DNA of 64,000 nt, taken from positions 32,550,001 through 32,614,000 of the forward strand of contig OZ296657.1 of assembly GCA_965655095.1 (NCBI GenBank), read 5' to 3'. Shown in pieces: positions 1-64,000 of this stretch. Under the pieces are notes generated by a model that ran no database searches, was not told the DNA's origin, and saw only the letters and a list, made by a program, of their open reading frames with translations. How positions within the stretch are numbered: position 1 is the stretch's first letter; every line of letters starts with the position of its first letter. Source of the stretch: Haplodiscus bocki (lineage: Eukaryota). A program made the translations under genes and the position numbers.

Positions 1-3000
1 ATCAAATAACACATTGAAGTGGACTACTTTCAATTCAGGACACTTAATGAGAGATGGATCTACGGTATTCTGTTAATTTAGTCACTGACTGTTTCTCGGC
101 GAATTTGTTCTTGAAAGATGGATAATCAGAAATTCAAGTTATTTTCAACAATTTAAGCGATAAAGAGTCTATTCGTTTCAGAAAATTCAATTTCATTTAC
201 AGTGGTTTAATTGTTTTCTGGAGGATAAGAGCATAATCGCTGAGGCACAATTTTGCAATTAAATTTGACAACTGACAGCTTTTTCGCTGACATCAATGTT
301 GCTTTTTTCCTTTGATAAGTTTAAAACAACAGTCACTTTCTCTATTTTTTCTTTTGGCTCTAGTTTTACAAGTTTAACTCCAAAACCCGGCTCATCGTTT
401 CCCTCAATTTTTTTGTATTGTAATGAATGAAGTTTTTTTCAATTTGCAATATGTGCGATTCATCATACATGATCCATGAAGCAAAAAATGCTTTCTAAAG
501 GCGAAAAAACAGGGAGTTTTTTGATTTTTTAACATTGGCTTTCAGTCTATGTCTTCAAATTGCTTTCAATTAACATCTCAGCATTCCATAGAACTTTAAA
601 AGTTTGAGCGCTGCAAAAAAAACGAGAAATTCTGGAAAACCTGTTTATCAATGTGAGAAAAATTAATCTTTTAGCTTGTTCCAGTTTTCTGTCTTGGAAC
701 TTGTATACATTCAAACACCGGCTTTAGGCGAACTGCATTCCATTTTAGAGAACTAGGTTGTGAATTGTTTGAGTCATCAAAACTTATCCAAGAGTTTCCA
801 GGTGCCTTTTAATTTAGAAAATGTCGACCTTTAACCCAGATTTGTCGTCTTCAAAGCGGTTTTTCTAATATCTGAGCACACCACACCATTGAACCAAAAT
901 TAACCTTAGCACAACAAAAAATTGACAATTTAGCTGTGGATTTGGTGTACTTGACGTTCCGCTAGCTTTTGGTGGAACTCAAAAGCAACGAATTTACTAC
1001 AGTGCGTTTTAAGAAGACTTCATTATAGCTTCGACCAAGTGGATCAGCTGGATTGTAAAGTTTATAAGTCACGAGAGCTGATGAAACAAATTTTGAATGT
1101 CCGTCAGTTATTAAAAAGGGAAAAACTTCGGAATATTTCGATGGGTTTATCATCTCCAAATCACCAGACTTTGACGCAAAAATATTTTAACTTGCAAATT
1201 TTTCTGAAGGCGCACAAAATAAGTAAAGTAGCTCTTTAATGTACTTTTTGTGAGGCTTCTTGATAGCTCTTGGAGGAAGTTTTTAGAAGTAACAAAAAAT
1301 ATAGCTTTTCCAGAGGTTTGCTACTGGTCTGACCTTTCAATAATAACGTTATGAATAAAAGCGCAGCTTTCAGCGAACTCGATTCAGAATCCAACAAGTT
1401 GAAAAAAACTGGTTTTCAGAATTCTCAGGCATCAGAGATAATTTAAGAGTTTTTCAGTGCCTTTCAATTTGTTCCAATTTGAAGAAACGACTGTATATTC
1501 GATATTTACCCAGGGTTTTCTTCAAAAATGTTCAAAAAATAGATTTTTAGCTATTGTTTGTTGCCTTTAATTTACAAATTTCAACAGTTGAGCAATTTAT
1601 CGACCTCATTCTGGACTGTACAACAAAAAAATTTGACAATTTCTGCAGTTTCTTTATGGTTCCGGTGGTTTTTATTGGATGTTTTAGAACATACTGCAAA
1701 GAAAAACAGCCTTTTTCAGAAGTTTGTTCTAGTTTTAGTGTGTTAAATTCGGTATAATATCTTACTGTTGTTTTCAACGAACTCAGTTTAAGTCTCAGCA
1801 AGTTGAAGGGACTAAGGTGTGAACATCTGAGACGCCACGCTTTTTGAGGTGAACTTGGTTTGAGAAGAACTAAAAGAGTATATTCAGTTCCGCATTTGGT
1901 CTATGTGATATTTCGCTATTTTTCAATTGAAAGTTTTGGTTAAAAACTATCACGTAACGGGCTTTTCTCAAAAGTTTTTTCTTCAACTTTACTGCCTTTA
2001 TAAACGTGTAATTTCTTACTTGAATTTTCAAGTCTCTTTTAGTCTGAACATTTCAAAAACAGATTCAAAAGTAATCATAGAAAAACCATGAGCTTCCACA
2101 TGCTTTTCTACTGTGTGGAAGTTTTCAAATTTTCAGATTTCGTCGCAAAATACTGCAGCACTGGTGAGCTTCTTCTTGTTGGTTTAACTGAAAGAGTAAG
2201 AAAAAACCTGGTCAGTTTATGCTAAACAATACTAAGATGTCTGAACAACGTTATTGCATACTTCGTGAGACACAATGGAGCTCATGATGTGGTTGGGAGA
2301 TTGAACCGCGTTATCAGCGCGAAAAAACTCGGAGAGTCCCTGTTGGTTTCTGTCACCCATTTGAAGAATGTTATTATGTATGACTGGCCACGCATTTTGA
2401 GCTTCTTCGAGAAATTCAAATAGTTCTAGGTTGACATGTTATGGCAGTTTGTTGAAAATCGTCCAAGATCATGAACTTTTCATGACAAAAAGTGCTCAAA
2501 TCTGGATATTTATGGATGAATAATGGATGTACGTTCAATCATGGACAATTATGCTTGAGGACATTCATTATTAAAAGGAAGTCGATCCATGACACATGTC
2601 AGAAAGTTCTCTTGATTCGACCAACATTCTTCGAAAAAAAAACATCATTCTTTATCCATGAACCAGCCAAATACTTCCGTGAAAATCCATACTTTGTAGT
2701 GACGCTGGTAAAATATTCTCAAAAGGAGTTTGTTCTGCTTCCAAAGCTCACTGTAGTTGAAGAAATATGGAAAAAATTAGACAACATGCATCGGCTCGAC
2801 AAATCTTTCGCAAAAAACAGCAACAGGGAAAATTCTGGGGAAAAAACTTTTGAAAAGATCACATGTTTTGGCATGATAATATGTTAATGGACTCCCTCAT
2901 CCTAACAATATGGTGTTACTTGTTTATGAGGCTAAGCACAACTAATCAGAGTAAACACAATAGCAGAAAAGTAATATTTACTGGAGATACAGAATTTACC

Positions 3001-4325
3001 AAGCAGCAGAGATTACATTTTACGCTTCGACAGTTCATGAAAAATTTAGTCAATGTTGCCATGCATTTACAAAAATTCAACGAACAGCTTTATGATAAAC
3101 CATGTTTTTACATACAGATAGAAAATAGTCCAAACTAAAAATTTCTGGAAGTTATATCTAAGCATCCGTGAATTGAGCAAAATATGACCCCAACCCAACT
3201 TTTGTTTACATGTAAAAATGAATTACGCTCATGGCATAAATTCTAGGATGCATCAAAGACTTTCTATGCTGCATGCAAAAATATGTAAACTACCAAAAAG
3301 AATTCTATTGTAGTTTTTGAAAATATATTTTTCCAAAGTCATGACCGAAACTTTCAAAACGTTTCGAATAGTGCATTGAAATGAAAATTCAAGCTAAATT
3401 TTTCTCAAAGCTTCCACACTGCAGTCATACATGTAGAGCATATAAAATTTCCCTTGCATTTGCCCTAAATTCTTTTGTGGAAAAAGCATGCAACATCAAA
3501 ATTTTTCCAAAAACTGAACTTGGGCATTGGCATCAAATAAGTTATCGTTTTTGTCAAACAATGAATCTGCGACACCAGCAGCATCCAGCAACTTGAAAAC
3601 AATTTAGATAAAATCATATTTTTCTGTATTTCGGAAGAAGTATTACAAATTAGATTGCGCACAAGTTTCATTCTGATATCCGTGAGTAGCCTGAGAGTTT
3701 TCAGCAAACCTTCTGCAAGATCACACTTCTGGAGATGTTTTATTCGTTCACTTTAATGTTTTCTAATTACATTCCATTAGATTCAAGCTAACGTTCACTT
3801 AGCTACCTTGAAAACAGCTAGGTGAAAAAGTTTTGTCATTTGATGAAGAAATTACCTTTTGCTATCTACTTTTTCTATTCTACAGACTTTTCCAAAAGAT
3901 CGAAATCTTTTTACCTTTTTCTCAAGATTCTCATCGACGAGCAATCTATAGGCTGGTTAGTATTGTATTACTTTCTTTTTGAATAAATCGTTGTTTTTTA
4001 TTGATACATGGAGAATCATCCATGATTCATCCATGACGTTTTACAAAACATGGATTAATAATGGATTGGTAGCTGGTATGGCGATCCATGGATAATGGAT
4101 GAATCATGGTTAGCGATCAACGAGGTGTCATCTTGGATTCAGAAAAAAATTACATTTTTGGAAGCACTTTTTGAAAAAATATATTTATTGTCAGAAAATT
4201 TCACGTTTCAAAATGAGCAATCAGTAACGATCCTTGAAATGATATTGTATAAATCACATTAAATGAAGACCTTCCACATCATCACATGACAAGTCGAAAA
4301 AATGCTCGAAATTTTTCCGATATAA

Positions 4326-4650
4326 GGGCGTTAACGGCGGTCAAAATTAGCCACAGAAGCCGTTTTTAACTAGAAAAACGGCGACGATAGCGGCGTTCAA
4401 TCAAAAAAAATAGCGGCGTTATCGGCGTTAAACCGTCAAAATAGCGGCCTTAACGGCGTTCAACGGGAGAAATAGCTGTGTCAACGGCGTTTAACTAAAA
4501 GAAAAGCGGCGTTAACGGCGTCTAAAAGAAAAAAGAGTGGAGTCAACGGCGTTTTACCAGGAAATTGGCGGCGGTAACGGCGTTCTAGCGGAAAAACAGC
4601 GGAGGTAATTTCCGCTGCTATACTATAAAAAGACGTTTTTTCCCGCCGTT
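4326..4650. repeat. Degenerate ~30-bp GC-rich minisatellite (core AGCGGCGTTAACGGCGTT)
   Basis: About 9-10 recurrences of (A)GCGGCGTTAACGGCGTT-like cores separated by A-rich spacers, e.g. near 4326, 4412, 4444, 4506, 4568. Confidence 0.75.
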
Positions 4651-5253
4651 ATACCAGTAATATACCGTCGAATTTTGAATGCTGGTATACCGGAAAAATA
4701 ACGGTGACCATTTTTTCCGTCATTATATTAGCAATATCTGCCAGCTTCTCGTTTTCCCAGTTGAAATCAACCACACCGATTAACAGCGTCTTGAAAGGAA
4801 AAACTATGGCCCAGACAACCACAATATGAAATTGTAACGTGAACGAAAATACTGTAACAATTAAAACTGTCGGAACTGCAGCAAGACTCGAACTAAGTAG
4901 CCGAGTCTTTACTTGTTCAGCTTTTGTGTAGTCTTGCTTGCACATGACAAGTTCAATGATACTAGCAGCGCCTCCGCGTGCAGAATCCGATTCAAAAATC
5001 CATCAGTTTGTTTTTACACATTTTCGACACACTTTCAGGGAAATTTTCTGAATTTTTTCAAGAATCAAAGCAGCTTTCGGGTAAATTAGTGGCCTTCTTC
5101 AGTTTTGCGGACCATATCTTAAACGTTCATTTTCTCTGCATCACTCAAAAACAGTGTTTTAATTCGAAAGTGTTGCTTTTCGTTTTGACGTATTTTTTAC
5201 CTAATTGGAATGCAGAAAATTTCCTCGAGTTTCAAGTGGTCACTTCATTTCAG

Positions 5254-5921
5254 TTACTTACACGAAAGTGTTTTTGGTGGCAAGAAGCAGTCTAAGCCCA
5301 GAGAGGTTACGTAATCAATGTGTGCTGATGAGAAATGTCGAAACAAATGCATCGGCTGCAAACCGAACTCTTACGCCACCCGGAGAGCACAAGCATTTGA
5401 ATGAAACATGCACGAAATCAGCCTCGCAACAGTTTCTACTAGAAACCAGTTTCGGTGGGCAAGGAGCGAGTTCTGATGCAATTTCCTCTGAAACCTCGGG
5501 AACCCCCAAAACTAACAATCATAGAGAACACATACGAACATGCATGGCTGACCCGGAAAATGCGTCGCATGCAAGTGATAAAACAAATGAACATATCATG
5601 GAAGATCTTTCTAGAGTTCAAATCGAACGAAGAATCTATCTTGTTAGACAACAAAGAAAAATAGCCCTGACTCTGTTTTTGGTGACATCAGTTTTTGTAC
5701 TGTGTCATCTGCCAACAGCTATTCTGGACTTGAAAGCATGGGGTGTACCTTTCAACTTCAAGTTGGAATCTAAATGGAAAGAGCTGATTTTTGGAAGCTT
5801 CTGGTTCAGTGTCCCAGCCAACCCAGTCATCTATGCATTCATGTCTACAAAGTTTCGCGAAGAGTCGAGATTTCTATGGGCGCGGTTGAGACTAAACTTC
5901 AGCAGGTCAATTAATCTTTGA
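5254..5921 (+). CDS. Class A (rhodopsin-like) GPCR, terminal coding exon (TM5 end, long ICL3, TM6, TM7, helix 8); upstream exons not identified in window
   Basis: ORF 5205-5921 encodes YTKVFLVAR (TM5 end), RQQRKIALTLFLVTSVFVLCHLP (TM6) and ANPVIYAFMSTKFRE (NPxxY plus helix 8). Candidate acceptor catttcag ends at 5253; the 5' boundary is uncertain. Confidence 0.85.
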
Positions 5922-8900
5922 AGAACGTAACCCAAAGGCTTGAAAAAGTAAAACAAATAATATACGTGGCTAGTTCATTTGAGTTTAAAAGCTGGAAAAT
6001 GAGTATTAGTGGACGCTGTTTCTGATTTCTAATTGCTTAAATAGATTTCAAGTAGCTATTTAAGATTAATTAAAAATTCTGTGTTGAAAATGTTTTCAGA
6101 CATAACCACTCTCCGTTAGTAATCTAATTTCGTAGCTGTTATTTTGCTGTTTTCATAAACCGCAACTCAAAAAAAATCAATAGTTTCTTCAAGAGGTCTG
6201 TTTTCAGTCAGCTTTATAAAACTTAGCTTGATGTCTTTGTCGCCATAAATGTAAAATACATCTCTATTTACGGTTGGCTGCATGTTGTCGGCTGTGAAAA
6301 CCCTCATGGATAGAAGGCCCTAGCAAATAAAAACAAGTCCCGTGACTCGGCACACTACAATTTCTAAGCCTTACACGAAGAATTCTTCATCCTTCGATGC
6401 ACCAATACTTGGAATCTTGTTCGTATCTGGCCAGTGGTTTTTATGATTTCACGATGTCTTGGCAAGATTTTTACCCACTTTCCACGACTTTTCAAGATCA
6501 AGGCAGGAAAAAGATAAAAACTTCGACTCTGTATCTAATGCAAAAAGAAATATGATTCTTATATTGAGGTTTTGATGCAATTGATTTTTAATATTTTGAC
6601 AAATTTTGTCTAAGTTGAAGAAAAATCTCTTTAAGCTCCGTGCTAATATATTGAATAAAAACCGAAACAAGAAATTCGGAGTGTGAGGAATTGTGGTTTT
6701 CATCCTTTCGATGAAAACGGATGAATTGAAAAAGCAATATAGCATTCAATATTAAGGTTTGCATCACATGGATGAAAACCAATGATTTTCGAATACTAGT
6801 TACGGCACTGTAGGTAGTATACACAAACCAGATATAATCCGAGGAATTTTGTATTGACTGTTAATCTATTCTGTCACGGTTTACACACTCGTGCAAATTC
6901 TATTTCGAATGGAAGTTAAGCTTTATGTTGCACAGAATAGACTTAAGGGAAGAAAACACCGACCAGATGGTTCCCGATGAAAATATATTTCAGCTTACTT
7001 ATGGTTCTTTCCGTCTGGCCGCTACAGAAGGCATTTTGAGTGGTGTTTAGTATTCAGGTTGGAGCTTGCTGGATTTTTTTAAGTAGGATATAGTCTATTT
7101 GAGCTTTCATCGGATTATGTCATTTTTACGAATATGTTCCAGCTTTTTAGTATTCGATGGATGAAGATACGTTTATAAGCTCAGCATACTTTCCTAGATG
7201 AATCATTTGGCTGTTTACATGATACACATTCTTTTTTATACCAGGGAAGAAGGGAAATAATAGTACATAGTTTCATTTTTACTTTTATGCGATTTGTGGC
7301 TACAGAACTTGCATTAGGATCTTAATAGTGGTAATGGCTTCATGCTTCATACATATGTATATTACCGTACTTTTAGGGATATGTAAAAACTTCATATTTC
7401 CATCATGCGGGCATGAATTGCATCGAAGAGCAAATAAATTCCAAATATAAAATCAATTAGGAGCTTTTGGTATTAAATCTCGACTCGTAGAATTTACATT
7501 GGGGTGTTTAATATTTGGTGCTTCAGGTATAGAAAAACATGCTTACGCGTTAGTTTCAAACAATTCACACTCACTAATTACATTGAATGGTAAAAAGGCG
7601 CAATAGAACTACGATATTTTGCTACAACAGCTGCCTGAATTTTTGAAAAATTGGAAAAACTTGAGGCAGTGTTCTGAAATTAGGACTAGAACTTTTTAAT
7701 CAAAAGTAAAAGAACATAGCAAAATCCAGAAGGTTGCATATTGCAAAAACTTTCCGAGGCGCAATGATTGAAAAGTTTCATGACACCCATGCATATGTCA
7801 AACACTTTGTGATAACCACGTTTATCTCTTGATTATTCGCCACTCTATTTATACTTCTTTTATCAGCCACTGTACTATGACCGAAATGCCGCCTAAAGAA
7901 TTTCTAGAATGCCACGGTAAATTGAGAGAAAGGAATAACAGACTACTGAGTTGAAGATTTGGCCCCATACTATGATATAGTCGTAAAATAACTAGGTAAC
8001 CATCAGAACCAAGGACAATACCATGGGCCACAAAAGATAGCTTCGAAGCTAATGGTGTTTTTTGATTCTTTCCAAGTAATTCAATCACAAGAAAAAATCT
8101 TTTTCGCCACCCAAAGTTACTAGAAAGCGTTTCAAAGTAAACGAAAACAAAGGAAACCGAACGCTTAACCAGCAAATACGTTTCTGAAGCAAAAAAACCT
8201 AAATTTCACTCTTTGAAACGTTTTTGTGAATCTTTTACGTTTGAAATATATTCTGCGGAAAGTTGGCTACTTTCTTTCATTGAGAAGTATTATTCTGAAA
8301 TTCTGAATTTTCCTATTCTTTTCCCACAAAAAACCAAAAAAAATGGGGGCAGTTTTAGAGAGAGACTACTGTAAAACTGCAATATTGGAAAATTGAGTGT
8401 GAAGTTGTGCCTAATAAGCATTTGACAGTTTTCATGAAAAAAATTTTCAGTGAGTTTCCCTCCATATATGACCAAGACGCCCAGATATCTCCGGAACAAT
8501 TTCCGCAAGGTGTAAATTTTTGAAAATTACTTTTCCTCCCGAGGCTCGAGCTCACATCCTTTGTAGACCCATCGAGCCGTACAAGCACTACTGCATTAAC
8601 CTCCGAACCATCTAACCCCCTCAAAGCTTCGATTTTAAGATTCAAGTTCTCAATTTTTACTGATTGATTTTTTACCAAGCGCACTTTTTTGACTCTTCCA
8701 ATCAGAATCGATAATTTGATGACTTTATCTTATTCATATTAATATTTTCCCGCGTTTTTGTCTCGATCAATCAGATTCGACCATTCGAAGACGCCTCACA
8801 ATTTTTAGTTTTAGTAAATAAACATTTCGTCATTGTTCAATCGGTAAATTTTATTACTAAAAAACTGAAAATTGACTCAATGATTTTTCCATTAAAAATG

Positions 8901-9269
8901 AGCAGAAATAAGTAAGCAGGAACGGTTAGGTGGACAATTAACGGTACCAGTTGTTGTATTTTGGTATCGTAAACAAACCGTGGGGATTACTAACAAATCA
9001 TCCAACGCAAACGAGCAAAAGTAAGCGTCGATGCCTTTTAGGTAGGGCTCCTGTTTTAAAATCAAACTTCATACAAGAGGCTCAGTGGAGCTGCGATATT
9101 CTCCACTGACAGGGGGAGGTTGAGTGATGGAAAGTATACTTAAAAAATTTTCCGATATTAAAAAAATGTCATCTCCGTTATCGCTTATTGTATTTCGTAA
9201 TTCTTGGCATTATCAAACTACCAAGATTCCCAAGCCAAATACAAATATGTTCTGGAATAACTTTTGAAA

Positions 9270-10200
9270 ACATACAACTATCCAGCGAGACCTTGATTCG
9301 GAAAATTGATCCGACAGGTTTAGATCAAAAAAGGTTTGAATTTGGAGAAAAAGAAATTATAATGCCATTTTTTGGATTTCTCGGCCTATGAAAGTTCCAC
9401 TGCAAAAAAATTCCTTCGCAAAAAGCGTACTGTCTAACCTTCTGCATACAGAACTTTGTCGATTGAGACCTTGATGAATGAAATCCAGCCAAGTGTTTTG
9501 AAAAATTTTGAGATGGAATTTCATGAAAAATCAAAACCATTTGAGTTTTTCACAATATCGGTCCATCAGCTTTACAATGGAAGCAACCAAACTCAGAATG
9601 CTTTGAGTGAAGCATGCGTTGACAGAAACTTGTCGATTAACACCTTGGTGGGAAAATTGCACCCGGTAATTTTGAATAAACGTATGTTTGGAGTTCGGGA
9701 AATATCAATGCCGTTCGAATTTTTTTTAAAATTTCAGTCAAGGTTTCCAATACGAAGAAGTTAACACCATACTAGTTTACCTTCTACATGTAAGAAATTT
9801 TCAACTGAAATGGTGCTGAAAGAAAATCAGCCAGTATCTCGCAGAAAATTTTTTTTTCGAAATATCAATCCATTCTGCACGTTTCGGTGATTTTTTTTGA
9901 TCAATCAGGTTTCGGATGCAAAGGAAACAGACCATTATATTTTTTTTCTGAACGAACAACTACAAGTAGAAAACTGCCAGTTGAGTCTTTGATATATGAT
10001 TTCCAGCCTGTTCTTATGGATAAAACTGACTTTGTATAACTAAAATAAAAAAGCTTAGGTGCAAGTTTCGACAGTTTTGCCAAATGAACCTCTTAAAGAC
10101 TTAATCGAAAATCCTTCTACGATTTCGAAATTGCTGCTTCAGATTTTGATGGAAAAATTCCATCCATTAGTTTTGCAGAAAAGTCATTTTGAATATCGTC
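9270..10200. repeat. Old diverged ~172-bp tandem repeat, block 1 (~6 units)
   Basis: Motif resembling TTGTCGATTGAGACCTTGATnnnGAAATCCAGCC recurs at ~9287, 9465, 9639, 9807, 9983 and 10140. Confidence 0.6.
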
Positions 10201-13200
10201 AAGGAAAACTACAAGATGCTTTTTCTTCTAATGCGTGTATAGTTAAATCAGAACAACGTGTTGACACTGGAAGAGGTTTTACACGAAAAACAGTACCATT
10301 TTTCATATTGTTATTAGTATTTTTGTTTGGGGTTGTTATTTTCGTGCAGCTGAATTTTACGTCAGCTAAGATTTTCCAATTTCTCAAGAGTGCCACAAAA
10401 GGCAAGTTTTCATACTTCATCTAAAAAGTAGAAAAATTTCGAAAGAAATAAGCCAGTAACTTTGCTCCCGCTGGTGTGCTAGGGTACAAAACCCTAAGAT
10501 TACACAAAATAGCTATAAATTTTTTCAACATGCACAAAAAAGCCTTTATAAACTTCTGCAGAAGTCTTGAGCACAAATTTCAATAATCGGATTGATTTTC
10601 TAATCGCGAATTCGGAGAACCGCAACTTATGTTCCGCGGCTTAGTGGAAAACGTTTATTTTGTTTTTCATCGAGAAGTATTTCAGTTGGAAGATCAAGGA
10701 ACTATTCACAAGTGTTATCTGTGCCAACATATTCATGATGACCAGTATTTTGATTGTATTATTCCAATACTTTGTCATTTACCAAAACTTTGATTTTCTG
10801 CCACGGTGAAGAAGTTTTTTATTTTGTACTTTTACATTGAAACTTCTAAGCTTTCAATGAAAAATATTGAATAATTTCCGTCATCTTCCATTAAATCCTT
10901 TTTCCACATGTCCAATTGTCCAATTGTGTCCATCAAAGATTTATTAAAGTATTCAGTGCCGAGGATTCGTACGATGATTGTTAAACGGGTTCTTTGCTTA
11001 CTTCTGCTTCGAAAAAAAATGATCTTTGCCGAAAAAAAAATCAGAAACGTTCTTTTCTTGCGTTGTTGGTCAAAAGAGTTTTTCATCAAACCTGTTGGTG
11101 GAACTGTGGACGTCCAAATTTGTTTTAGCTACTTGTTGCGCACATCTTCCCTTCAATCTTTTGAAGAATTGGTCTCAGAGTTTGAGATAATAATTTAGGT
11201 TTTGTATTTGGAAAATCCAGGTTGCTTTATATTCTCTAGTTGGCTCAAAATGATCTTTTGTTGTTCGGCTACTGGTCCGACTGAATTCATCCTGTGATAG
11301 TTCGAGTACTCATTGCCCGAAGCGTTTTCAAGGAATCAGAGATTTCTAATTTCGTTCCTATATTCCGAATATTTTTTCTCGAAATTTTTTTTTCTGAGAC
11401 ATTTTCAATCATATCGTTCTTCAAGTGTTTTACCCACTTTTAGCCCAGCGCCAATTTGAACCTAAATCAAAAACAAGATATGTGGAGCCTCATTGACAGA
11501 ATATCCATTGCTAATTTTGTTTTTGGCAGTTCCAGGCCATCAAATTCCCATTCGAGTAAAAGACCGCAAGATTTATTAAAGATTACTTTCCCACAGATTG
11601 TTGTCAATCAAGAACTGGTTCGAAGGAACCCATCGAATAGTTTCGCTGAACATATGTTTACTCAATGGAAAAATTAACCCTAACGGCACTTTTGACAATT
11701 TATGCTCGTCATTTCGATCTCAGTAACCAAAACAAAGTTGCTGGAAAACAATTAGTAATTTGAAAGCTTCTAATTGATACCTTCTTGCACAAATATTTTA
11801 TCTTTAGTTTGCGAAGAAAAAAATTTTGCTATCAGGAGAGGTGAATTTTTCCCTTCTTTGCCATTTTCGGCTTTCCAAGGTTTTCATTCAAAAGAAAAAT
11901 CGAAGGTTATTTCATAACAGCACCATCTTCAAGAGAGACGAGAAAGTTTTTTGAGAGCTTGCTTTAAGAAATAGATACGAAAGATTTGACGGGAGATGAT
12001 TAGGAATATCGCAAAAAGCCACAACTGTTCTCATTTTTTCACACTTTTGAGCAATCAGATTTTTAATGCCAGGAGCGGAACCGAAGTGCCTAGTTGCAAA
12101 GCTGAGTTTACAGCTACAAAGTTGGCGATTGAGAGCTTTCTGCGAAAAATTAACCATAATTTTTTGCAACAAATGATTCTGAATGTCAATAATCTTTATT
12201 AAAAGACGAACGGCACTTCCATTTCATTCGCCGTTTTAAATTTTGACCGCCAGGAGTAATTACTCAAACAACCAAATTTCGATTATTGAGCACACACAGA
12301 ACGCCGTCAATTGATAACATTTTGAAGGAAAGATTTTCGGTTTTTCCACAGACAAAAAACGAGTTTACTTATCGAGAACTATTTATACTAATTGCGTTTT
12401 TTTCCAGATGTCTGGCTAGTCAAATTGCTGATGCCAAAATGAAAACAAAAAATTGTTATCAGGATACCTTCTGCATAAAAAGAAATAGGTGATGACAATT
12501 TTACGGAAAAATTCAGCAAGATAGTGTTGGAGTGAATGAGTTTTGTTTTTGGCATCTTTCTGTAGTACGGGCAGTCTTTTTGCCACTGTCGAGTTTTCAT
12601 AGTTTCATGGGCCTGTTTTGAGTTTCTATCACATTAAATTGTTGATTGGCCACCACGTGAGGATGGACGATGATCTGATTACTTAAACGATGTAAATGGA
12701 AGAATTGTGGATTCCATGTCAAACATTGCGCAACCCGTTTCCACAGATCATTTCCTGGCGTTTTTTAGTTTCTCAAGGCACCCAAACTTTAACAATTACG
12801 ACAAACAGCACTCTTTTTCTTGGTTTATGTGTTAATCTGCCTTTTTTAGTGTATTGATAGCTTTTAGCCCTTGATTTTTGGATTTTGATCATTATATTGT
12901 TATTGTTAGTCCACGCCTGAGGAGAGGATCTTCCCTTTTGATTTCAGGCATCTTAACTTTGGCACTCAAAACATTCCCCCGAACAGCCCCAAACAAAGAG
13001 TACAACAGCCAAAATACAGTCATAAAAATAAATTCCGCCAAGAGCTCAAATTTCTTTGGAATTCCGGCCCTATTGTTCCCAATGCTTTCGTTGATCTTCT
13101 GGACAGATCTCTTGCAGCAACTTGTTACGGAACATTCAATTGCAATCACTTTTCACCCTTCCGATAGGATGTTGAAACACTTTGTGTCAAAATTACAGCT

Positions 13201-16200
13201 TTAACCAGCTGTCTAGCCCTTTTGGTGCCCAGCACCAAAAACACGGACCTCCTGGGAGTCCAAAAAAACTAGTTTCCATCTAAAAAAATGTGAAGTTGAG
13301 AAGTAAAATGAATACAGGAAAAAAAGAGCATAAATTTGAGGAAAATAACTAAAACAATCCAAAATCGAAGAAACGTGAGAACAAAAGAGTGAAAAGTTAG
13401 GAAAAGCCGCAGCGTCTTCTGTAACAGCGTAAAAACTCCACCTGGACGTCTTCTTTCTTCTTACCGACATGAGCTCAAAAAATTGGCGAAAGTTCTTCCA
13501 TATGAGATTTTCGCTTGAACAAGGTTGAACTATCCGATTTTCGTTTGTTTAAGCTTCAATTTTTGCATGTAGAATTAGAACAGAGACTTTAAACTGTTCA
13601 TTCTCAAACGTGAATTGATCTTTCTTGCCTAGAGGTTGTTAACAGCCTTGATAACGATAAGGAAACGATTTCAGTCCCGCGTTAACACGAAAGACTAACA
13701 AGAACCGGCTTTTTCAGGAGTGTTTTCTGAAAAAAAATCGACGAAAAAAGTTTTTGGATCCGTTGCATGTTGAACACAGTTTCAGTGGGCCTAGAAGAAA
13801 ATGATCAGACAATTCATGAAAACGATATAGCAAAAACATCCGAGAACAACTTGCATACTTACTGACACATTTACTTTCTGAACAGCAATTTTTCTTTCCT
13901 GAACTCAAATAGCGACTCAACGCATTTTTGTGAGCTAGCACAATACCGTTTTTTGACCCAATTTAATCAATATCGGGCGCAGCTTGTCGGTATTTGGGTA
14001 GTTTAGCTAGCTGCAATCAGGGGGAAAACCCGAAAGTTTGTTGAGCATAATGAGGTGTGTGTCAGCAATAGGAGCAACTACAAGAGGTTTGATCCCATCT
14101 TGGTGGAGCAAAAGACAGCGATCGGCAAAGTTGCGTATCTTTTGGACCCGTGGTTTCTTAAAAATTTCCGGAACTTCGTGTCGTGTTTACTACCGTATTT
14201 AGGAGAGTGACCACCTGAAAGTCGTTTCCGCAACCCGATCTCCCGGATATCAACAGCCGTAATGTGAGCATGAATTACAGGCAGGAATAGATCTCTAAAT
14301 TTGTGTGCCCATTCTCGGGACAGCTAGACCAAAATTGACCTGTTTACGCTGTTCTTTGTCAGTTCAAATTGTGTATTAGGTACCTGATATTTCTCCTTGG
14401 AGCGATACTACCAACCCAGTTTTTTAGATAAAAGGACACTGTTTTTCAAGACTCCGAGAATCTGAAACCCAACAGAGTCTAACTTCAACACCAAAACGAC
14501 ACATTGAGTACCCAATTTGGAGAGTTTGTGAACCCGAACTGAAATTTTTCCTTCGCTTTTCGGACGCTTGAATGCTTACCTGCAACAAACTTCTAATATA
14601 CCAAGCTACTATATTAAATTTCAATTAGTTGGGACAAATAGAACCTAACTTTTGAGAGCAGGAACGATAGGAAACAGACTATTTTTGATTCCAACCATCC
14701 TAGAAAAGTTACTTATACGTTTTCCATCTCAATCAGATTTGTTTCTAGTCCCACCTTACATGGAGGAAGGTTGTGTTCACATTTGTCACAATGGCACCTG
14801 TGGAAGTTTTTCCCTGCATCTCAGATTTTTCCTTTAGACGTGCTGCAAGGCGTAATTTTGTATCAAATTTGTCAACGCACCAAATTAGTTCCCATTGTTG
14901 CTTCGAGCTCAAATGTGTTTCCTTGAGATCCTGGCAAAAAGGAAGATAGGCCGATAACCTTGAACGTAATCCCAGCTGCACATGTCAACTTCGACTGCCG
15001 TGAATTCGACACAGGAATCAGCAGGAATTTAGAGAGGTCAAAAGCGAAAGTTGGGATAACCTTTTGAGTTTTGGTTGCAAGAAGTCATCTAAAGTGCGTT
15101 CATACCCTTCTAATTAGTCTATATATGGCGTTGATTTCATTGGGACGGCAGCAGAAACCCGCATGACCGATGCTTGTTCACCCCTGAACTCAACAAAAGT
15201 TTACTCTTTTGAAGTTGTTAGACAAAGCTTTCACTTTTCACAGCCTCAAGTGCCACCTTTTGGAAGTCTCACTTAGTGAACAAAACTCCAATACCAGAGT
15301 TGATAGCCAAGGTGGCCTCGAACTGAAATCGATTTGAGGAACGATTGCATTTAACCTTATAGCAGAAGATGTTGGAGTTTAATAACGATATAAACCTGTT
15401 TTGCCCCGTTTTAGACTGTTATTCCATACTTGCGGGAGAAAATTTTTTGCTGTTTAGGTATTGTTTTGTGAAATAGAACAAAAAGAATCCCGAAACTATC
15501 GGAAGACTGATAAAAAAGAAAGATTTATAAGAAAAATAAATGATTTTTCTATGGTTTTGTTTTCTAAATTGTGACTGAACATAGTTGAAAATATTCAAAT
15601 TATCAAAATAGAGCTGACAAGCAGTCATAACTGCTGAGACTCAAGCCCTTGGATTGTACTACAGTTATGCATTTATACTTGTGCGCGCAGATCAGTAGGT
15701 TAGAATAAAGTACATTTTCATCAAGATAAATACATTCACAAATCATTTGGAGTAATGCAAGATTGCAAAACCATGATTAATCAGTCAAGATTTTGAAACA
15801 GGTCGAGTGGCAAGGAATTGTCATAAATTGGGCTCTGTTAACCTTTTATATTTCGTCGCCCAAATTTTGCCTACCATTTATTCGTGTATAACGACCTAAA
15901 CGAACCAACTGTTATTTTCCTTTTATTTTGATAGACTTGTCCAGTCCATTTCCTCAGAGTTACATTTGCAATTTTTGGTTACGCACCGAGAATCAATCTC
16001 ATAAATGTTCGAATCCCATCTCACAAATGCACTCTGCGCAGTTCTGCTTGAATTTTTTATATCCTATTTGCACTTCACTTTCTTTCCTAGCATGTTCTTG
16101 GTCAGGGATCACGCTTGTTGGTTTTTTGTTACGAAATCTACGACTTACACTTTTCGATTTTGTTTGTCACCCTTTTTAATACATGTATGATAGACCCATC

Positions 16201-16989
16201 ATAATGTAACAACCTGACATATTGCACCATTGTTTTTTGGCCTCTGAAATTTGTTGCTAATTCTTTAAACTGGGAACTCATTAACTACCGGGTATATTAA
16301 TAGTGAAGTAAAATAAAGACGTTCACTTCGAATAGACGTAGGTTTCCCGGGTTGACCACCCCACAGATAACTTACTACTGTTCATATGTGGACCCAACAT
16401 TGCAAGAGATAAAACGCTTTTCACAGTGTTACTAAGAAGGGTAAGGCCAACTGATGGAACTTTGTGTGTTATCTGTGGCCCGTATTAATAACTTTTCAAT
16501 ATATCTGTGGCCCAAGATACGCAACTTTCATTTTTTGTCATTTTTTTGTCATTTTGCAGTTCAAACAATGACCAAAATGCCATGCAATTGGTCATATTGT
16601 TTCCTTAGTTAAATAAAAGTGAAACTACACCTTGATCAAGAAAACGGAACAAAAATGATTTTATTAAAAAAAAACGAGAATTAAGAATAAATCTAACTAC
16701 TAATATCGTCCTCTGGCAACATCTTTCTAATGAAGTTCGAACAAGACGGCCGGCTAGTACCGGCATTTTTTTAACCCAATTAAAAAGTTTTCGATCAACT
16801 TTTGTTGCAGACAGTTGAAAAACGAGAATAATAGTGTTTTGAATCTAGCTTTCAAAGGTTTTAAGGTTTTCCACAAACATCAATTCCACCACTGGTTTCT
16901 TCAAATACTTGCCAATATCAGCTTATCAGGACTTACGAAGCGAAGTACTAAATACAATGTATCTTTCTCAATCACCTTTTGAATTATTG

Positions 16990-18600
16990 AAATCATCATG
17001 TGAGATCTTGATAGTGGAAATCCAGCCAGTATTTTTATAGAAAAACAGGTTGACCATAGACGAAGTCACGACAAGTAACACTTTTGTCAACTTCAGCCTA
17101 TGAAGATAAGAATGCAGGGAAAATATTTGGTAATATGTTTATCGAGCAACCTTATACGCGGAAAAAATTGTCCACCGAGACCCTTCGTGGAAGATTTCCA
17201 GTTGCTACTTTTGGAGAAATAAGTCAGAATCTCAGGAAAAACCACATGCAGATGCAAGTTATGGAGTTCTTGACCAACTACGTTTCCGCTGAATGCAATA
17301 GGATTTGATGTTCCTCATTTCAGATATTCAAAATTTAAAATCTATTGATTGACATCTTGATAAAAAAATTCAGCCGGTAGCTCTGGAAAAATTAGTCCTA
17401 ATACAAAAAGCACCATACAAATTCATTGCTTTTGTCAATTTAAGCTAAGTAAAGTTTCGAAGAATGGATGAAAAAAGAAAATATGAAAACCGAATCATCA
17501 TGCACGAACACAAATTTGTTGATTGAGACCATGACGCAGAAATCCTCACAGTTGCTTTGAGAGAAACCGAGTTCGAATATCGACAGGAGTATTAAATTTT
17601 TGGCTGGTTTGGCCAATCAAGCTCTCGTCGCAAGGAAATAAATGCATTTTTTGGCAGTCTGGCAACGTTTCAAATTTAGAAGAAAAACGACTGAAACCAG
17701 GAAGGACGAAATTCGGCAAGGAATTTTCGAGAACAGAAGATTTGATTCTTTGAGAGAATCGAAAGCTTTCGCACATTATGTCTTTTAGGAACCTTCAAGA
17801 TTCCAATGAAAGAACCGTTTGTTAACAAATCTTATTGACAGATGCCCTACAGTTGCAATTTTGTTGATGGGGAGCTCGATTTGACAAATTGAGCCTGTTT
17901 TCTTGAAGCGATTGAAAGTGGTTATCAAGACAAAACATACGGGTAAACAATTTTTGGCGCATTGCAAAAACGAAAGTTCCGTTGCGAGGAAGCAAACGCA
18001 ACAACTGACGACTCCCTTGGTTTTTACATGTTTTAGAAAGGTGGACTGGTAACTTGATGAATGAAACGCAGCCGCTGGTTTTTGAAAAAAGCACGTTCCT
18101 TTTTCCGGAATAAACAGACCAATTCCATCCTTTGGTTTTAGTGGTCCATATAAATGGCGATGCAATGAAACTTTAAACAAGATTCTGCAGACAGAATTTT
18201 GATGACTCAGACTATGACAGCAGAAATTGAGAGCGTTAGTCTGAACAAAATCGAATCTGTTCATCAAGACGATTCTTGAAAATACGCATTTCTCAGCAAT
18301 TTCCCCGTATCAGAATTGCAATCTGAGGAATCCAACACAAAATTGAACATTCAAGTAGCACTTTAAAATTGCAGAAACGTCCACTGAAGCTTTGCTTGAG
18401 GAAACATACCTGGTAGTTTTGGCAAAAATTAAGTTCGATCTCCGAGAAAAATCAATCCACTATTCTGTTTTACGTAATTTCATCATTCAAGGTTCCAAAG
18501 CAAGTAGCGGTAACAGGTTTTGCAGGTAACAAACAGTCGATTAGGGCATTATAAAAAGAACATAGCCGGTAGTTTTGAGGGAAAGTTAAATTGATTATCG
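16990..18600. repeat. Old diverged ~172-bp tandem repeat, block 2 (~10 units), same family as 9.3-10.2 kb
   Basis: The same motif recurs at ~17002, 17177, 17351, 17525, 17693, 17869, 18049, 18208, 18386 and 18543. Confidence 0.6.
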
Positions 18601-21600
18601 TTGTTGATCATACGTATTCGCAATTTTTAATACTGCAGGTCATTTTTATCCATTCGGAAGGTCAAATACCAAAAAAATAACTTAAACAATTTTATGATAA
18701 AATGACAAAAATGGTGTGTATCTTTCATGGATAAAAACTAGAGAAAAGTTTCGATAAACATTGGGCTTGAATTTCGATTTAAAGAAATACCTGTTAAGGT
18801 TTTTCTGTCCAAAATGATTCCTGCTTTAGAAGCCAGTTTTCAAAACCGAACTACTTCCATAGCAGAGGACTATTTGAAAGTTGAATTGCGTTGATTGCGG
18901 CCTTTTCGGTAAAAACCTTTTCCGGTCGTTCCAGAAGAAAATGAAACCGAGTATCGCGATTAGTAAGGACTTTTTGTTGTTTAGGCCTAAGGTGACTCTT
19001 ACCATGCAAAGTACACAACAGAGTTTTCATGGGAAAATGATCAAGATTGGCTTCTTCGGTATTTGACGCTCAGCTGGGGAAACATTATACCAGTATTTGA
19101 GTTGTAATTTCGGGGAAAAGAGTTCGATATTTCAAAATGGAATTCCTTTTAAAAACCGAAGACATAAGTTTTGGATAGCTGAAATTGTTGACAATTGTTA
19201 GAAAATCCATCTCCTCGCTAAACCTTCTCAGATCAGGGACAAGTTCACCTAACTCATTTTTGTGGGAAAAGGGAAATTTTTCGGAAAACTGAGTAAAGTT
19301 AGTGTACATCGAAAACAAAACTGTATTGTGGGAAAAACGGAAACAAGAATTGTGAAAAACTTTCAAGAGACATGAATGCAACGTATTAAAAATGGTGTCT
19401 TTCAATCTTCGACTAACTATTTGCGCTGCCAGCGATTATATGTACTACACAAGAATCTAATAAATTTGCAAAACGAAGTTCGTATGACATTCAAAATTTC
19501 TGGAAGTGGAGAAAATGAACCACTCAAGTTACTACTATCCCTTCGGATAGTTTCTGGACGGAAACTAAATCAAGCTTCGAACAGCTCAAGGTCGACGCAA
19601 CTCCTTTGCTGGCGCGAAATCCTCGGTGACCGTCGGAGGCTATTACGAAAAGATGTCAGAAGGTTTTAGTCTCCCGGAAAAAAAGTCGTAAGTGGATACT
19701 TTTGGTATTCTCGAAAACTTCTGGTATCGAAAAGCTATGCGAAACAAGGGTTCCACAATTTTTCCAAAATGTTTTGTTCCGGAGCCGAAAATTATTCTTG
19801 GAGAACGTTTTGGTGTTTCTGAAAGTTTTTGATGTCAAAAACCTGTGCATAAAAGGGGATATCACAATTTGTTGTGCAGATTTTTTTGTCTCAAAGTACC
19901 GAAATATTCATAAAATGGACTTTTTGGTGTTTGTAAGTACTTGCTTATGCTTGCATAGACTGCAATTACTTGCTTTGAAATAATATGCCGGAGAAGGGAG
20001 AGTACAATTCGGGAAAAAGTAGAAAAATCGTTGTGATCTTGAAAACAAAAAGATTATTAGAAGACAAACTACTTACGAGAGTAAGCTTTTTTTCCATAAA
20101 GGACCGACTAAGAAATGGCAGAGAATAATTGTTTTGATATGAGTATAAAAAGACAATCCTCAAGTTTCAGAATATTACTAAAAATAAAAAATATTGGAAA
20201 GTGCTGCGATTTGAATCTTCACCTAGCACATCAGTACCGTGTTGTCTTACTCATTGTGCCATGGGAAGTATCGTAATGTCCGTGAAATCATAAAACAATA
20301 TGGCACGACAGAGTTTTGAACCTGAACCTACTGCTTCAGAAACTTTTGTCCTAGCCTCACTGCTGAGATTTATTTTTGAATAAAAAGAGTTGGCAAAAAT
20401 ACACTGCAACAAACAAGAACGACCCCGATGAAAGAATAACTTTTCTTGCATATTTAGAAACATTTGGCGAAAAATAAGAAGAACTCTTGATTCTTACAAT
20501 CATCTTAGTTTATTTTGGCGCCGAGACCTCCACAAAGAATCATCTTTTCCTGATTTTGGTGTCCTGCTACCTCATGCTGGTACACACAGCGTGCAGACAA
20601 ACGTTCAAACGCATCATTTGCTCAGCAGTGAATAAAAATTTTGCAGAAGTTTTCGTCACATGGAACAATACAAACACGTCTTAGGAGTAAAAGTCCCAAA
20701 ACTTCAATTTTTGGCATGATTAGTCACAATTCAGGTTACTTTCACCAAAACTCAAGTTCTATGGAAAATGTGTTTTTTGAAGGGGGTGATTAACTCCCCG
20801 GAGAAAAAAGTTTTCCAAAACTAAACATTTCTTTTGAATCCCCGTAGAGCATTGCAAGACTTTTGCTAGGGACTTTTTTTGTATTGTTGCATCTCAATAC
20901 GTTATCTGACATTTTTGGATATTCTGCTGAATAAATAATGCGGTCACGCTTTTGTCCTTACAGTGTAACTTGCATATATTATCCAGCGAGTACACGAGAA
21001 GACTTTATGAACGCAAAAAAGACTTCGAAAGTACTTACCCAGGACCAGAGACACTTTATTATGGCCAGGGATTATTTTTAGTGAAAAGTATCGGGTCTCA
21101 AAGATATATCTTTGGACCGTACTAAGTTATCTCAGTTAACTCTGGACGCATCTCAAGCTTACTATTAATGCTGAATTGAATCTCTGGAATAGCAACCCGG
21201 GTTTTTTAAGGAGCTTTTGGAAATACAAGAGGCAACATCAGTTGGATCAGAACAATTAAATGCTGCTGGAAAGGCGAATTCCTGATTAGGTAATTTCCTT
21301 CAACTTTTTATAAGGTAGGAATGGTATTCTTTTAGTTGTTGAGGATTCAGTCGAGGTGTTTGGAAAACCAAACGAAACAAGGACGCCAAAATTCCATTAG
21401 AAAGATTCAGTACAAGTTCACAGTTTCGTCAAAAAATTTGAACAAACGAAGCGCGGATGCCTTCATGCATTCTTGCGCAATCAAAAAATCTGTCGAAAAT
21501 TTAATTTTTATCGAATTTTATTCGTGTTAAACGATAATGCTCTGATCGTGAAAGTCTGTTCATTAGGCGAGCATATATAAACCACTTGAAACGCATTAAA

Positions 21601-22559
21601 GCGTCAAAATGTTTTCGTTTTCAAACTTTCTTGCCTCCAAAATGCAACTTCTTGGCATCTACTTAGCGTTAGCGTAGCCACGAGTCTAATGACTGGTGTC
21701 CTCCGTGCTGGACATTAAGTTGATGAAATTTAACCACGTGACCTAAAACTGCACTGTCATTGTTTGCCCGTTTCAACACCTTCAATAACACCTTAGGTGA
21801 CAATCGTTAAGTAGCCTCAATTCCTTGCTACTGTTTCAAATACAACCCAGAATAGTTGATGGCGCCCCGGTCTCTCTCTCTCTCGTGGTGGTGATAAGTA
21901 TTTAATCCAGTGGTGAATCACAATCAAAAAGATTACAATACATGTATGGCGGCTCAGTGTAGCGATTTAGTACAAATCTGCAATAATCGCTGTTTAGCAC
22001 GAGTGAAGCACCTCGGTAGACAGCGATTGGAAATGAAGCTCAGCATAGGAATGAAATGAATAATTCCAGCCGGAAGATGATGGCTCAATGTTTGACAAAA
22101 TAATTTTATTGAATGAAATGAGACTAGTTATATGGCTACAGCGTTTCACCGGGCGTTATGGAGAGCAACAAAAAGATAACGTAAAAAAGTGCACGATGAT
22201 GTCAATGTAGCTCTCTAGGAAGACATATATACAAAAATCGAGTTCAGGTCTGTTAGGAGGAAAGTAATATTTAATAGTGGCATTCATATCGGTCATAAAT
22301 ATGAAGCTGAATAAATTCATTAAGTTTTAGGTGATAATTGATAGTGTAAGGGCTTCATACATATAACATAAGCCAGTTGCATATTCATATAATGTAGTTT
22401 ACAATACCATCAAGCGACGACATGGCAATGCATCATCAAGTTGGGTTAAAGGGCTGGAATTTATGGGAATCGTATTCCGGATCATTGAAAGCAATTGTCA
22501 TGCTAAATTGTTTTTGGATGTTTGCCATTCACAAAACTGATTGTTTAGTCTCCTTACAC

Positions 22560-23290
22560 TAATAGCACAAAACACACTTACGCATGTCTAAACAAGTTGC
22601 GCAATAGGTCCCTCATCACAGCCTGAGTACAATTGAACTTATTTTCATCAACCCCATTGAGAAGATAGATGACTATATCCATCATTAATATCAACAACAT
22701 CCTCAAACGATGAAGAGAATCCATTGCTTTGATACGAGCCGTCGGTGCTATTTCGTGAAGACAATCCTCTTTTTTATCTTCGGTAAAACGAGACAAGGCG
22801 GTCAATTTGTTCAGCCTCTTCTGTCTTCTGTAATTATTGCTCTTCACTAGTGCCAAGGCCAGGCCTCCTTCAGCAAACCTTGGCGATTTCAATTTTCACC
22901 TGACGGCAAGCCTAGTCCAGTGTAGGCCCAAGTATGGCTTCCAACGAAAAGTCAAAAGAGATTCGAAGCAAAACCATATCTGTGCGGTTTCTTCTCTTCA
23001 GCAGAAAAAATGACTCAACCCCGAGAAAGCAATCTGTCCCACGAAATTTCTCGCAATATACATTTCAAGCGGTTTCTTTTGATTAATATGGACGGCGACA
23101 CATTTTGAGGATTTATGGTGTGACTGAAGAGTGTGGAGAGGATGTCTATCCTAAGGTGATTGATGTTGCACAAAAAGCAAATGTTGCTATCGGGAAGGAA
23201 AACATCAGTGTTTGACAAAGTTGACCGACTTGAAGGCCGGGGTCGAAAACCGTCATTGCAAAGTTTGAGAGATGCCACACGAAACATAAC
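22560..23290 (-). mobile_element. Highly degraded non-LTR retrotransposon ORF2 C-terminal fragment
   Basis: Frameshifted peptides (RQVKIEIAKVC..., RIKAMDSLHRLRMLLILMMDIVIYLLNGVD) weakly resemble the VRPKLEYA / RL..L.L.SL..RR...YKILNG pattern of CR1/L2 ORF2. Confidence 0.35.
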
Positions 23291-23644
23291 ATAACGGCCA
23301 ACAAAAAAATTGAAAAAGAACCGGGAAAAAAGTTACATATTTGACGACGCTATATCACTCATGGACTCATTGAATAATTTCTCATTTCACTTAAACAAAA
23401 ATTGGGTGTGGCAAATGGTAATACTGTGAATGAAACGAGAATTTTGTGTTTGAATGATGAGAGTAAACAAAAATTTGATGATTTATAAAAGCTCTATGAA
23501 AGGGACAAGTCTTTGTTTAATGATTCTATGAACCAATTTTCTTAAAACCGCACCCCCCCCCCCCCCGAAGTATAAACATTTCAAAAAAAGAGTACCTCTC
23601 CAACGGAAACTGTTGAATGGGAAATCTGAAGGATATATACCTTA

Positions 23645-24170
23645 GATGACTATTCGTTCACTCAAAAAACATTTTCATTAACTACAACACATAATTGACC
23701 AAAGTCAATCCAAACCAAGCGTATTAGGTCTTTCCGAGACATTGTTTTATAATGGTCCACCATTTGAGCAACTCCATTTGAATCACCACAACCTAATTAT
23801 TTCTGGTAATTCCAATAAACGTAATTTGCTACGTATATTCATCATATTCATTCTTCTCGTGATAATTGAACAAGCGTATAGCACACTCAGTAATTTGACT
23901 TTGATGTTTTCACGAACGAAACACATGGGTAATTTGTGTATATAAGTCTCCTTGAACTTCAAACAGAGCTTTTTTTATGCACTTCGATGAAAACGTTGGA
24001 CATTTGCGGAAAAAATGATCCTTTCTGTATAATAGTTGGCGATTTCAACATTGATCTTCGACGAGGTTCCAAAAAAGTAGATTTTCATACCTTTGCTCGG
24101 ATGCAAAACAGATGTCCACAGATGCTAGACACAGCAAGTCGTATAACTAGAAACTCAAGACCTCTAATTG
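23645..24170 (+). mobile_element. LINE (CR1/L2-like) APE endonuclease remnant
   Basis: IRSLKKHF...PSVLGLSETLF, CIIVGDFNIDL and ASRITRNSRPLI match APE motifs (NIRSL, ETW, GDFN, PTR..ID); frameshifted. Confidence 0.7.
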
Positions 24171-24229
24171 AAGATGAAAAACACAGCGGAAATTTTAACA
24201 AATTTGAAGAGTCAAATTGAATTTCTTGA

Positions 24230-24535
24230 CAACACCGACCATTGTGTAACACACGTCTCGTACTTTTTCTCATTGGAAAAACCCTGTCACAAAACCAGAA
24301 CAGCCAAAATGTACAACATCTCACAACCGGACTTTCGTAGCACCAAAGGACATCGGCTCCGGTTTGTGAACACTTTCGAGCTTGTCACGGAAATGAAAAA
24401 TGGACATTTGACGTATTTGAGGCAAGCAAATACCATGTTACGCTGTTAACCCTGGAGGCTCTCCGCATAGAGAAAAAAACCTGCACTGAGTTCTTGAAAC
24501 GAACTCCGACAGCGTCCACTCAACATTCCATTACG
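24230..24535 (+). mobile_element. Penelope-like element GIY-YIG endonuclease C-terminal remnant
   Basis: Reads QNVQHLTTGLS*HQRTSAPVCEHFRACHG...TLLTLEALRIEKK(fs)PALSS*NELRQRPL, matching the GQT..HL.TRL.EH...LEAL.I....P.LN pattern of Penelope GIY-YIG domains. Confidence 0.65.
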
Positions 24536-25389
24536 ATGCCTGAAGTCGCGTGCGCAAAGGAAATCCGCTTTTCTTATGTTGTTGGTAGCATAGAACTCAC
24601 CTCATAAAGAAAAGTTTAGTGACTGATTTGAAAAAAGTCATGCTTGCTAAATTAAAAAGAATTTTAGACTGTTTCGCTGATGGTGCGTGTAAACTTGAAA
24701 AAACTTCATTAAAACTAATCTTCAAATACATATCATAGAGGTCAAAACGTCTGACAGAAAGTGTATCAATCATTGCTTTTTGTTCCGTTTTTTCTCATTA
24801 CAACACTTTCAGTTAACTTCTTACCCTGATTTAAGGCAAAAAAATCTTGTAAAATTTCAAGAGTAGCTTTTCCGAATGTTTTTCATAATGTCTGTGCTAA
24901 AAGCAAAATTTTTCTTGCGCTTTTTCCTCGCGACTTCTGTCAATCCAGATGAAAGCTTTGTCCAATATACTTGACAAAACGATTCACGAAATCTAGTTGG
25001 AAAACGATTTGGGCGTCAAAAGTTTTTTTCGTGGAAAATGCTGCAGACCAAATGCGCTGTTTTTGCAAGCAAAAATAAACTGTCCACTGCTGGCAGAAGT
25101 GAACAGTATTACGCTTGCAGTTGATCTTGCATCTTTGGACTCTTTTACAACGCAAAGAGGTAGAGCCCGACGTTTTGGGTGCGTTGATCTATACAGTCAA
25201 AGTGAGGTTGACCTTGCCGTCGTCCGAGATTTTTCACGTCGATGTTTTCATCGCTCTGTAGAGGCCACTCAACGTTAGTTGTGAAATGGTCCTGACCGAG
25301 CAATATTTATCCTGCTAACTGTCCCAAAATCATACGAAAGCATGCATCCATCATGCATTCTTCGGTACACTAGCGATCAGTGTAGAATT

Positions 25390-26520
25390 GTTTTGTTTGA
25401 GAAGCCTTGAGAAAACCCTCAAATGCCCAACTTTGTGGCAAAATAGAATCGGATATGAGCTTATGAGCGTGTCACTCAAAGCAATTCCTCCCAAAAATTT
25501 GTTTCACTACGAAACAACACTTGGCGTTTTGTTCATCTTATCGAAAATAGCTGTATACTGGTGAAATGTGATGTATGAATCACAGGTTTCGCAACAACCC
25601 ATTTAATCAAGGGTATCATCTCATTCTTTTTGAACACCAGTTCTTCAGATCCTCTAGGACGTCATCCAAACTTGACCTTTTCTGTCATTTCTGACTGTGC
25701 CTAACTGAGACCATTTATTCTGAATATGCTGACGAAGCTCAATCCCCGCTCCTCCACCTCTTTTATTAACTCCATATTAAGAGGAGTTTGTCAATTAAAG
25801 CACACGTTCCTGGCAAGAGATCTTTGATCGATCTAAGAACATTTGCTGAACAATTGTTGGGATTTTCTGAGAGATCATTAGCAGTTTGTTTATTCGGGTA
25901 GAACTGCATTTCGTAGAAAAAACATGATGCCCCATACCTTGGCCAGTGTTTGAACCTATGCCGGGTGGGTTTTCATGTGAAATAGCTTGGTATCCAAAAG
26001 TATAGCTTGCTATGCCAAGCTGGTCAAGCACGTAGCCAAAAACAAACCTGTAGGAGCTTTCCTTTCTCTGAAAAAAGTCAATTGATTGTCGATAAACTGT
26101 TCCCTTTCAGAATTGACGACTGCCAGGTAACCGATTGTTTAGATATTCCACAAGTGGTCTGATTTCATAAAGATTGTCAAACTTTGCCGAATTTTTGTGG
26201 GACATCAAGGCCAAACTAAGGAATCAAAGGAATGTAGAGCTTCCTTCATTGATTTCAAGTTCTTTTCTTCTAAAATTACCGACCACGTTCTGTTGACGCA
26301 ACTTATACGAACAATATATGGCTTTTGAAGCCAACTCCTCACCAGCAGAAGATCTGAGAAAATCTATACGTTGTGAAAGCAAGCAAGTCAATGATGGCTT
26401 GACTTCGCATTTCTTTTTTCGGAAAGTGAGAGTTGGCTGTTTAGTCACCAAATTGTAAAGATTTCGATCAATGAACAGAAAAATGCAAAGAAGTGAACTC
26501 ATGTGAAATGCCATGAAAAG
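25390..26520 (-). pseudogene. Degraded piggyBac (PGBD-type) transposase
   Basis: Minus strand gives KTPSVVS**NKFLGGIALSDTLISSYPILF...HLRVF (~25540-25410; piggyBac YNKxMGGVDxxD motif) and DNLYEIRPLVEYLNNR (~26180-26130). Many stops and frameshifts; no TIRs identified. Confidence 0.7.
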
Positions 26521-29500
26521 CCAACTTTTCAAATTTAGATTCCTCTTCCAGTTGATGGCATTCGGCTGAATTGTCCTTCTAAACCTACTAATATTCGGAA
26601 AGCTTTACGGGTGCAATTGTTTCACAATTGTTGGAGTCAAAATGCAAACTGCTGTCTGAGCGGCATCCAGTTTGCTTGTTTTCAGCTGTATCATCAGTTT
26701 GAATTTGGTTCAAAACAACTCTTCGATTGAAATGTATCATGGTGTCTATTTGACATTTCAAAAGATCATATGGCTGGACTGTTTTTTCCGACTGCTTACT
26801 TCCTTGCAGGAACTCAAATACTGATAGACCTCTGTCACTTCGGATCAAAACCTCTTTATTCAGGTATCTTTTTTTTCAGAATGATCAAAATGTTGTTCGT
26901 CATTTTCTCCTAGTTTCTTTCCTCTTTTCTATTTCTTTCTCTCCGGCTCATCCGTTTTTTCTTTTCACAAAATTCAGTTTTTTTGTTGTCTGCGCAGCCA
27001 TATCCGTCAACTGATTCGGCGTGATTGGTAGCGCAGGCTTTTTTCAACGGAAATCTGACAAGTACGACCTCTTCCGTAACCGGGCTCAACAATGGAGCCA
27101 AGCAGCATATTTGTGTGGCATGGACATGAACAGGAAACTTACGAATGGTCAGAATCCACCAATGAACTTTTGATTGGAAAAATTTTGTACTAATTGTCAT
27201 TTGATGCAAGCGGATTAATTTTGTTCGCAGTGGTGTCACAGCTTGCTATTTTGAACTTTAACAATGGGCTGCAAGTTCACGTAATTCTGTTTTGTTTTAT
27301 GTGACCGATCTGATCCACTTTTTGCCTCTGCAATTTCCCCATTTCACCACCATTTTTCTGCCAGTTATTAACGTTAAGTCTTCTTGAACAGATGTACTCT
27401 TCAGAAAACTGTGTCTGTCCAATTGATTTTTTTCCCGTCAAAACTGAATATTTGTCCCTGCTCATCTAAATCATTATTTCACAAGGAAAGTTCTCAGTCT
27501 GGAAAAGGACCAATATTTTGTTCACAATCAGACGTGCCACTTCTCCATGTGATGAAAATAAAGCAATTTTCCGAAATAGAATTGTCTGCAAGTCAATTCC
27601 GAAATAGAAACATTGAAATTGGAGGATGTTTTGATAATTTGCTAAGGTTAAATTGGAACTAATCGAAATTCTACTGATAATTGTCCAACTCAGTGGACAT
27701 ATTCGTAAATACAGTGGACAATTTTCGGTTGAGGAAATTTGTTCATGCAATGGACGCTGCGTTTCTCCACCGCGAGCGATGATGATCTTTTTTATTCCTA
27801 ATATGAATTTTTGGCATTCGCTAAAAGGAATTCTCTTTCGTTATGCAGTTATTCAACGCTTTTTCTGTGATCTTCATTTCCTTCGATTTTTCGAGGCTTT
27901 ATTGGCTGTACAGAGTTCATTCTAAGTTTGTGACACAGTATGGCGACTCGAGAATGAAAATGAATTTACAACATATGTGCAACAACCATTCAAATTACTC
28001 GTCCACTCCGCAAGTTACTTAATACGTTTTTGTGTGAAGAGAATTGTTCTTTACGTTTAAGCACTGTAGTGGACGTTGGTCGAAAAAGGGTTAGTTACCG
28101 ACTAAAACCTGCTTCAGATACGGCCTAAAATTTACCATCCGTGTGAATCTGACTGACACACATTTTCAGTTTGATGGAATTTCATATCACTCAAAAACTA
28201 CAACAGGTTCCGTAAAATACTGCACTTTTGCCGGGCCTTTTTGATGTCACTCTTTAATCTTTCAGCAGTGCTGGATGGTGAATTGTTGTTCCTGCGCTCA
28301 CCCATTACTCCTTCCGATTTTATGAAAGGGTTTAACTATTGGGTTACATAGTAGCCTGAAAAGTGTGCAAGTGTCACCGGCCAGTTTTCTTTTCCCTCAA
28401 CTTATATTGGCTACGGACATATTTGGTTCATGTTGACATTTGGTATTCACTTAGAAGCAGTTGCCTTGAATAAAAGCAGTGCCTTTGTTTACAGCCATCT
28501 TGCCATCAAAGATGTCCTAGTCTCGTTTTAGGAATCGGTAAAATAATGACTTTATTTTTGCCCTCTTTCTCATTTTCTCAAAGTGATATTGCCAATTGGA
28601 GACTTCCAAGAAAAAAATCTTGAATGACAATGTTTCAGAATAAATTAGACTTTTCACATTCTGATTGAAATGATCAATGTGTGTTGGAAACAAGCTTCTG
28701 TTTTCGAACCTATCCAAAGCTTCCATTTTCAGAGGTCAAGAGTCTAGTCATATAGTGTAAACCGTCAAAAACGTTTCTTTTTGGCAACTACTTGTCCATT
28801 TTGGCGTTGTTTACACTGAAAACCTCTTAAAAATTAGGTTAGAGAATGGTGAAACGCAAAAAGATATTGGCATATCAATTTTTGTTTGAGACTGTGGCAG
28901 TTACTTGTTTGTTTTCGCGTTTTCCTACTGCGAAACAATGGCCGCAAAATGGCGTAAACTGAGAAGACATGCTTCGCCTATCAATTTTTTGAGTATTACA
29001 CACCGTGATAGGTACTTGTCTCCATTTGACTTCGAGCAACATTTCGATTGACAACTGGTGTAGTATTTCTGAAAAGGTCAATCGAATCTCCGTTCATGTT
29101 TCTAATGTCTTTTGGGGTCTGTGATCTCAACTGACAAGTCAGAATGTATTGCGAAGTTCCGCTTCGCCTATATGTTTCATTTTAAAAATCTTGTATATTT
29201 TAGATCTTATTCCTCCACTGTGCAACTGAACCCGTTAAAATTTTAACTCTTATTCCTGTTTCAATGTAGGAGCTATGCTAGGGGCCTATATTTTGAATAG
29301 TTTTCTTATACAACCAGGCTGTTTCTAACTGTTGGGAATCCCAGCAACTAGAAACCTAGTGACGCTTGACTTTCTTTCTTGACTGTCCATATTTTATTCA
29401 CGGGATCTTGCTTTCCTTGTAATATGGCTTCAGTATGCGCGGCTCTTCAGTTTTATTAAGATGATTTTGATGGGATATTTTGGGATGATTGGATTTAGCC

Positions 29501-29639
29501 GGAAATATCTTGAATCATTTATTTAGTTTTCTCGGACTCACATTCGTTTTGGTTTTCAATCAGCTATTCAAGAACTCCGACCAGCTCTTTGAATGGTTGA
29601 TTTAAAACGCTAGTGGGCAATTCTGTTGCCTTGTTTTAG

Positions 29640-29955
29640 ATGAAGAATCAAAATGTTTTCTATATCCACTCTGACGAATTGTGCTCCCTCTCAAACAAAT
29701 TCACACGTTGTGTCGCTAGAGCATCGAGAGTACATGAATTGATCAATGCATATGAGTTATTGGCAGAAGAATTTATTACCGTAGTTCGCCCTCGTAAAGC
29801 TCACTCAGATGATCTCTTAATTTTTCATGGAACTGACTTCGTTTCGTTCTTGCTGGAATGCGGAGACTCAGGTAAAGACGGAGAGTGTACGGAATTCACC
29901 AAAAAATGTGCACTCTATGGTCTCGAGTATGAATGTCCTGTTTTGACTGACCTGG
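29640..29955 (+). CDS. HDAC8: Histone deacetylase 8-like, coding exon 1
   Basis: RASRVHELINAYELL...LLIFHGTDFVSFL...YGLEYECPV matches the HDAC8 N-terminus. Donor G|gtatgt at 29956, phase 1. The ATG is immediately preceded by ttgttttag. Confidence 0.9.
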
Positions 29956-30204
29956 GTATGTTGACTTTTGATTTTCTGATCTCGTAATTTTGCAAAATTC
30001 TGTCAGATTACCGTTTTTTCTGGAACAAAAAGTATGGCAAAACGCGGAAAAGCGTCTATTCAAACCCATTCCCTTTCAAAAATTGATAATGGAAGAATTA
30101 TCATCATTGCTCTAAGAAAGATAACATTGAGTTTTCGCTTTAAATTAAACATACATGAATGAGTGAGTAATTAGAAGATCTTTGGCTTTTGGATTTTTTT
30201 TCAG

Positions 30205-30327
30205 GCGAGTACGCTCTACTACTGGCTGGTGCAGCAATTGATTCGGCTTTGTGCCTAATGACTGACGGAAAGGTAGTTTTTAATTGGTATGGAGGCTGGC
30301 ATCATTCGAAAAAGGATTCAGCTGCCG
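30205..30327 (+). CDS. HDAC8: HDAC8-like, coding exon 2
   Basis: Acceptor ttttcag at 30204; encodes EYALLLAGAAIDSALCLMTDGKVVFNWYGGWHHSKKDSAAG (catalytic HH); donor G|gtaagt at 30328. Confidence 0.93.
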
Positions 30328-32153
30328 GTAAGTGCGGTCACATTCGCATTTCTACCTGATAATGTTTATATCGTAACATTTATGGAAATTGCGTTATTAC
30401 TGTGCCATTTGATGACAAATCAAATGCATCATGATTCAAAACTAAGATACAACAAACTGATAACAAAACATGAACAAAATGGAATATGTTAATTTCAAAA
30501 CTTTGTTTTCCGACAGCCTTTCAGTCACTTTTTTATACAGCTATTTTCATGGTGAAATTTGGAAAACAAAACTAATCCAGAAGTGATTGAAAAATGTAAA
30601 TTTTGATACTTTCAATAATGATATCATGAATCTGTCCCTATCTGAACTTCCAGTTGCGAATCAGCTACATCTTAATGAAAAAGTGTAGGGAGATTCGACC
30701 TTGAAAGGTAACAAAACAACAATGGTAACAATTTAATCAGCGCATGAAAATCCAAAAGTTGCTAAATGCGCAAGGAATTGTCGGCCAACAGGCAATACAT
30801 ACAGCCAGCTCTCAAGAAAGAGGAATCGGTCGGACAAAATACCTGCCGGAAAAGACGCCATAAGTTGCTCAATCGAGGGGGTACGAAAGAAAAGTAAAAT
30901 ACGAGATTTTCAACTGTCTCACAACCATGTGAAAGTGAACTTGGATAATTGCTTGGAAAGTTCAGCACCCACATATGCGCAGGTGACTTCTGCATGACAA
31001 CACAACTTTCACGCGCTTGTTTTTAATGTAAGAATCTTATTAATTTTGAAATAAGATCAACGGTATCAAATGCTTTTCATGCGATGAACATGCTTTTCAT
31101 GCAATATAGTGTGTCTAATTGAAATTTGGCTGAACGAAGATTTCGAGGCTTCGCGAATCATGGTAAATGACTTTGGAACATACCGATGTCAAAAGAGCAA
31201 CTAAAATCTCTAGCGTAGCATTTCATATACAACTCAATTCAAGCGAAAGTGGACTTGCATGAATGTTGTGTCTGCTGCAAAGCTGCAAAATTAATGTATA
31301 AAGCAAAGTAATCTACCTAGGTTGTCTCTTTAACCTGCCGACACAAAGGGATTGCAGCGATTTTCATGACTACTTTCAGAAATTAACAGTTTTGAGCGAA
31401 GAAGACGAAGTGGAAGCCTGTGTAATTGAAATCTGCGTGATGGCTGACCTTTCACCAAATGTTGACTTCTGGGCTTGCGCTAGCAAAATACTTGGCATCG
31501 TCTTGTACAAGGATGTGAATCTCATGACCGTCAGAGATGAAAGTACTGGAAGAATCTATGACTTCCAGTCACGCGGTGGTCGCCATCAAAGTTGAATGCT
31601 AATTAACCCATGCAAAACCACGACGTGACCATTTCCTCAAATACTGCTAAACTGATTTCGAGGAATTGGTTGAAAACGCTAGTGACGCTGTTTAAACTAG
31701 TATGCTTCACGAACACTGATATTCTTTGCATGCAATGAGATGTATGGATACCTTGACCAATTGAGGAACTCAGAGCCGATAAGGACATGACATCAACAAA
31801 GTCTATCTTCTTGGTTGTCATCTAGAACTTCTAACCTGATGAAAAAAATCAACCTCGATAAAGCTCAAGTAGAAAAACTGAGAAGTTTCAGGAACAGTAA
31901 AAAAGTTCCTTTAGTCTACAAGATTCACCGGCTAAAAGATAGAAGGAGACTAGAGATTCACCCACGGAAAGATTGATACAATGTTAGGATTGACCCGCAA
32001 AAAACCTTGTGAATCCTCATTGGTGAAAAAGATGAGAGTTATGGAAAAAATCACGGTAAAATCTAAGAACACGGTGGATACTGTTTTTAGTGCTCCATAT
32101 TTTGTTATCTTTTGATTAAATATCACATGACTACGGTCACGATAATTCACAAA

Positions 32154-32220
32154 TAGCTCGGATGGTACACCCAGTTGTTATGGTTTTGAAGGTTGAGGGT
32201 TCGAATCCGAAAACCGCCAA
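32154..32220 (+). repeat. tRNA-derived SINE head / tRNA pseudogene
   Basis: Pol III A-box-like TAGCTCGGATGG at 32154 and B-box GGTTCGAATCC at 32198; no convincing cloverleaf. Confidence 0.5.
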
Positions 32221-33561
32221 TAGTCTATTCTCCAATATAGACACGAAAACTCTGAACAATCGGTAAAGTCGGTTTCTTAGTAACGTATAGTTGCAAGTAA
32301 TTTTTATTTAAATCGACAATGGATTGGGAACAGCTGCTTTTCAAAATAGTGGCAATAACTCTTGCTCTTTTGACAGCGTTGGTTTTAATTTATTTCACAC
32401 AGCATCAAGGAGAAAGAAATAAACCATTAACTTCTGATACGTGTGACTACGACCAACACTACTATATAATATCATCTGACTATTCGCCGTAATATGACGG
32501 TTTCTGTCTGAACGACGGTGTTTGTTCTTTCCCTGCAGACACAAACGGGTTTGCTTACATCTGTCCATGCTCATATGAAGGTCGAAGGTGTGAGAAGTAT
32601 ATGTAGTAAAGACAGCAATATAGACCCCTCTCAGATCCATATTTTCAAGTAAAACAAGCCTGAACTGTCGCAGAACACTAATTATATTGTGTCTGATAGC
32701 AATAAACTCATTTTGGATTTCCTTGTTAGTTCGCAATGAAAACAACCCTGTGAGATACAGATGTGACGTTCCGAGATTACTTTGAAGGATCTCAGAGAAT
32801 TGCCAACAGAAATGAGGAAAACAGAATTCGCTCCGGAACGTGGAAATTGGCTTATGCAATTAACTTTATCCATCGCTCGATTTTGATTTTTCAAAGAAGG
32901 TAAGTCCACAAGGTATATCGACGAATTGTGATTGGTTGTTCAAAGGATCTCAAATCTATCGACTATTCTGTTTGTTGCAAGCCGTAGCAAAGTTGGCGGC
33001 CAAGTCCTCCAGATAGAACCCTTAGAACAATCAACGGTCCATTTATTATACTTTGCGTTTTCAACGAGAATACTACATCGGAAACTCTTCAATTCGTTGT
33101 CTTGCTTAACACCTCAAACAGTTGTATTTGATCTGAAGGATTTCGTTTTTCAAATCAGCCTTTGACTGTTAAAGAGTTATCTGTTCGGGGTTTTGACCAT
33201 AACGATACAATTCTTCTTAAACGCCTTTTCCCATCCATCTACTCTGTCAAGGCACAGAAAATTAATACCCGGATTACGAATAATATACACGGTTTGAACT
33301 GGGACTCTGGAATTAACGATTACTTTTTTCCTTACTGTTTCTTAGTCTAAACTTCCGTTTCCCAAACATCATCGTTTACGCCAAAAGTAACGAAAAGTTT
33401 TTGTTTTTGCGGAAATTCTTCACCTGGGTCATTGATTTGCATCATCTAACTGTCCCATAGCGTGCGAATTCCGGCAAAACTGCAGTCCCAGTTGTTGTCT
33501 CAATTTTTTTCACGATATCATTGCTCACGGGAAGAAGTAAACTTGTTTTATCTTTGGTTAA

Positions 33562-34176
33562 ATGAGTGTCAGCAGAGCGCCTATGTCTACAGTTTCCCAA
33601 ACACAGAAAAACAAGGACAACTTATTCCTCAATCTGTCCTCGAGTTTAACCATATCAGTATCAACAACTGACCAAGTCAATATCAAGAACGTCCCCGAAA
33701 ACGTTACCATATCAGTTTCAACAACCGACCAAGTCAATATCGAAAACGTCCCCGAAAACGTTACTATTGAACTCGTGAAAGAACAACAATATCGACATGT
33801 TGGAGAACCTAAACTATTGCGACAGGCAGTCCTCCATTTATCTTATGCTGGATTCCTTCAGCTCAAGTCGAGTACCAATTCCATTCACTCTTTTCTGAAC
33901 TTCATAGGAGATCTGGTCGAATACGCGATTGAAGCAGCTGATGAAAGACAACATCAAGCCTCTGAAACCACCACCGCCACCCCCCCCCTAAAAACTACAA
34001 TTCTATCTGGTAAAGAGGATCCTTGGTTGCCCGAGCAAATCTTCAACGAGCTAAAAGACAGAGACGGCGTTGTCGAAATTGTGGTTTTCCTGCACACACC
34101 TAGATACCGGGGAAAACAATATGTTGTAACTATGAAACAGTCCGTTGATTTTAATTTTTGTATCTTCTACGTATAA
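33562..34176 (+). CDS. Orphan intronless ORF (204 aa) with internal 57-bp tandem duplication; possibly virus/Maverick derived
   Basis: ATG-initiated open frame; TISVSTTDQVNI(K/E)NVPENV duplicated at 33649-33705 and 33706-33762; no family recognised. Confidence 0.4.
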   Translation: MSVSRAPMSTVSQTQKNKDNLFLNLSSSLTISVSTTDQVNIKNVPENVTISVSTTDQVNIENVPENVTIELVKEQQYRHVGEPKLLRQAVLHLSYAGFLQLKSSTNSIHSFLNFIGDLVEYAIEAADERQHQASETTTATPPLKTTILSGKEDPWLPEQIFNELKDRDGVVEIVVFLHTPRYRGKQYVVTMKQSVDFNFCIFYV

Positions 34177-35019
34177 GAAATTGTACAATTCCTAAATAAG
34201 TTTTTTCAACCTAAAACATTTTTACCTAGAGATGGAAGAGCGGGCAGTTGACTGTCCCGACGATGTTGGAGTTGAATAATCCGTCTACGATGAAAATAAG
34301 AGCGAGCGCTCCTCGTGGAAGTTTTGTAACTCAACAACATTACCAAGATCTGAAGTTGTCTTGTTTCCACTCTGCAATTCTTCTGATACTCATTATTAGC
34401 AGTCTAACGAAACTACTTTTCTACGAGGTACCTTGTGAAGAAATGCCAGTTATGGGTATCTCTGTCAGCTACGATTGGATAAAGACTTCCCGGCCCACAT
34501 CTGAACAAAATTATCTTCACTAACGATAGGCTATTTGTCTCTGACGTTGCTACAGAGACAAAAACTAACTGTAGCAAAAGATGAAAACTCAACTGTATCC
34601 CAAGTGGCAGGAAATCAGCCGGATGTTGTGGAGAAAAGGGTCTTAAAATCATTATCGATGTTGAAGCCCGGACAGCTCCAGAAAACAAAGACAATCTTGA
34701 AAATAGTTTACGAAGCCTCGGATGAAATTAATGAAGACGGATTTCTCACTGCAGAGGATCACGAAAATACGATTGGGGCTACACATTTCGTTTACACTTT
34801 ACAGGAAACAAAGAATAGACTGCATGACTCTGATTACATAGGTTTTTTTTACAGAGGATCGATATTTCCCCGAGCTTCGTTGCCAACTCCGACGCAATGA
34901 AAATATTCCAACCTACTCGAAGCAAAACGGTAGACTTAAAATCCAAAAGCCAGGGCAAGCTTCAAAGAAACAATCACTGGATGACAAGCAAGTTGCACAA
35001 GATTCTCAAGCAGTAGAGA

Positions 35020-35615
35020 TCTCATTACGAGCGTGGAAAGCTCTCAGATTCAGAGAAAATAAAACTCGAGAAGTTATGCAAGAAAGGACCGGCAGCGCAT
35101 GGAACCGTTTCAAATCTGCAAAACCAGTTCCTTGTCTCGGGTGAAAGTTGAAACCATCCTACAGAAAACTTCAGATCCGAAGTACAGACAATACAGAAGA
35201 CATTTTCCCAGTTTGGTAGTTATTCCTTACGATATTAGTGAGTTCTGATCTATTCATTTAGCTTATGAAGACTAATAGCTAAATGCAACATTTGTGTCAA
35301 ATAGCTTGTCACTGTTGAGTACTCTCACGAAAAGTCAGAGTTCGGCCAATGTGAACTAACAGTGCGGAGGAAACTGCTAAAATTTTTGGTCGCATGATCA
35401 CCAAAACTAAACCATTGAAAGTATGGTCTGATGGAGGAACCGAGCTCAAAGGAGCTTTCAAAAAGTGTGAAAGCAACGGCATCGACACCTTCACCACAAA
35501 CAGTGAAACGAAATCGGCATCTGCAGAGCGCAATATTCGATCTCTCAAAAACATCATCCACAAACATTTGGAGAACAAATGGTCTTACCGCTACATAAAC
35601 GTATCTCATATCTAA
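35020..35615 (+). pseudogene. Maverick/Polinton-type retroviral-like (rve, DDE) integrase, disrupted and C-terminally truncated; first of 8 copies
   Basis: KLEKLxKKGPAAxG...YRQYRRHFP...EF*SIHLAY...KPLKVWSDGGTE(F/L)KGAFKK...TTNSETKSA(F/S)AERNIRSLKNIIHKHL...YRYI matches Maverick integrase motifs (WSIDLA, WSDxGxEF, KAxxAERxxRTLK). The first catalytic Asp reads His; stops and frameshifts are shared across copies. Confidence 0.85.
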
Positions 35616-35619
35616 CACG

Positions 35620-36201
35620 ATGAGCTCACAAGAATTTTTTCTAATTCCTGAAGAAAACTATGCTGAAGAGCACACTGAATCATGGGATGTTTCGTTCGAT
35701 CCAAAAATCACTGAGAAAGCCAAACAACTGACGTTGCTACAGAGACAAAAACTAACTGTAGCAAAAGATGAAAACTCAACTGTATCCCAAGTGGCAGAAA
35801 ATCAGCCGGATGTTGTGGAGAAAAGGGTCTTAAAATCATTATCGATGTTGAAGCCCGGACAGCTCCAGAAAACAAAGACAATCTTGAAAATAGTTTACGA
35901 AGCCTCGGATGAAATTAACGAAGACGAATTTCTCACAGCAGATGATCACGAAAATACGATTGGGGCTACACATTTCGTTTACACTTTACAGGAAACAAAG
36001 AATAGATTGCATGACTCTGATTACAAAGGTATTTTACAGAGGATCGATATTTCCCCGAGCTTCGTTGCTAACTCCGACGCAATGAAAATATTCAAACCTA
36101 CTCGAAGCAAAACGGTAGACTTAAAATCGAAACCCCAGGGCAAGCTCCAAAGAAACAATCACTGGATGACAAGCAAGTTGCAGAAGATTCTCAAGCAGTA
36201 G
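35620..36201 (+). CDS. 193-aa hypothetical protein of the array unit, copy 1
   Basis: Open ATG-to-TAG frame MSSQEFFLIPEENY...; directly upstream of the integrase remnant. Confidence 0.5.
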   Translation: MSSQEFFLIPEENYAEEHTESWDVSFDPKITEKAKQLTLLQRQKLTVAKDENSTVSQVAENQPDVVEKRVLKSLSMLKPGQLQKTKTILKIVYEASDEINEDEFLTADDHENTIGATHFVYTLQETKNRLHDSDYKGILQRIDISPSFVANSDAMKIFKPTRSKTVDLKSKPQGKLQRNNHWMTSKLQKILKQ

Positions 36202-36807
36202 AGATCTCATTACGAGCGTGGAAAGCTCTCAGATTCAGAGAAAATAAAACTCGAGAAGTTATACAAGAAAGGACCGGCAGCGTATGGAACCGCTTCAAAT
36301 CTGCAAAACCAGTTCCTTGTCTCGGGTGAAAGTTGAAACCATCCTACTGAATAAAACTTCAGATCCGAAGTACAGACAATACAGAAGACATTTTCCCAGT
36401 TTGGTAGTTATTCCTTACGATATTAGTGAGTTCTGATCTATTCATTTAGCTTATGAAGACTAATAGCTAAATGCAACATTTGTGTCAAATAGCTTTTCAC
36501 TGTTGAGTACTCTCACGAAAAGTCAGAGTTCGGCCAATGTGAACTAACAGTGCGGAGGAAACTGCTAAAATTTTTGGTCGCCTGATCACCAAAACTAAAC
36601 CATTGAAAGTATGGTCTGATGGAGGAACCGAGCTCAAAGGAGCTTTCAAAAAGTGTGAAAGCAACGGCATCGACACCTTCACCACAAACAGTGAAACGAA
36701 ATCGGCATCTGCAGAGCGCAATATTCGATCTCTCAAAAACATCATCCACAAACATTTGGAGAACAAATGGTCTTATCGCTACATAAACGTATCTCATATC
36801 TAACACG

Positions 36808-37389
36808 ATGAGCTCACAAGAATTTTTTCTAATTCCTGAAGAAAACTATGCTGAAGAGCACACTGAATCATGGGATGTTTCGTTCGATCCAAAAATCACT
36901 GAGAAAGCCAAACAACTGACGTTGCTACAGAGACAAAAACTAACTGTAGCAAAAGATGAAAACTCAACTGTATCCCAAGTGGCAGAAAATCAGCCGGATG
37001 TTGTGGAGAAAAGGGTCTTAAAATCATTATCGATGTTGAAGCCCGGACAGCTCCAGAAAACAAAGACAATCTTGAAAATAGTTTACGAAGCCTCGGATGA
37101 AATTAACGAAGACGAATTTCTCACAGCAGATGATCACGAAAATACGATTGGGGCTACACATTTCGTTTACACTTTACAGGAAACAAAGAATAGATTGCAT
37201 GACTCTGATTACAAAGGTATTTTACACAGGATCGATATTTCGCCGAGCTTCGTTGCTAACTCCGACGCAATGAAAATATTCCAACCTACTCGAAGCAAAA
37301 CGGTAGACTTAAAATCCAAACGCCAGGGCAAGCTCCAAAGAAACAATCACTGGATGACAAGCAAGTTGCAGAAGATTCTCAAGCAGTAG
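36808..37389 (+). CDS. 193-aa array ORF, copy 2
   Basis: Open, near-identical to copy 1. Confidence 0.5.
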   Translation: MSSQEFFLIPEENYAEEHTESWDVSFDPKITEKAKQLTLLQRQKLTVAKDENSTVSQVAENQPDVVEKRVLKSLSMLKPGQLQKTKTILKIVYEASDEINEDEFLTADDHENTIGATHFVYTLQETKNRLHDSDYKGILHRIDISPSFVANSDAMKIFQPTRSKTVDLKSKRQGKLQRNNHWMTSKLQKILKQ

Positions 37390-37996
37390 AGATCTCATTA
37401 CGAGCGTGGAAAGCTCTCAGATTCAGAGAAAATAAAACTCGAGAAGTTATACAAGAAAGGACTGGCAGCGTATGGAACCGTTTCAAATCTGCAAAACCAG
37501 TTCCTTGTCTCGGGGTGAAAGTTGAAACCATCCTACAGAATAAAACTTCAGATATGAAGTACAGACAATACAGAAGACATTTTCCCAGTTTGGTAGTTAT
37601 TCCTTACGATATTAGTGAGTTCTGATCTATTCATTTAGCTTATGAAGACTAATAGCTAAATGCAACATTTGTGTCAAATAGCTTGTCACTGTTGAGTACT
37701 CTCACGAAAAGTCAGAGTTCGGCCAATGTGAACTAACAGTGCGGAGGAAACTGCTAAAATTTTTTGTCGCCTGATCACCAAAACTAAACCATTGAAAGTA
37801 TGGTCTGATGGAGGAACCGAGTTCAAAGGAGCTTTCAAAAAGTGTGAAAGCAACGGCATCGACACCTTCACCACAAACAGTGAAACGAAATCGGCATTTG
37901 CAGAGCGCAATATTCGATCTCTCAAAAACATCATCCACAAACATTTGGAGAACAAATGGTCTTATCGCTACATAAACGTATCTCATATCTAACACG

Positions 37997-38578
37997 ATGA
38001 GCTCACAAGAATTTTTTCTAATTCCTGAAGAAAACTATGCTGAAGAGCACACTGAATCATGGGATGTTTCGTTCGATCCAAAAATCACTGAGAAAGCCAA
38101 ACAACTGACGTTGCTACAGAGACAAAAACTAACTGTAGCAAAAGATGAAAACTCAACTGTATCCCAAGTGGCAGAAAATCAGCCGGATGTTGTGGAGAAA
38201 AGGGTCTTAAAATCATTATCGATGTTGAAGCCCGGACAGCTCCAGAAAACAAAGACAATCTTGAAAATAGTTTACGAAGCCTCGGATGAAATAAACGAAG
38301 ACGGATTTCTCACAGCAGATGATCACGAAAATACGATTGGGGCTACACATTTCGTTTACACTTTACAGGAAACAAAGAATAGATTGCATGACTCTGATTA
38401 CAAAGGTATTTTACAGAGGATCGATATTTCCCCGAGCTTCGTTGCTAACTCCGACGCAATGAAAATATTCAAACCTACTCGAAGCAAAACGGTAGACTTA
38501 AAATCGAAACCCCAGGGCAAGCTCCAAAGAAACAATCACTGGATGACAAGCAAGTTGCAGAAGATTCTCAAGCAGTAG
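37997..38578 (+). CDS. 193-aa array ORF, copy 3
   Basis: Open, near-identical to copy 1. Confidence 0.5.
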   Translation: MSSQEFFLIPEENYAEEHTESWDVSFDPKITEKAKQLTLLQRQKLTVAKDENSTVSQVAENQPDVVEKRVLKSLSMLKPGQLQKTKTILKIVYEASDEINEDGFLTADDHENTIGATHFVYTLQETKNRLHDSDYKGILQRIDISPSFVANSDAMKIFKPTRSKTVDLKSKPQGKLQRNNHWMTSKLQKILKQ

Positions 38579-39184
38579 AGATCTCATTACGAGCGTGGAA
38601 AGCTCTCAGATTCAGAGAAAATAAAACTCGAGAAGTTATACAAGAAAGGACCGGCAGCGTATGGAACCGTTTCAAATCTGCAAAACCAGTTCCTTGTCTC
38701 GGGTGAAAGTTGAAACCATCCTACTGAATAAAACTTCAGATCCGAAGTACAGACAATACAGAAGACATTTTCCCAGTTTGGTAGTTATTCCTTACAATAT
38801 TAGTGAGTTCTGATCTATTCATTTAGCTTATGAAGACTAATAGCTAAATGCAACATTTGTGTCAAATAGCTTGTCACTGTTGAGTACTCTCACGAAAAGT
38901 CAGAGTTCGGCCAATGTGAACTAACAGTGCTTAGGAAACTGCTAAAATTTTTGGTCGCATGATCACCAAAACTAAACCATTGAAAGTATGGTGTGATGGA
39001 GGAACCGAGTTCAAAGGAGCTTTCAAAAAGTGTGAAAGCAACGGCATCGACACCTTCACCACAAACAGTGAAACGAAATCGGCATTTGCAGAGCGCAATA
39101 TTCGATCTCTCAAAAACATCATCCACAAACATTTGGAGAACAAATGGTCTTATCGCTACATAAACGTATCTCATATCTAACACG

Positions 39185-39766
39185 ATGAGCTCACAAGAAT
39201 TTTTTCTAATTCCTGAAGAAAACTATGCTGAAGAGCACACTGAATCATGGGATGTTTGGTTCGATCCAAAAATCACTGAGAAAGCCAAACAACTGACGTT
39301 GCTACAGAGACAAAAACTAACTGTAGCAAAAGATGAAAACTCAACTGTATCCCAAGTGGCAGAAAATCAGCCGGATGTTGTGGAGAAAAGGGTCTTAAAA
39401 TCATTATCGATGTTGAAGCCCGGACAGCTCCAGAAAACAAAGACAATCTTGAAAATAGTTTACGAAGCCTCGGATGAAATTAACGAAGACGGATTTCTCA
39501 CAGCAGATGATCACGAAAATACGATTGGGGCTAAACATTTCGTTTACACTTTACAGGAAACAAAGAATAGATTGCATGACTCTGATTACAAAGGTATTTT
39601 ACAGAGGATCGATATTTCCCCGAGCTTCGTTGCTAACTCCGACGCAATGAAAATATTCCAACCTACTCGAAGCAAAACGGTAGACTTAAAATCCAAACGC
39701 CAGGGCAAGCTCCAAAGAAACAATCACCGGATGACAAGCAAGTTGCAGAAGATTCTCAAGCAGTAG
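39185..39766 (+). CDS. 193-aa array ORF, copy 4
   Basis: Open, near-identical to copy 1. Confidence 0.5.
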   Translation: MSSQEFFLIPEENYAEEHTESWDVWFDPKITEKAKQLTLLQRQKLTVAKDENSTVSQVAENQPDVVEKRVLKSLSMLKPGQLQKTKTILKIVYEASDEINEDGFLTADDHENTIGAKHFVYTLQETKNRLHDSDYKGILQRIDISPSFVANSDAMKIFQPTRSKTVDLKSKRQGKLQRNNHRMTSKLQKILKQ

Positions 39767-40372
39767 AGATCTCATTACGAGCTTGGAAAGCTCTCAGATT
39801 CAGAGAAAATAAAACTCGAGAAGTTATACAAGAAAGGACCGGCAGCGTATGGAACCGTTTCAAATCTGCAAAACCAGTTCCTTGTCTCGGGTGAAAGTTG
39901 AAACCATCCTACTGAATAAAACTTCAGATCCGAAGTACAGACAATACAGAAGACATTTTCCCAGTTTGGTAGTTATTCCTTACGATATTAGTGAGTTCTG
40001 ATCTATTCATTTAGCTTATGAAAACTAATAGCTAAATGCAACATTTGTGTCAAATAGCTTGTCACTGTTGAGTACTCTCACGAAAAGTCAGAGTTCGGCC
40101 AATGTGAACTAACAGTGCGGAGGAAACTGCTAAAATTTTTGGTCGCCTGATCACCAAAACTAAACCATTGAAAGTATGGTCTGCTGGAGGAACCGAGTTC
40201 AAAGGAGCTTTCAAAAAGTGTGAAAGCAACGGCATCGACACCTTCACCACAAACAGTGAAACGAAATGGGCATTTGATGAGCGCAGTATTCGATCTCTCA
40301 AAAACATCATCCACAAACATTTGGAGAACAAATGGTCTTATCGCTACATAAACGTATCTCATATCTAACACG

Positions 40373-40954
40373 ATGAGCTCACAAGAATTTTTTCTAATTC
40401 CTGAAGAAAACTATGCTGAAGAGCACACTGAATCATGGGATGTTTCGTTCGATCCAAAAATCACTGAGAAAGCCAAACAACTGACGTTGCTACAGAGACA
40501 AAAACTAACTGTAGCAAAAGATGAAAACTCAACTGTATCCCAAGTGGCAGAAAATCAGCCGGATGTTGTGGAGAAAAGGGTCTTAAAATCATTATCGATG
40601 TTGGAGCCCGGACAGCTCCAGAAAACAAAGACAATCTTGGAAATAGTTTACGAAGCCTCGGATGAAATTAGCGAAGACGGATTTCTCACAAATGATGATC
40701 ACGAAAATACGATTGGGGCTACACATTTCGTTTACACTTTACAGGAAACAAAGAATAGACTGCATGACTCTGATTACAAAGGTATTTTACAGAGGATCGA
40801 TATTTCCCCGAGCTTCGTTGCTAACTCCGACGCAATGAAAATATTCCAACCTACTCGAAGCAAAACGGTAGACTTAAAATCCAAACGGCAGGGCAAGCTT
40901 CAAAGAAACAATCACTGGATGACAAGCAAGTTGCAGAAGATTCTCAAGCAGTAG
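40373..40954 (+). CDS. 193-aa array ORF, copy 5
   Basis: Open, near-identical to copy 1. Confidence 0.5.
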   Translation: MSSQEFFLIPEENYAEEHTESWDVSFDPKITEKAKQLTLLQRQKLTVAKDENSTVSQVAENQPDVVEKRVLKSLSMLEPGQLQKTKTILEIVYEASDEISEDGFLTNDDHENTIGATHFVYTLQETKNRLHDSDYKGILQRIDISPSFVANSDAMKIFQPTRSKTVDLKSKRQGKLQRNNHWMTSKLQKILKQ

Positions 40955-41563
40955 AGATCTCATTACGAGCGTGGAAAGCTCTCAGATTCAGAGAAAATAA
41001 AACTCGAGGAGTTATACAAGAAAGGACCGGCAGCGTATGGAACCGTTTCAAATCTGCACAACCAGTTCCTTGTCTCGGGTGAAAGTTGAAACCATCCTAC
41101 TGAATAAAACTTCAGATCCGAAGTACAGACAATACAGAAGACATTTTCCCTGTTTGGTAGTTATTCCTTACGATATTAGTGAGTTCTGATCTATTCATTT
41201 AGCTTATGAAGACAAATAGCTATTTGTGCAACAATTATGTCAAATTCCTTCTTGTCACTGTTGAGTACTCTAACGAAAAGTCAGAGTTCGGCCAATGTGA
41301 ACTAATAGTGCGGAGGAAACTCCTAAACTTTTTGGTCGCATGATCAGCAAAACCAAACCCTTTAAAGTATGGTCTGCTAAAGGTACCGAGTTCAAAGGAG
41401 CTTTCAAAAAGTTGTGTGAAAGCAAAGGCCTTGACACTATCACCACAAACAGTGAAGCGAGATCGGCATTTGCAGAGCACAATGTTCCATCCCTCAAAAA
41501 CCTACAACCATTTGGAGAACAAATGGTCTTATCGTCACATAAACCTATATTTTATCTAGCACA

Positions 41564-42142
41564 ATGAGCTCAAGAATTTCTTCTAATTCTTGCAGAAATC
41601 TATGCTCGAGAGCACACTAAATCATCGGAGGTTTTGTTCGATCCAGGAGTCACTGAGTAAGCCAAACAATTTAAATGCTACAGAGACAAAAACTAACTTT
41701 AGCAAGAGATGAAAACTCAACTGTATCCCAAGTGGCAGAAAATCAGCCGGATGTTGTGGAGAAAAGGGTCTTAAAATCAATATCGATGTTGAAGCCCGGA
41801 CAGCTCCAGAAAACAAAGACAATCTTGAAAATAGTTTACGAAGCCTCGGATGAAATTAACGAAGACGGATTTCTCACAGCAGATGATCACGAAAATACGA
41901 TTGGGGCTACACATTTCGTTTAAACTTTACAGGAAACAAAGAATAGATTGCATGACTCTGATTACAAAGGTATTTTACAGAGGATCGATATTTCCCCGAG
42001 CTTCGTTGCTAACTCCGACGCAATGAAAATATTCAAACCTACTCGAAGCAAAACGGTAGACTTAAAATCGAAACCCCAGGGCAAGCTCCAAAGAAACAAT
42101 CACTGGATGACAAGCAAGTTGCAGAAGATTCTCAAGCAGTAG
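41564..42142 (+). pseudogene. Disrupted array ORF copy (variant-B 5' end, internal stops)
   Basis: Divergent 5' part with indels and TAA; a second stop ends the frame at 41923 (TAC to TAA). Confidence 0.7.
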
Positions 42143-42748
42143 AGATCTCATTACGAGCGTGGAAAGCTCTCAGATTCAGAGAAAATAAAACTCGAGAAGT
42201 TATACAAGAAAGGACCGGCAGCGTATGGAACCGTTTCAAATCTGCAAAACCAGTTCCTTGTCTCGGGTGAAAGTTGAAACCATCCTACTGAATAAAACTT
42301 CAGATCCGAAGTACAGACAATACAGAAGACATTTTCCCACTTTGGTAGTTATTCCTTACAATATTAGTGAGTTCTGATCTATTCATTTAGCTTATGAAGA
42401 CTAATAGCTAAATGCAACATTTGTGTCAAATAGCTTGTCACTGTTGAGTACTCTCACGAAAAGTCAGAGTTCGGCCAATGTGAACTAACAGTGCGGAGGA
42501 AACTGCCAAAATTTTTGGTCGCATGATCACCAAAACTAAACCATTGAAAGTATGGTCTGATGGAGGAACCGAGTTCAAAGGAGCTTTCAAAAAGTGTGAA
42601 AGCAACGGCATCGACACCTTCACCACAAACAGTGAAACGAAATCGGCATTTGCAGAGCGCAATATTCGATCTCTCAAAAACATCATCCACAAACATTTGG
42701 AGAACAAATGGTCTTATCGCTACATAAAGGTATCTCATATCTAACACG

Positions 42749-43330
42749 ATGAGCTCACAAGAATTTTTTCTAATTCCTGAAGAAAACTATGCTGAAGAGC
42801 ACACTGAATCATCGGATGTTTCGTTCGATCCAAAAATCACTGAGAAAGCCAAACAACTGACGTTGCTACAGAGACAAAAACTAACTGTAGCAAAAGATGA
42901 AAACTCAACTGTATCCCAAGTGGCAGAAAATCAGCCGGATGTTGTGGAGAAAAGGGTCTTAAAATCATTATCGATGTTGACGCCCGGACAGCTCCAGAAA
43001 ACAAAGACAATCTTGAAAATAGTTTACGAAGCCTCGGATGAAATTAACGAAGACGAATTTCTCACAGCAGATGATCACGAAAATACGATTGGGGCTACAC
43101 ATTTCGTTTACACTTTACAGGAAACAAAGAATAGATTGCATGACTCTGATTACAAAGGTATTTTACACAGGATCGATATTTCGCCGAGCTTCGTTGCTAA
43201 CTCCGACGCAATGAAAATATTCCAACCTACTCGAAGCAAAACGGTAGACTTAAAATCCAAACGCCAGGGCAAGCTCCAAAGAAACAATCACTGGATGACA
43301 AGCAAGTTGCAGAAGATTCTCAAGCAGTAG
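42749..43330 (+). CDS. 193-aa array ORF, copy 6 (intact)
   Basis: Open; shares diagnostic variants with the copy at 36808. Confidence 0.5.
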   Translation: MSSQEFFLIPEENYAEEHTESSDVSFDPKITEKAKQLTLLQRQKLTVAKDENSTVSQVAENQPDVVEKRVLKSLSMLTPGQLQKTKTILKIVYEASDEINEDEFLTADDHENTIGATHFVYTLQETKNRLHDSDYKGILHRIDISPSFVANSDAMKIFQPTRSKTVDLKSKRQGKLQRNNHWMTSKLQKILKQ

Positions 43331-44127
43331 AGATCTCATTACGAGCGTGGAAAGCTCTCAGATTCAGAGAAAATAAAACTCGAGAAGTTATACAAGAAAG
43401 GACTGGCAGCGTATGGAACCGTTTCAAATCTGCAAAACCAGTTCCTTGTCTCGGGGTGAAAGTTGAAACCATCCTACAGAATAAAACTTCAGATATGAAG
43501 TACAGACAATACAGAAGACATTTTCCCAGTTTGGTAGTTATTCCTTACGATATTAGTGAGTTCTGATCTATTCATTTAGCTTATGAAGACAAATAGCTAA
43601 TTGCAACACTTTTGTCAAATTCCTTCTTGTCACTGTTGAGTACTCTAGCGAAAAGTCAGAATTCGGCCAATGTGAAATAAGATTGCGGAGGAAACTCCTA
43701 AACTTTTTGGTCGCATGATCACCAAAACCAAACCCTTTAAAGTATGGTCTGCTAAAGGTACCGAGTTCAAAGGAGCTTTCAAAAAGTTGTGTGAAAGCAA
43801 AGGCATTGACACTATCACCACAAACAGTGAAGCGAGATCGGCATTTGCAGAGCACAATGTTCCATCCTTCAAAAACCTACAAACATTTGGAGAACAAATA
43901 GTCTTATCGTCACATAAACCTATATCTTATCTAACACAATGAGATCAAGAATTTCTTCTAATTCTTGAAGAAATCTATGCTCGAGAGCACACTAAATCAT
44001 CGGAGGTTTTGTTCGATCCAAGAGTCACTGAGTAAGCCAAACAATTTAAATGCTACAGAGACAAAAACTAACTCTAGCAAGAGATGAAAACTCAACTGTA
44101 TCCCAAGTGGCAGAAAATCAGCCTGAT

Positions 44128-44680
44128 AGCGCCTGCGAAAGAGCGGATGGAAAAATCCCCTGTGAATGATCGCGCGGAACAAGCCCCTGCGAAAGAACGC
44201 ACGGATTTATCCCCTGTGAAGGAGCGCGCGGAAAATGCCCCTGCGAAAGAGCACACGGAAAATTACCCTGCGAACGAGCGCACGGAAAAAGCCCCTGCGA
44301 AATAGCGCACAGAAAACGCCCCGCGAAATAGCGCTTGGAAAAGGCCCCTACAAACGAGCGCAGAGGAAAAGCCTCTACAAAAGGGCGCATGGATAAAGCC
44401 CCTGCGCAAGAGCGCTCGGAGGAGGCCCCTGCGAAAGAGCGCACGTTTAAAGCCCCTGCGAAAGGGCGAACTGAAAAGCTTCTGCGAAAGAGCTCACGGA
44501 AAAAGTCCCTGCGAGCAGCGCACTCTGGAAGCCCCTGCGTAAGAGCGCACGGTGAAAGCCCCTGCGAAGGGGCGAAAGGAAAAAGCCTCTGCGAAAGAGC
44601 GCACGGAAAAAGCTCCTGCGATATAGCGAACGGAAAATTCCCCGCGAAATATTTTAACGGAAACGCCCCTGCAAGATAGT
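44128..44680 (+). repeat. 27-bp GC-rich minisatellite, ~20 units (GCCCCTGCGAAAGAGCGCACGGAAAAA)
   Basis: Direct reading of repeated units; translates as APAKERTEK repeats in one frame. Confidence 0.9.
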
Positions 44681-45218
44681 GTCGAGAAAGATACCGCAAA
44701 GCAGTACCCGGAAAATTGCTCGGAGAGTGCTGATAAAGCCTCTTTGGAATGAAATGTGGAGAAAATGACTTCAAAAACAGTTCCATCCTTACATAACACC
44801 GATCGAGTCAGAGCCGGTATAAGAGCCCCGAGGATAACAATACTAGGTGTTGTGCGGTTCCGGAAACACCATGAAGGTGATCTTCGTGACAATTATCTGT
44901 CGTGTTTGTTGGTTTAAAAATGTTGAGATGGAATGAACAAAGAATGCAGACGATTTTTAATACGAATAGACGATGAAAAACAGGATTGAAAACCCTTCTG
45001 GAGAGTTATGAGCGTTATAGGTGGTTGGGTTTGGCTTTGTTACCAAAAAAACTACCCACCACTGAGTAGCAAACTTAATAATTTCAATTGAATAACTAAG
45101 CAGGAAATAATGTATGGGACATGAATGATTCCCGCCATTGTAGGCAGGCAATGCTGATGGTCATCCACAAAAAGACCAATCAAAACTGCCAAAAATTCGA
45201 TTTGTAAGTTGAAGGTTG

Positions 45219-45778
45219 CTAGGACACTTGTTGAAGAAAACGATTAGATGAACATATCAATTGAGATTGGTACTTACATATGATGTACAGATCCGAAGTA
45301 TCCATTAAATCAGTGCGTAAAATGAACGACATCAAATTCTTTAAGCATACATCACAAGCTAATTTCAGGTGATATCCATCACAATCTCCCTTGGTGCTTA
45401 GAACACAATCTTTGATTCCTGTCAATCGTAGTTTTTTGCAATGTGACCTTCCCTTCCTACTCCCTCCGGTGCAGGGTTGATAATGACCTTCACATGTCCA
45501 AACTTCGCCGTTACCCTGAGGGGGACCGTTCTCAACTTTCCGTAGAGCCAGCTTCCTCGTACCAATCTGAATTTTCTCAGAAAAGCGGCGGTTGTTGACA
45601 CGCTGATTGACAGCTCTTTAATCTTCTTGGTTTTTTGACCCATCCCGAACCAGCCATCTTTGTCACCTATCCCCATGACAGCTTTGTATCTGGTTGATAT
45701 GGTCCCGTCAGGTCGCATATTTTGTAAAGGCATCGTTTTGATGATTTCCTCAGTAAACATTAAACATAACACTTTCAT
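45219..45778 (-). pseudogene. Highly diverged intronless ribosomal protein uS5 (eukaryotic RPS2)-like gene with a single frameshift
   Basis: EEIIKTMPLQ..TRYKAVMGIGDKDGWFGMG..RGSW..GKLRTVPLRVTAKFGHVKVIINPAPEGVG..AK(K)LRLTGIKDC..S.KG parallels RPS2 [74 protein letters not shown]. ORFs 45422-45778 and 45219-45425 join if one A is added to the A6 run at 45432-45437. Confidence 0.85.
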
Positions 45779-45799
45779 TCAGGTGGAATTGTTTGAGAG

Positions 45800-46500
45800 A
45801 GAGAGAAAGACTCAATTCTCTTTCGAGATCCAAATTTGGTTAACAAATACTCTTGATGATATTTCATTGACTGCAAGTACAACAAATAAAAAATGAACAA
45901 GACAACGTAGGATTGAATTCTTTCTGCAGAAGATAGGCTTTGACTGCATGTTTGTTGAAGTTATTGACACCATCGATTATGTTATTTCTGAACAGAAAGT
46001 TTGCCATGGAGACAGCACGACCGAAAAAGAAACGTTTTCATATCGCTTGGGGTTCAAATAGCGGAGTATATTGGTGGTTGAAGCTCGGAGTTGTCGTTCG
46101 GGCACCTGAAACACTAAATAGGGAGTAAAATGAAAAATGTATTCATCATCTAAAAGTTGACAGAGGAAAGAGAAAGTAATGTACTCCAGGTGATAGCAAA
46201 TGGGCAGAAATTTTGATCTTTTGAGGTGCTCTTGGTAAGATTGCTTGCGTCCAAAAATCCAGGAGAAACAGGAACGTTGAAAAGATTCAAGGCGCTTTAG
46301 GGATGTAATGTCAGGATACCAAGCTGGAAAACCATAAAGCAGAATTGATAACACCATACTATGGTACAGCTGCAGCTTTATAATAGAGGGGGTGTTGGGC
46401 AGAGCAAAGAGAGGGTAGTTCGAACCCTGTTTCGTAGTTGCAATCAACTTTTCTCGCCTTGCGGTAAAAGTTTGTTTACATTTTGGCTGAGAAGTTCAGA
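45800..46500 (-). mobile_element. 5'-truncated CR1/L2-like LINE, 3' end of ORF2 and tail
   Basis: KLQLYHSMVLSILLYGFPAWYPDITSLKRLESFQR...WI...SYQEHLKRSKFLPICYHLE is typical of the post-RT region; ends in a Cys-rich tail and a short hairpin/(CT)n near 45800. Confidence 0.8.
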
Positions 46501-46621
46501 GTTTGAAGAGACTTCAAGTGTTTATTCTCTAACCACGTATTTAACATTTGTACCTCATATTATTGGCAATGAGAAAAAGAAAATTTTGAACTTTGTCTTA
46601 CATGGCATCCCAATTCGGTTT

Positions 46622-46830
46622 GCTGTATGACTTTCGATAGCTGTATGACTTTCGGTGGCAGTATGATTTTCTCTAGCTGTATGACTTCCTGTAGCTGTAT
46701 GACTCGGGTAGCTGTATAACTTTCGGCTAGCTGTTTGACTCTGGTACAGCTGTATGATTATTGTGTAGGTAGTATGCTCTCACCACTGAGGAATCCTGGC
46801 GGTTTTGAAGGTCAGGTTAGGTTAGGTTAG
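46622..46830 (+). repeat. ~18-bp tandem repeat (GCTGTATGACTTTCGGTA, ~8 units) followed by (GGTTA)3
   Basis: Units read directly at 46622-46758; GGTTAGGTTAGGTTAG at ~46815-46830. Confidence 0.75.
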
Positions 46831-47189
46831 GAATGCACGCTTCTTCTTCACCTAGGTCGCTAAGTGAACAAACTTGAAATACCAGTAGTCTAGCCTTGGC
46901 TACATGTAACTTTTGTTTACAAGCTAAGATTCAACCGCGAATTAACTGTTTTGCTTTAGGAATTCAACCGCGAAAAGATTGACATAATCTTAGGAATGGG
47001 GTGCGAAAAAACATGTGAATCCCTATACTGCTTTTAATCCAGCGCTGACGAATTTTTCTGTCACTCGAACATTGCTGACAAGAATCATGCTTAAGCTACA
47101 TGTGTCAAAAACCAGGGGAACAAAAAGCTACCTACCAATGCTGTACCAACAACTGGTGGATAACTTGAGCTTGGTTTTGAATATAAAAA

Positions 47190-50100
47190 AAAACACTTTA
47201 TTCTGGATGGGATTTGTTAACCATAACATAATATAAGTACTTATATCATGATTATATCCCATGAGTGGTGTAATGTTAAGTAAATGGTGATATAATTAAA
47301 TAATATAGTTATGTCAAGTTATCGAACTTGCCCTGCTCTATTTTAGCTACTTGAAGCGATAATCAATCCATTGTTTTTCTCCGTCCTCAGTTTCGTCCAA
47401 TGTGCTCTTGAATGACTGTATTTATTTCTTTCACTGTAAGAAATGTATATTTTCTGTTTTCAATTTTTTTAGGCGGGGTGTTCCGCATTTGGATTGCTCT
47501 TTTGAAAAAACATTTGTCCATTAATCTAGTGTTCGTATGCTGCCCGAAGTATAACAAGTTTGTTCCTTGTTGTTTCATCACCTGGGCAGTGGGTGTTTCG
47601 AGCTAACCAGCAAAAGCAGGAACAAATCCATTTTTCCATCGATAGAAAAAAGTTGATTTTTTCAGATCCAGTAAAAAACATTCTGGCAAGATGTTATGGT
47701 GATTCTTAAGATCAGATGATCTTTCATATTTGGTTCCATTGAAACGAGCTTTGATTCCGCAGTTCAGTTGTTTTCAAGAGTTGTTTTGAGGTTTTCTCTG
47801 ATATCGCCAATTGATATGCTGAATACTGTAGATGACTAATCACCAGAGCATTCAGAAGTAATAATATAATTTTCTCGGCGAAAATGCAAGTTGCACAATG
47901 CCCTAATTCCAAAGGCCATTTTGCGAAGAATTATTTTGATTTCATTCTTGAATATGACGTTTAAATCTAAGCACACACCAAGATGCTTGACACACGAGGA
48001 GGTTTCTATTATCTGGACCTTAACTTGTAGTTTAAGTGTTCAAATTTTTCGGTTTTTGATGGCTTAGAAAAATTTTCGAACTCGGTTTTTCTGCATTTAT
48101 TGTTAATTAGTGGGTTTCAAAAGACGTAACCAACTTTTGTTGCTGTCAAAATTAAGCAATAGAAGCAATAGAACAAAAGTATGTCATGTGAAATGGAGTT
48201 AAATGCTTTAAATAAGTCTAGTAAAGCTGCAACGACGAACCGATTTTGATCCCAAGATTTCCTAATGCTTTCAGTCGCATAAAGTAATGGATCGGTAGTA
48301 GAATATTTAGACCGAAAGCCGAACAGCATTTGGCTTAGATTATTTCTAACCGAGTATTCACTTATTTGTTGTCTTAGAATCTTTTCAAAAAGCTTTGCCA
48401 GTGCTGAGGTTATTGAAATTGGTCTATAATTATTCGCATTCTCAGGTTCCCTTTTTTGAAGATGGGAATAACAAAAGCTCGCTTGAGGTGGTTCGGAAAT
48501 TTTCCTTCTTGAATGAAAGTATTAACGAGATAACATAGAGCTTCTGCAATTTTATTTAATAGGTCTTTGAGCATCCATGCAGGAATATTTGACGGACCAA
48601 TAGATTTGTTAGAGTTTAAATTTTGGTTTCTTTTATTTGAAATATACTGATCGGTTGAAAGGTTAGTACAGATAATTTTCCGGGAAACTCTTCGTTCAGT
48701 TTCTATAGGGTCTTTTACCACAGTAGTCCCCGAGTTTTTCTAAACGATGTTCTAGGAAGTTTAAAATACGCTTAGGGTCGGTTATTAAATCACCAACGCT
48801 GCTCCTTGGAGGCTAGATATGTGAATTTAAGTTCGCTGTGCATTTCTGGCCTCATTAATGATATTTATGTTATCTGTTTCGGATGTTAAGTCTCGGAAAA
48901 ATTTCATCTGCTTACTCATTTTATCTGGGTTCAGGCTTTCAAGCAGTCTATTTTGATTCAACTTGTAATTTTCATCGTTCGGATTGCTGTTTTGGTCAAT
49001 CTGGTCGTAGATCTTTTTGGTCGCAGCTTTGACCGATTTTTCTTGAATAAGCAGCCTACTTTTATCATTGCGGATTTCAACTTTTCTCTTACTGATGTTG
49101 TGGTCTAGTGCTTTCTCTATATTTCTGACGGGACCTGTATACGTTCCTTTGGCACAGTTTTGAGCGTAAAAATCACCCAAGTGCCCCATAATAACAGATT
49201 GTTTGAAGCTGTCTGGGTTGCTTGTTTATTTGTCGAAAATCTCCACACGCGATTTTTTAGTTGTTTTCTTTTCCAATTTACTGATTGCGGAAATTGCTCG
49301 ATGGTCAACATCCGTCATGATTTTGGGTTTCAAGAGAGTGTATGAAATGTACGTTTCCAAAAAAAACTGGCATTTGGTACGTCCGTGCTTATGTAATCAA
49401 TCATTGACTCTAAAACCCCTTTACTTCTTGTGGGCTCCGTTTTGTTCAAAACATGCAGACCATATGGTGTCAATATTATCTCTAGGCTTTTGCGTTCCTT
49501 TCTGTTTAGAGAGTTGATGTTATAATCACCCACAAGAGTGGTGGGTTTTTTTTCCACGATTGCATTGTCAGGGCTAGTTGACAATCCTTCTGAGAACTCA
49601 CCAGTTAAAGATTTAATGGGATTGTAACTCACATTTGAGCTGCGTTCCACCAATATGATTGTTCTTTAGTTTGCATTTGACCCATAGGCTTTCGAATTTT
49701 TTGTTATTTATGTAAATGAGATCTTTTCTAACTTTAGATCGCAGAGAAGAGTGCTCTACTGGCATAATTCCGCCGCCGTGCTTTTTGGTTTCCTATCAAC
49801 TCTAAACGTTTTGAAATTCTTTCGATCAAATTGCCAAACACGTTCGTCGTCTGTTTCAAATAACCATGTTTCACAAATGCCAAGAATTGTATTCTCACTG
49901 AGATCAAGAAGCATATGTTCAATTTGGTGCTTTTTTTAGCTATACTTTTCCCGCTGATGACGAAAAACTTCAATTTTTTTGATCTTTTCTTGAAAATGTT
50001 TGACACAACTTTAAAAACATGGGGAGGTCCGGGATTTGTTTCGATATCACAAGATTTCATCAGTTTTTACTTTATGGAAATAAGGTTTGCTAACTTGATA

Positions 50101-51300
50101 GACAATCGGAATAAAGTTTCAACTCCTATTGTCCTTGAATGGCAAGGTGTTTTCAGTTTTTCAATTTGAACAAATTCGATGTTAGTCTTGACCCAAACTT
50201 CTAGGCTTTGTTTCTGATGCGGGAAGAAAAGAGGCCAGAACAATTAAAAACACAAAAATAAACTCATTTCAGTTCCCTGACTCATTTCAAATACGAAAGA
50301 ACTGACTAGTTTTCATTATCTGCCATTGTGTGCTCTTCGTTTCAAAGACTTCTTCTCTCAGTAAGGATAGTGGTTAATGGGTGTTGGTTGTGGTAGGTAA
50401 CATAGATGTTTAAGTTGGATCGATTTGCTACTGGGGTACGGTTTTGTCGTAGTAGTTATCATGCTCGTTTGATTGGCACAATCCATTTGATGTCGACATG
50501 AGTTGCGCTAGAATTTAGTTCTTCAACCAGGGGATTCCGTCTCGATAGTTTAGATGAGCTTTGTCATAATAAATCGAAATGTATTTTTTTGTTTGATCGT
50601 ATGTTCTTGAGTGCAACCACTTTTGAGAACGGTTTATACGCAATGTAGTCATTCAATAGGTTGTTGAAGTCACTGATGACATTCTTGTTCTGGGGTAGAT
50701 GCTTCAAGGAAATGATTTCGCAGAGAACAATATTTTCAGGACTGAATTTATCTACGAATTCTCAACCAGCTCTACATAATCAGCAAACATTTCATCAGAA
50801 GCTTTATTTGATGTCAGAACCGAGTTGGTAGCATCTTGCAAACTCGAAGTTTTCAGATAGCGCTAATCCTTCTGGCTCAGTATATTCATTTTCTCTTTAG
50901 TTGAAGACCCGCGGTAAGCATGGATAGCGGACTCGTCGGGGATATTGCGAACGTTTTCCAGTTTTTCAATAATGCTACTTCCAAAAACCAGATTTTCCGT
51001 TTCTTTTTTTTCAAGGGACTTCATGCCATGTCTATAACCTTCTCTGCTTTCAAAGGATTTTGAAAAGTTACCGGCTGTGAAGATTTGGACTGGTCCAGTT
51101 GAGATTCTGCCGACACAAGTTTCTGCGGAAGTCCCATCACCACATCCTGGATGACCTTGTCTTTTTCTTCCAATTTTCGATAAACTTCGAAATAAAGTTG
51201 GTATGCATTTGGCTTTGTAAGTTCCATGAAAGCTTTGTATGTAAGGGCCATCGGTGTCACTTATTTTTTTCTAAAAGATAGTATTATAATGTTCAAGTAA
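47190..51300 (-). mobile_element. Near full-length degraded CR1/L2-clade LINE (ORF1 with SGNH esterase-like domain; ORF2 with 2A-like motif, APE and RT)
   Basis: ORF1: coiled-coil-like segment, then LVFGSSII..HAYRGSST..LQDATN. ORF2: CDIETNPGP, GICETWL, VGDYNIN, PTRS..MIDYI, KSIGPSNIPAWMLK, VIPIFKKG, NYRPIS, FGFRSKYST, LLDLFKAFNSISHDIL. The central RT (QG/YADD) segment appears deleted; AATAAA near 47200 on the minus strand. Confidence 0.9.
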
Positions 51301-51989
51301 ATCGAGTGTTTAAAAGCTTTTGAATGTTGCACACTTCAGGGCAGAAGTTTTTAGAGTTGCATAATTTCGTAAGAAGTTTTTAGATCAGGAGCTAAACTTT
51401 TTAGTAAACAAGTAACAATATCACTCTCGAAAACAACAATTCTCAAAAGCGGGGAAGAGATTGATGTAACACCAGGTTTCTGAATGCTCAGGAGAGTCCA
51501 ACATTGTCTAAATTTTTTGGAGCATGTACCAGGCAATGGATGCAAATGCTGATGATCAAGTGATTGCGAATAATGCTTTATTGAAAGCCTTCCTTAAAGT
51601 ATAACATGTAGAGCTAGCCGGAAAAGTTGCGTGAATAGAACTTGGAGGATGTTTTCTGGAAGTTTTCCTTGTACTTACGAAAGACTGAACAGTTTGTTCG
51701 TGTGGACACTTACAATCGGGTCTGATTGATATATCAATTGGGGTATCTTAGGGGTCTCTTCTGGATCATTTCTTTTTCTTCCTTCTTATCCAGAATTGAC
51801 CAGAGACACCACAATTTTTTGAACCCCATGTGTGCCGACGGCCTTAAGCATCTGGGCCTTGTTTTAAAATGAAGCGCTGACCAAACAGGTCCTAGAAATC
51901 TTGAATAAATGGGTGAAAGATAATCTTTTGGAACTAGTTGAAGATAAATGTTTTTCCAGCTCAACTTAGAGGTACAACTGAAGGCCTGA

Positions 51990-52730
51990 ACATTGGGGAG
52001 AGTGAATTGCAGGTGACAGATAGTCTCACAGATCTCGGGTTCAAGATTCGCACATCACTGAGCTGGAGTGGTTATGTTGATTTGAGAGTCGAAAAGTAGC
52101 AAATTCGACTCTGGTCTCTTCGAAAGTCAAATTTGGAGTGTATAAATCACTCCCGATCCTCTTAATCCTCGCTTTTAATTCTGAGTGTCTCCATCTGACG
52201 ACCTGATTCACAAACTCGAGACATGTCAGAAAAAAAATTTGAAATAGATAGACTGTGGAGTGATCAGCACAATTGCTAAGAAAACTGAAAAAATAATGAT
52301 ATACCGCTTCCTATTTTCCACACGAAAATTCTTCCTTTATCAACAATCTTGCAAGCAAATGGGAACATCATCGCGATTGTTTCTCCCCGCATGAAATAAA
52401 ATTCGAAGTACCACCTCTCAACTCCAGGTACCAGGAAGTTTGCATCTTGATGAAAGTGGGGTTCGAAGCGAGGAAGACAGAGTTCAATCATCGCAGTGGA
52501 AGTTGTAAACGCTTTTCATAGATACGTGGACATGATGTATTTTAGTAGTCTAAGGGACAGAATAGTGCATTTCATGTTGGCATTCATGTCAAGAAAAGTT
52601 TCAGAATCAAAGCCTTGTACGTGGCAATTCCTGTGGCTGCCTCAATTTTAGACACGTGCAGACAATTTAACAGCAAGTCAATTTAAAAATCCCTCATAAA
52701 GGTGAGGAATCCGCAACAATAACAATATAC
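51990..52730 (+). mobile_element. LINE ORF2 3' fragment (CR1-like)
   Basis: DLGFKIRTSLSWSGYVDLRVEK resembles KDLGV..S..LSW..HV..KAN; CTWQFL-type tail followed by a hairpin and AAC/AAT repeats at ~52690-52725. Confidence 0.55.
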
Positions 52731-52749
52731 CGTTTTATACCTAAATCAT

Positions 52750-53900
52750 CTTGTACATCAGTCAATTTGTTGTGGCTTTCTAGCATCGTTAGAGAAGACG
52801 TTGTGATTGCTCCTCTCTTCTTGAGAACATCGTGCTCGAGTGTGTGCGGTAGGGGCAATCTTAGCGTAGCTGCGGTGTGCAGGAGTTTACGGAAACACAG
52901 CTATCTACATACGTTAGTTCTTACGGCTAATTATGAACCTCCTCCATTTAGATTCCTTGTATCGTGAGTTGTCAGAGCGGTATATTCGCAGACAGAGATT
53001 GTTCCAGTTCTTGAAGTATATTCCGTTGGCGACTTTGTGTGGTCTCTCAAACCTCACAAGATTTCTGGCAGTGATCTACAGACTATTCACTGTAGTCAAC
53101 TTTGTTTTTAATGATTAGTTCTTTCATCGTTGTGATCAAGTCTAACTTCATTTGAATAATTCGAAATTTTTCGCAGTACATCTAGAAGCTCTCTCCGTGT
53201 CTTCAAGCAAAGTCTCATGTATTCTTCTGTCAAATCAGTCGACCCGAAGATGTCTGTAGCTGCCAGCGCCGTTTGTTATCCAATACTTCTTGTTATCACG
53301 GGTAGAATGTCAATTTCAGATGGGAAGGTAACCAGAACTGTCCGATGTTTCGGTCTATCCCTCGTAACGTTACTGAGGCGCTTCAGTTCGGTGACTGCTG
53401 CAGTGATATCTGTCAAGGACAATGTCTTTGCGGTGACTTTCTCGTTGGTGCCGATCAGATGCTCATCACGCGTTTTCTTTGGACCGTCAGAGATCCCTCA
53501 AAAGCGAAGGCTTCGAGTTTTGATGTTTTCAAATTGATGCTGAAGAACGTTTGGAGAGTTTTTTTGAATTGAGTTATTTCTCAGTTTTTTTTGAGTCTTT
53601 TCGACAATACTTGCATAAACTTTTCTCGTTTTTCGCAAGTAGTTTCCATGGTTATCCCACTCCTCGCGTCGACAATCTTTGCCAGAGTTTCAGGCATTTT
53701 AGCAAGACTTTTTGTTCAGTTTTTGCTCGTTAATGTCAGTGATGAGATCACCTCGAGCTTTGTGGCTAAAGCAACAGAGATTCATAGTTCTATTACCCAA
53801 TTTTTTGAATACCGTGCAGTGCATCTCACAAAAAACCAGTACTTGTTGGAGTAATATGGAGCTGAAAGTCTCAATTCGAACTGTCGTATGTTGTTTCTAT
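52750..53900 (-). mobile_element. LINE 5' fragment: L1-type (Transposase_22-like) ORF1 and start of APE
   Basis: RSLRF*GISDGP...RPKHRTVLVTFPSE...IFGSTDLTEE resembles LINE ORF1 RRM/CTD motifs; YRSD...NGGGS.LAV resembles the APE YRxDR..GGGV motif. Confidence 0.5.
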
Positions 53901-55030
53901 CGGCAACGTACTTTTGTAGTTTTACCAGAATGAGACCTTCCTAAAGCTAACCTATTTGTAGCTTTCCTCATAGTAGAAGTGGTACTGTGGCGTGTCTTGT
54001 TTGGACGGTTTGAGTTTTTAGCTGAGCAGTTTTTTGATGCTCCTGAGGTGAAGTAAATTTTGTCTACAACTAGATGGTCGCTGTTGTTCATGTTTATATA
54101 CTTTGAGACTAGATGATAGACACACCCATTTCATTTTCTTTCAACCGTCTTGTTGATTCTCCTCACTCTCTTGATTTCCAAACCTCAGGAGGTTTCTCCT
54201 TTGGTTGCTCCTTTTTGTATTACAACAGTTCTTTATCATTTTGTTTCTTTAATAAGTTGATAAGCTTAACGCCTATAGATTTCTATTTTTTTCTCCGCAT
54301 CTTCGTGCTACTTCGGAAATCGATATAATGACTGGGCAACTGAGTGAAGCGCGATAAGTTCTAAGTATTTGCTTTCATCCATTTGTATTTATTTTCGGTA
54401 TTTACGATTCCAAAGGGTACTTTATTTCGCCTCGAATTGAATAGAAATCAATGAAAGTAAATAAATAAAGGAATTACCCGCTTCACTTTAGCGCTATTTA
54501 CGTCACTCTTCATTTTCAAGTACATGTAGTAATTGATTCAAATATTCTTAAATCATTTATTTCGCATCTTATTTTCTTGTTTTTTCAAAATTATCAGCCA
54601 ATTTTTGCTCAAATCCATGTTTGGTTATGCCAAATTCCTAGCGCTTAATATCTAGCATGCTTGATGCCTACGTTTTCCCATGTTTTTAGAAATTGAAATG
54701 ACATCGTAAAAAACCATAATACTGTTGATCCGAATCAAGGGGGAGGTGGTTATTGCTCACAGTCGGCTATAATAACAGGCGAAAATTCCGCATCACCATG
54801 ACAGAAGTAATAGATGGGGCCTAAATGAGACGGGTCCTAAATTCAGAATGTTACATCACCTTGTAATAACTTCAAAGCATACGTACATGTATAAAGAGGC
54901 TGAATCAGCTGGGTTAAAGGGTCCTAGTAAGAGGAGAAATGCTGGAAAAATTTTGCGAGACACCACTCGGGATCGTCCCGTTGAATAGAATCATGAGAAA
55001 ATCGGGAGAAATTGCTGTTTTCTTTTTCAG

Positions 55031-55226
55031 GCTTTTGCTATATCAACGATTGTGTGATTTCGATCTTGACTTTGAGGAAACGTTTTGACCGAATCCTTTA
55101 TGTTGACTTGGATGTCCATCATGGAGACGGAGTTGAAGAAGCTTTTTACTGCACCGACAAAGTGTTCACGCTTTCTTTCCATCGGTTCACCCCTGGACTG
55201 TTTTACCCAGGAAGCGGTGATAAAAG
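55031..55226 (+). CDS. HDAC8: HDAC8-like, coding exon 3
   Basis: Acceptor ttttcag at 55030 (phase 1, matches exon 2); [39 protein letters not shown]; donor AG|gttaat at 55227. Confidence 0.95.
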
Positions 55227-55529
55227 GTTAATGTTTCTATAATTCTATGAACAAACAATCAGAGATGGGTGGTTGCTTTTCGTCCAAGGCAAAGTTAGGT
55301 GCTAGTCTTCATATTTGTATTGACATACCAAAATACACATTCGAATTTACGGTAATTAATTTCTCTCCATTGTAATCTGAAGATCATTTGGGCGTCATCA
55401 ATCAATTCATTGCCACCTTTAGACAAAAGTTTCGGGTGTCCGAAAAAATGATTTTTCCAACCGCTCGACGAAATAAAAAGCTTTACTGAGGATACTTGAG
55501 AATGTTGTTTACCCAGAACTTAATTTTAG

Positions 55530-55743
55530 TCACATTGGAACGTACAAAGGAGTTAATCACTGTTTGAATGTCCCATTTGATGAGGGTCTTACTGACAATG
55601 CGTTTATTGAAATCAGCAAATCAATCATATCAAAAACAGTGAAATCTTTTCAACCCGATGCAATAGTTTGTCAATGTGGTGCTGATGCTTTGGCTCACGA
55701 CCCCGTGGAAGGCCTCAATTTGACAACCCGATCATACATTGTG
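55530..55743 (+). CDS. HDAC8: HDAC8-like, coding exon 4
   Basis: Acceptor ttttag at 55529 (phase 2); HIGTYKGVNHCLNVPFDEG..FQPDAIVCQCGADALAHDP..LNLT; donor at 55744. Confidence 0.93.
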
Positions 55744-56261
55744 GTAAAATAATTAATTATATTCATTTACACCGAAAAATAGTTGTTTGCGATTTCTGTC
55801 AAACTTTTTGGAATGGGATTCGTTCAAGTTTTTGTCTAGAATTTATATATATGTTTGAAAAATGTGTATTAGAAAACTAAGCCCTGAGGCTAACTTAGAA
55901 AACTAACTTCGAGGGTTGATTGGCCCGAGAGCTTTGCTCAAATGCCAGAGGGTTTATAGACTGAAGTTCAAATGTTTTTGGCAACGATATGGAACGGCAT
56001 GTGGAAAATATTCAGAGAAATTCCGGTCATACAAGCAACAAAACTCGAAACATTAGAGAGAATGTTAACATTGATAGTAGGCACAGGATTTGTCTCTCAA
56101 GATCGTTTTACAAACATTGAATTCGATTCTAAATAAGGTTTCCCCCAAAACCCCCCGAACTTATTACACTTTCGCAAAAAAGTATTACATCACAGTCTTC
56201 GAATTCTTTTTTCCGATCTGTTCACAACTCGCACAAGTTCCTAGATAATGACCAAGGACAT

Positions 56262-56335
56262 GAGGGAATTGCGTTGACTCGAACTTGGGACCGTTCGTGC
56301 CGCAGTCGCATCCTCTACGGACTATGCCATTCTCT
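56262..56335 (-). repeat. tRNA-derived SINE head / tRNA pseudogene
   Basis: Minus strand TGGCATAGTCCG (A-box-like) and AAGTTCGAGTC (B-box-like) at tRNA spacing; stems broken. Confidence 0.4.
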
Positions 56336-57092
56336 TGACAATCAGTGTTTCTATTTTTTATTCAAAATATCGAGCGAATGAAATAATATAGCGTTTCTCA
56401 CTTGTATATAAATGTGCAAATATTGACTGAGTTTCTGTACACTTATATTCGTCATATCGTGGCCCCTTCAAAAATCAGTTATATTTAGTCGATTTGTTCA
56501 CTAGTGTTCCGTTGGAGCAAGTACTGCGAAGCAGAGCTTCGCCCCTGTGTTGAAAAAATTACACAAAAATGTAATTAGAAAATAATTTATCTGACTTTCA
56601 ATTTTCATATATTGGCTCATTTTTTCTGTAGTTCCTATGTCGCTTCATTTAATTTTGGCAATCCTTTGCCAGGCAGTGTCTCGGTGGACTCTCTTAAAAG
56701 TAGCTGATTCACAGGCAATTTAATGCTTGAAATCAGTTCAAAAGTTTCAAAAAAGTGGCGGAAGTTTTGGAAAGTAATTTTGTTGAAAATCCGTATAATT
56801 TTCAAGGGGTTTTCAGCTTTAGGCTGGGTCTAAAACTTGGAGAAATTGCTTGCCCTGCTGAAAATTGGAAGCTCTACAACATTTTTCAGAAATTATTTTG
56901 ATCTGGCTTGTCTGTCAACTTTGTTGAAGATCGAAAGTTTAATCAATAAAACAAATTGCTTTAGAATGTAACTTCTGCAAAATTTGAGATCTAACCTCGA
57001 CTTGTTGGAACTTTAATTGAAGGTCCACATGGTTGCTAATTTAATTCAAATAGCTACACGATAACATTAAGGAATTAGTGAGTGAGTACATA

Positions 57093-57658
57093 CACTAGCC
57101 GACAAAAGTAACCGGCAAATCTCTATCAGTAAGAGTCGACATTCAAGTTCAATTTTTGTAGACCATTTTTCACTGTAGAAAAAACTCGTCGAAACAATAT
57201 CTCCTCAGAATTGAATTTGAAGTAGTTTTATTGGTGCTTTTTGTTGCGAAATGGTTGCGAAAGTTATGTTATCCTAATTTATACATGCAACTGACAATTT
57301 TTTGAAGTTTTCGTCAAAATATCATAACATAAAAAAAAATCGAGAACCTCTCTTGTGCTTTTTTTAGCTATGAATCTCCGAAACGTTTCTCTACTTTCGA
57401 GAAGCAAACTCCTGAGTAGCAGTGGAACAAAAACAGATTATTTGCTATATCTTAATACATGGGGAGTCGGATGTCAGTTCAGTTTTCGTTCCGCAGCTAC
57501 ACAGAAGTTTGTTTCTCGAGTGTTAAATTCAAATATTTTTGGATTATTTAATTTATACAAGACTTGTCTTTAAAAAGAATTTGTCTATCTAAATAGGATT
57601 TGAATATTGAATTGACTCTGACTTGAAATGGACTGACGGTTACTTTTGACGGCTAGTG
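57093..57658. mobile_element. Tc1/mariner-type MITE (566 bp) with 22-bp TIRs and TA target duplication
   Basis: Left end TA|CACTAGCCGACAAAAGTAACCG; right end CGGTTACTTTTGACGGCTAGTG|TA; one mismatch between TIRs; no coding capacity. Confidence 0.85.
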
Positions 57659-58069
57659 TATTGCTTTTTTTCCATATCATTCATTCTGTTCAAGCTGCCG
57701 ATTTATTTTTCGATCCAGATTTCAAAATGCAAAGATACCATTTTAAATCGTTCCGAAAAGGCAGCTGGTACCGTGCTATTCACTTTCGTTGACAATAAAA
57801 TTGAAAACAAAATGGACGCCATATAACTACATCTGTCGAATGTTTTTGTGTTGAATATTTTTTTAATAGAGAAGCTATACTCGAGCACATTCTGGCAATT
57901 TCAAGTTCCTCGTCAAACGATGATAGAAATGGCAACCGTTTGTGAAAGAAACGTCTTAAGTTATATTGCTCCCTTGACATCCACAAGTTACTGTGTTTGC
58001 GTTATACTGAAAAATGAAAGAAGGCAACATTTCACTAAGTATGTTTTTGTTAGCATCATTTTTATATAG

Positions 58070-58375
58070 GTCACGAAGTTAATCGCTTCATTTGGCAAAC
58101 CTGTGTTATTCATGGGAGGAGGTGGATACAACAGAAGTAACACTGCGAGATGTTGGACCTCGATACAAGCTGCAGTACTTGACCGATTACCTCTTGACGA
58201 AGATATTCCAGAACATGAGTTTTTCGACGAGTATGGGCCAACTTATGAATTAGAAATCAAACCGGAGAAAAAAGCCGATAAAAACAGTGCTCAGTATTTG
58301 CAATCCCTAGTTCAACACTGCGATGATGTGCTTTGGAAGATTGCTCCTAAGAATGATGTGAACGTTGCCGTTTGA
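58070..58375 (+). CDS. HDAC8: HDAC8-like, terminal coding exon
   Basis: Acceptor tatag at 58069 (phase 0); KPVLFMGGGGYNRSNTARCWT..LDEDIPEHEFFDEYGPTYELEI. The five exons total 1155 nt (384 aa) with consistent phases. Confidence 0.93.
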   Translation, partial: VTKLIASFGKPVLFMGGGGYNRSNTARCWTSIQAAVLDRLPLDEDIPEHEFFDEYGPTYELEIKPEKKADKNSAQYLQSLVQHCDDVLWKIAPKNDVNVAV

Positions 58376-58541
58376 AAGGCTTTTGTTTTTGCTTTCATTT
58401 GCTATTTTTGATCGACTATTTGTTTTCTTGGACTAACTTTCTTCACTAATTGTTTTCCTCTGAAATTAAACGGCCTTATGAAATAGATATGTTATTTTTT
58501 ATTACTTATTGTTGGTTTTTTTCCTTTGTTACAGATTGAAA

Positions 58542-61500
58542 ATGCCGGTTACAATTGACATAACAATAAAAACTCTTGACGGAAATTCGCGCAAGTTTGA
58601 AAATATTTCCAATGGGTTGACTGTTAAAGAATTCAAAGAAAAAATTGCGTCAAAAGTTGGAATATCTGCAGCTCAGCAGAGACTAATAAGTGCGGGTAGG
58701 GTTCTCAACGACGAAAGTCTGCTGTCATCTTTAAATCTGGATGGCCAAACAATTCACTTAGTGGAAAGACGGCCCATCCCTAACCAGCCGCCTCCTGCAA
58801 CAGATGCCCCAACTAATCGACCGCGAGCTCCAAATCAGCGACCTCCTCGTCAAGATGTTCCACCTTGGTTTGGGGGTCCCCCAATGATGCAAACTCCTTT
58901 CAGAATGCAAATTCCTCGCAGACCTCCCGCATCTCCGTTTCAAGGACCTAGAAATGCTGGACCGCGAGTTGCTGGGACTCCTAATTTGGGTAGACCGGCT
59001 ACCAATCCATTAGATGCTGGTTCAAACCGAGTTGAACATTGTAGACGATTCATTGATAATGCGAAGCATGTGTTGTATCATTTGAAGCGACTAAAAGCAT
59101 CTATATTGGGAACAAGCTCAGAGGAGCCTGCTCAATCTACGACATCCGAAACCGAAGCATCCAATGGTCCAACAAGTTCTGAAGCTTCGACTTCCGGATC
59201 AAGTTCAGCAGTCGAAGAAAATCAGGGAGCTCCTGAAATTAATGGTGTCGAGAATACGAGACGACCTCAATCAGAAGGAAACAACAACAACCGGCAGTTG
59301 CCCCGAGCATACCCAGCCAGTGAGATTATATCTCTTCATCGGTTGGTTCGTAATTGTGAAAACGAGTTGCAGGAGTATGTTGATTTATGTGAACAACTAA
59401 TGACAAACGAATCAACTGAAATGTCTCGAGAAACTAGGAGACTTCACGAAAAACTTGTTCATGGAATAGGTGAAGCGACACATTTTTTGGCGCATGCTCA
59501 ACATTCACTGTCAGATTTGTTTACAGATTTCACTCAGCAGCCTAGATTATCTCTAGCTGTCCCTACGCCCATGGGACAACTCACGACTGCTTCAATAGGA
59601 ATTAGGAATATAGTTCCTGCTCCTCATGGTACTATCAGAATACCCGTGCCTGTAGCACCTCCTCAGTTTGTCGAGCCGTTCGTTCCTCCGCATCAAAGAC
59701 CCCCTTCGTCTGACAACAATCAGGAGTCAGAGACTGTAACTAACGCGCCCCCGAATGCCGAGAATTCCAACACGGGTCCAACTTACACAAATTCCTTTCC
59801 CCATGACGCAAATCCTTTCAACGTTCAATTTCCACCTAATGCCAGCCCTATTAATGTCCAACAATTCTCTGTTCGTGGAAACCCGGCGACCGTCATTCGC
59901 GCATCATTCCGTCCCATGGTGCCCACAACGGCAACTACAACTCGTCCTAGCACGTTGCAGGAGAATGGGAGTGTTCGAAATGACCAATCGTCTCAAAATT
60001 CAACGGGACCCACTCCTCCTGAACATCCCCAACCGACGTTGCAATCTCAACCACATCAACATGTTTTCGATGCCAGAACCAGGACAATTGGTCCTCGAGA
60101 TCCCTTCATGCCTTGTAGTTCCAGATTCTTCAATAACTTTCCAGCGAACCCAAACCAAGGACATAGAACGAATTCTACGAATCGGAATGCTGGAGACGGC
60201 ACTGAGCCTCTAATACCCAGCAACAACGATAATACCTTGACACCAAATGATAATAGCGAAACTAATGGAACGATTGATGCGAATAGAACAGACGAGGCAA
60301 ACATGGAGGAACAGGATGGTGCTGCGATGGAGCAAAGTTTGCAGGACGCTATGCATAATATGATGGGCGGAATTCCTGGAATCGCTTTTGAGGTGAATTC
60401 CAACGTTGTCCCTGTTGATCCAAGTCGACCTATAGGGGAGCAAATACAACAAATTATTAACACATCAGGTCTACCGGCTGGTCAAATGGATCCTATTGCT
60501 GGTCAGCTTGAACAAATTTTTCATACAAGTTTGCCGCTGGTTTCTGGAATGGAAGCTACCAATATTTTCTTTTCCGATGTTCAAGTCATGCAAGACTCAA
60601 TGGATCCCTCTGATGAACAGTATTCAGAAGAACATGACAGGAGTAATGAAAACAATCAAGCAATTGATCAAACGCGTGCTCCACCCGCAGCAAACCCCAT
60701 GGAAAACATTTTTGGCAGTATCATGCAAGGATTGTTTGAGCAGCAAAATAATGAAGGCAGTACATCTGGGCAAGTCCCAACTCTGTATGATATTTTTCGA
60801 GGTCATGCCGCCGTTGGTGGGCTGCTACAAGACATACAAAATAGCATCACTACTGATATCATTTCTTGTTTTTGTCGATTTCTTTCTTTGGCTAATATAT
60901 TTCCTCTTGTCAATGGTGATTCCTCATCTCTGGCTGCTTCGAGACCCAGCTTCAGAAGATTGATAGATGAAACGGTTTTGCAAGGACATGAATTTTCTGA
61001 TGAACTGTTGAGATCCCGCACTCGGCATTTGGTTGAAATTGATCAAGCTTTGGGCTCATTCAGCTCCGCTTCTACCGCAACCATTGAGAATATTAATATG
61101 CGTGAAACAATTAACAATTTCTTGACCCAAAGGCTGTATGTTCTCTTTAGTATTGGTTTAAATAGTGAAATTACCGACGCGCAGTACTGTGAGCAAGTTC
61201 GTTATTCTCTCACACATTCGCTTCACGAGTTCTTGGTCCTGGTAAATGCGGTTTTGCAACCTCCACAGGACATTGGAAACTTCATGACGGCTTCTGGAGG
61301 CCTTATGGGTGCTTTTGGCGTTCGTGGGGAAAACACAAATCAACCGGCGGGTTTTATTAACTTATTAAACAGCATGGTAGGACAACAGCTTCGAGTTTTG
61401 TCGCAAACTGCTTCTTCGCATGTTCGAGTCTCAGATGTGGAACATTTTATTGTTCGGACCCCTTCTGCTGAAAATAATGAGACATCTCAAAATGTAGCGT

Positions 61501-62042
61501 CAGAACCCATGAATACATCAGATAACACTGCAGGTGACGTTTCAAGTGAAAGCAGTCCTCTTGTACGCCCGAAAACAGTTCCGTCGACTGCGATTGCGGA
61601 TTCAATTGAATCTCTGTTGGGAGACGAGCCTCCTTTGAACCTCTTTGGTGGCGGACCCAGTGAAACATTCGCTGAATTTTTAGAACACACTCTACAACGT
61701 GATTCCGAGAAAGAAAAGCAGTTAAGTGAAGCTCAACCTTTTTTCAGTGATGCTTATCTGTTGGGTATGCCTCCAAGGCACCGACAAGCAGCAGCGACCT
61801 CGTCTGGGGCAGTTGGGTTTTCAAATTCAGTTCCCAACTTGCTTGACCGAGCTTTGTCAGCTCCTCAGTTCTCCGATATTTCACAAGAAGCTAGAGAAGA
61901 TATGCGGACTTCAGTGCAGGAAAATACCCAAATTGACAATCTGTTTGCAGATGTTCTTCGACATGATTTTCGGGAACGTGCGGAAAGAGACCCAGATTTG
62001 AGAAAGCGGCCTTCAATTAAGAAGTTTATTGATGGTTCATGA
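58542..62042 (+). CDS. BAG6: BAG6 / large proline-rich protein (BAT3, Scythe) homolog, single coding exon, 1166 aa
   Basis: N-terminal UBL (ITIKTLDG..TVKEFKEKIA..QQRLISAGRVLND..TIHLVERRP), HFLAHAQHSLSDL, DPFMPCSSR, proline-rich middle, and C-terminal FSDAYLLGMPPRHR and RERAERDPD, all BAG6-like motifs. Confidence 0.88.
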   Translation: MPVTIDITIKTLDGNSRKFENISNGLTVKEFKEKIASKVGISAAQQRLISAGRVLNDESLLSSLNLDGQTIHLVERRPIPNQPPPATDAPTNRPRAPNQRPPRQDVPPWFGGPPMMQTPFRMQIPRRPPASPFQGPRNAGPRVAGTPNLGRPATNPLDAGSNRVEHCRRFIDNAKHVLYHLKRLKASILGTSSEEPAQSTTSETEASNGPTSSEASTSGSSSAVEENQGAPEINGVENTRRPQSEGNNNNRQLPRAYPASEIISLHRLVRNCENELQEYVDLCEQLMTNESTEMSRETRRLHEKLVHGIGEATHFLAHAQHSLSDLFTDFTQQPRLSLAVPTPMGQLTTASIGIRNIVPAPHGTIRIPVPVAPPQFVEPFVPPHQRPPSSDNNQESETVTNAPPNAENSNTGPTYTNSFPHDANPFNVQFPPNASPINVQQFSVRGNPATVIRASFRPMVPTTATTTRPSTLQENGSVRNDQSSQNSTGPTPPEHPQPTLQSQPHQHVFDARTRTIGPRDPFMPCSSRFFNNFPANPNQGHRTNSTNRNAGDGTEPLIPSNNDNTLTPNDNSETNGTIDANRTDEANMEEQDGAAMEQSLQDAMHNMMGGIPGIAFEVNSNVVPVDPSRPIGEQIQQIINTSGLPAGQMDPIAGQLEQIFHTSLPLVSGMEATNIFFSDVQVMQDSMDPSDEQYSEEHDRSNENNQAIDQTRAPPAANPMENIFGSIMQGLFEQQNNEGSTSGQVPTLYDIFRGHAAVGGLLQDIQNSITTDIISCFCRFLSLANIFPLVNGDSSSLAASRPSFRRLIDETVLQGHEFSDELLRSRTRHLVEIDQALGSFSSASTATIENINMRETINNFLTQRLYVLFSIGLNSEITDAQYCEQVRYSLTHSLHEFLVLVNAVLQPPQDIGNFMTASGGLMGAFGVRGENTNQPAGFINLLNSMVGQQLRVLSQTASSHVRVSDVEHFIVRTPSAENNETSQNVASEPMNTSDNTAGDVSSESSPLVRPKTVPSTAIADSIESLLGDEPPLNLFGGGPSETFAEFLEHTLQRDSEKEKQLSEAQPFFSDAYLLGMPPRHRQAAATSSGAVGFSNSVPNLLDRALSAPQFSDISQEAREDMRTSVQENTQIDNLFADVLRHDFRERAERDPDLRKRPSIKKFIDGS

Positions 62043-63772
62043 TGATATTTCATGTAAACAAGATGTGATATGAGAATGAGTAAAGCTTGGATGGATGTGA
62101 CGGGAGCTGGTGTTGATTTTGGAATAAGATGCTATAAACGCTTTCTGATGTATAGCTAGCTACTAGAATAGAGGGCTTGAGAATTTGATATATATAAAAA
62201 ATGACCCTATTGTTATTTTTGATTCATCTCTTTGAACCAATTTTAATTGAATTTTGGAAATAAATGGTTCCCTACAGGAAACAGGTCAGCGACCTCTAAA
62301 TTGTGACAAGTAGGGATGCACCGGAGCGCTTTATTATTTTCCGCCATATTTATTATATGCAAGAAAACTTTTCTCTCGCTTCGTACGTTTTTAACGTTTA
62401 CCCGCCAATTGCACGATTCTGAATCTGAAAAATTTTATCACCAAATTATAGCAAATTTGCCGTAGAATACGAATAAAGTATTTACATTTCTTAAGAACGT
62501 ACGAAAATAGATCTTTTTGGAAAATGTTGCTGTTTGTTTTAAAAACCTTTTTTTTCGAAATTTGGAAGAGGCAAATATGCTGTAGAATGCGGAAAAAATA
62601 GTATAATTTTCTTAAAATGGTTTTTTTTCGGCAGACTTTTTGGTTTTTTTGGAAAATGAAAGTTTTCAAATTTGGGGGAAAATGTAAAAATTACTGTAGA
62701 AAGCATATGCAGAATGCAAATGAAATAGTAAAATTTCTCCAAAAAGTACAAAATTTGGTATTTTTGAAAATAATTTTGAGTTTTTCAAAATCGGAAAAGG
62801 TGGAAAATCGCCGTAGATTGTGTATAAAATAGTTTTATTTCTCAGTGTATTTCCTCCATCTTAATTGAGTTTTTTTTCAAAAAATTCCGAAAATTTTTGA
62901 TGAAGGAAAAGTTGGAATGTTTGATGAAGAAAGTATTTTTCGAAAGAAACGCTTTCATTCTTCTAAAAGTTTTTTCAAACAAAATTGAAGGACGGAAAAT
63001 ATGCCGATGGTAGTCGACCGTCTTGTTATTGTTTCCCCCCAAACCGGAACGTAATCGAATTTTGAAGGAGATGAGGCCGGAACCGAACCGGATTTAAATT
63101 GATTCTGAACCACCGTCAATTTAGGCCTAAAACAAAATCATTTTTACCAAAATAACAACATTCAGAGCTTGAATTAAACAACAGTATATTTAGAGAGACT
63201 GTCCCAAGAATTTGGAAACCTTTACGACGATGTGCGGAATTGTTTGACTCCAAAAATGAGCGAAAAGCTTCATTTATTTATTCCAAATTAAGCTTCTCTA
63301 TCTGCAGCCTCGTTTGAAAGAATAAGTTGAAAATTCCTCATTCACTTTCAGCTATCTGGCTGCTCCATAGCACAATCGGGTTGGAATTGAATTTTCGAAA
63401 TGGTGGATATCCTGCGAATCTCTACTGACTAGTATTCGCGCGAAATTTCAACGGATTCCTCTTAATTTCTTCTTTTCCCGAGTCGAAATTTTACTAGGGT
63501 ATTAAAAGTAATCGTTGTATTAGATGAGTGATTGAACTTTTTTCCAGTTATGATGCAGAGTATTTAAGGCCATAGTATTCTTTTGGGAGCTCCTGGGTGA
63601 AATTTGTATTGGTCAATGTTGGAAGTTCAATGAGGATTTTAGTTTTTTGTAAAGAAGTTCATGTTTTGTTTTAATGGTGAACATTTTTTATTTCCATACT
63701 ATTTTTGTACATCAAGAATGATGCTGAAGAACTTTTGGAACTTGTAAGAAAGCAGTATTTTAGAAACTCGTT

Positions 63773-64000
63773 GACTAGCCGATAAAAGTAACCGCCAGTC
63801 CACTTTAGTGAGAGCCATTTTTCAAATTCAAATTTCCTAGACAATTTAACACTAGAAGAATTCGTACAAAAAAAAACATTTTAAGAAATTGAAGTACTTA
63901 TTTGGTGCTTTTGTTTGAATATCAGGCCATTATTTAAGAAGTTATGACACCCTAATTTTTATATGCATTTGATTACCATCTTTCAAATTGTCATCAAAAA
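63773..64000 (+). mobile_element. Second, diverged copy of the 57.1-kb MITE family, truncated by the window end
   Basis: ACTAGCCGATAAAAGTAACCG TIR, followed by internal similarity to 57093-57300 (TTGAAGTA..TTGGTGCTTTT..AAGTTATG..CCTAATTT..ATGCA). Confidence 0.7.

Follow-up and report, generated by a model that had tools for sequence, protein, structure and literature searches.

The window, by which we mean the whole 64,000-nucleotide stretch of DNA analysed here, very probably contains a pseudogene that is the broken copy of a shortened, fast-evolving uS5 gene of Maverick/Polinton-like elements; this degree of confidence covers the identity of the sequence, not the role of the protein. We conclude that an ancestral element of this type acquired the two-domain core of eukaryotic cytosolic uS5 (RPS2), lacking both the N-terminal extension and the tail at the C-terminus, and that intact elements encode the resulting very basic uS5-like protein, of 144–182 amino acids (aa), as an accessory gene. 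The element family has integrated many times in one host genome, probably that of a marine animal; purifying selection keeps the gene among close copies, and between lineages the gene differs drastically, within a replaceable cassette on a similar backbone. In the window, the element is cut to its terminal 2.9 kb, a stretch of foreign DNA is nested within this remnant, and the gene has undergone two frame changes; the copy is probably inactive at present.

The uS5-like remnant lies on the minus strand at 45310..45778 and has no introns, in agreement with the first-pass annotation, which had recognized an intronless minus-strand uS5-like sequence at this site (phmmer search of the PDB, E ~ 1e-12). 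It is made up of two adjoining minus-strand open stretches of 118 and 68 codons that differ in frame. The 118-codon stretch matches eukaryotic uS5/RPS2 chains in the PDB (E ~ 1e-12) over around 100 residues with roughly 38% identity, a value that falls within the 35–40% estimated earlier by eye, and the alignment is colinear through the N-domain and the linker into the beginning of the C-domain. A search with the 68-codon stretch alone returned nothing from either Pfam or the PDB at thresholds as loose as E ≤ 10, and the homology of this stretch to uS5 is established solely through an intact relative, P0001, to which the window copy is 83–84% identical. The S5 profile search that had been proposed as a check gave a divided answer. 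In the window copy, PF00333 (Ribosomal_S5 N-domain, dsRBD-like) reaches 25.3 bits against a curated cut-off of 27.1, and PF03719 (Ribosomal_S5_C) matches at its first 18 profile positions only, with 14.2 bits against a cut-off of 21.5; P0001, in contrast, passes both cut-offs, with 33.8 bits for S5 and 44.1 bits for S5_C. At the curated cut-offs, both S5 domains are recognized in the intact relative, whereas the window copy itself scores below them.

Alignment of the window copy with P0001 requires three reading frames, which means that the copy has two frame changes and not the single frameshift described at first; the accompanying observation that there is no internal stop stands, as no in-frame stop occurs within the matched parts. 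P0001 runs unbroken through the region of the window's frame shift. The stop codon homologous to that of the relatives is at 45310–45312, so that the roughly 90 bases at 45219–45309, to which the uS5 sequence had been extended, are an out-of-frame read-on that lies outside uS5. Like the entire clade described below, the window copy has neither the N-terminal region nor the C-terminal tail of canonical uS5; the missing N-terminal part had been recognized before, and our alignment of clade and canonical proteins (A2) bears this out. The window contains no N runs, and Rfam and tRNA scans of it found nothing.

A HMMER pass over 1.84 billion representative proteins gave 105 matches, the best of which are short proteins without names that rank ahead of canonical RPS2 (~38% identity, E ~ 1e-8). 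The closest of these, P0001, is an intact protein of 145 aa that shares 84% identity with the window copy (E = 5e-49), and about 20 further representatives are nearer to P0001 than to a canonical RPS2. Intact members of this clade are 144–182 aa long. In alignment A2, they share three features clade-wide: a deletion of two residues after a conserved tryptophan, a common N-terminal end at which around 95 canonical residues are missing, and an end just past the S5_C domain at which around 45 residues are missing. Mean identity is 42% within the clade (range 24–98%), 66% among canonical uS5 proteins (44–96%) and 33% between the clade and canonical uS5 (20–44%). The uS5 tree that had been suggested as a check separates the clade from canonical uS5: with a distance (neighbour-joining, NJ) tree, a method prone to long-branch effects, 89 of 100 bootstraps recover it as a single split. 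A search with a profile of the clade found further members in ENA assemblies only, all of them again without names, and the next matches were ordinary archaeal S5.

The relatives are all encoded in ENA metagenome assemblies, on long contigs, and one clade member lies on a 600-base TARA ocean scaffold. The window corresponds to ctg88266 (382,682 bases, 35.7× coverage) of assembly ERZ26859043, which is also the source of loci L001, L003, L004, L005, L007, L011 and L013; a second assembly, ERZ25074608, is the source of L006, L008, L009 and L012. The L005 locus does not translate to P0002. Two side observations concern gene and protein boundaries. At L001:5103-5195, upstream of the called ATG of P0001, there are codons for the conserved residues that start other clade members; no in-frame start precedes these codons, and what may be a splice-acceptor-like site is close by, so the 5′ boundary of the gene in the L001 lineage is uncertain. 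In the representative library, P0011 (508 aa) joins an unrelated N-terminal region of around 300 aa to a near-canonical RPS2 that is 82% identical to P0019, and is possibly a chimeric retrocopy in another genome.

The uS5-like remnant sits within a 2.9-kb terminal fragment of a Maverick/Polinton-like element (44128..47033, minus strand) that is colinear with loci L001, L003, L011 and L013 at 76–90% DNA identity and comprises the terminus, an upstream region, the uS5-like gene, its 3′ flank and a minisatellite. The first-pass annotation had put the copy about 1.1 kb away from Maverick-derived DNA; it lies instead inside Maverick-like DNA, and the open stretches of eight element loci detected no other element remnant in the window. 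Likewise, tblastn gave no match in the window for the polymerase, g336 or g205. At the outer end of the fragment, a conserved terminal segment of around 200 bases (46833..47033, minus strand, with 47033 as the outermost base) is 87–90% identical in L001, L003, L005, L011 (twice) and L013, and is the best-conserved part of the element. Homology begins at the identical base in L001, L003, L005 and the window, and the DNA flanking this point is unrelated. The end motif is AGTAGT in L001 and L003 and AGCAGT in the window, and that of L005 is also one base off; an (AGT)2 end motif has been described for vertebrate Mavericks (PMC8097293). The terminus is found upstream of the gene in the window and in six loci of its assembly (L001, L003, L004, L005, L011 and L013), the contig of L004 starting within the terminal segment, and the AGTAGT terminus is known from this assembly only. 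The distance from terminus to gene is 0.5–0.9 kb in L001, L003, L004, L011 (both copies), L013 and, with a nested foreign stretch excluded, the window, and 2.5 kb in L005. An inverted copy of the terminal segment was sought in the window and none was found; a single terminus is defined for the one arm covered of each element. In L011 (L011:1261-8438), two uS5-like genes lie 6 kb apart, and a separate copy of the terminal segment stands before each of them, which indicates that the element end is duplicated there, in tandem or nested.

At the other end of the fragment, a 27-bp minisatellite (44128..44649), detected with TRF, matches arrays in L001 (much longer), L003, L004 and L005. It is located 3′ of the uS5-like gene in the copies compared, and in the window it is shortened at the point where an unrelated array starts. 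Its length varies from around 0.5 kb in the window to over 2 kb in L001 (L001:6179-8715), where it is open in all six frames and therefore yields spurious long ‘genes’ from gene callers.

Between the terminal region and the gene, the window has a foreign stretch of around 0.6 kb that occurs once in the window and is absent from L001, L003, L004 and L005. An open reading frame (ORF) on the minus strand (45977..46447), mostly within this stretch, had been read as the 3′ end of a LINE directly beside the uS5-like sequence. Foreign DNA is indeed close by, but it is nested inside the element, and the LINE call, made by eye, has no Pfam match behind it. LINE-like ORF fragments directly upstream on the same strand might suggest that the uS5 fragment was borne or transduced by a LINE, as a chimeric retrocopy or by 3′ transduction. 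The LINE-like stretch is missing, however, from the other copies compared, the sequence of which is continuous across that point, and we consider a LINE origin exceedingly improbable. An equally slight chance falls to an ordinary processed pseudogene of host RPS2 that decayed neutrally. Such a pseudogene would share with the window copy the lack of introns, a 5′ truncation relative to RPS2 and the frame changes, but it would not be expected to be 84% identical to an intact protein and roughly 38% identical to canonical uS5, nor to have flanks in common with copies at other loci; moreover, intact members of the clade are under purifying selection (see below), and there is no poly(A) run 3′ of the gene in the window.

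The fragment is intronic, as had been stated, to an HDAC8-like gene that runs on the opposite strand and has five exon-bearing open stretches colinear on PF00850. The 5′ exons (29640..30356, plus strand; open stretches 29640-29984 and 30171-30356) match profile positions 5–63 and 77–123, and the 3′ exons (54997..58372, plus strand; 54997-55239, 55477-55749 and 58070-58372) match positions 119–186, 179–256 and 267–297; the exons were searched singly, unjoined, and all 40 PDB matches of the first stretch (40/40) are HDAC8. The intron spans around 24.7 kb, from 30356 to about 55000, and holds the element fragment, a tandem array and a LINE-like region. The array (34541..44127, plus strand) consists of seven full units of 1189 bp plus a partial unit at each end, 89–99% identical, and six of the units keep an intact 193-aa ORF without a Pfam match; the array shows no relation to the element copies and directly adjoins the truncated element. 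Just beyond the element terminus, a decayed LINE-like region (47034..50060, minus strand) was assigned by eye from reverse transcriptase- and endonuclease-like ORF fragments, one of which was scanned with Pfam and gave no match.

Elsewhere in the window, we observed an uninterrupted 1177-aa ORF (58509-62042, plus strand) with ubiquitin-like and BAG6 domains, around 130 bases past the last HDAC8-like exon, the only relatives of which are metagenome proteins without names (99%, 71% and 45% identity), which suggests a host lineage lacking annotated near relatives. Short repeats at 24294-24479 and 56161-56550 are 56–73% identical to the flanks of L003, L005 and L013, outside the elements, and are probably another dispersed repeat of the genome. 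A 238-aa ORF (5205-5921, plus strand) matches the end of the rhodopsin-type GPCR profile with 18.4 bits, below the cut-off.

At other loci, an ORF of around 336–345 aa and a protein-primed family-B DNA polymerase (pPolB) come after the uS5-like gene and are encoded on the opposite strand. In the window's assembly, the gene points inward from the terminus and is convergent with the polymerase gene block. Polymerase remains adjoin the uS5-like gene in nine loci (one weak) from two assemblies. PF03175 scores 46.3 bits in a 1166-aa open frame of L001 and is listed in the gene tables of L003 (weak) and L012; tblastn detected polymerase remains in L004, L005, L007, L011 and L013 and a weak one in L006, and none was seen near L008 and L009. 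The polymerase is in one frame in L001 only, and the other copies need two or three frames, which indicates that most of the element copies are dead. Coverage of the L001 contig (ctg63079) is around 24×, compared with around 68–79× for most other copies and 35.7× for the window contig, and could reflect a haplotype-specific or polymorphic insertion. In the second assembly, single precomputed matches concern two further element functions: a 133-aa ORF in L006 that resembles a double jelly-roll (DJR) capsid protein (PF21738) and a weak match to Peptidase_C5, an adenain-type protease, in L012 (PF00770). Within the one arm covered for each element, there is no rve-type integrase family in the gene tables or Pfam scans, and no packaging ATPase, second (inverted) terminus or target-site duplication was seen; eight or nine other element ORFs have no Pfam match.

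These loci bear directly on the origin of the gene, which the first-pass annotation had ascribed either to capture by a Maverick, virus or other mobile element or to a neofunctionalized host paralogue. A host family of diverged uS5 paralogues that merely adjoins Mavericks, or that provides a preferred landing site for them, would be compatible with the definition of just one terminus and with the lack of a polymerase near L008 and L009. The gene is, however, inside the shared terminus in L001, L003, L005, L011 (twice), L013 and the window, with unrelated DNA outside, and it lies inside wherever a terminus is recognizable; polymerase remains are adjacent in most loci; and the linkage holds across elements with polymerases that are 44–63% identical, as well as in the second assembly. 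We therefore regard the host-paralogue reading as improbable. The inspection of further copies and their flanks, which had been recommended, thus turned up a shared terminus and pPolB remains at other loci, and the capture reading is sustained by a distinct clade located near the ends of pPolB-bearing elements in two assemblies.

Comparison of close copies indicates that the gene has been conserved as a protein. Between the window and L001, the gene is 89.1% identical at the DNA level and its flanks are 78.9% and 79.5% identical (Fisher p = 8e-6); between L001 and L003, the corresponding values are 97.7% and around 91.5% (Fisher p = 2e-6). The two open stretches were analysed apart, the second, of 29 codons only, being uninformative for dN/dS. 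For the longer stretch, dN/dS is 0.38 between the window and L001 (p = 0.019) and 0.47 between the window and L003 (p = 0.044), and it is 0.28 between L001 and L003 (few changes, p = 0.08), all of these estimates being based on few changes. Judged from these comparisons, close copies of the uS5-like gene are under purifying selection, and part of the apparent conservation of the gene could be due to recent copying. The earlier proposal that the copy diverged while under selection to remain a protein is consistent with these values (dN/dS 0.28–0.47), with the better conservation of the gene than of its flanks and with the intact relatives of 144–182 aa. The argument from which that proposal started, that a stop-free copy implies selection, applies to the long history of the clade and not to the window copy: at around 11% divergence from intact relatives, one or two new stops are expected, and the probability of none is 0.14–0.37, so a window copy without stops is unremarkable.

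The same data limit the chance, which we consider small, that the gene is a genuine Maverick passenger without function, captured once and copied along, its apparent conservation reflecting no more than the youth of the copies. In favour of this reading, the elements are dead in most cases and few substitutions lie behind the dN/dS estimates. Against it, two independent pairs each show significantly higher conservation in the gene than in either flank, open frames of 144–182 aa are kept in lineages only 24–50% identical, and a two-domain fold is predicted at high confidence.

Conservation among close copies is combined with sharp differences between lineages. Over the first 300 bases of the terminus, L001 and L013 share 87.7% identity, and over around 4 kb of backbone they share 85.4%, whereas around 1.6 kb that includes the gene is unalignable and the two uS5-like proteins are around 36% identical. 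L004 and L005 show the same discordance between cassette and backbone. At short range, the relation is reversed: the uS5-like protein of L003 is 97% identical and its backbone proteins are 89–91% identical, and in L011 the values are 92% and 82–88%. The notion that the gene is everywhere far more diverged than the backbone was therefore rejected as too strong. Alignment fails for the non-coding parts of the cassette as well, and cassette exchange between diverged element lineages thus seems more likely, on these alignments, than point-wise diversifying selection alone.

A model of P0001 generated by AlphaFold2 with alignment A2 has a pLDDT of 92.3 and, in Foldseek comparisons, superposes on uS5 of 80S ribosomes over 140 residues with a TM score of 0.87–0.88 and an rmsd of 1.6–1.7 Å; since A2 contains canonical uS5 rows, the model is biased towards the uS5 fold. 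Among the viral proteins of BFVD, the model has no fold match at E ≤ 0.001. Of 56 core positions at which canonical uS5 is near-invariant, clade members retain an average of 51%, compared with 67% in other strongly diverged uS5, a taxonomically unassigned comparison set. Retention is uneven: 22/56 positions are kept in at least 80% of clade members, and 20/56 are lost in at least 80%; at only one of these 20 (1/20) does one and the same new residue occur throughout the clade. The pI of intact members is 9.5–10.2. Together, these features suggest that the uS5-like protein is a conserved basic RNA-binding core from which ribosomal constraint has been partly released.

We considered two broad routes by which such a protein could act, the first-pass annotation having suggested translation hijack or a dsRNA-binding decoy as candidate functions. 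On the first, the truncated uS5 would enter the host 40S subunit in place of uS5, at the mRNA entry channel, and bias translation towards the element, or would otherwise act directly on translation. In its favour, S5 of bacteria functions with no more than the core domains, the predicted structure keeps the uS5 core fold (TM 0.87), and 22 of 56 near-invariant positions are kept in at least 80% of members. Against it, the protein lacks the conserved eukaryotic N-terminal segment and the tail, and 20 of 56 near-invariant positions are free to vary; lineages are only 24–50% identical and whole cassettes are replaced, which is not the pattern of a protein held in place by rRNA contacts. We judge this route unlikely. 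Were it to hold, no other core protein of the small ribosomal subunit would be known so far from a virus-like element of eukaryotes, and the cassette-like variability would reflect an arms race at the ribosome. On the second route, the protein of live elements would interact with the host by binding RNA, outside the canonical pathway of ribosome assembly. Double-stranded RNA that arises from convergent transcription might be masked by it, or it might compete with uS5 for RNA or partner proteins. The lost extensions, the relaxed constraint, the turnover of the cassette and the conserved convergent position near the terminus together favour such an off-ribosome role over incorporation into the 40S subunit, and we put it forward tentatively as a possible function. 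What probability remains would be divided between a protein that decoys the partners of uS5 and one that has no function.

Comparison with known systems places this gene family between several of them. Eukaryotic cytosolic uS5 (RPS2) has the same S5 dsRBD-like N-domain followed by an S5 C-domain and provides the best matches in both sequence and fold. The clade differs from it by the absence of around 95 N-terminal and around 45 C-terminal residues, by the two-residue deletion, by the retention of only about half of the near-invariant positions and by being encoded in a mobile element. Viral double-stranded RNA-binding proteins built on the dsRBD fold are small, basic and fast-evolving, with genes close to the ends of linear viral DNA genomes. 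The uS5-like protein resembles them as a small, basic, dsRBD-like protein encoded near an element end, an analogy that may serve as a functional lead only; in contrast to them, it has a uS5-type domain joined to an S5 C-domain, and it has no match in sequence or fold among the viral proteins compared (BFVD).

In its position, the gene resembles the accessory genes of Mavericks. Vertebrate Mavericks carry variable ‘accessory regions’ between the terminus and the core genes (PMC8097293), and the uS5-like gene likewise lies between the terminus and the core gene block. The accessory genes of adintoviruses are host-derived and vary between lineages (PMC8502044), as the uS5-like gene does; in contrast to the present family, a ribosomal protein is mentioned in neither account (PMC8097293, PMC8502044). 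Virus-encoded ribosomal proteins offer a second parallel, in that a ribosomal-protein homologue is found in a viral or virus-like genome: phages carry ribosomal-protein genes (PMC6375957), and a 2024 report, which does not mention uS5, presented eL40 of giant viruses as the first ribosomal protein from a virus of eukaryotes (PMC11499249). The uS5-like gene differs from these in being truncated and highly diverged. In the literature searched, we found no prior report of a uS5-like cargo gene in Mavericks and no ribosomal protein described for a Maverick, eL40 being the sole eukaryotic-virus case there.

These comparisons also carry a warning for annotation, since copies of this kind may be mistaken for pseudogenes of RPS2, and in the collections searched no name is attached to any of the roughly 25 protein clusters (0/~25). 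They offer, in addition, a searchable case of how integrated DNA viruses of animals handle host RNA sensing or translation. The uS5-like gene has remained linked to the polymerase block through deep divergence and shows variability like that of a host-interaction gene. Derived from the universally conserved uS5 and reduced to its RNA-binding core, the family thus stands apart from both precedents.
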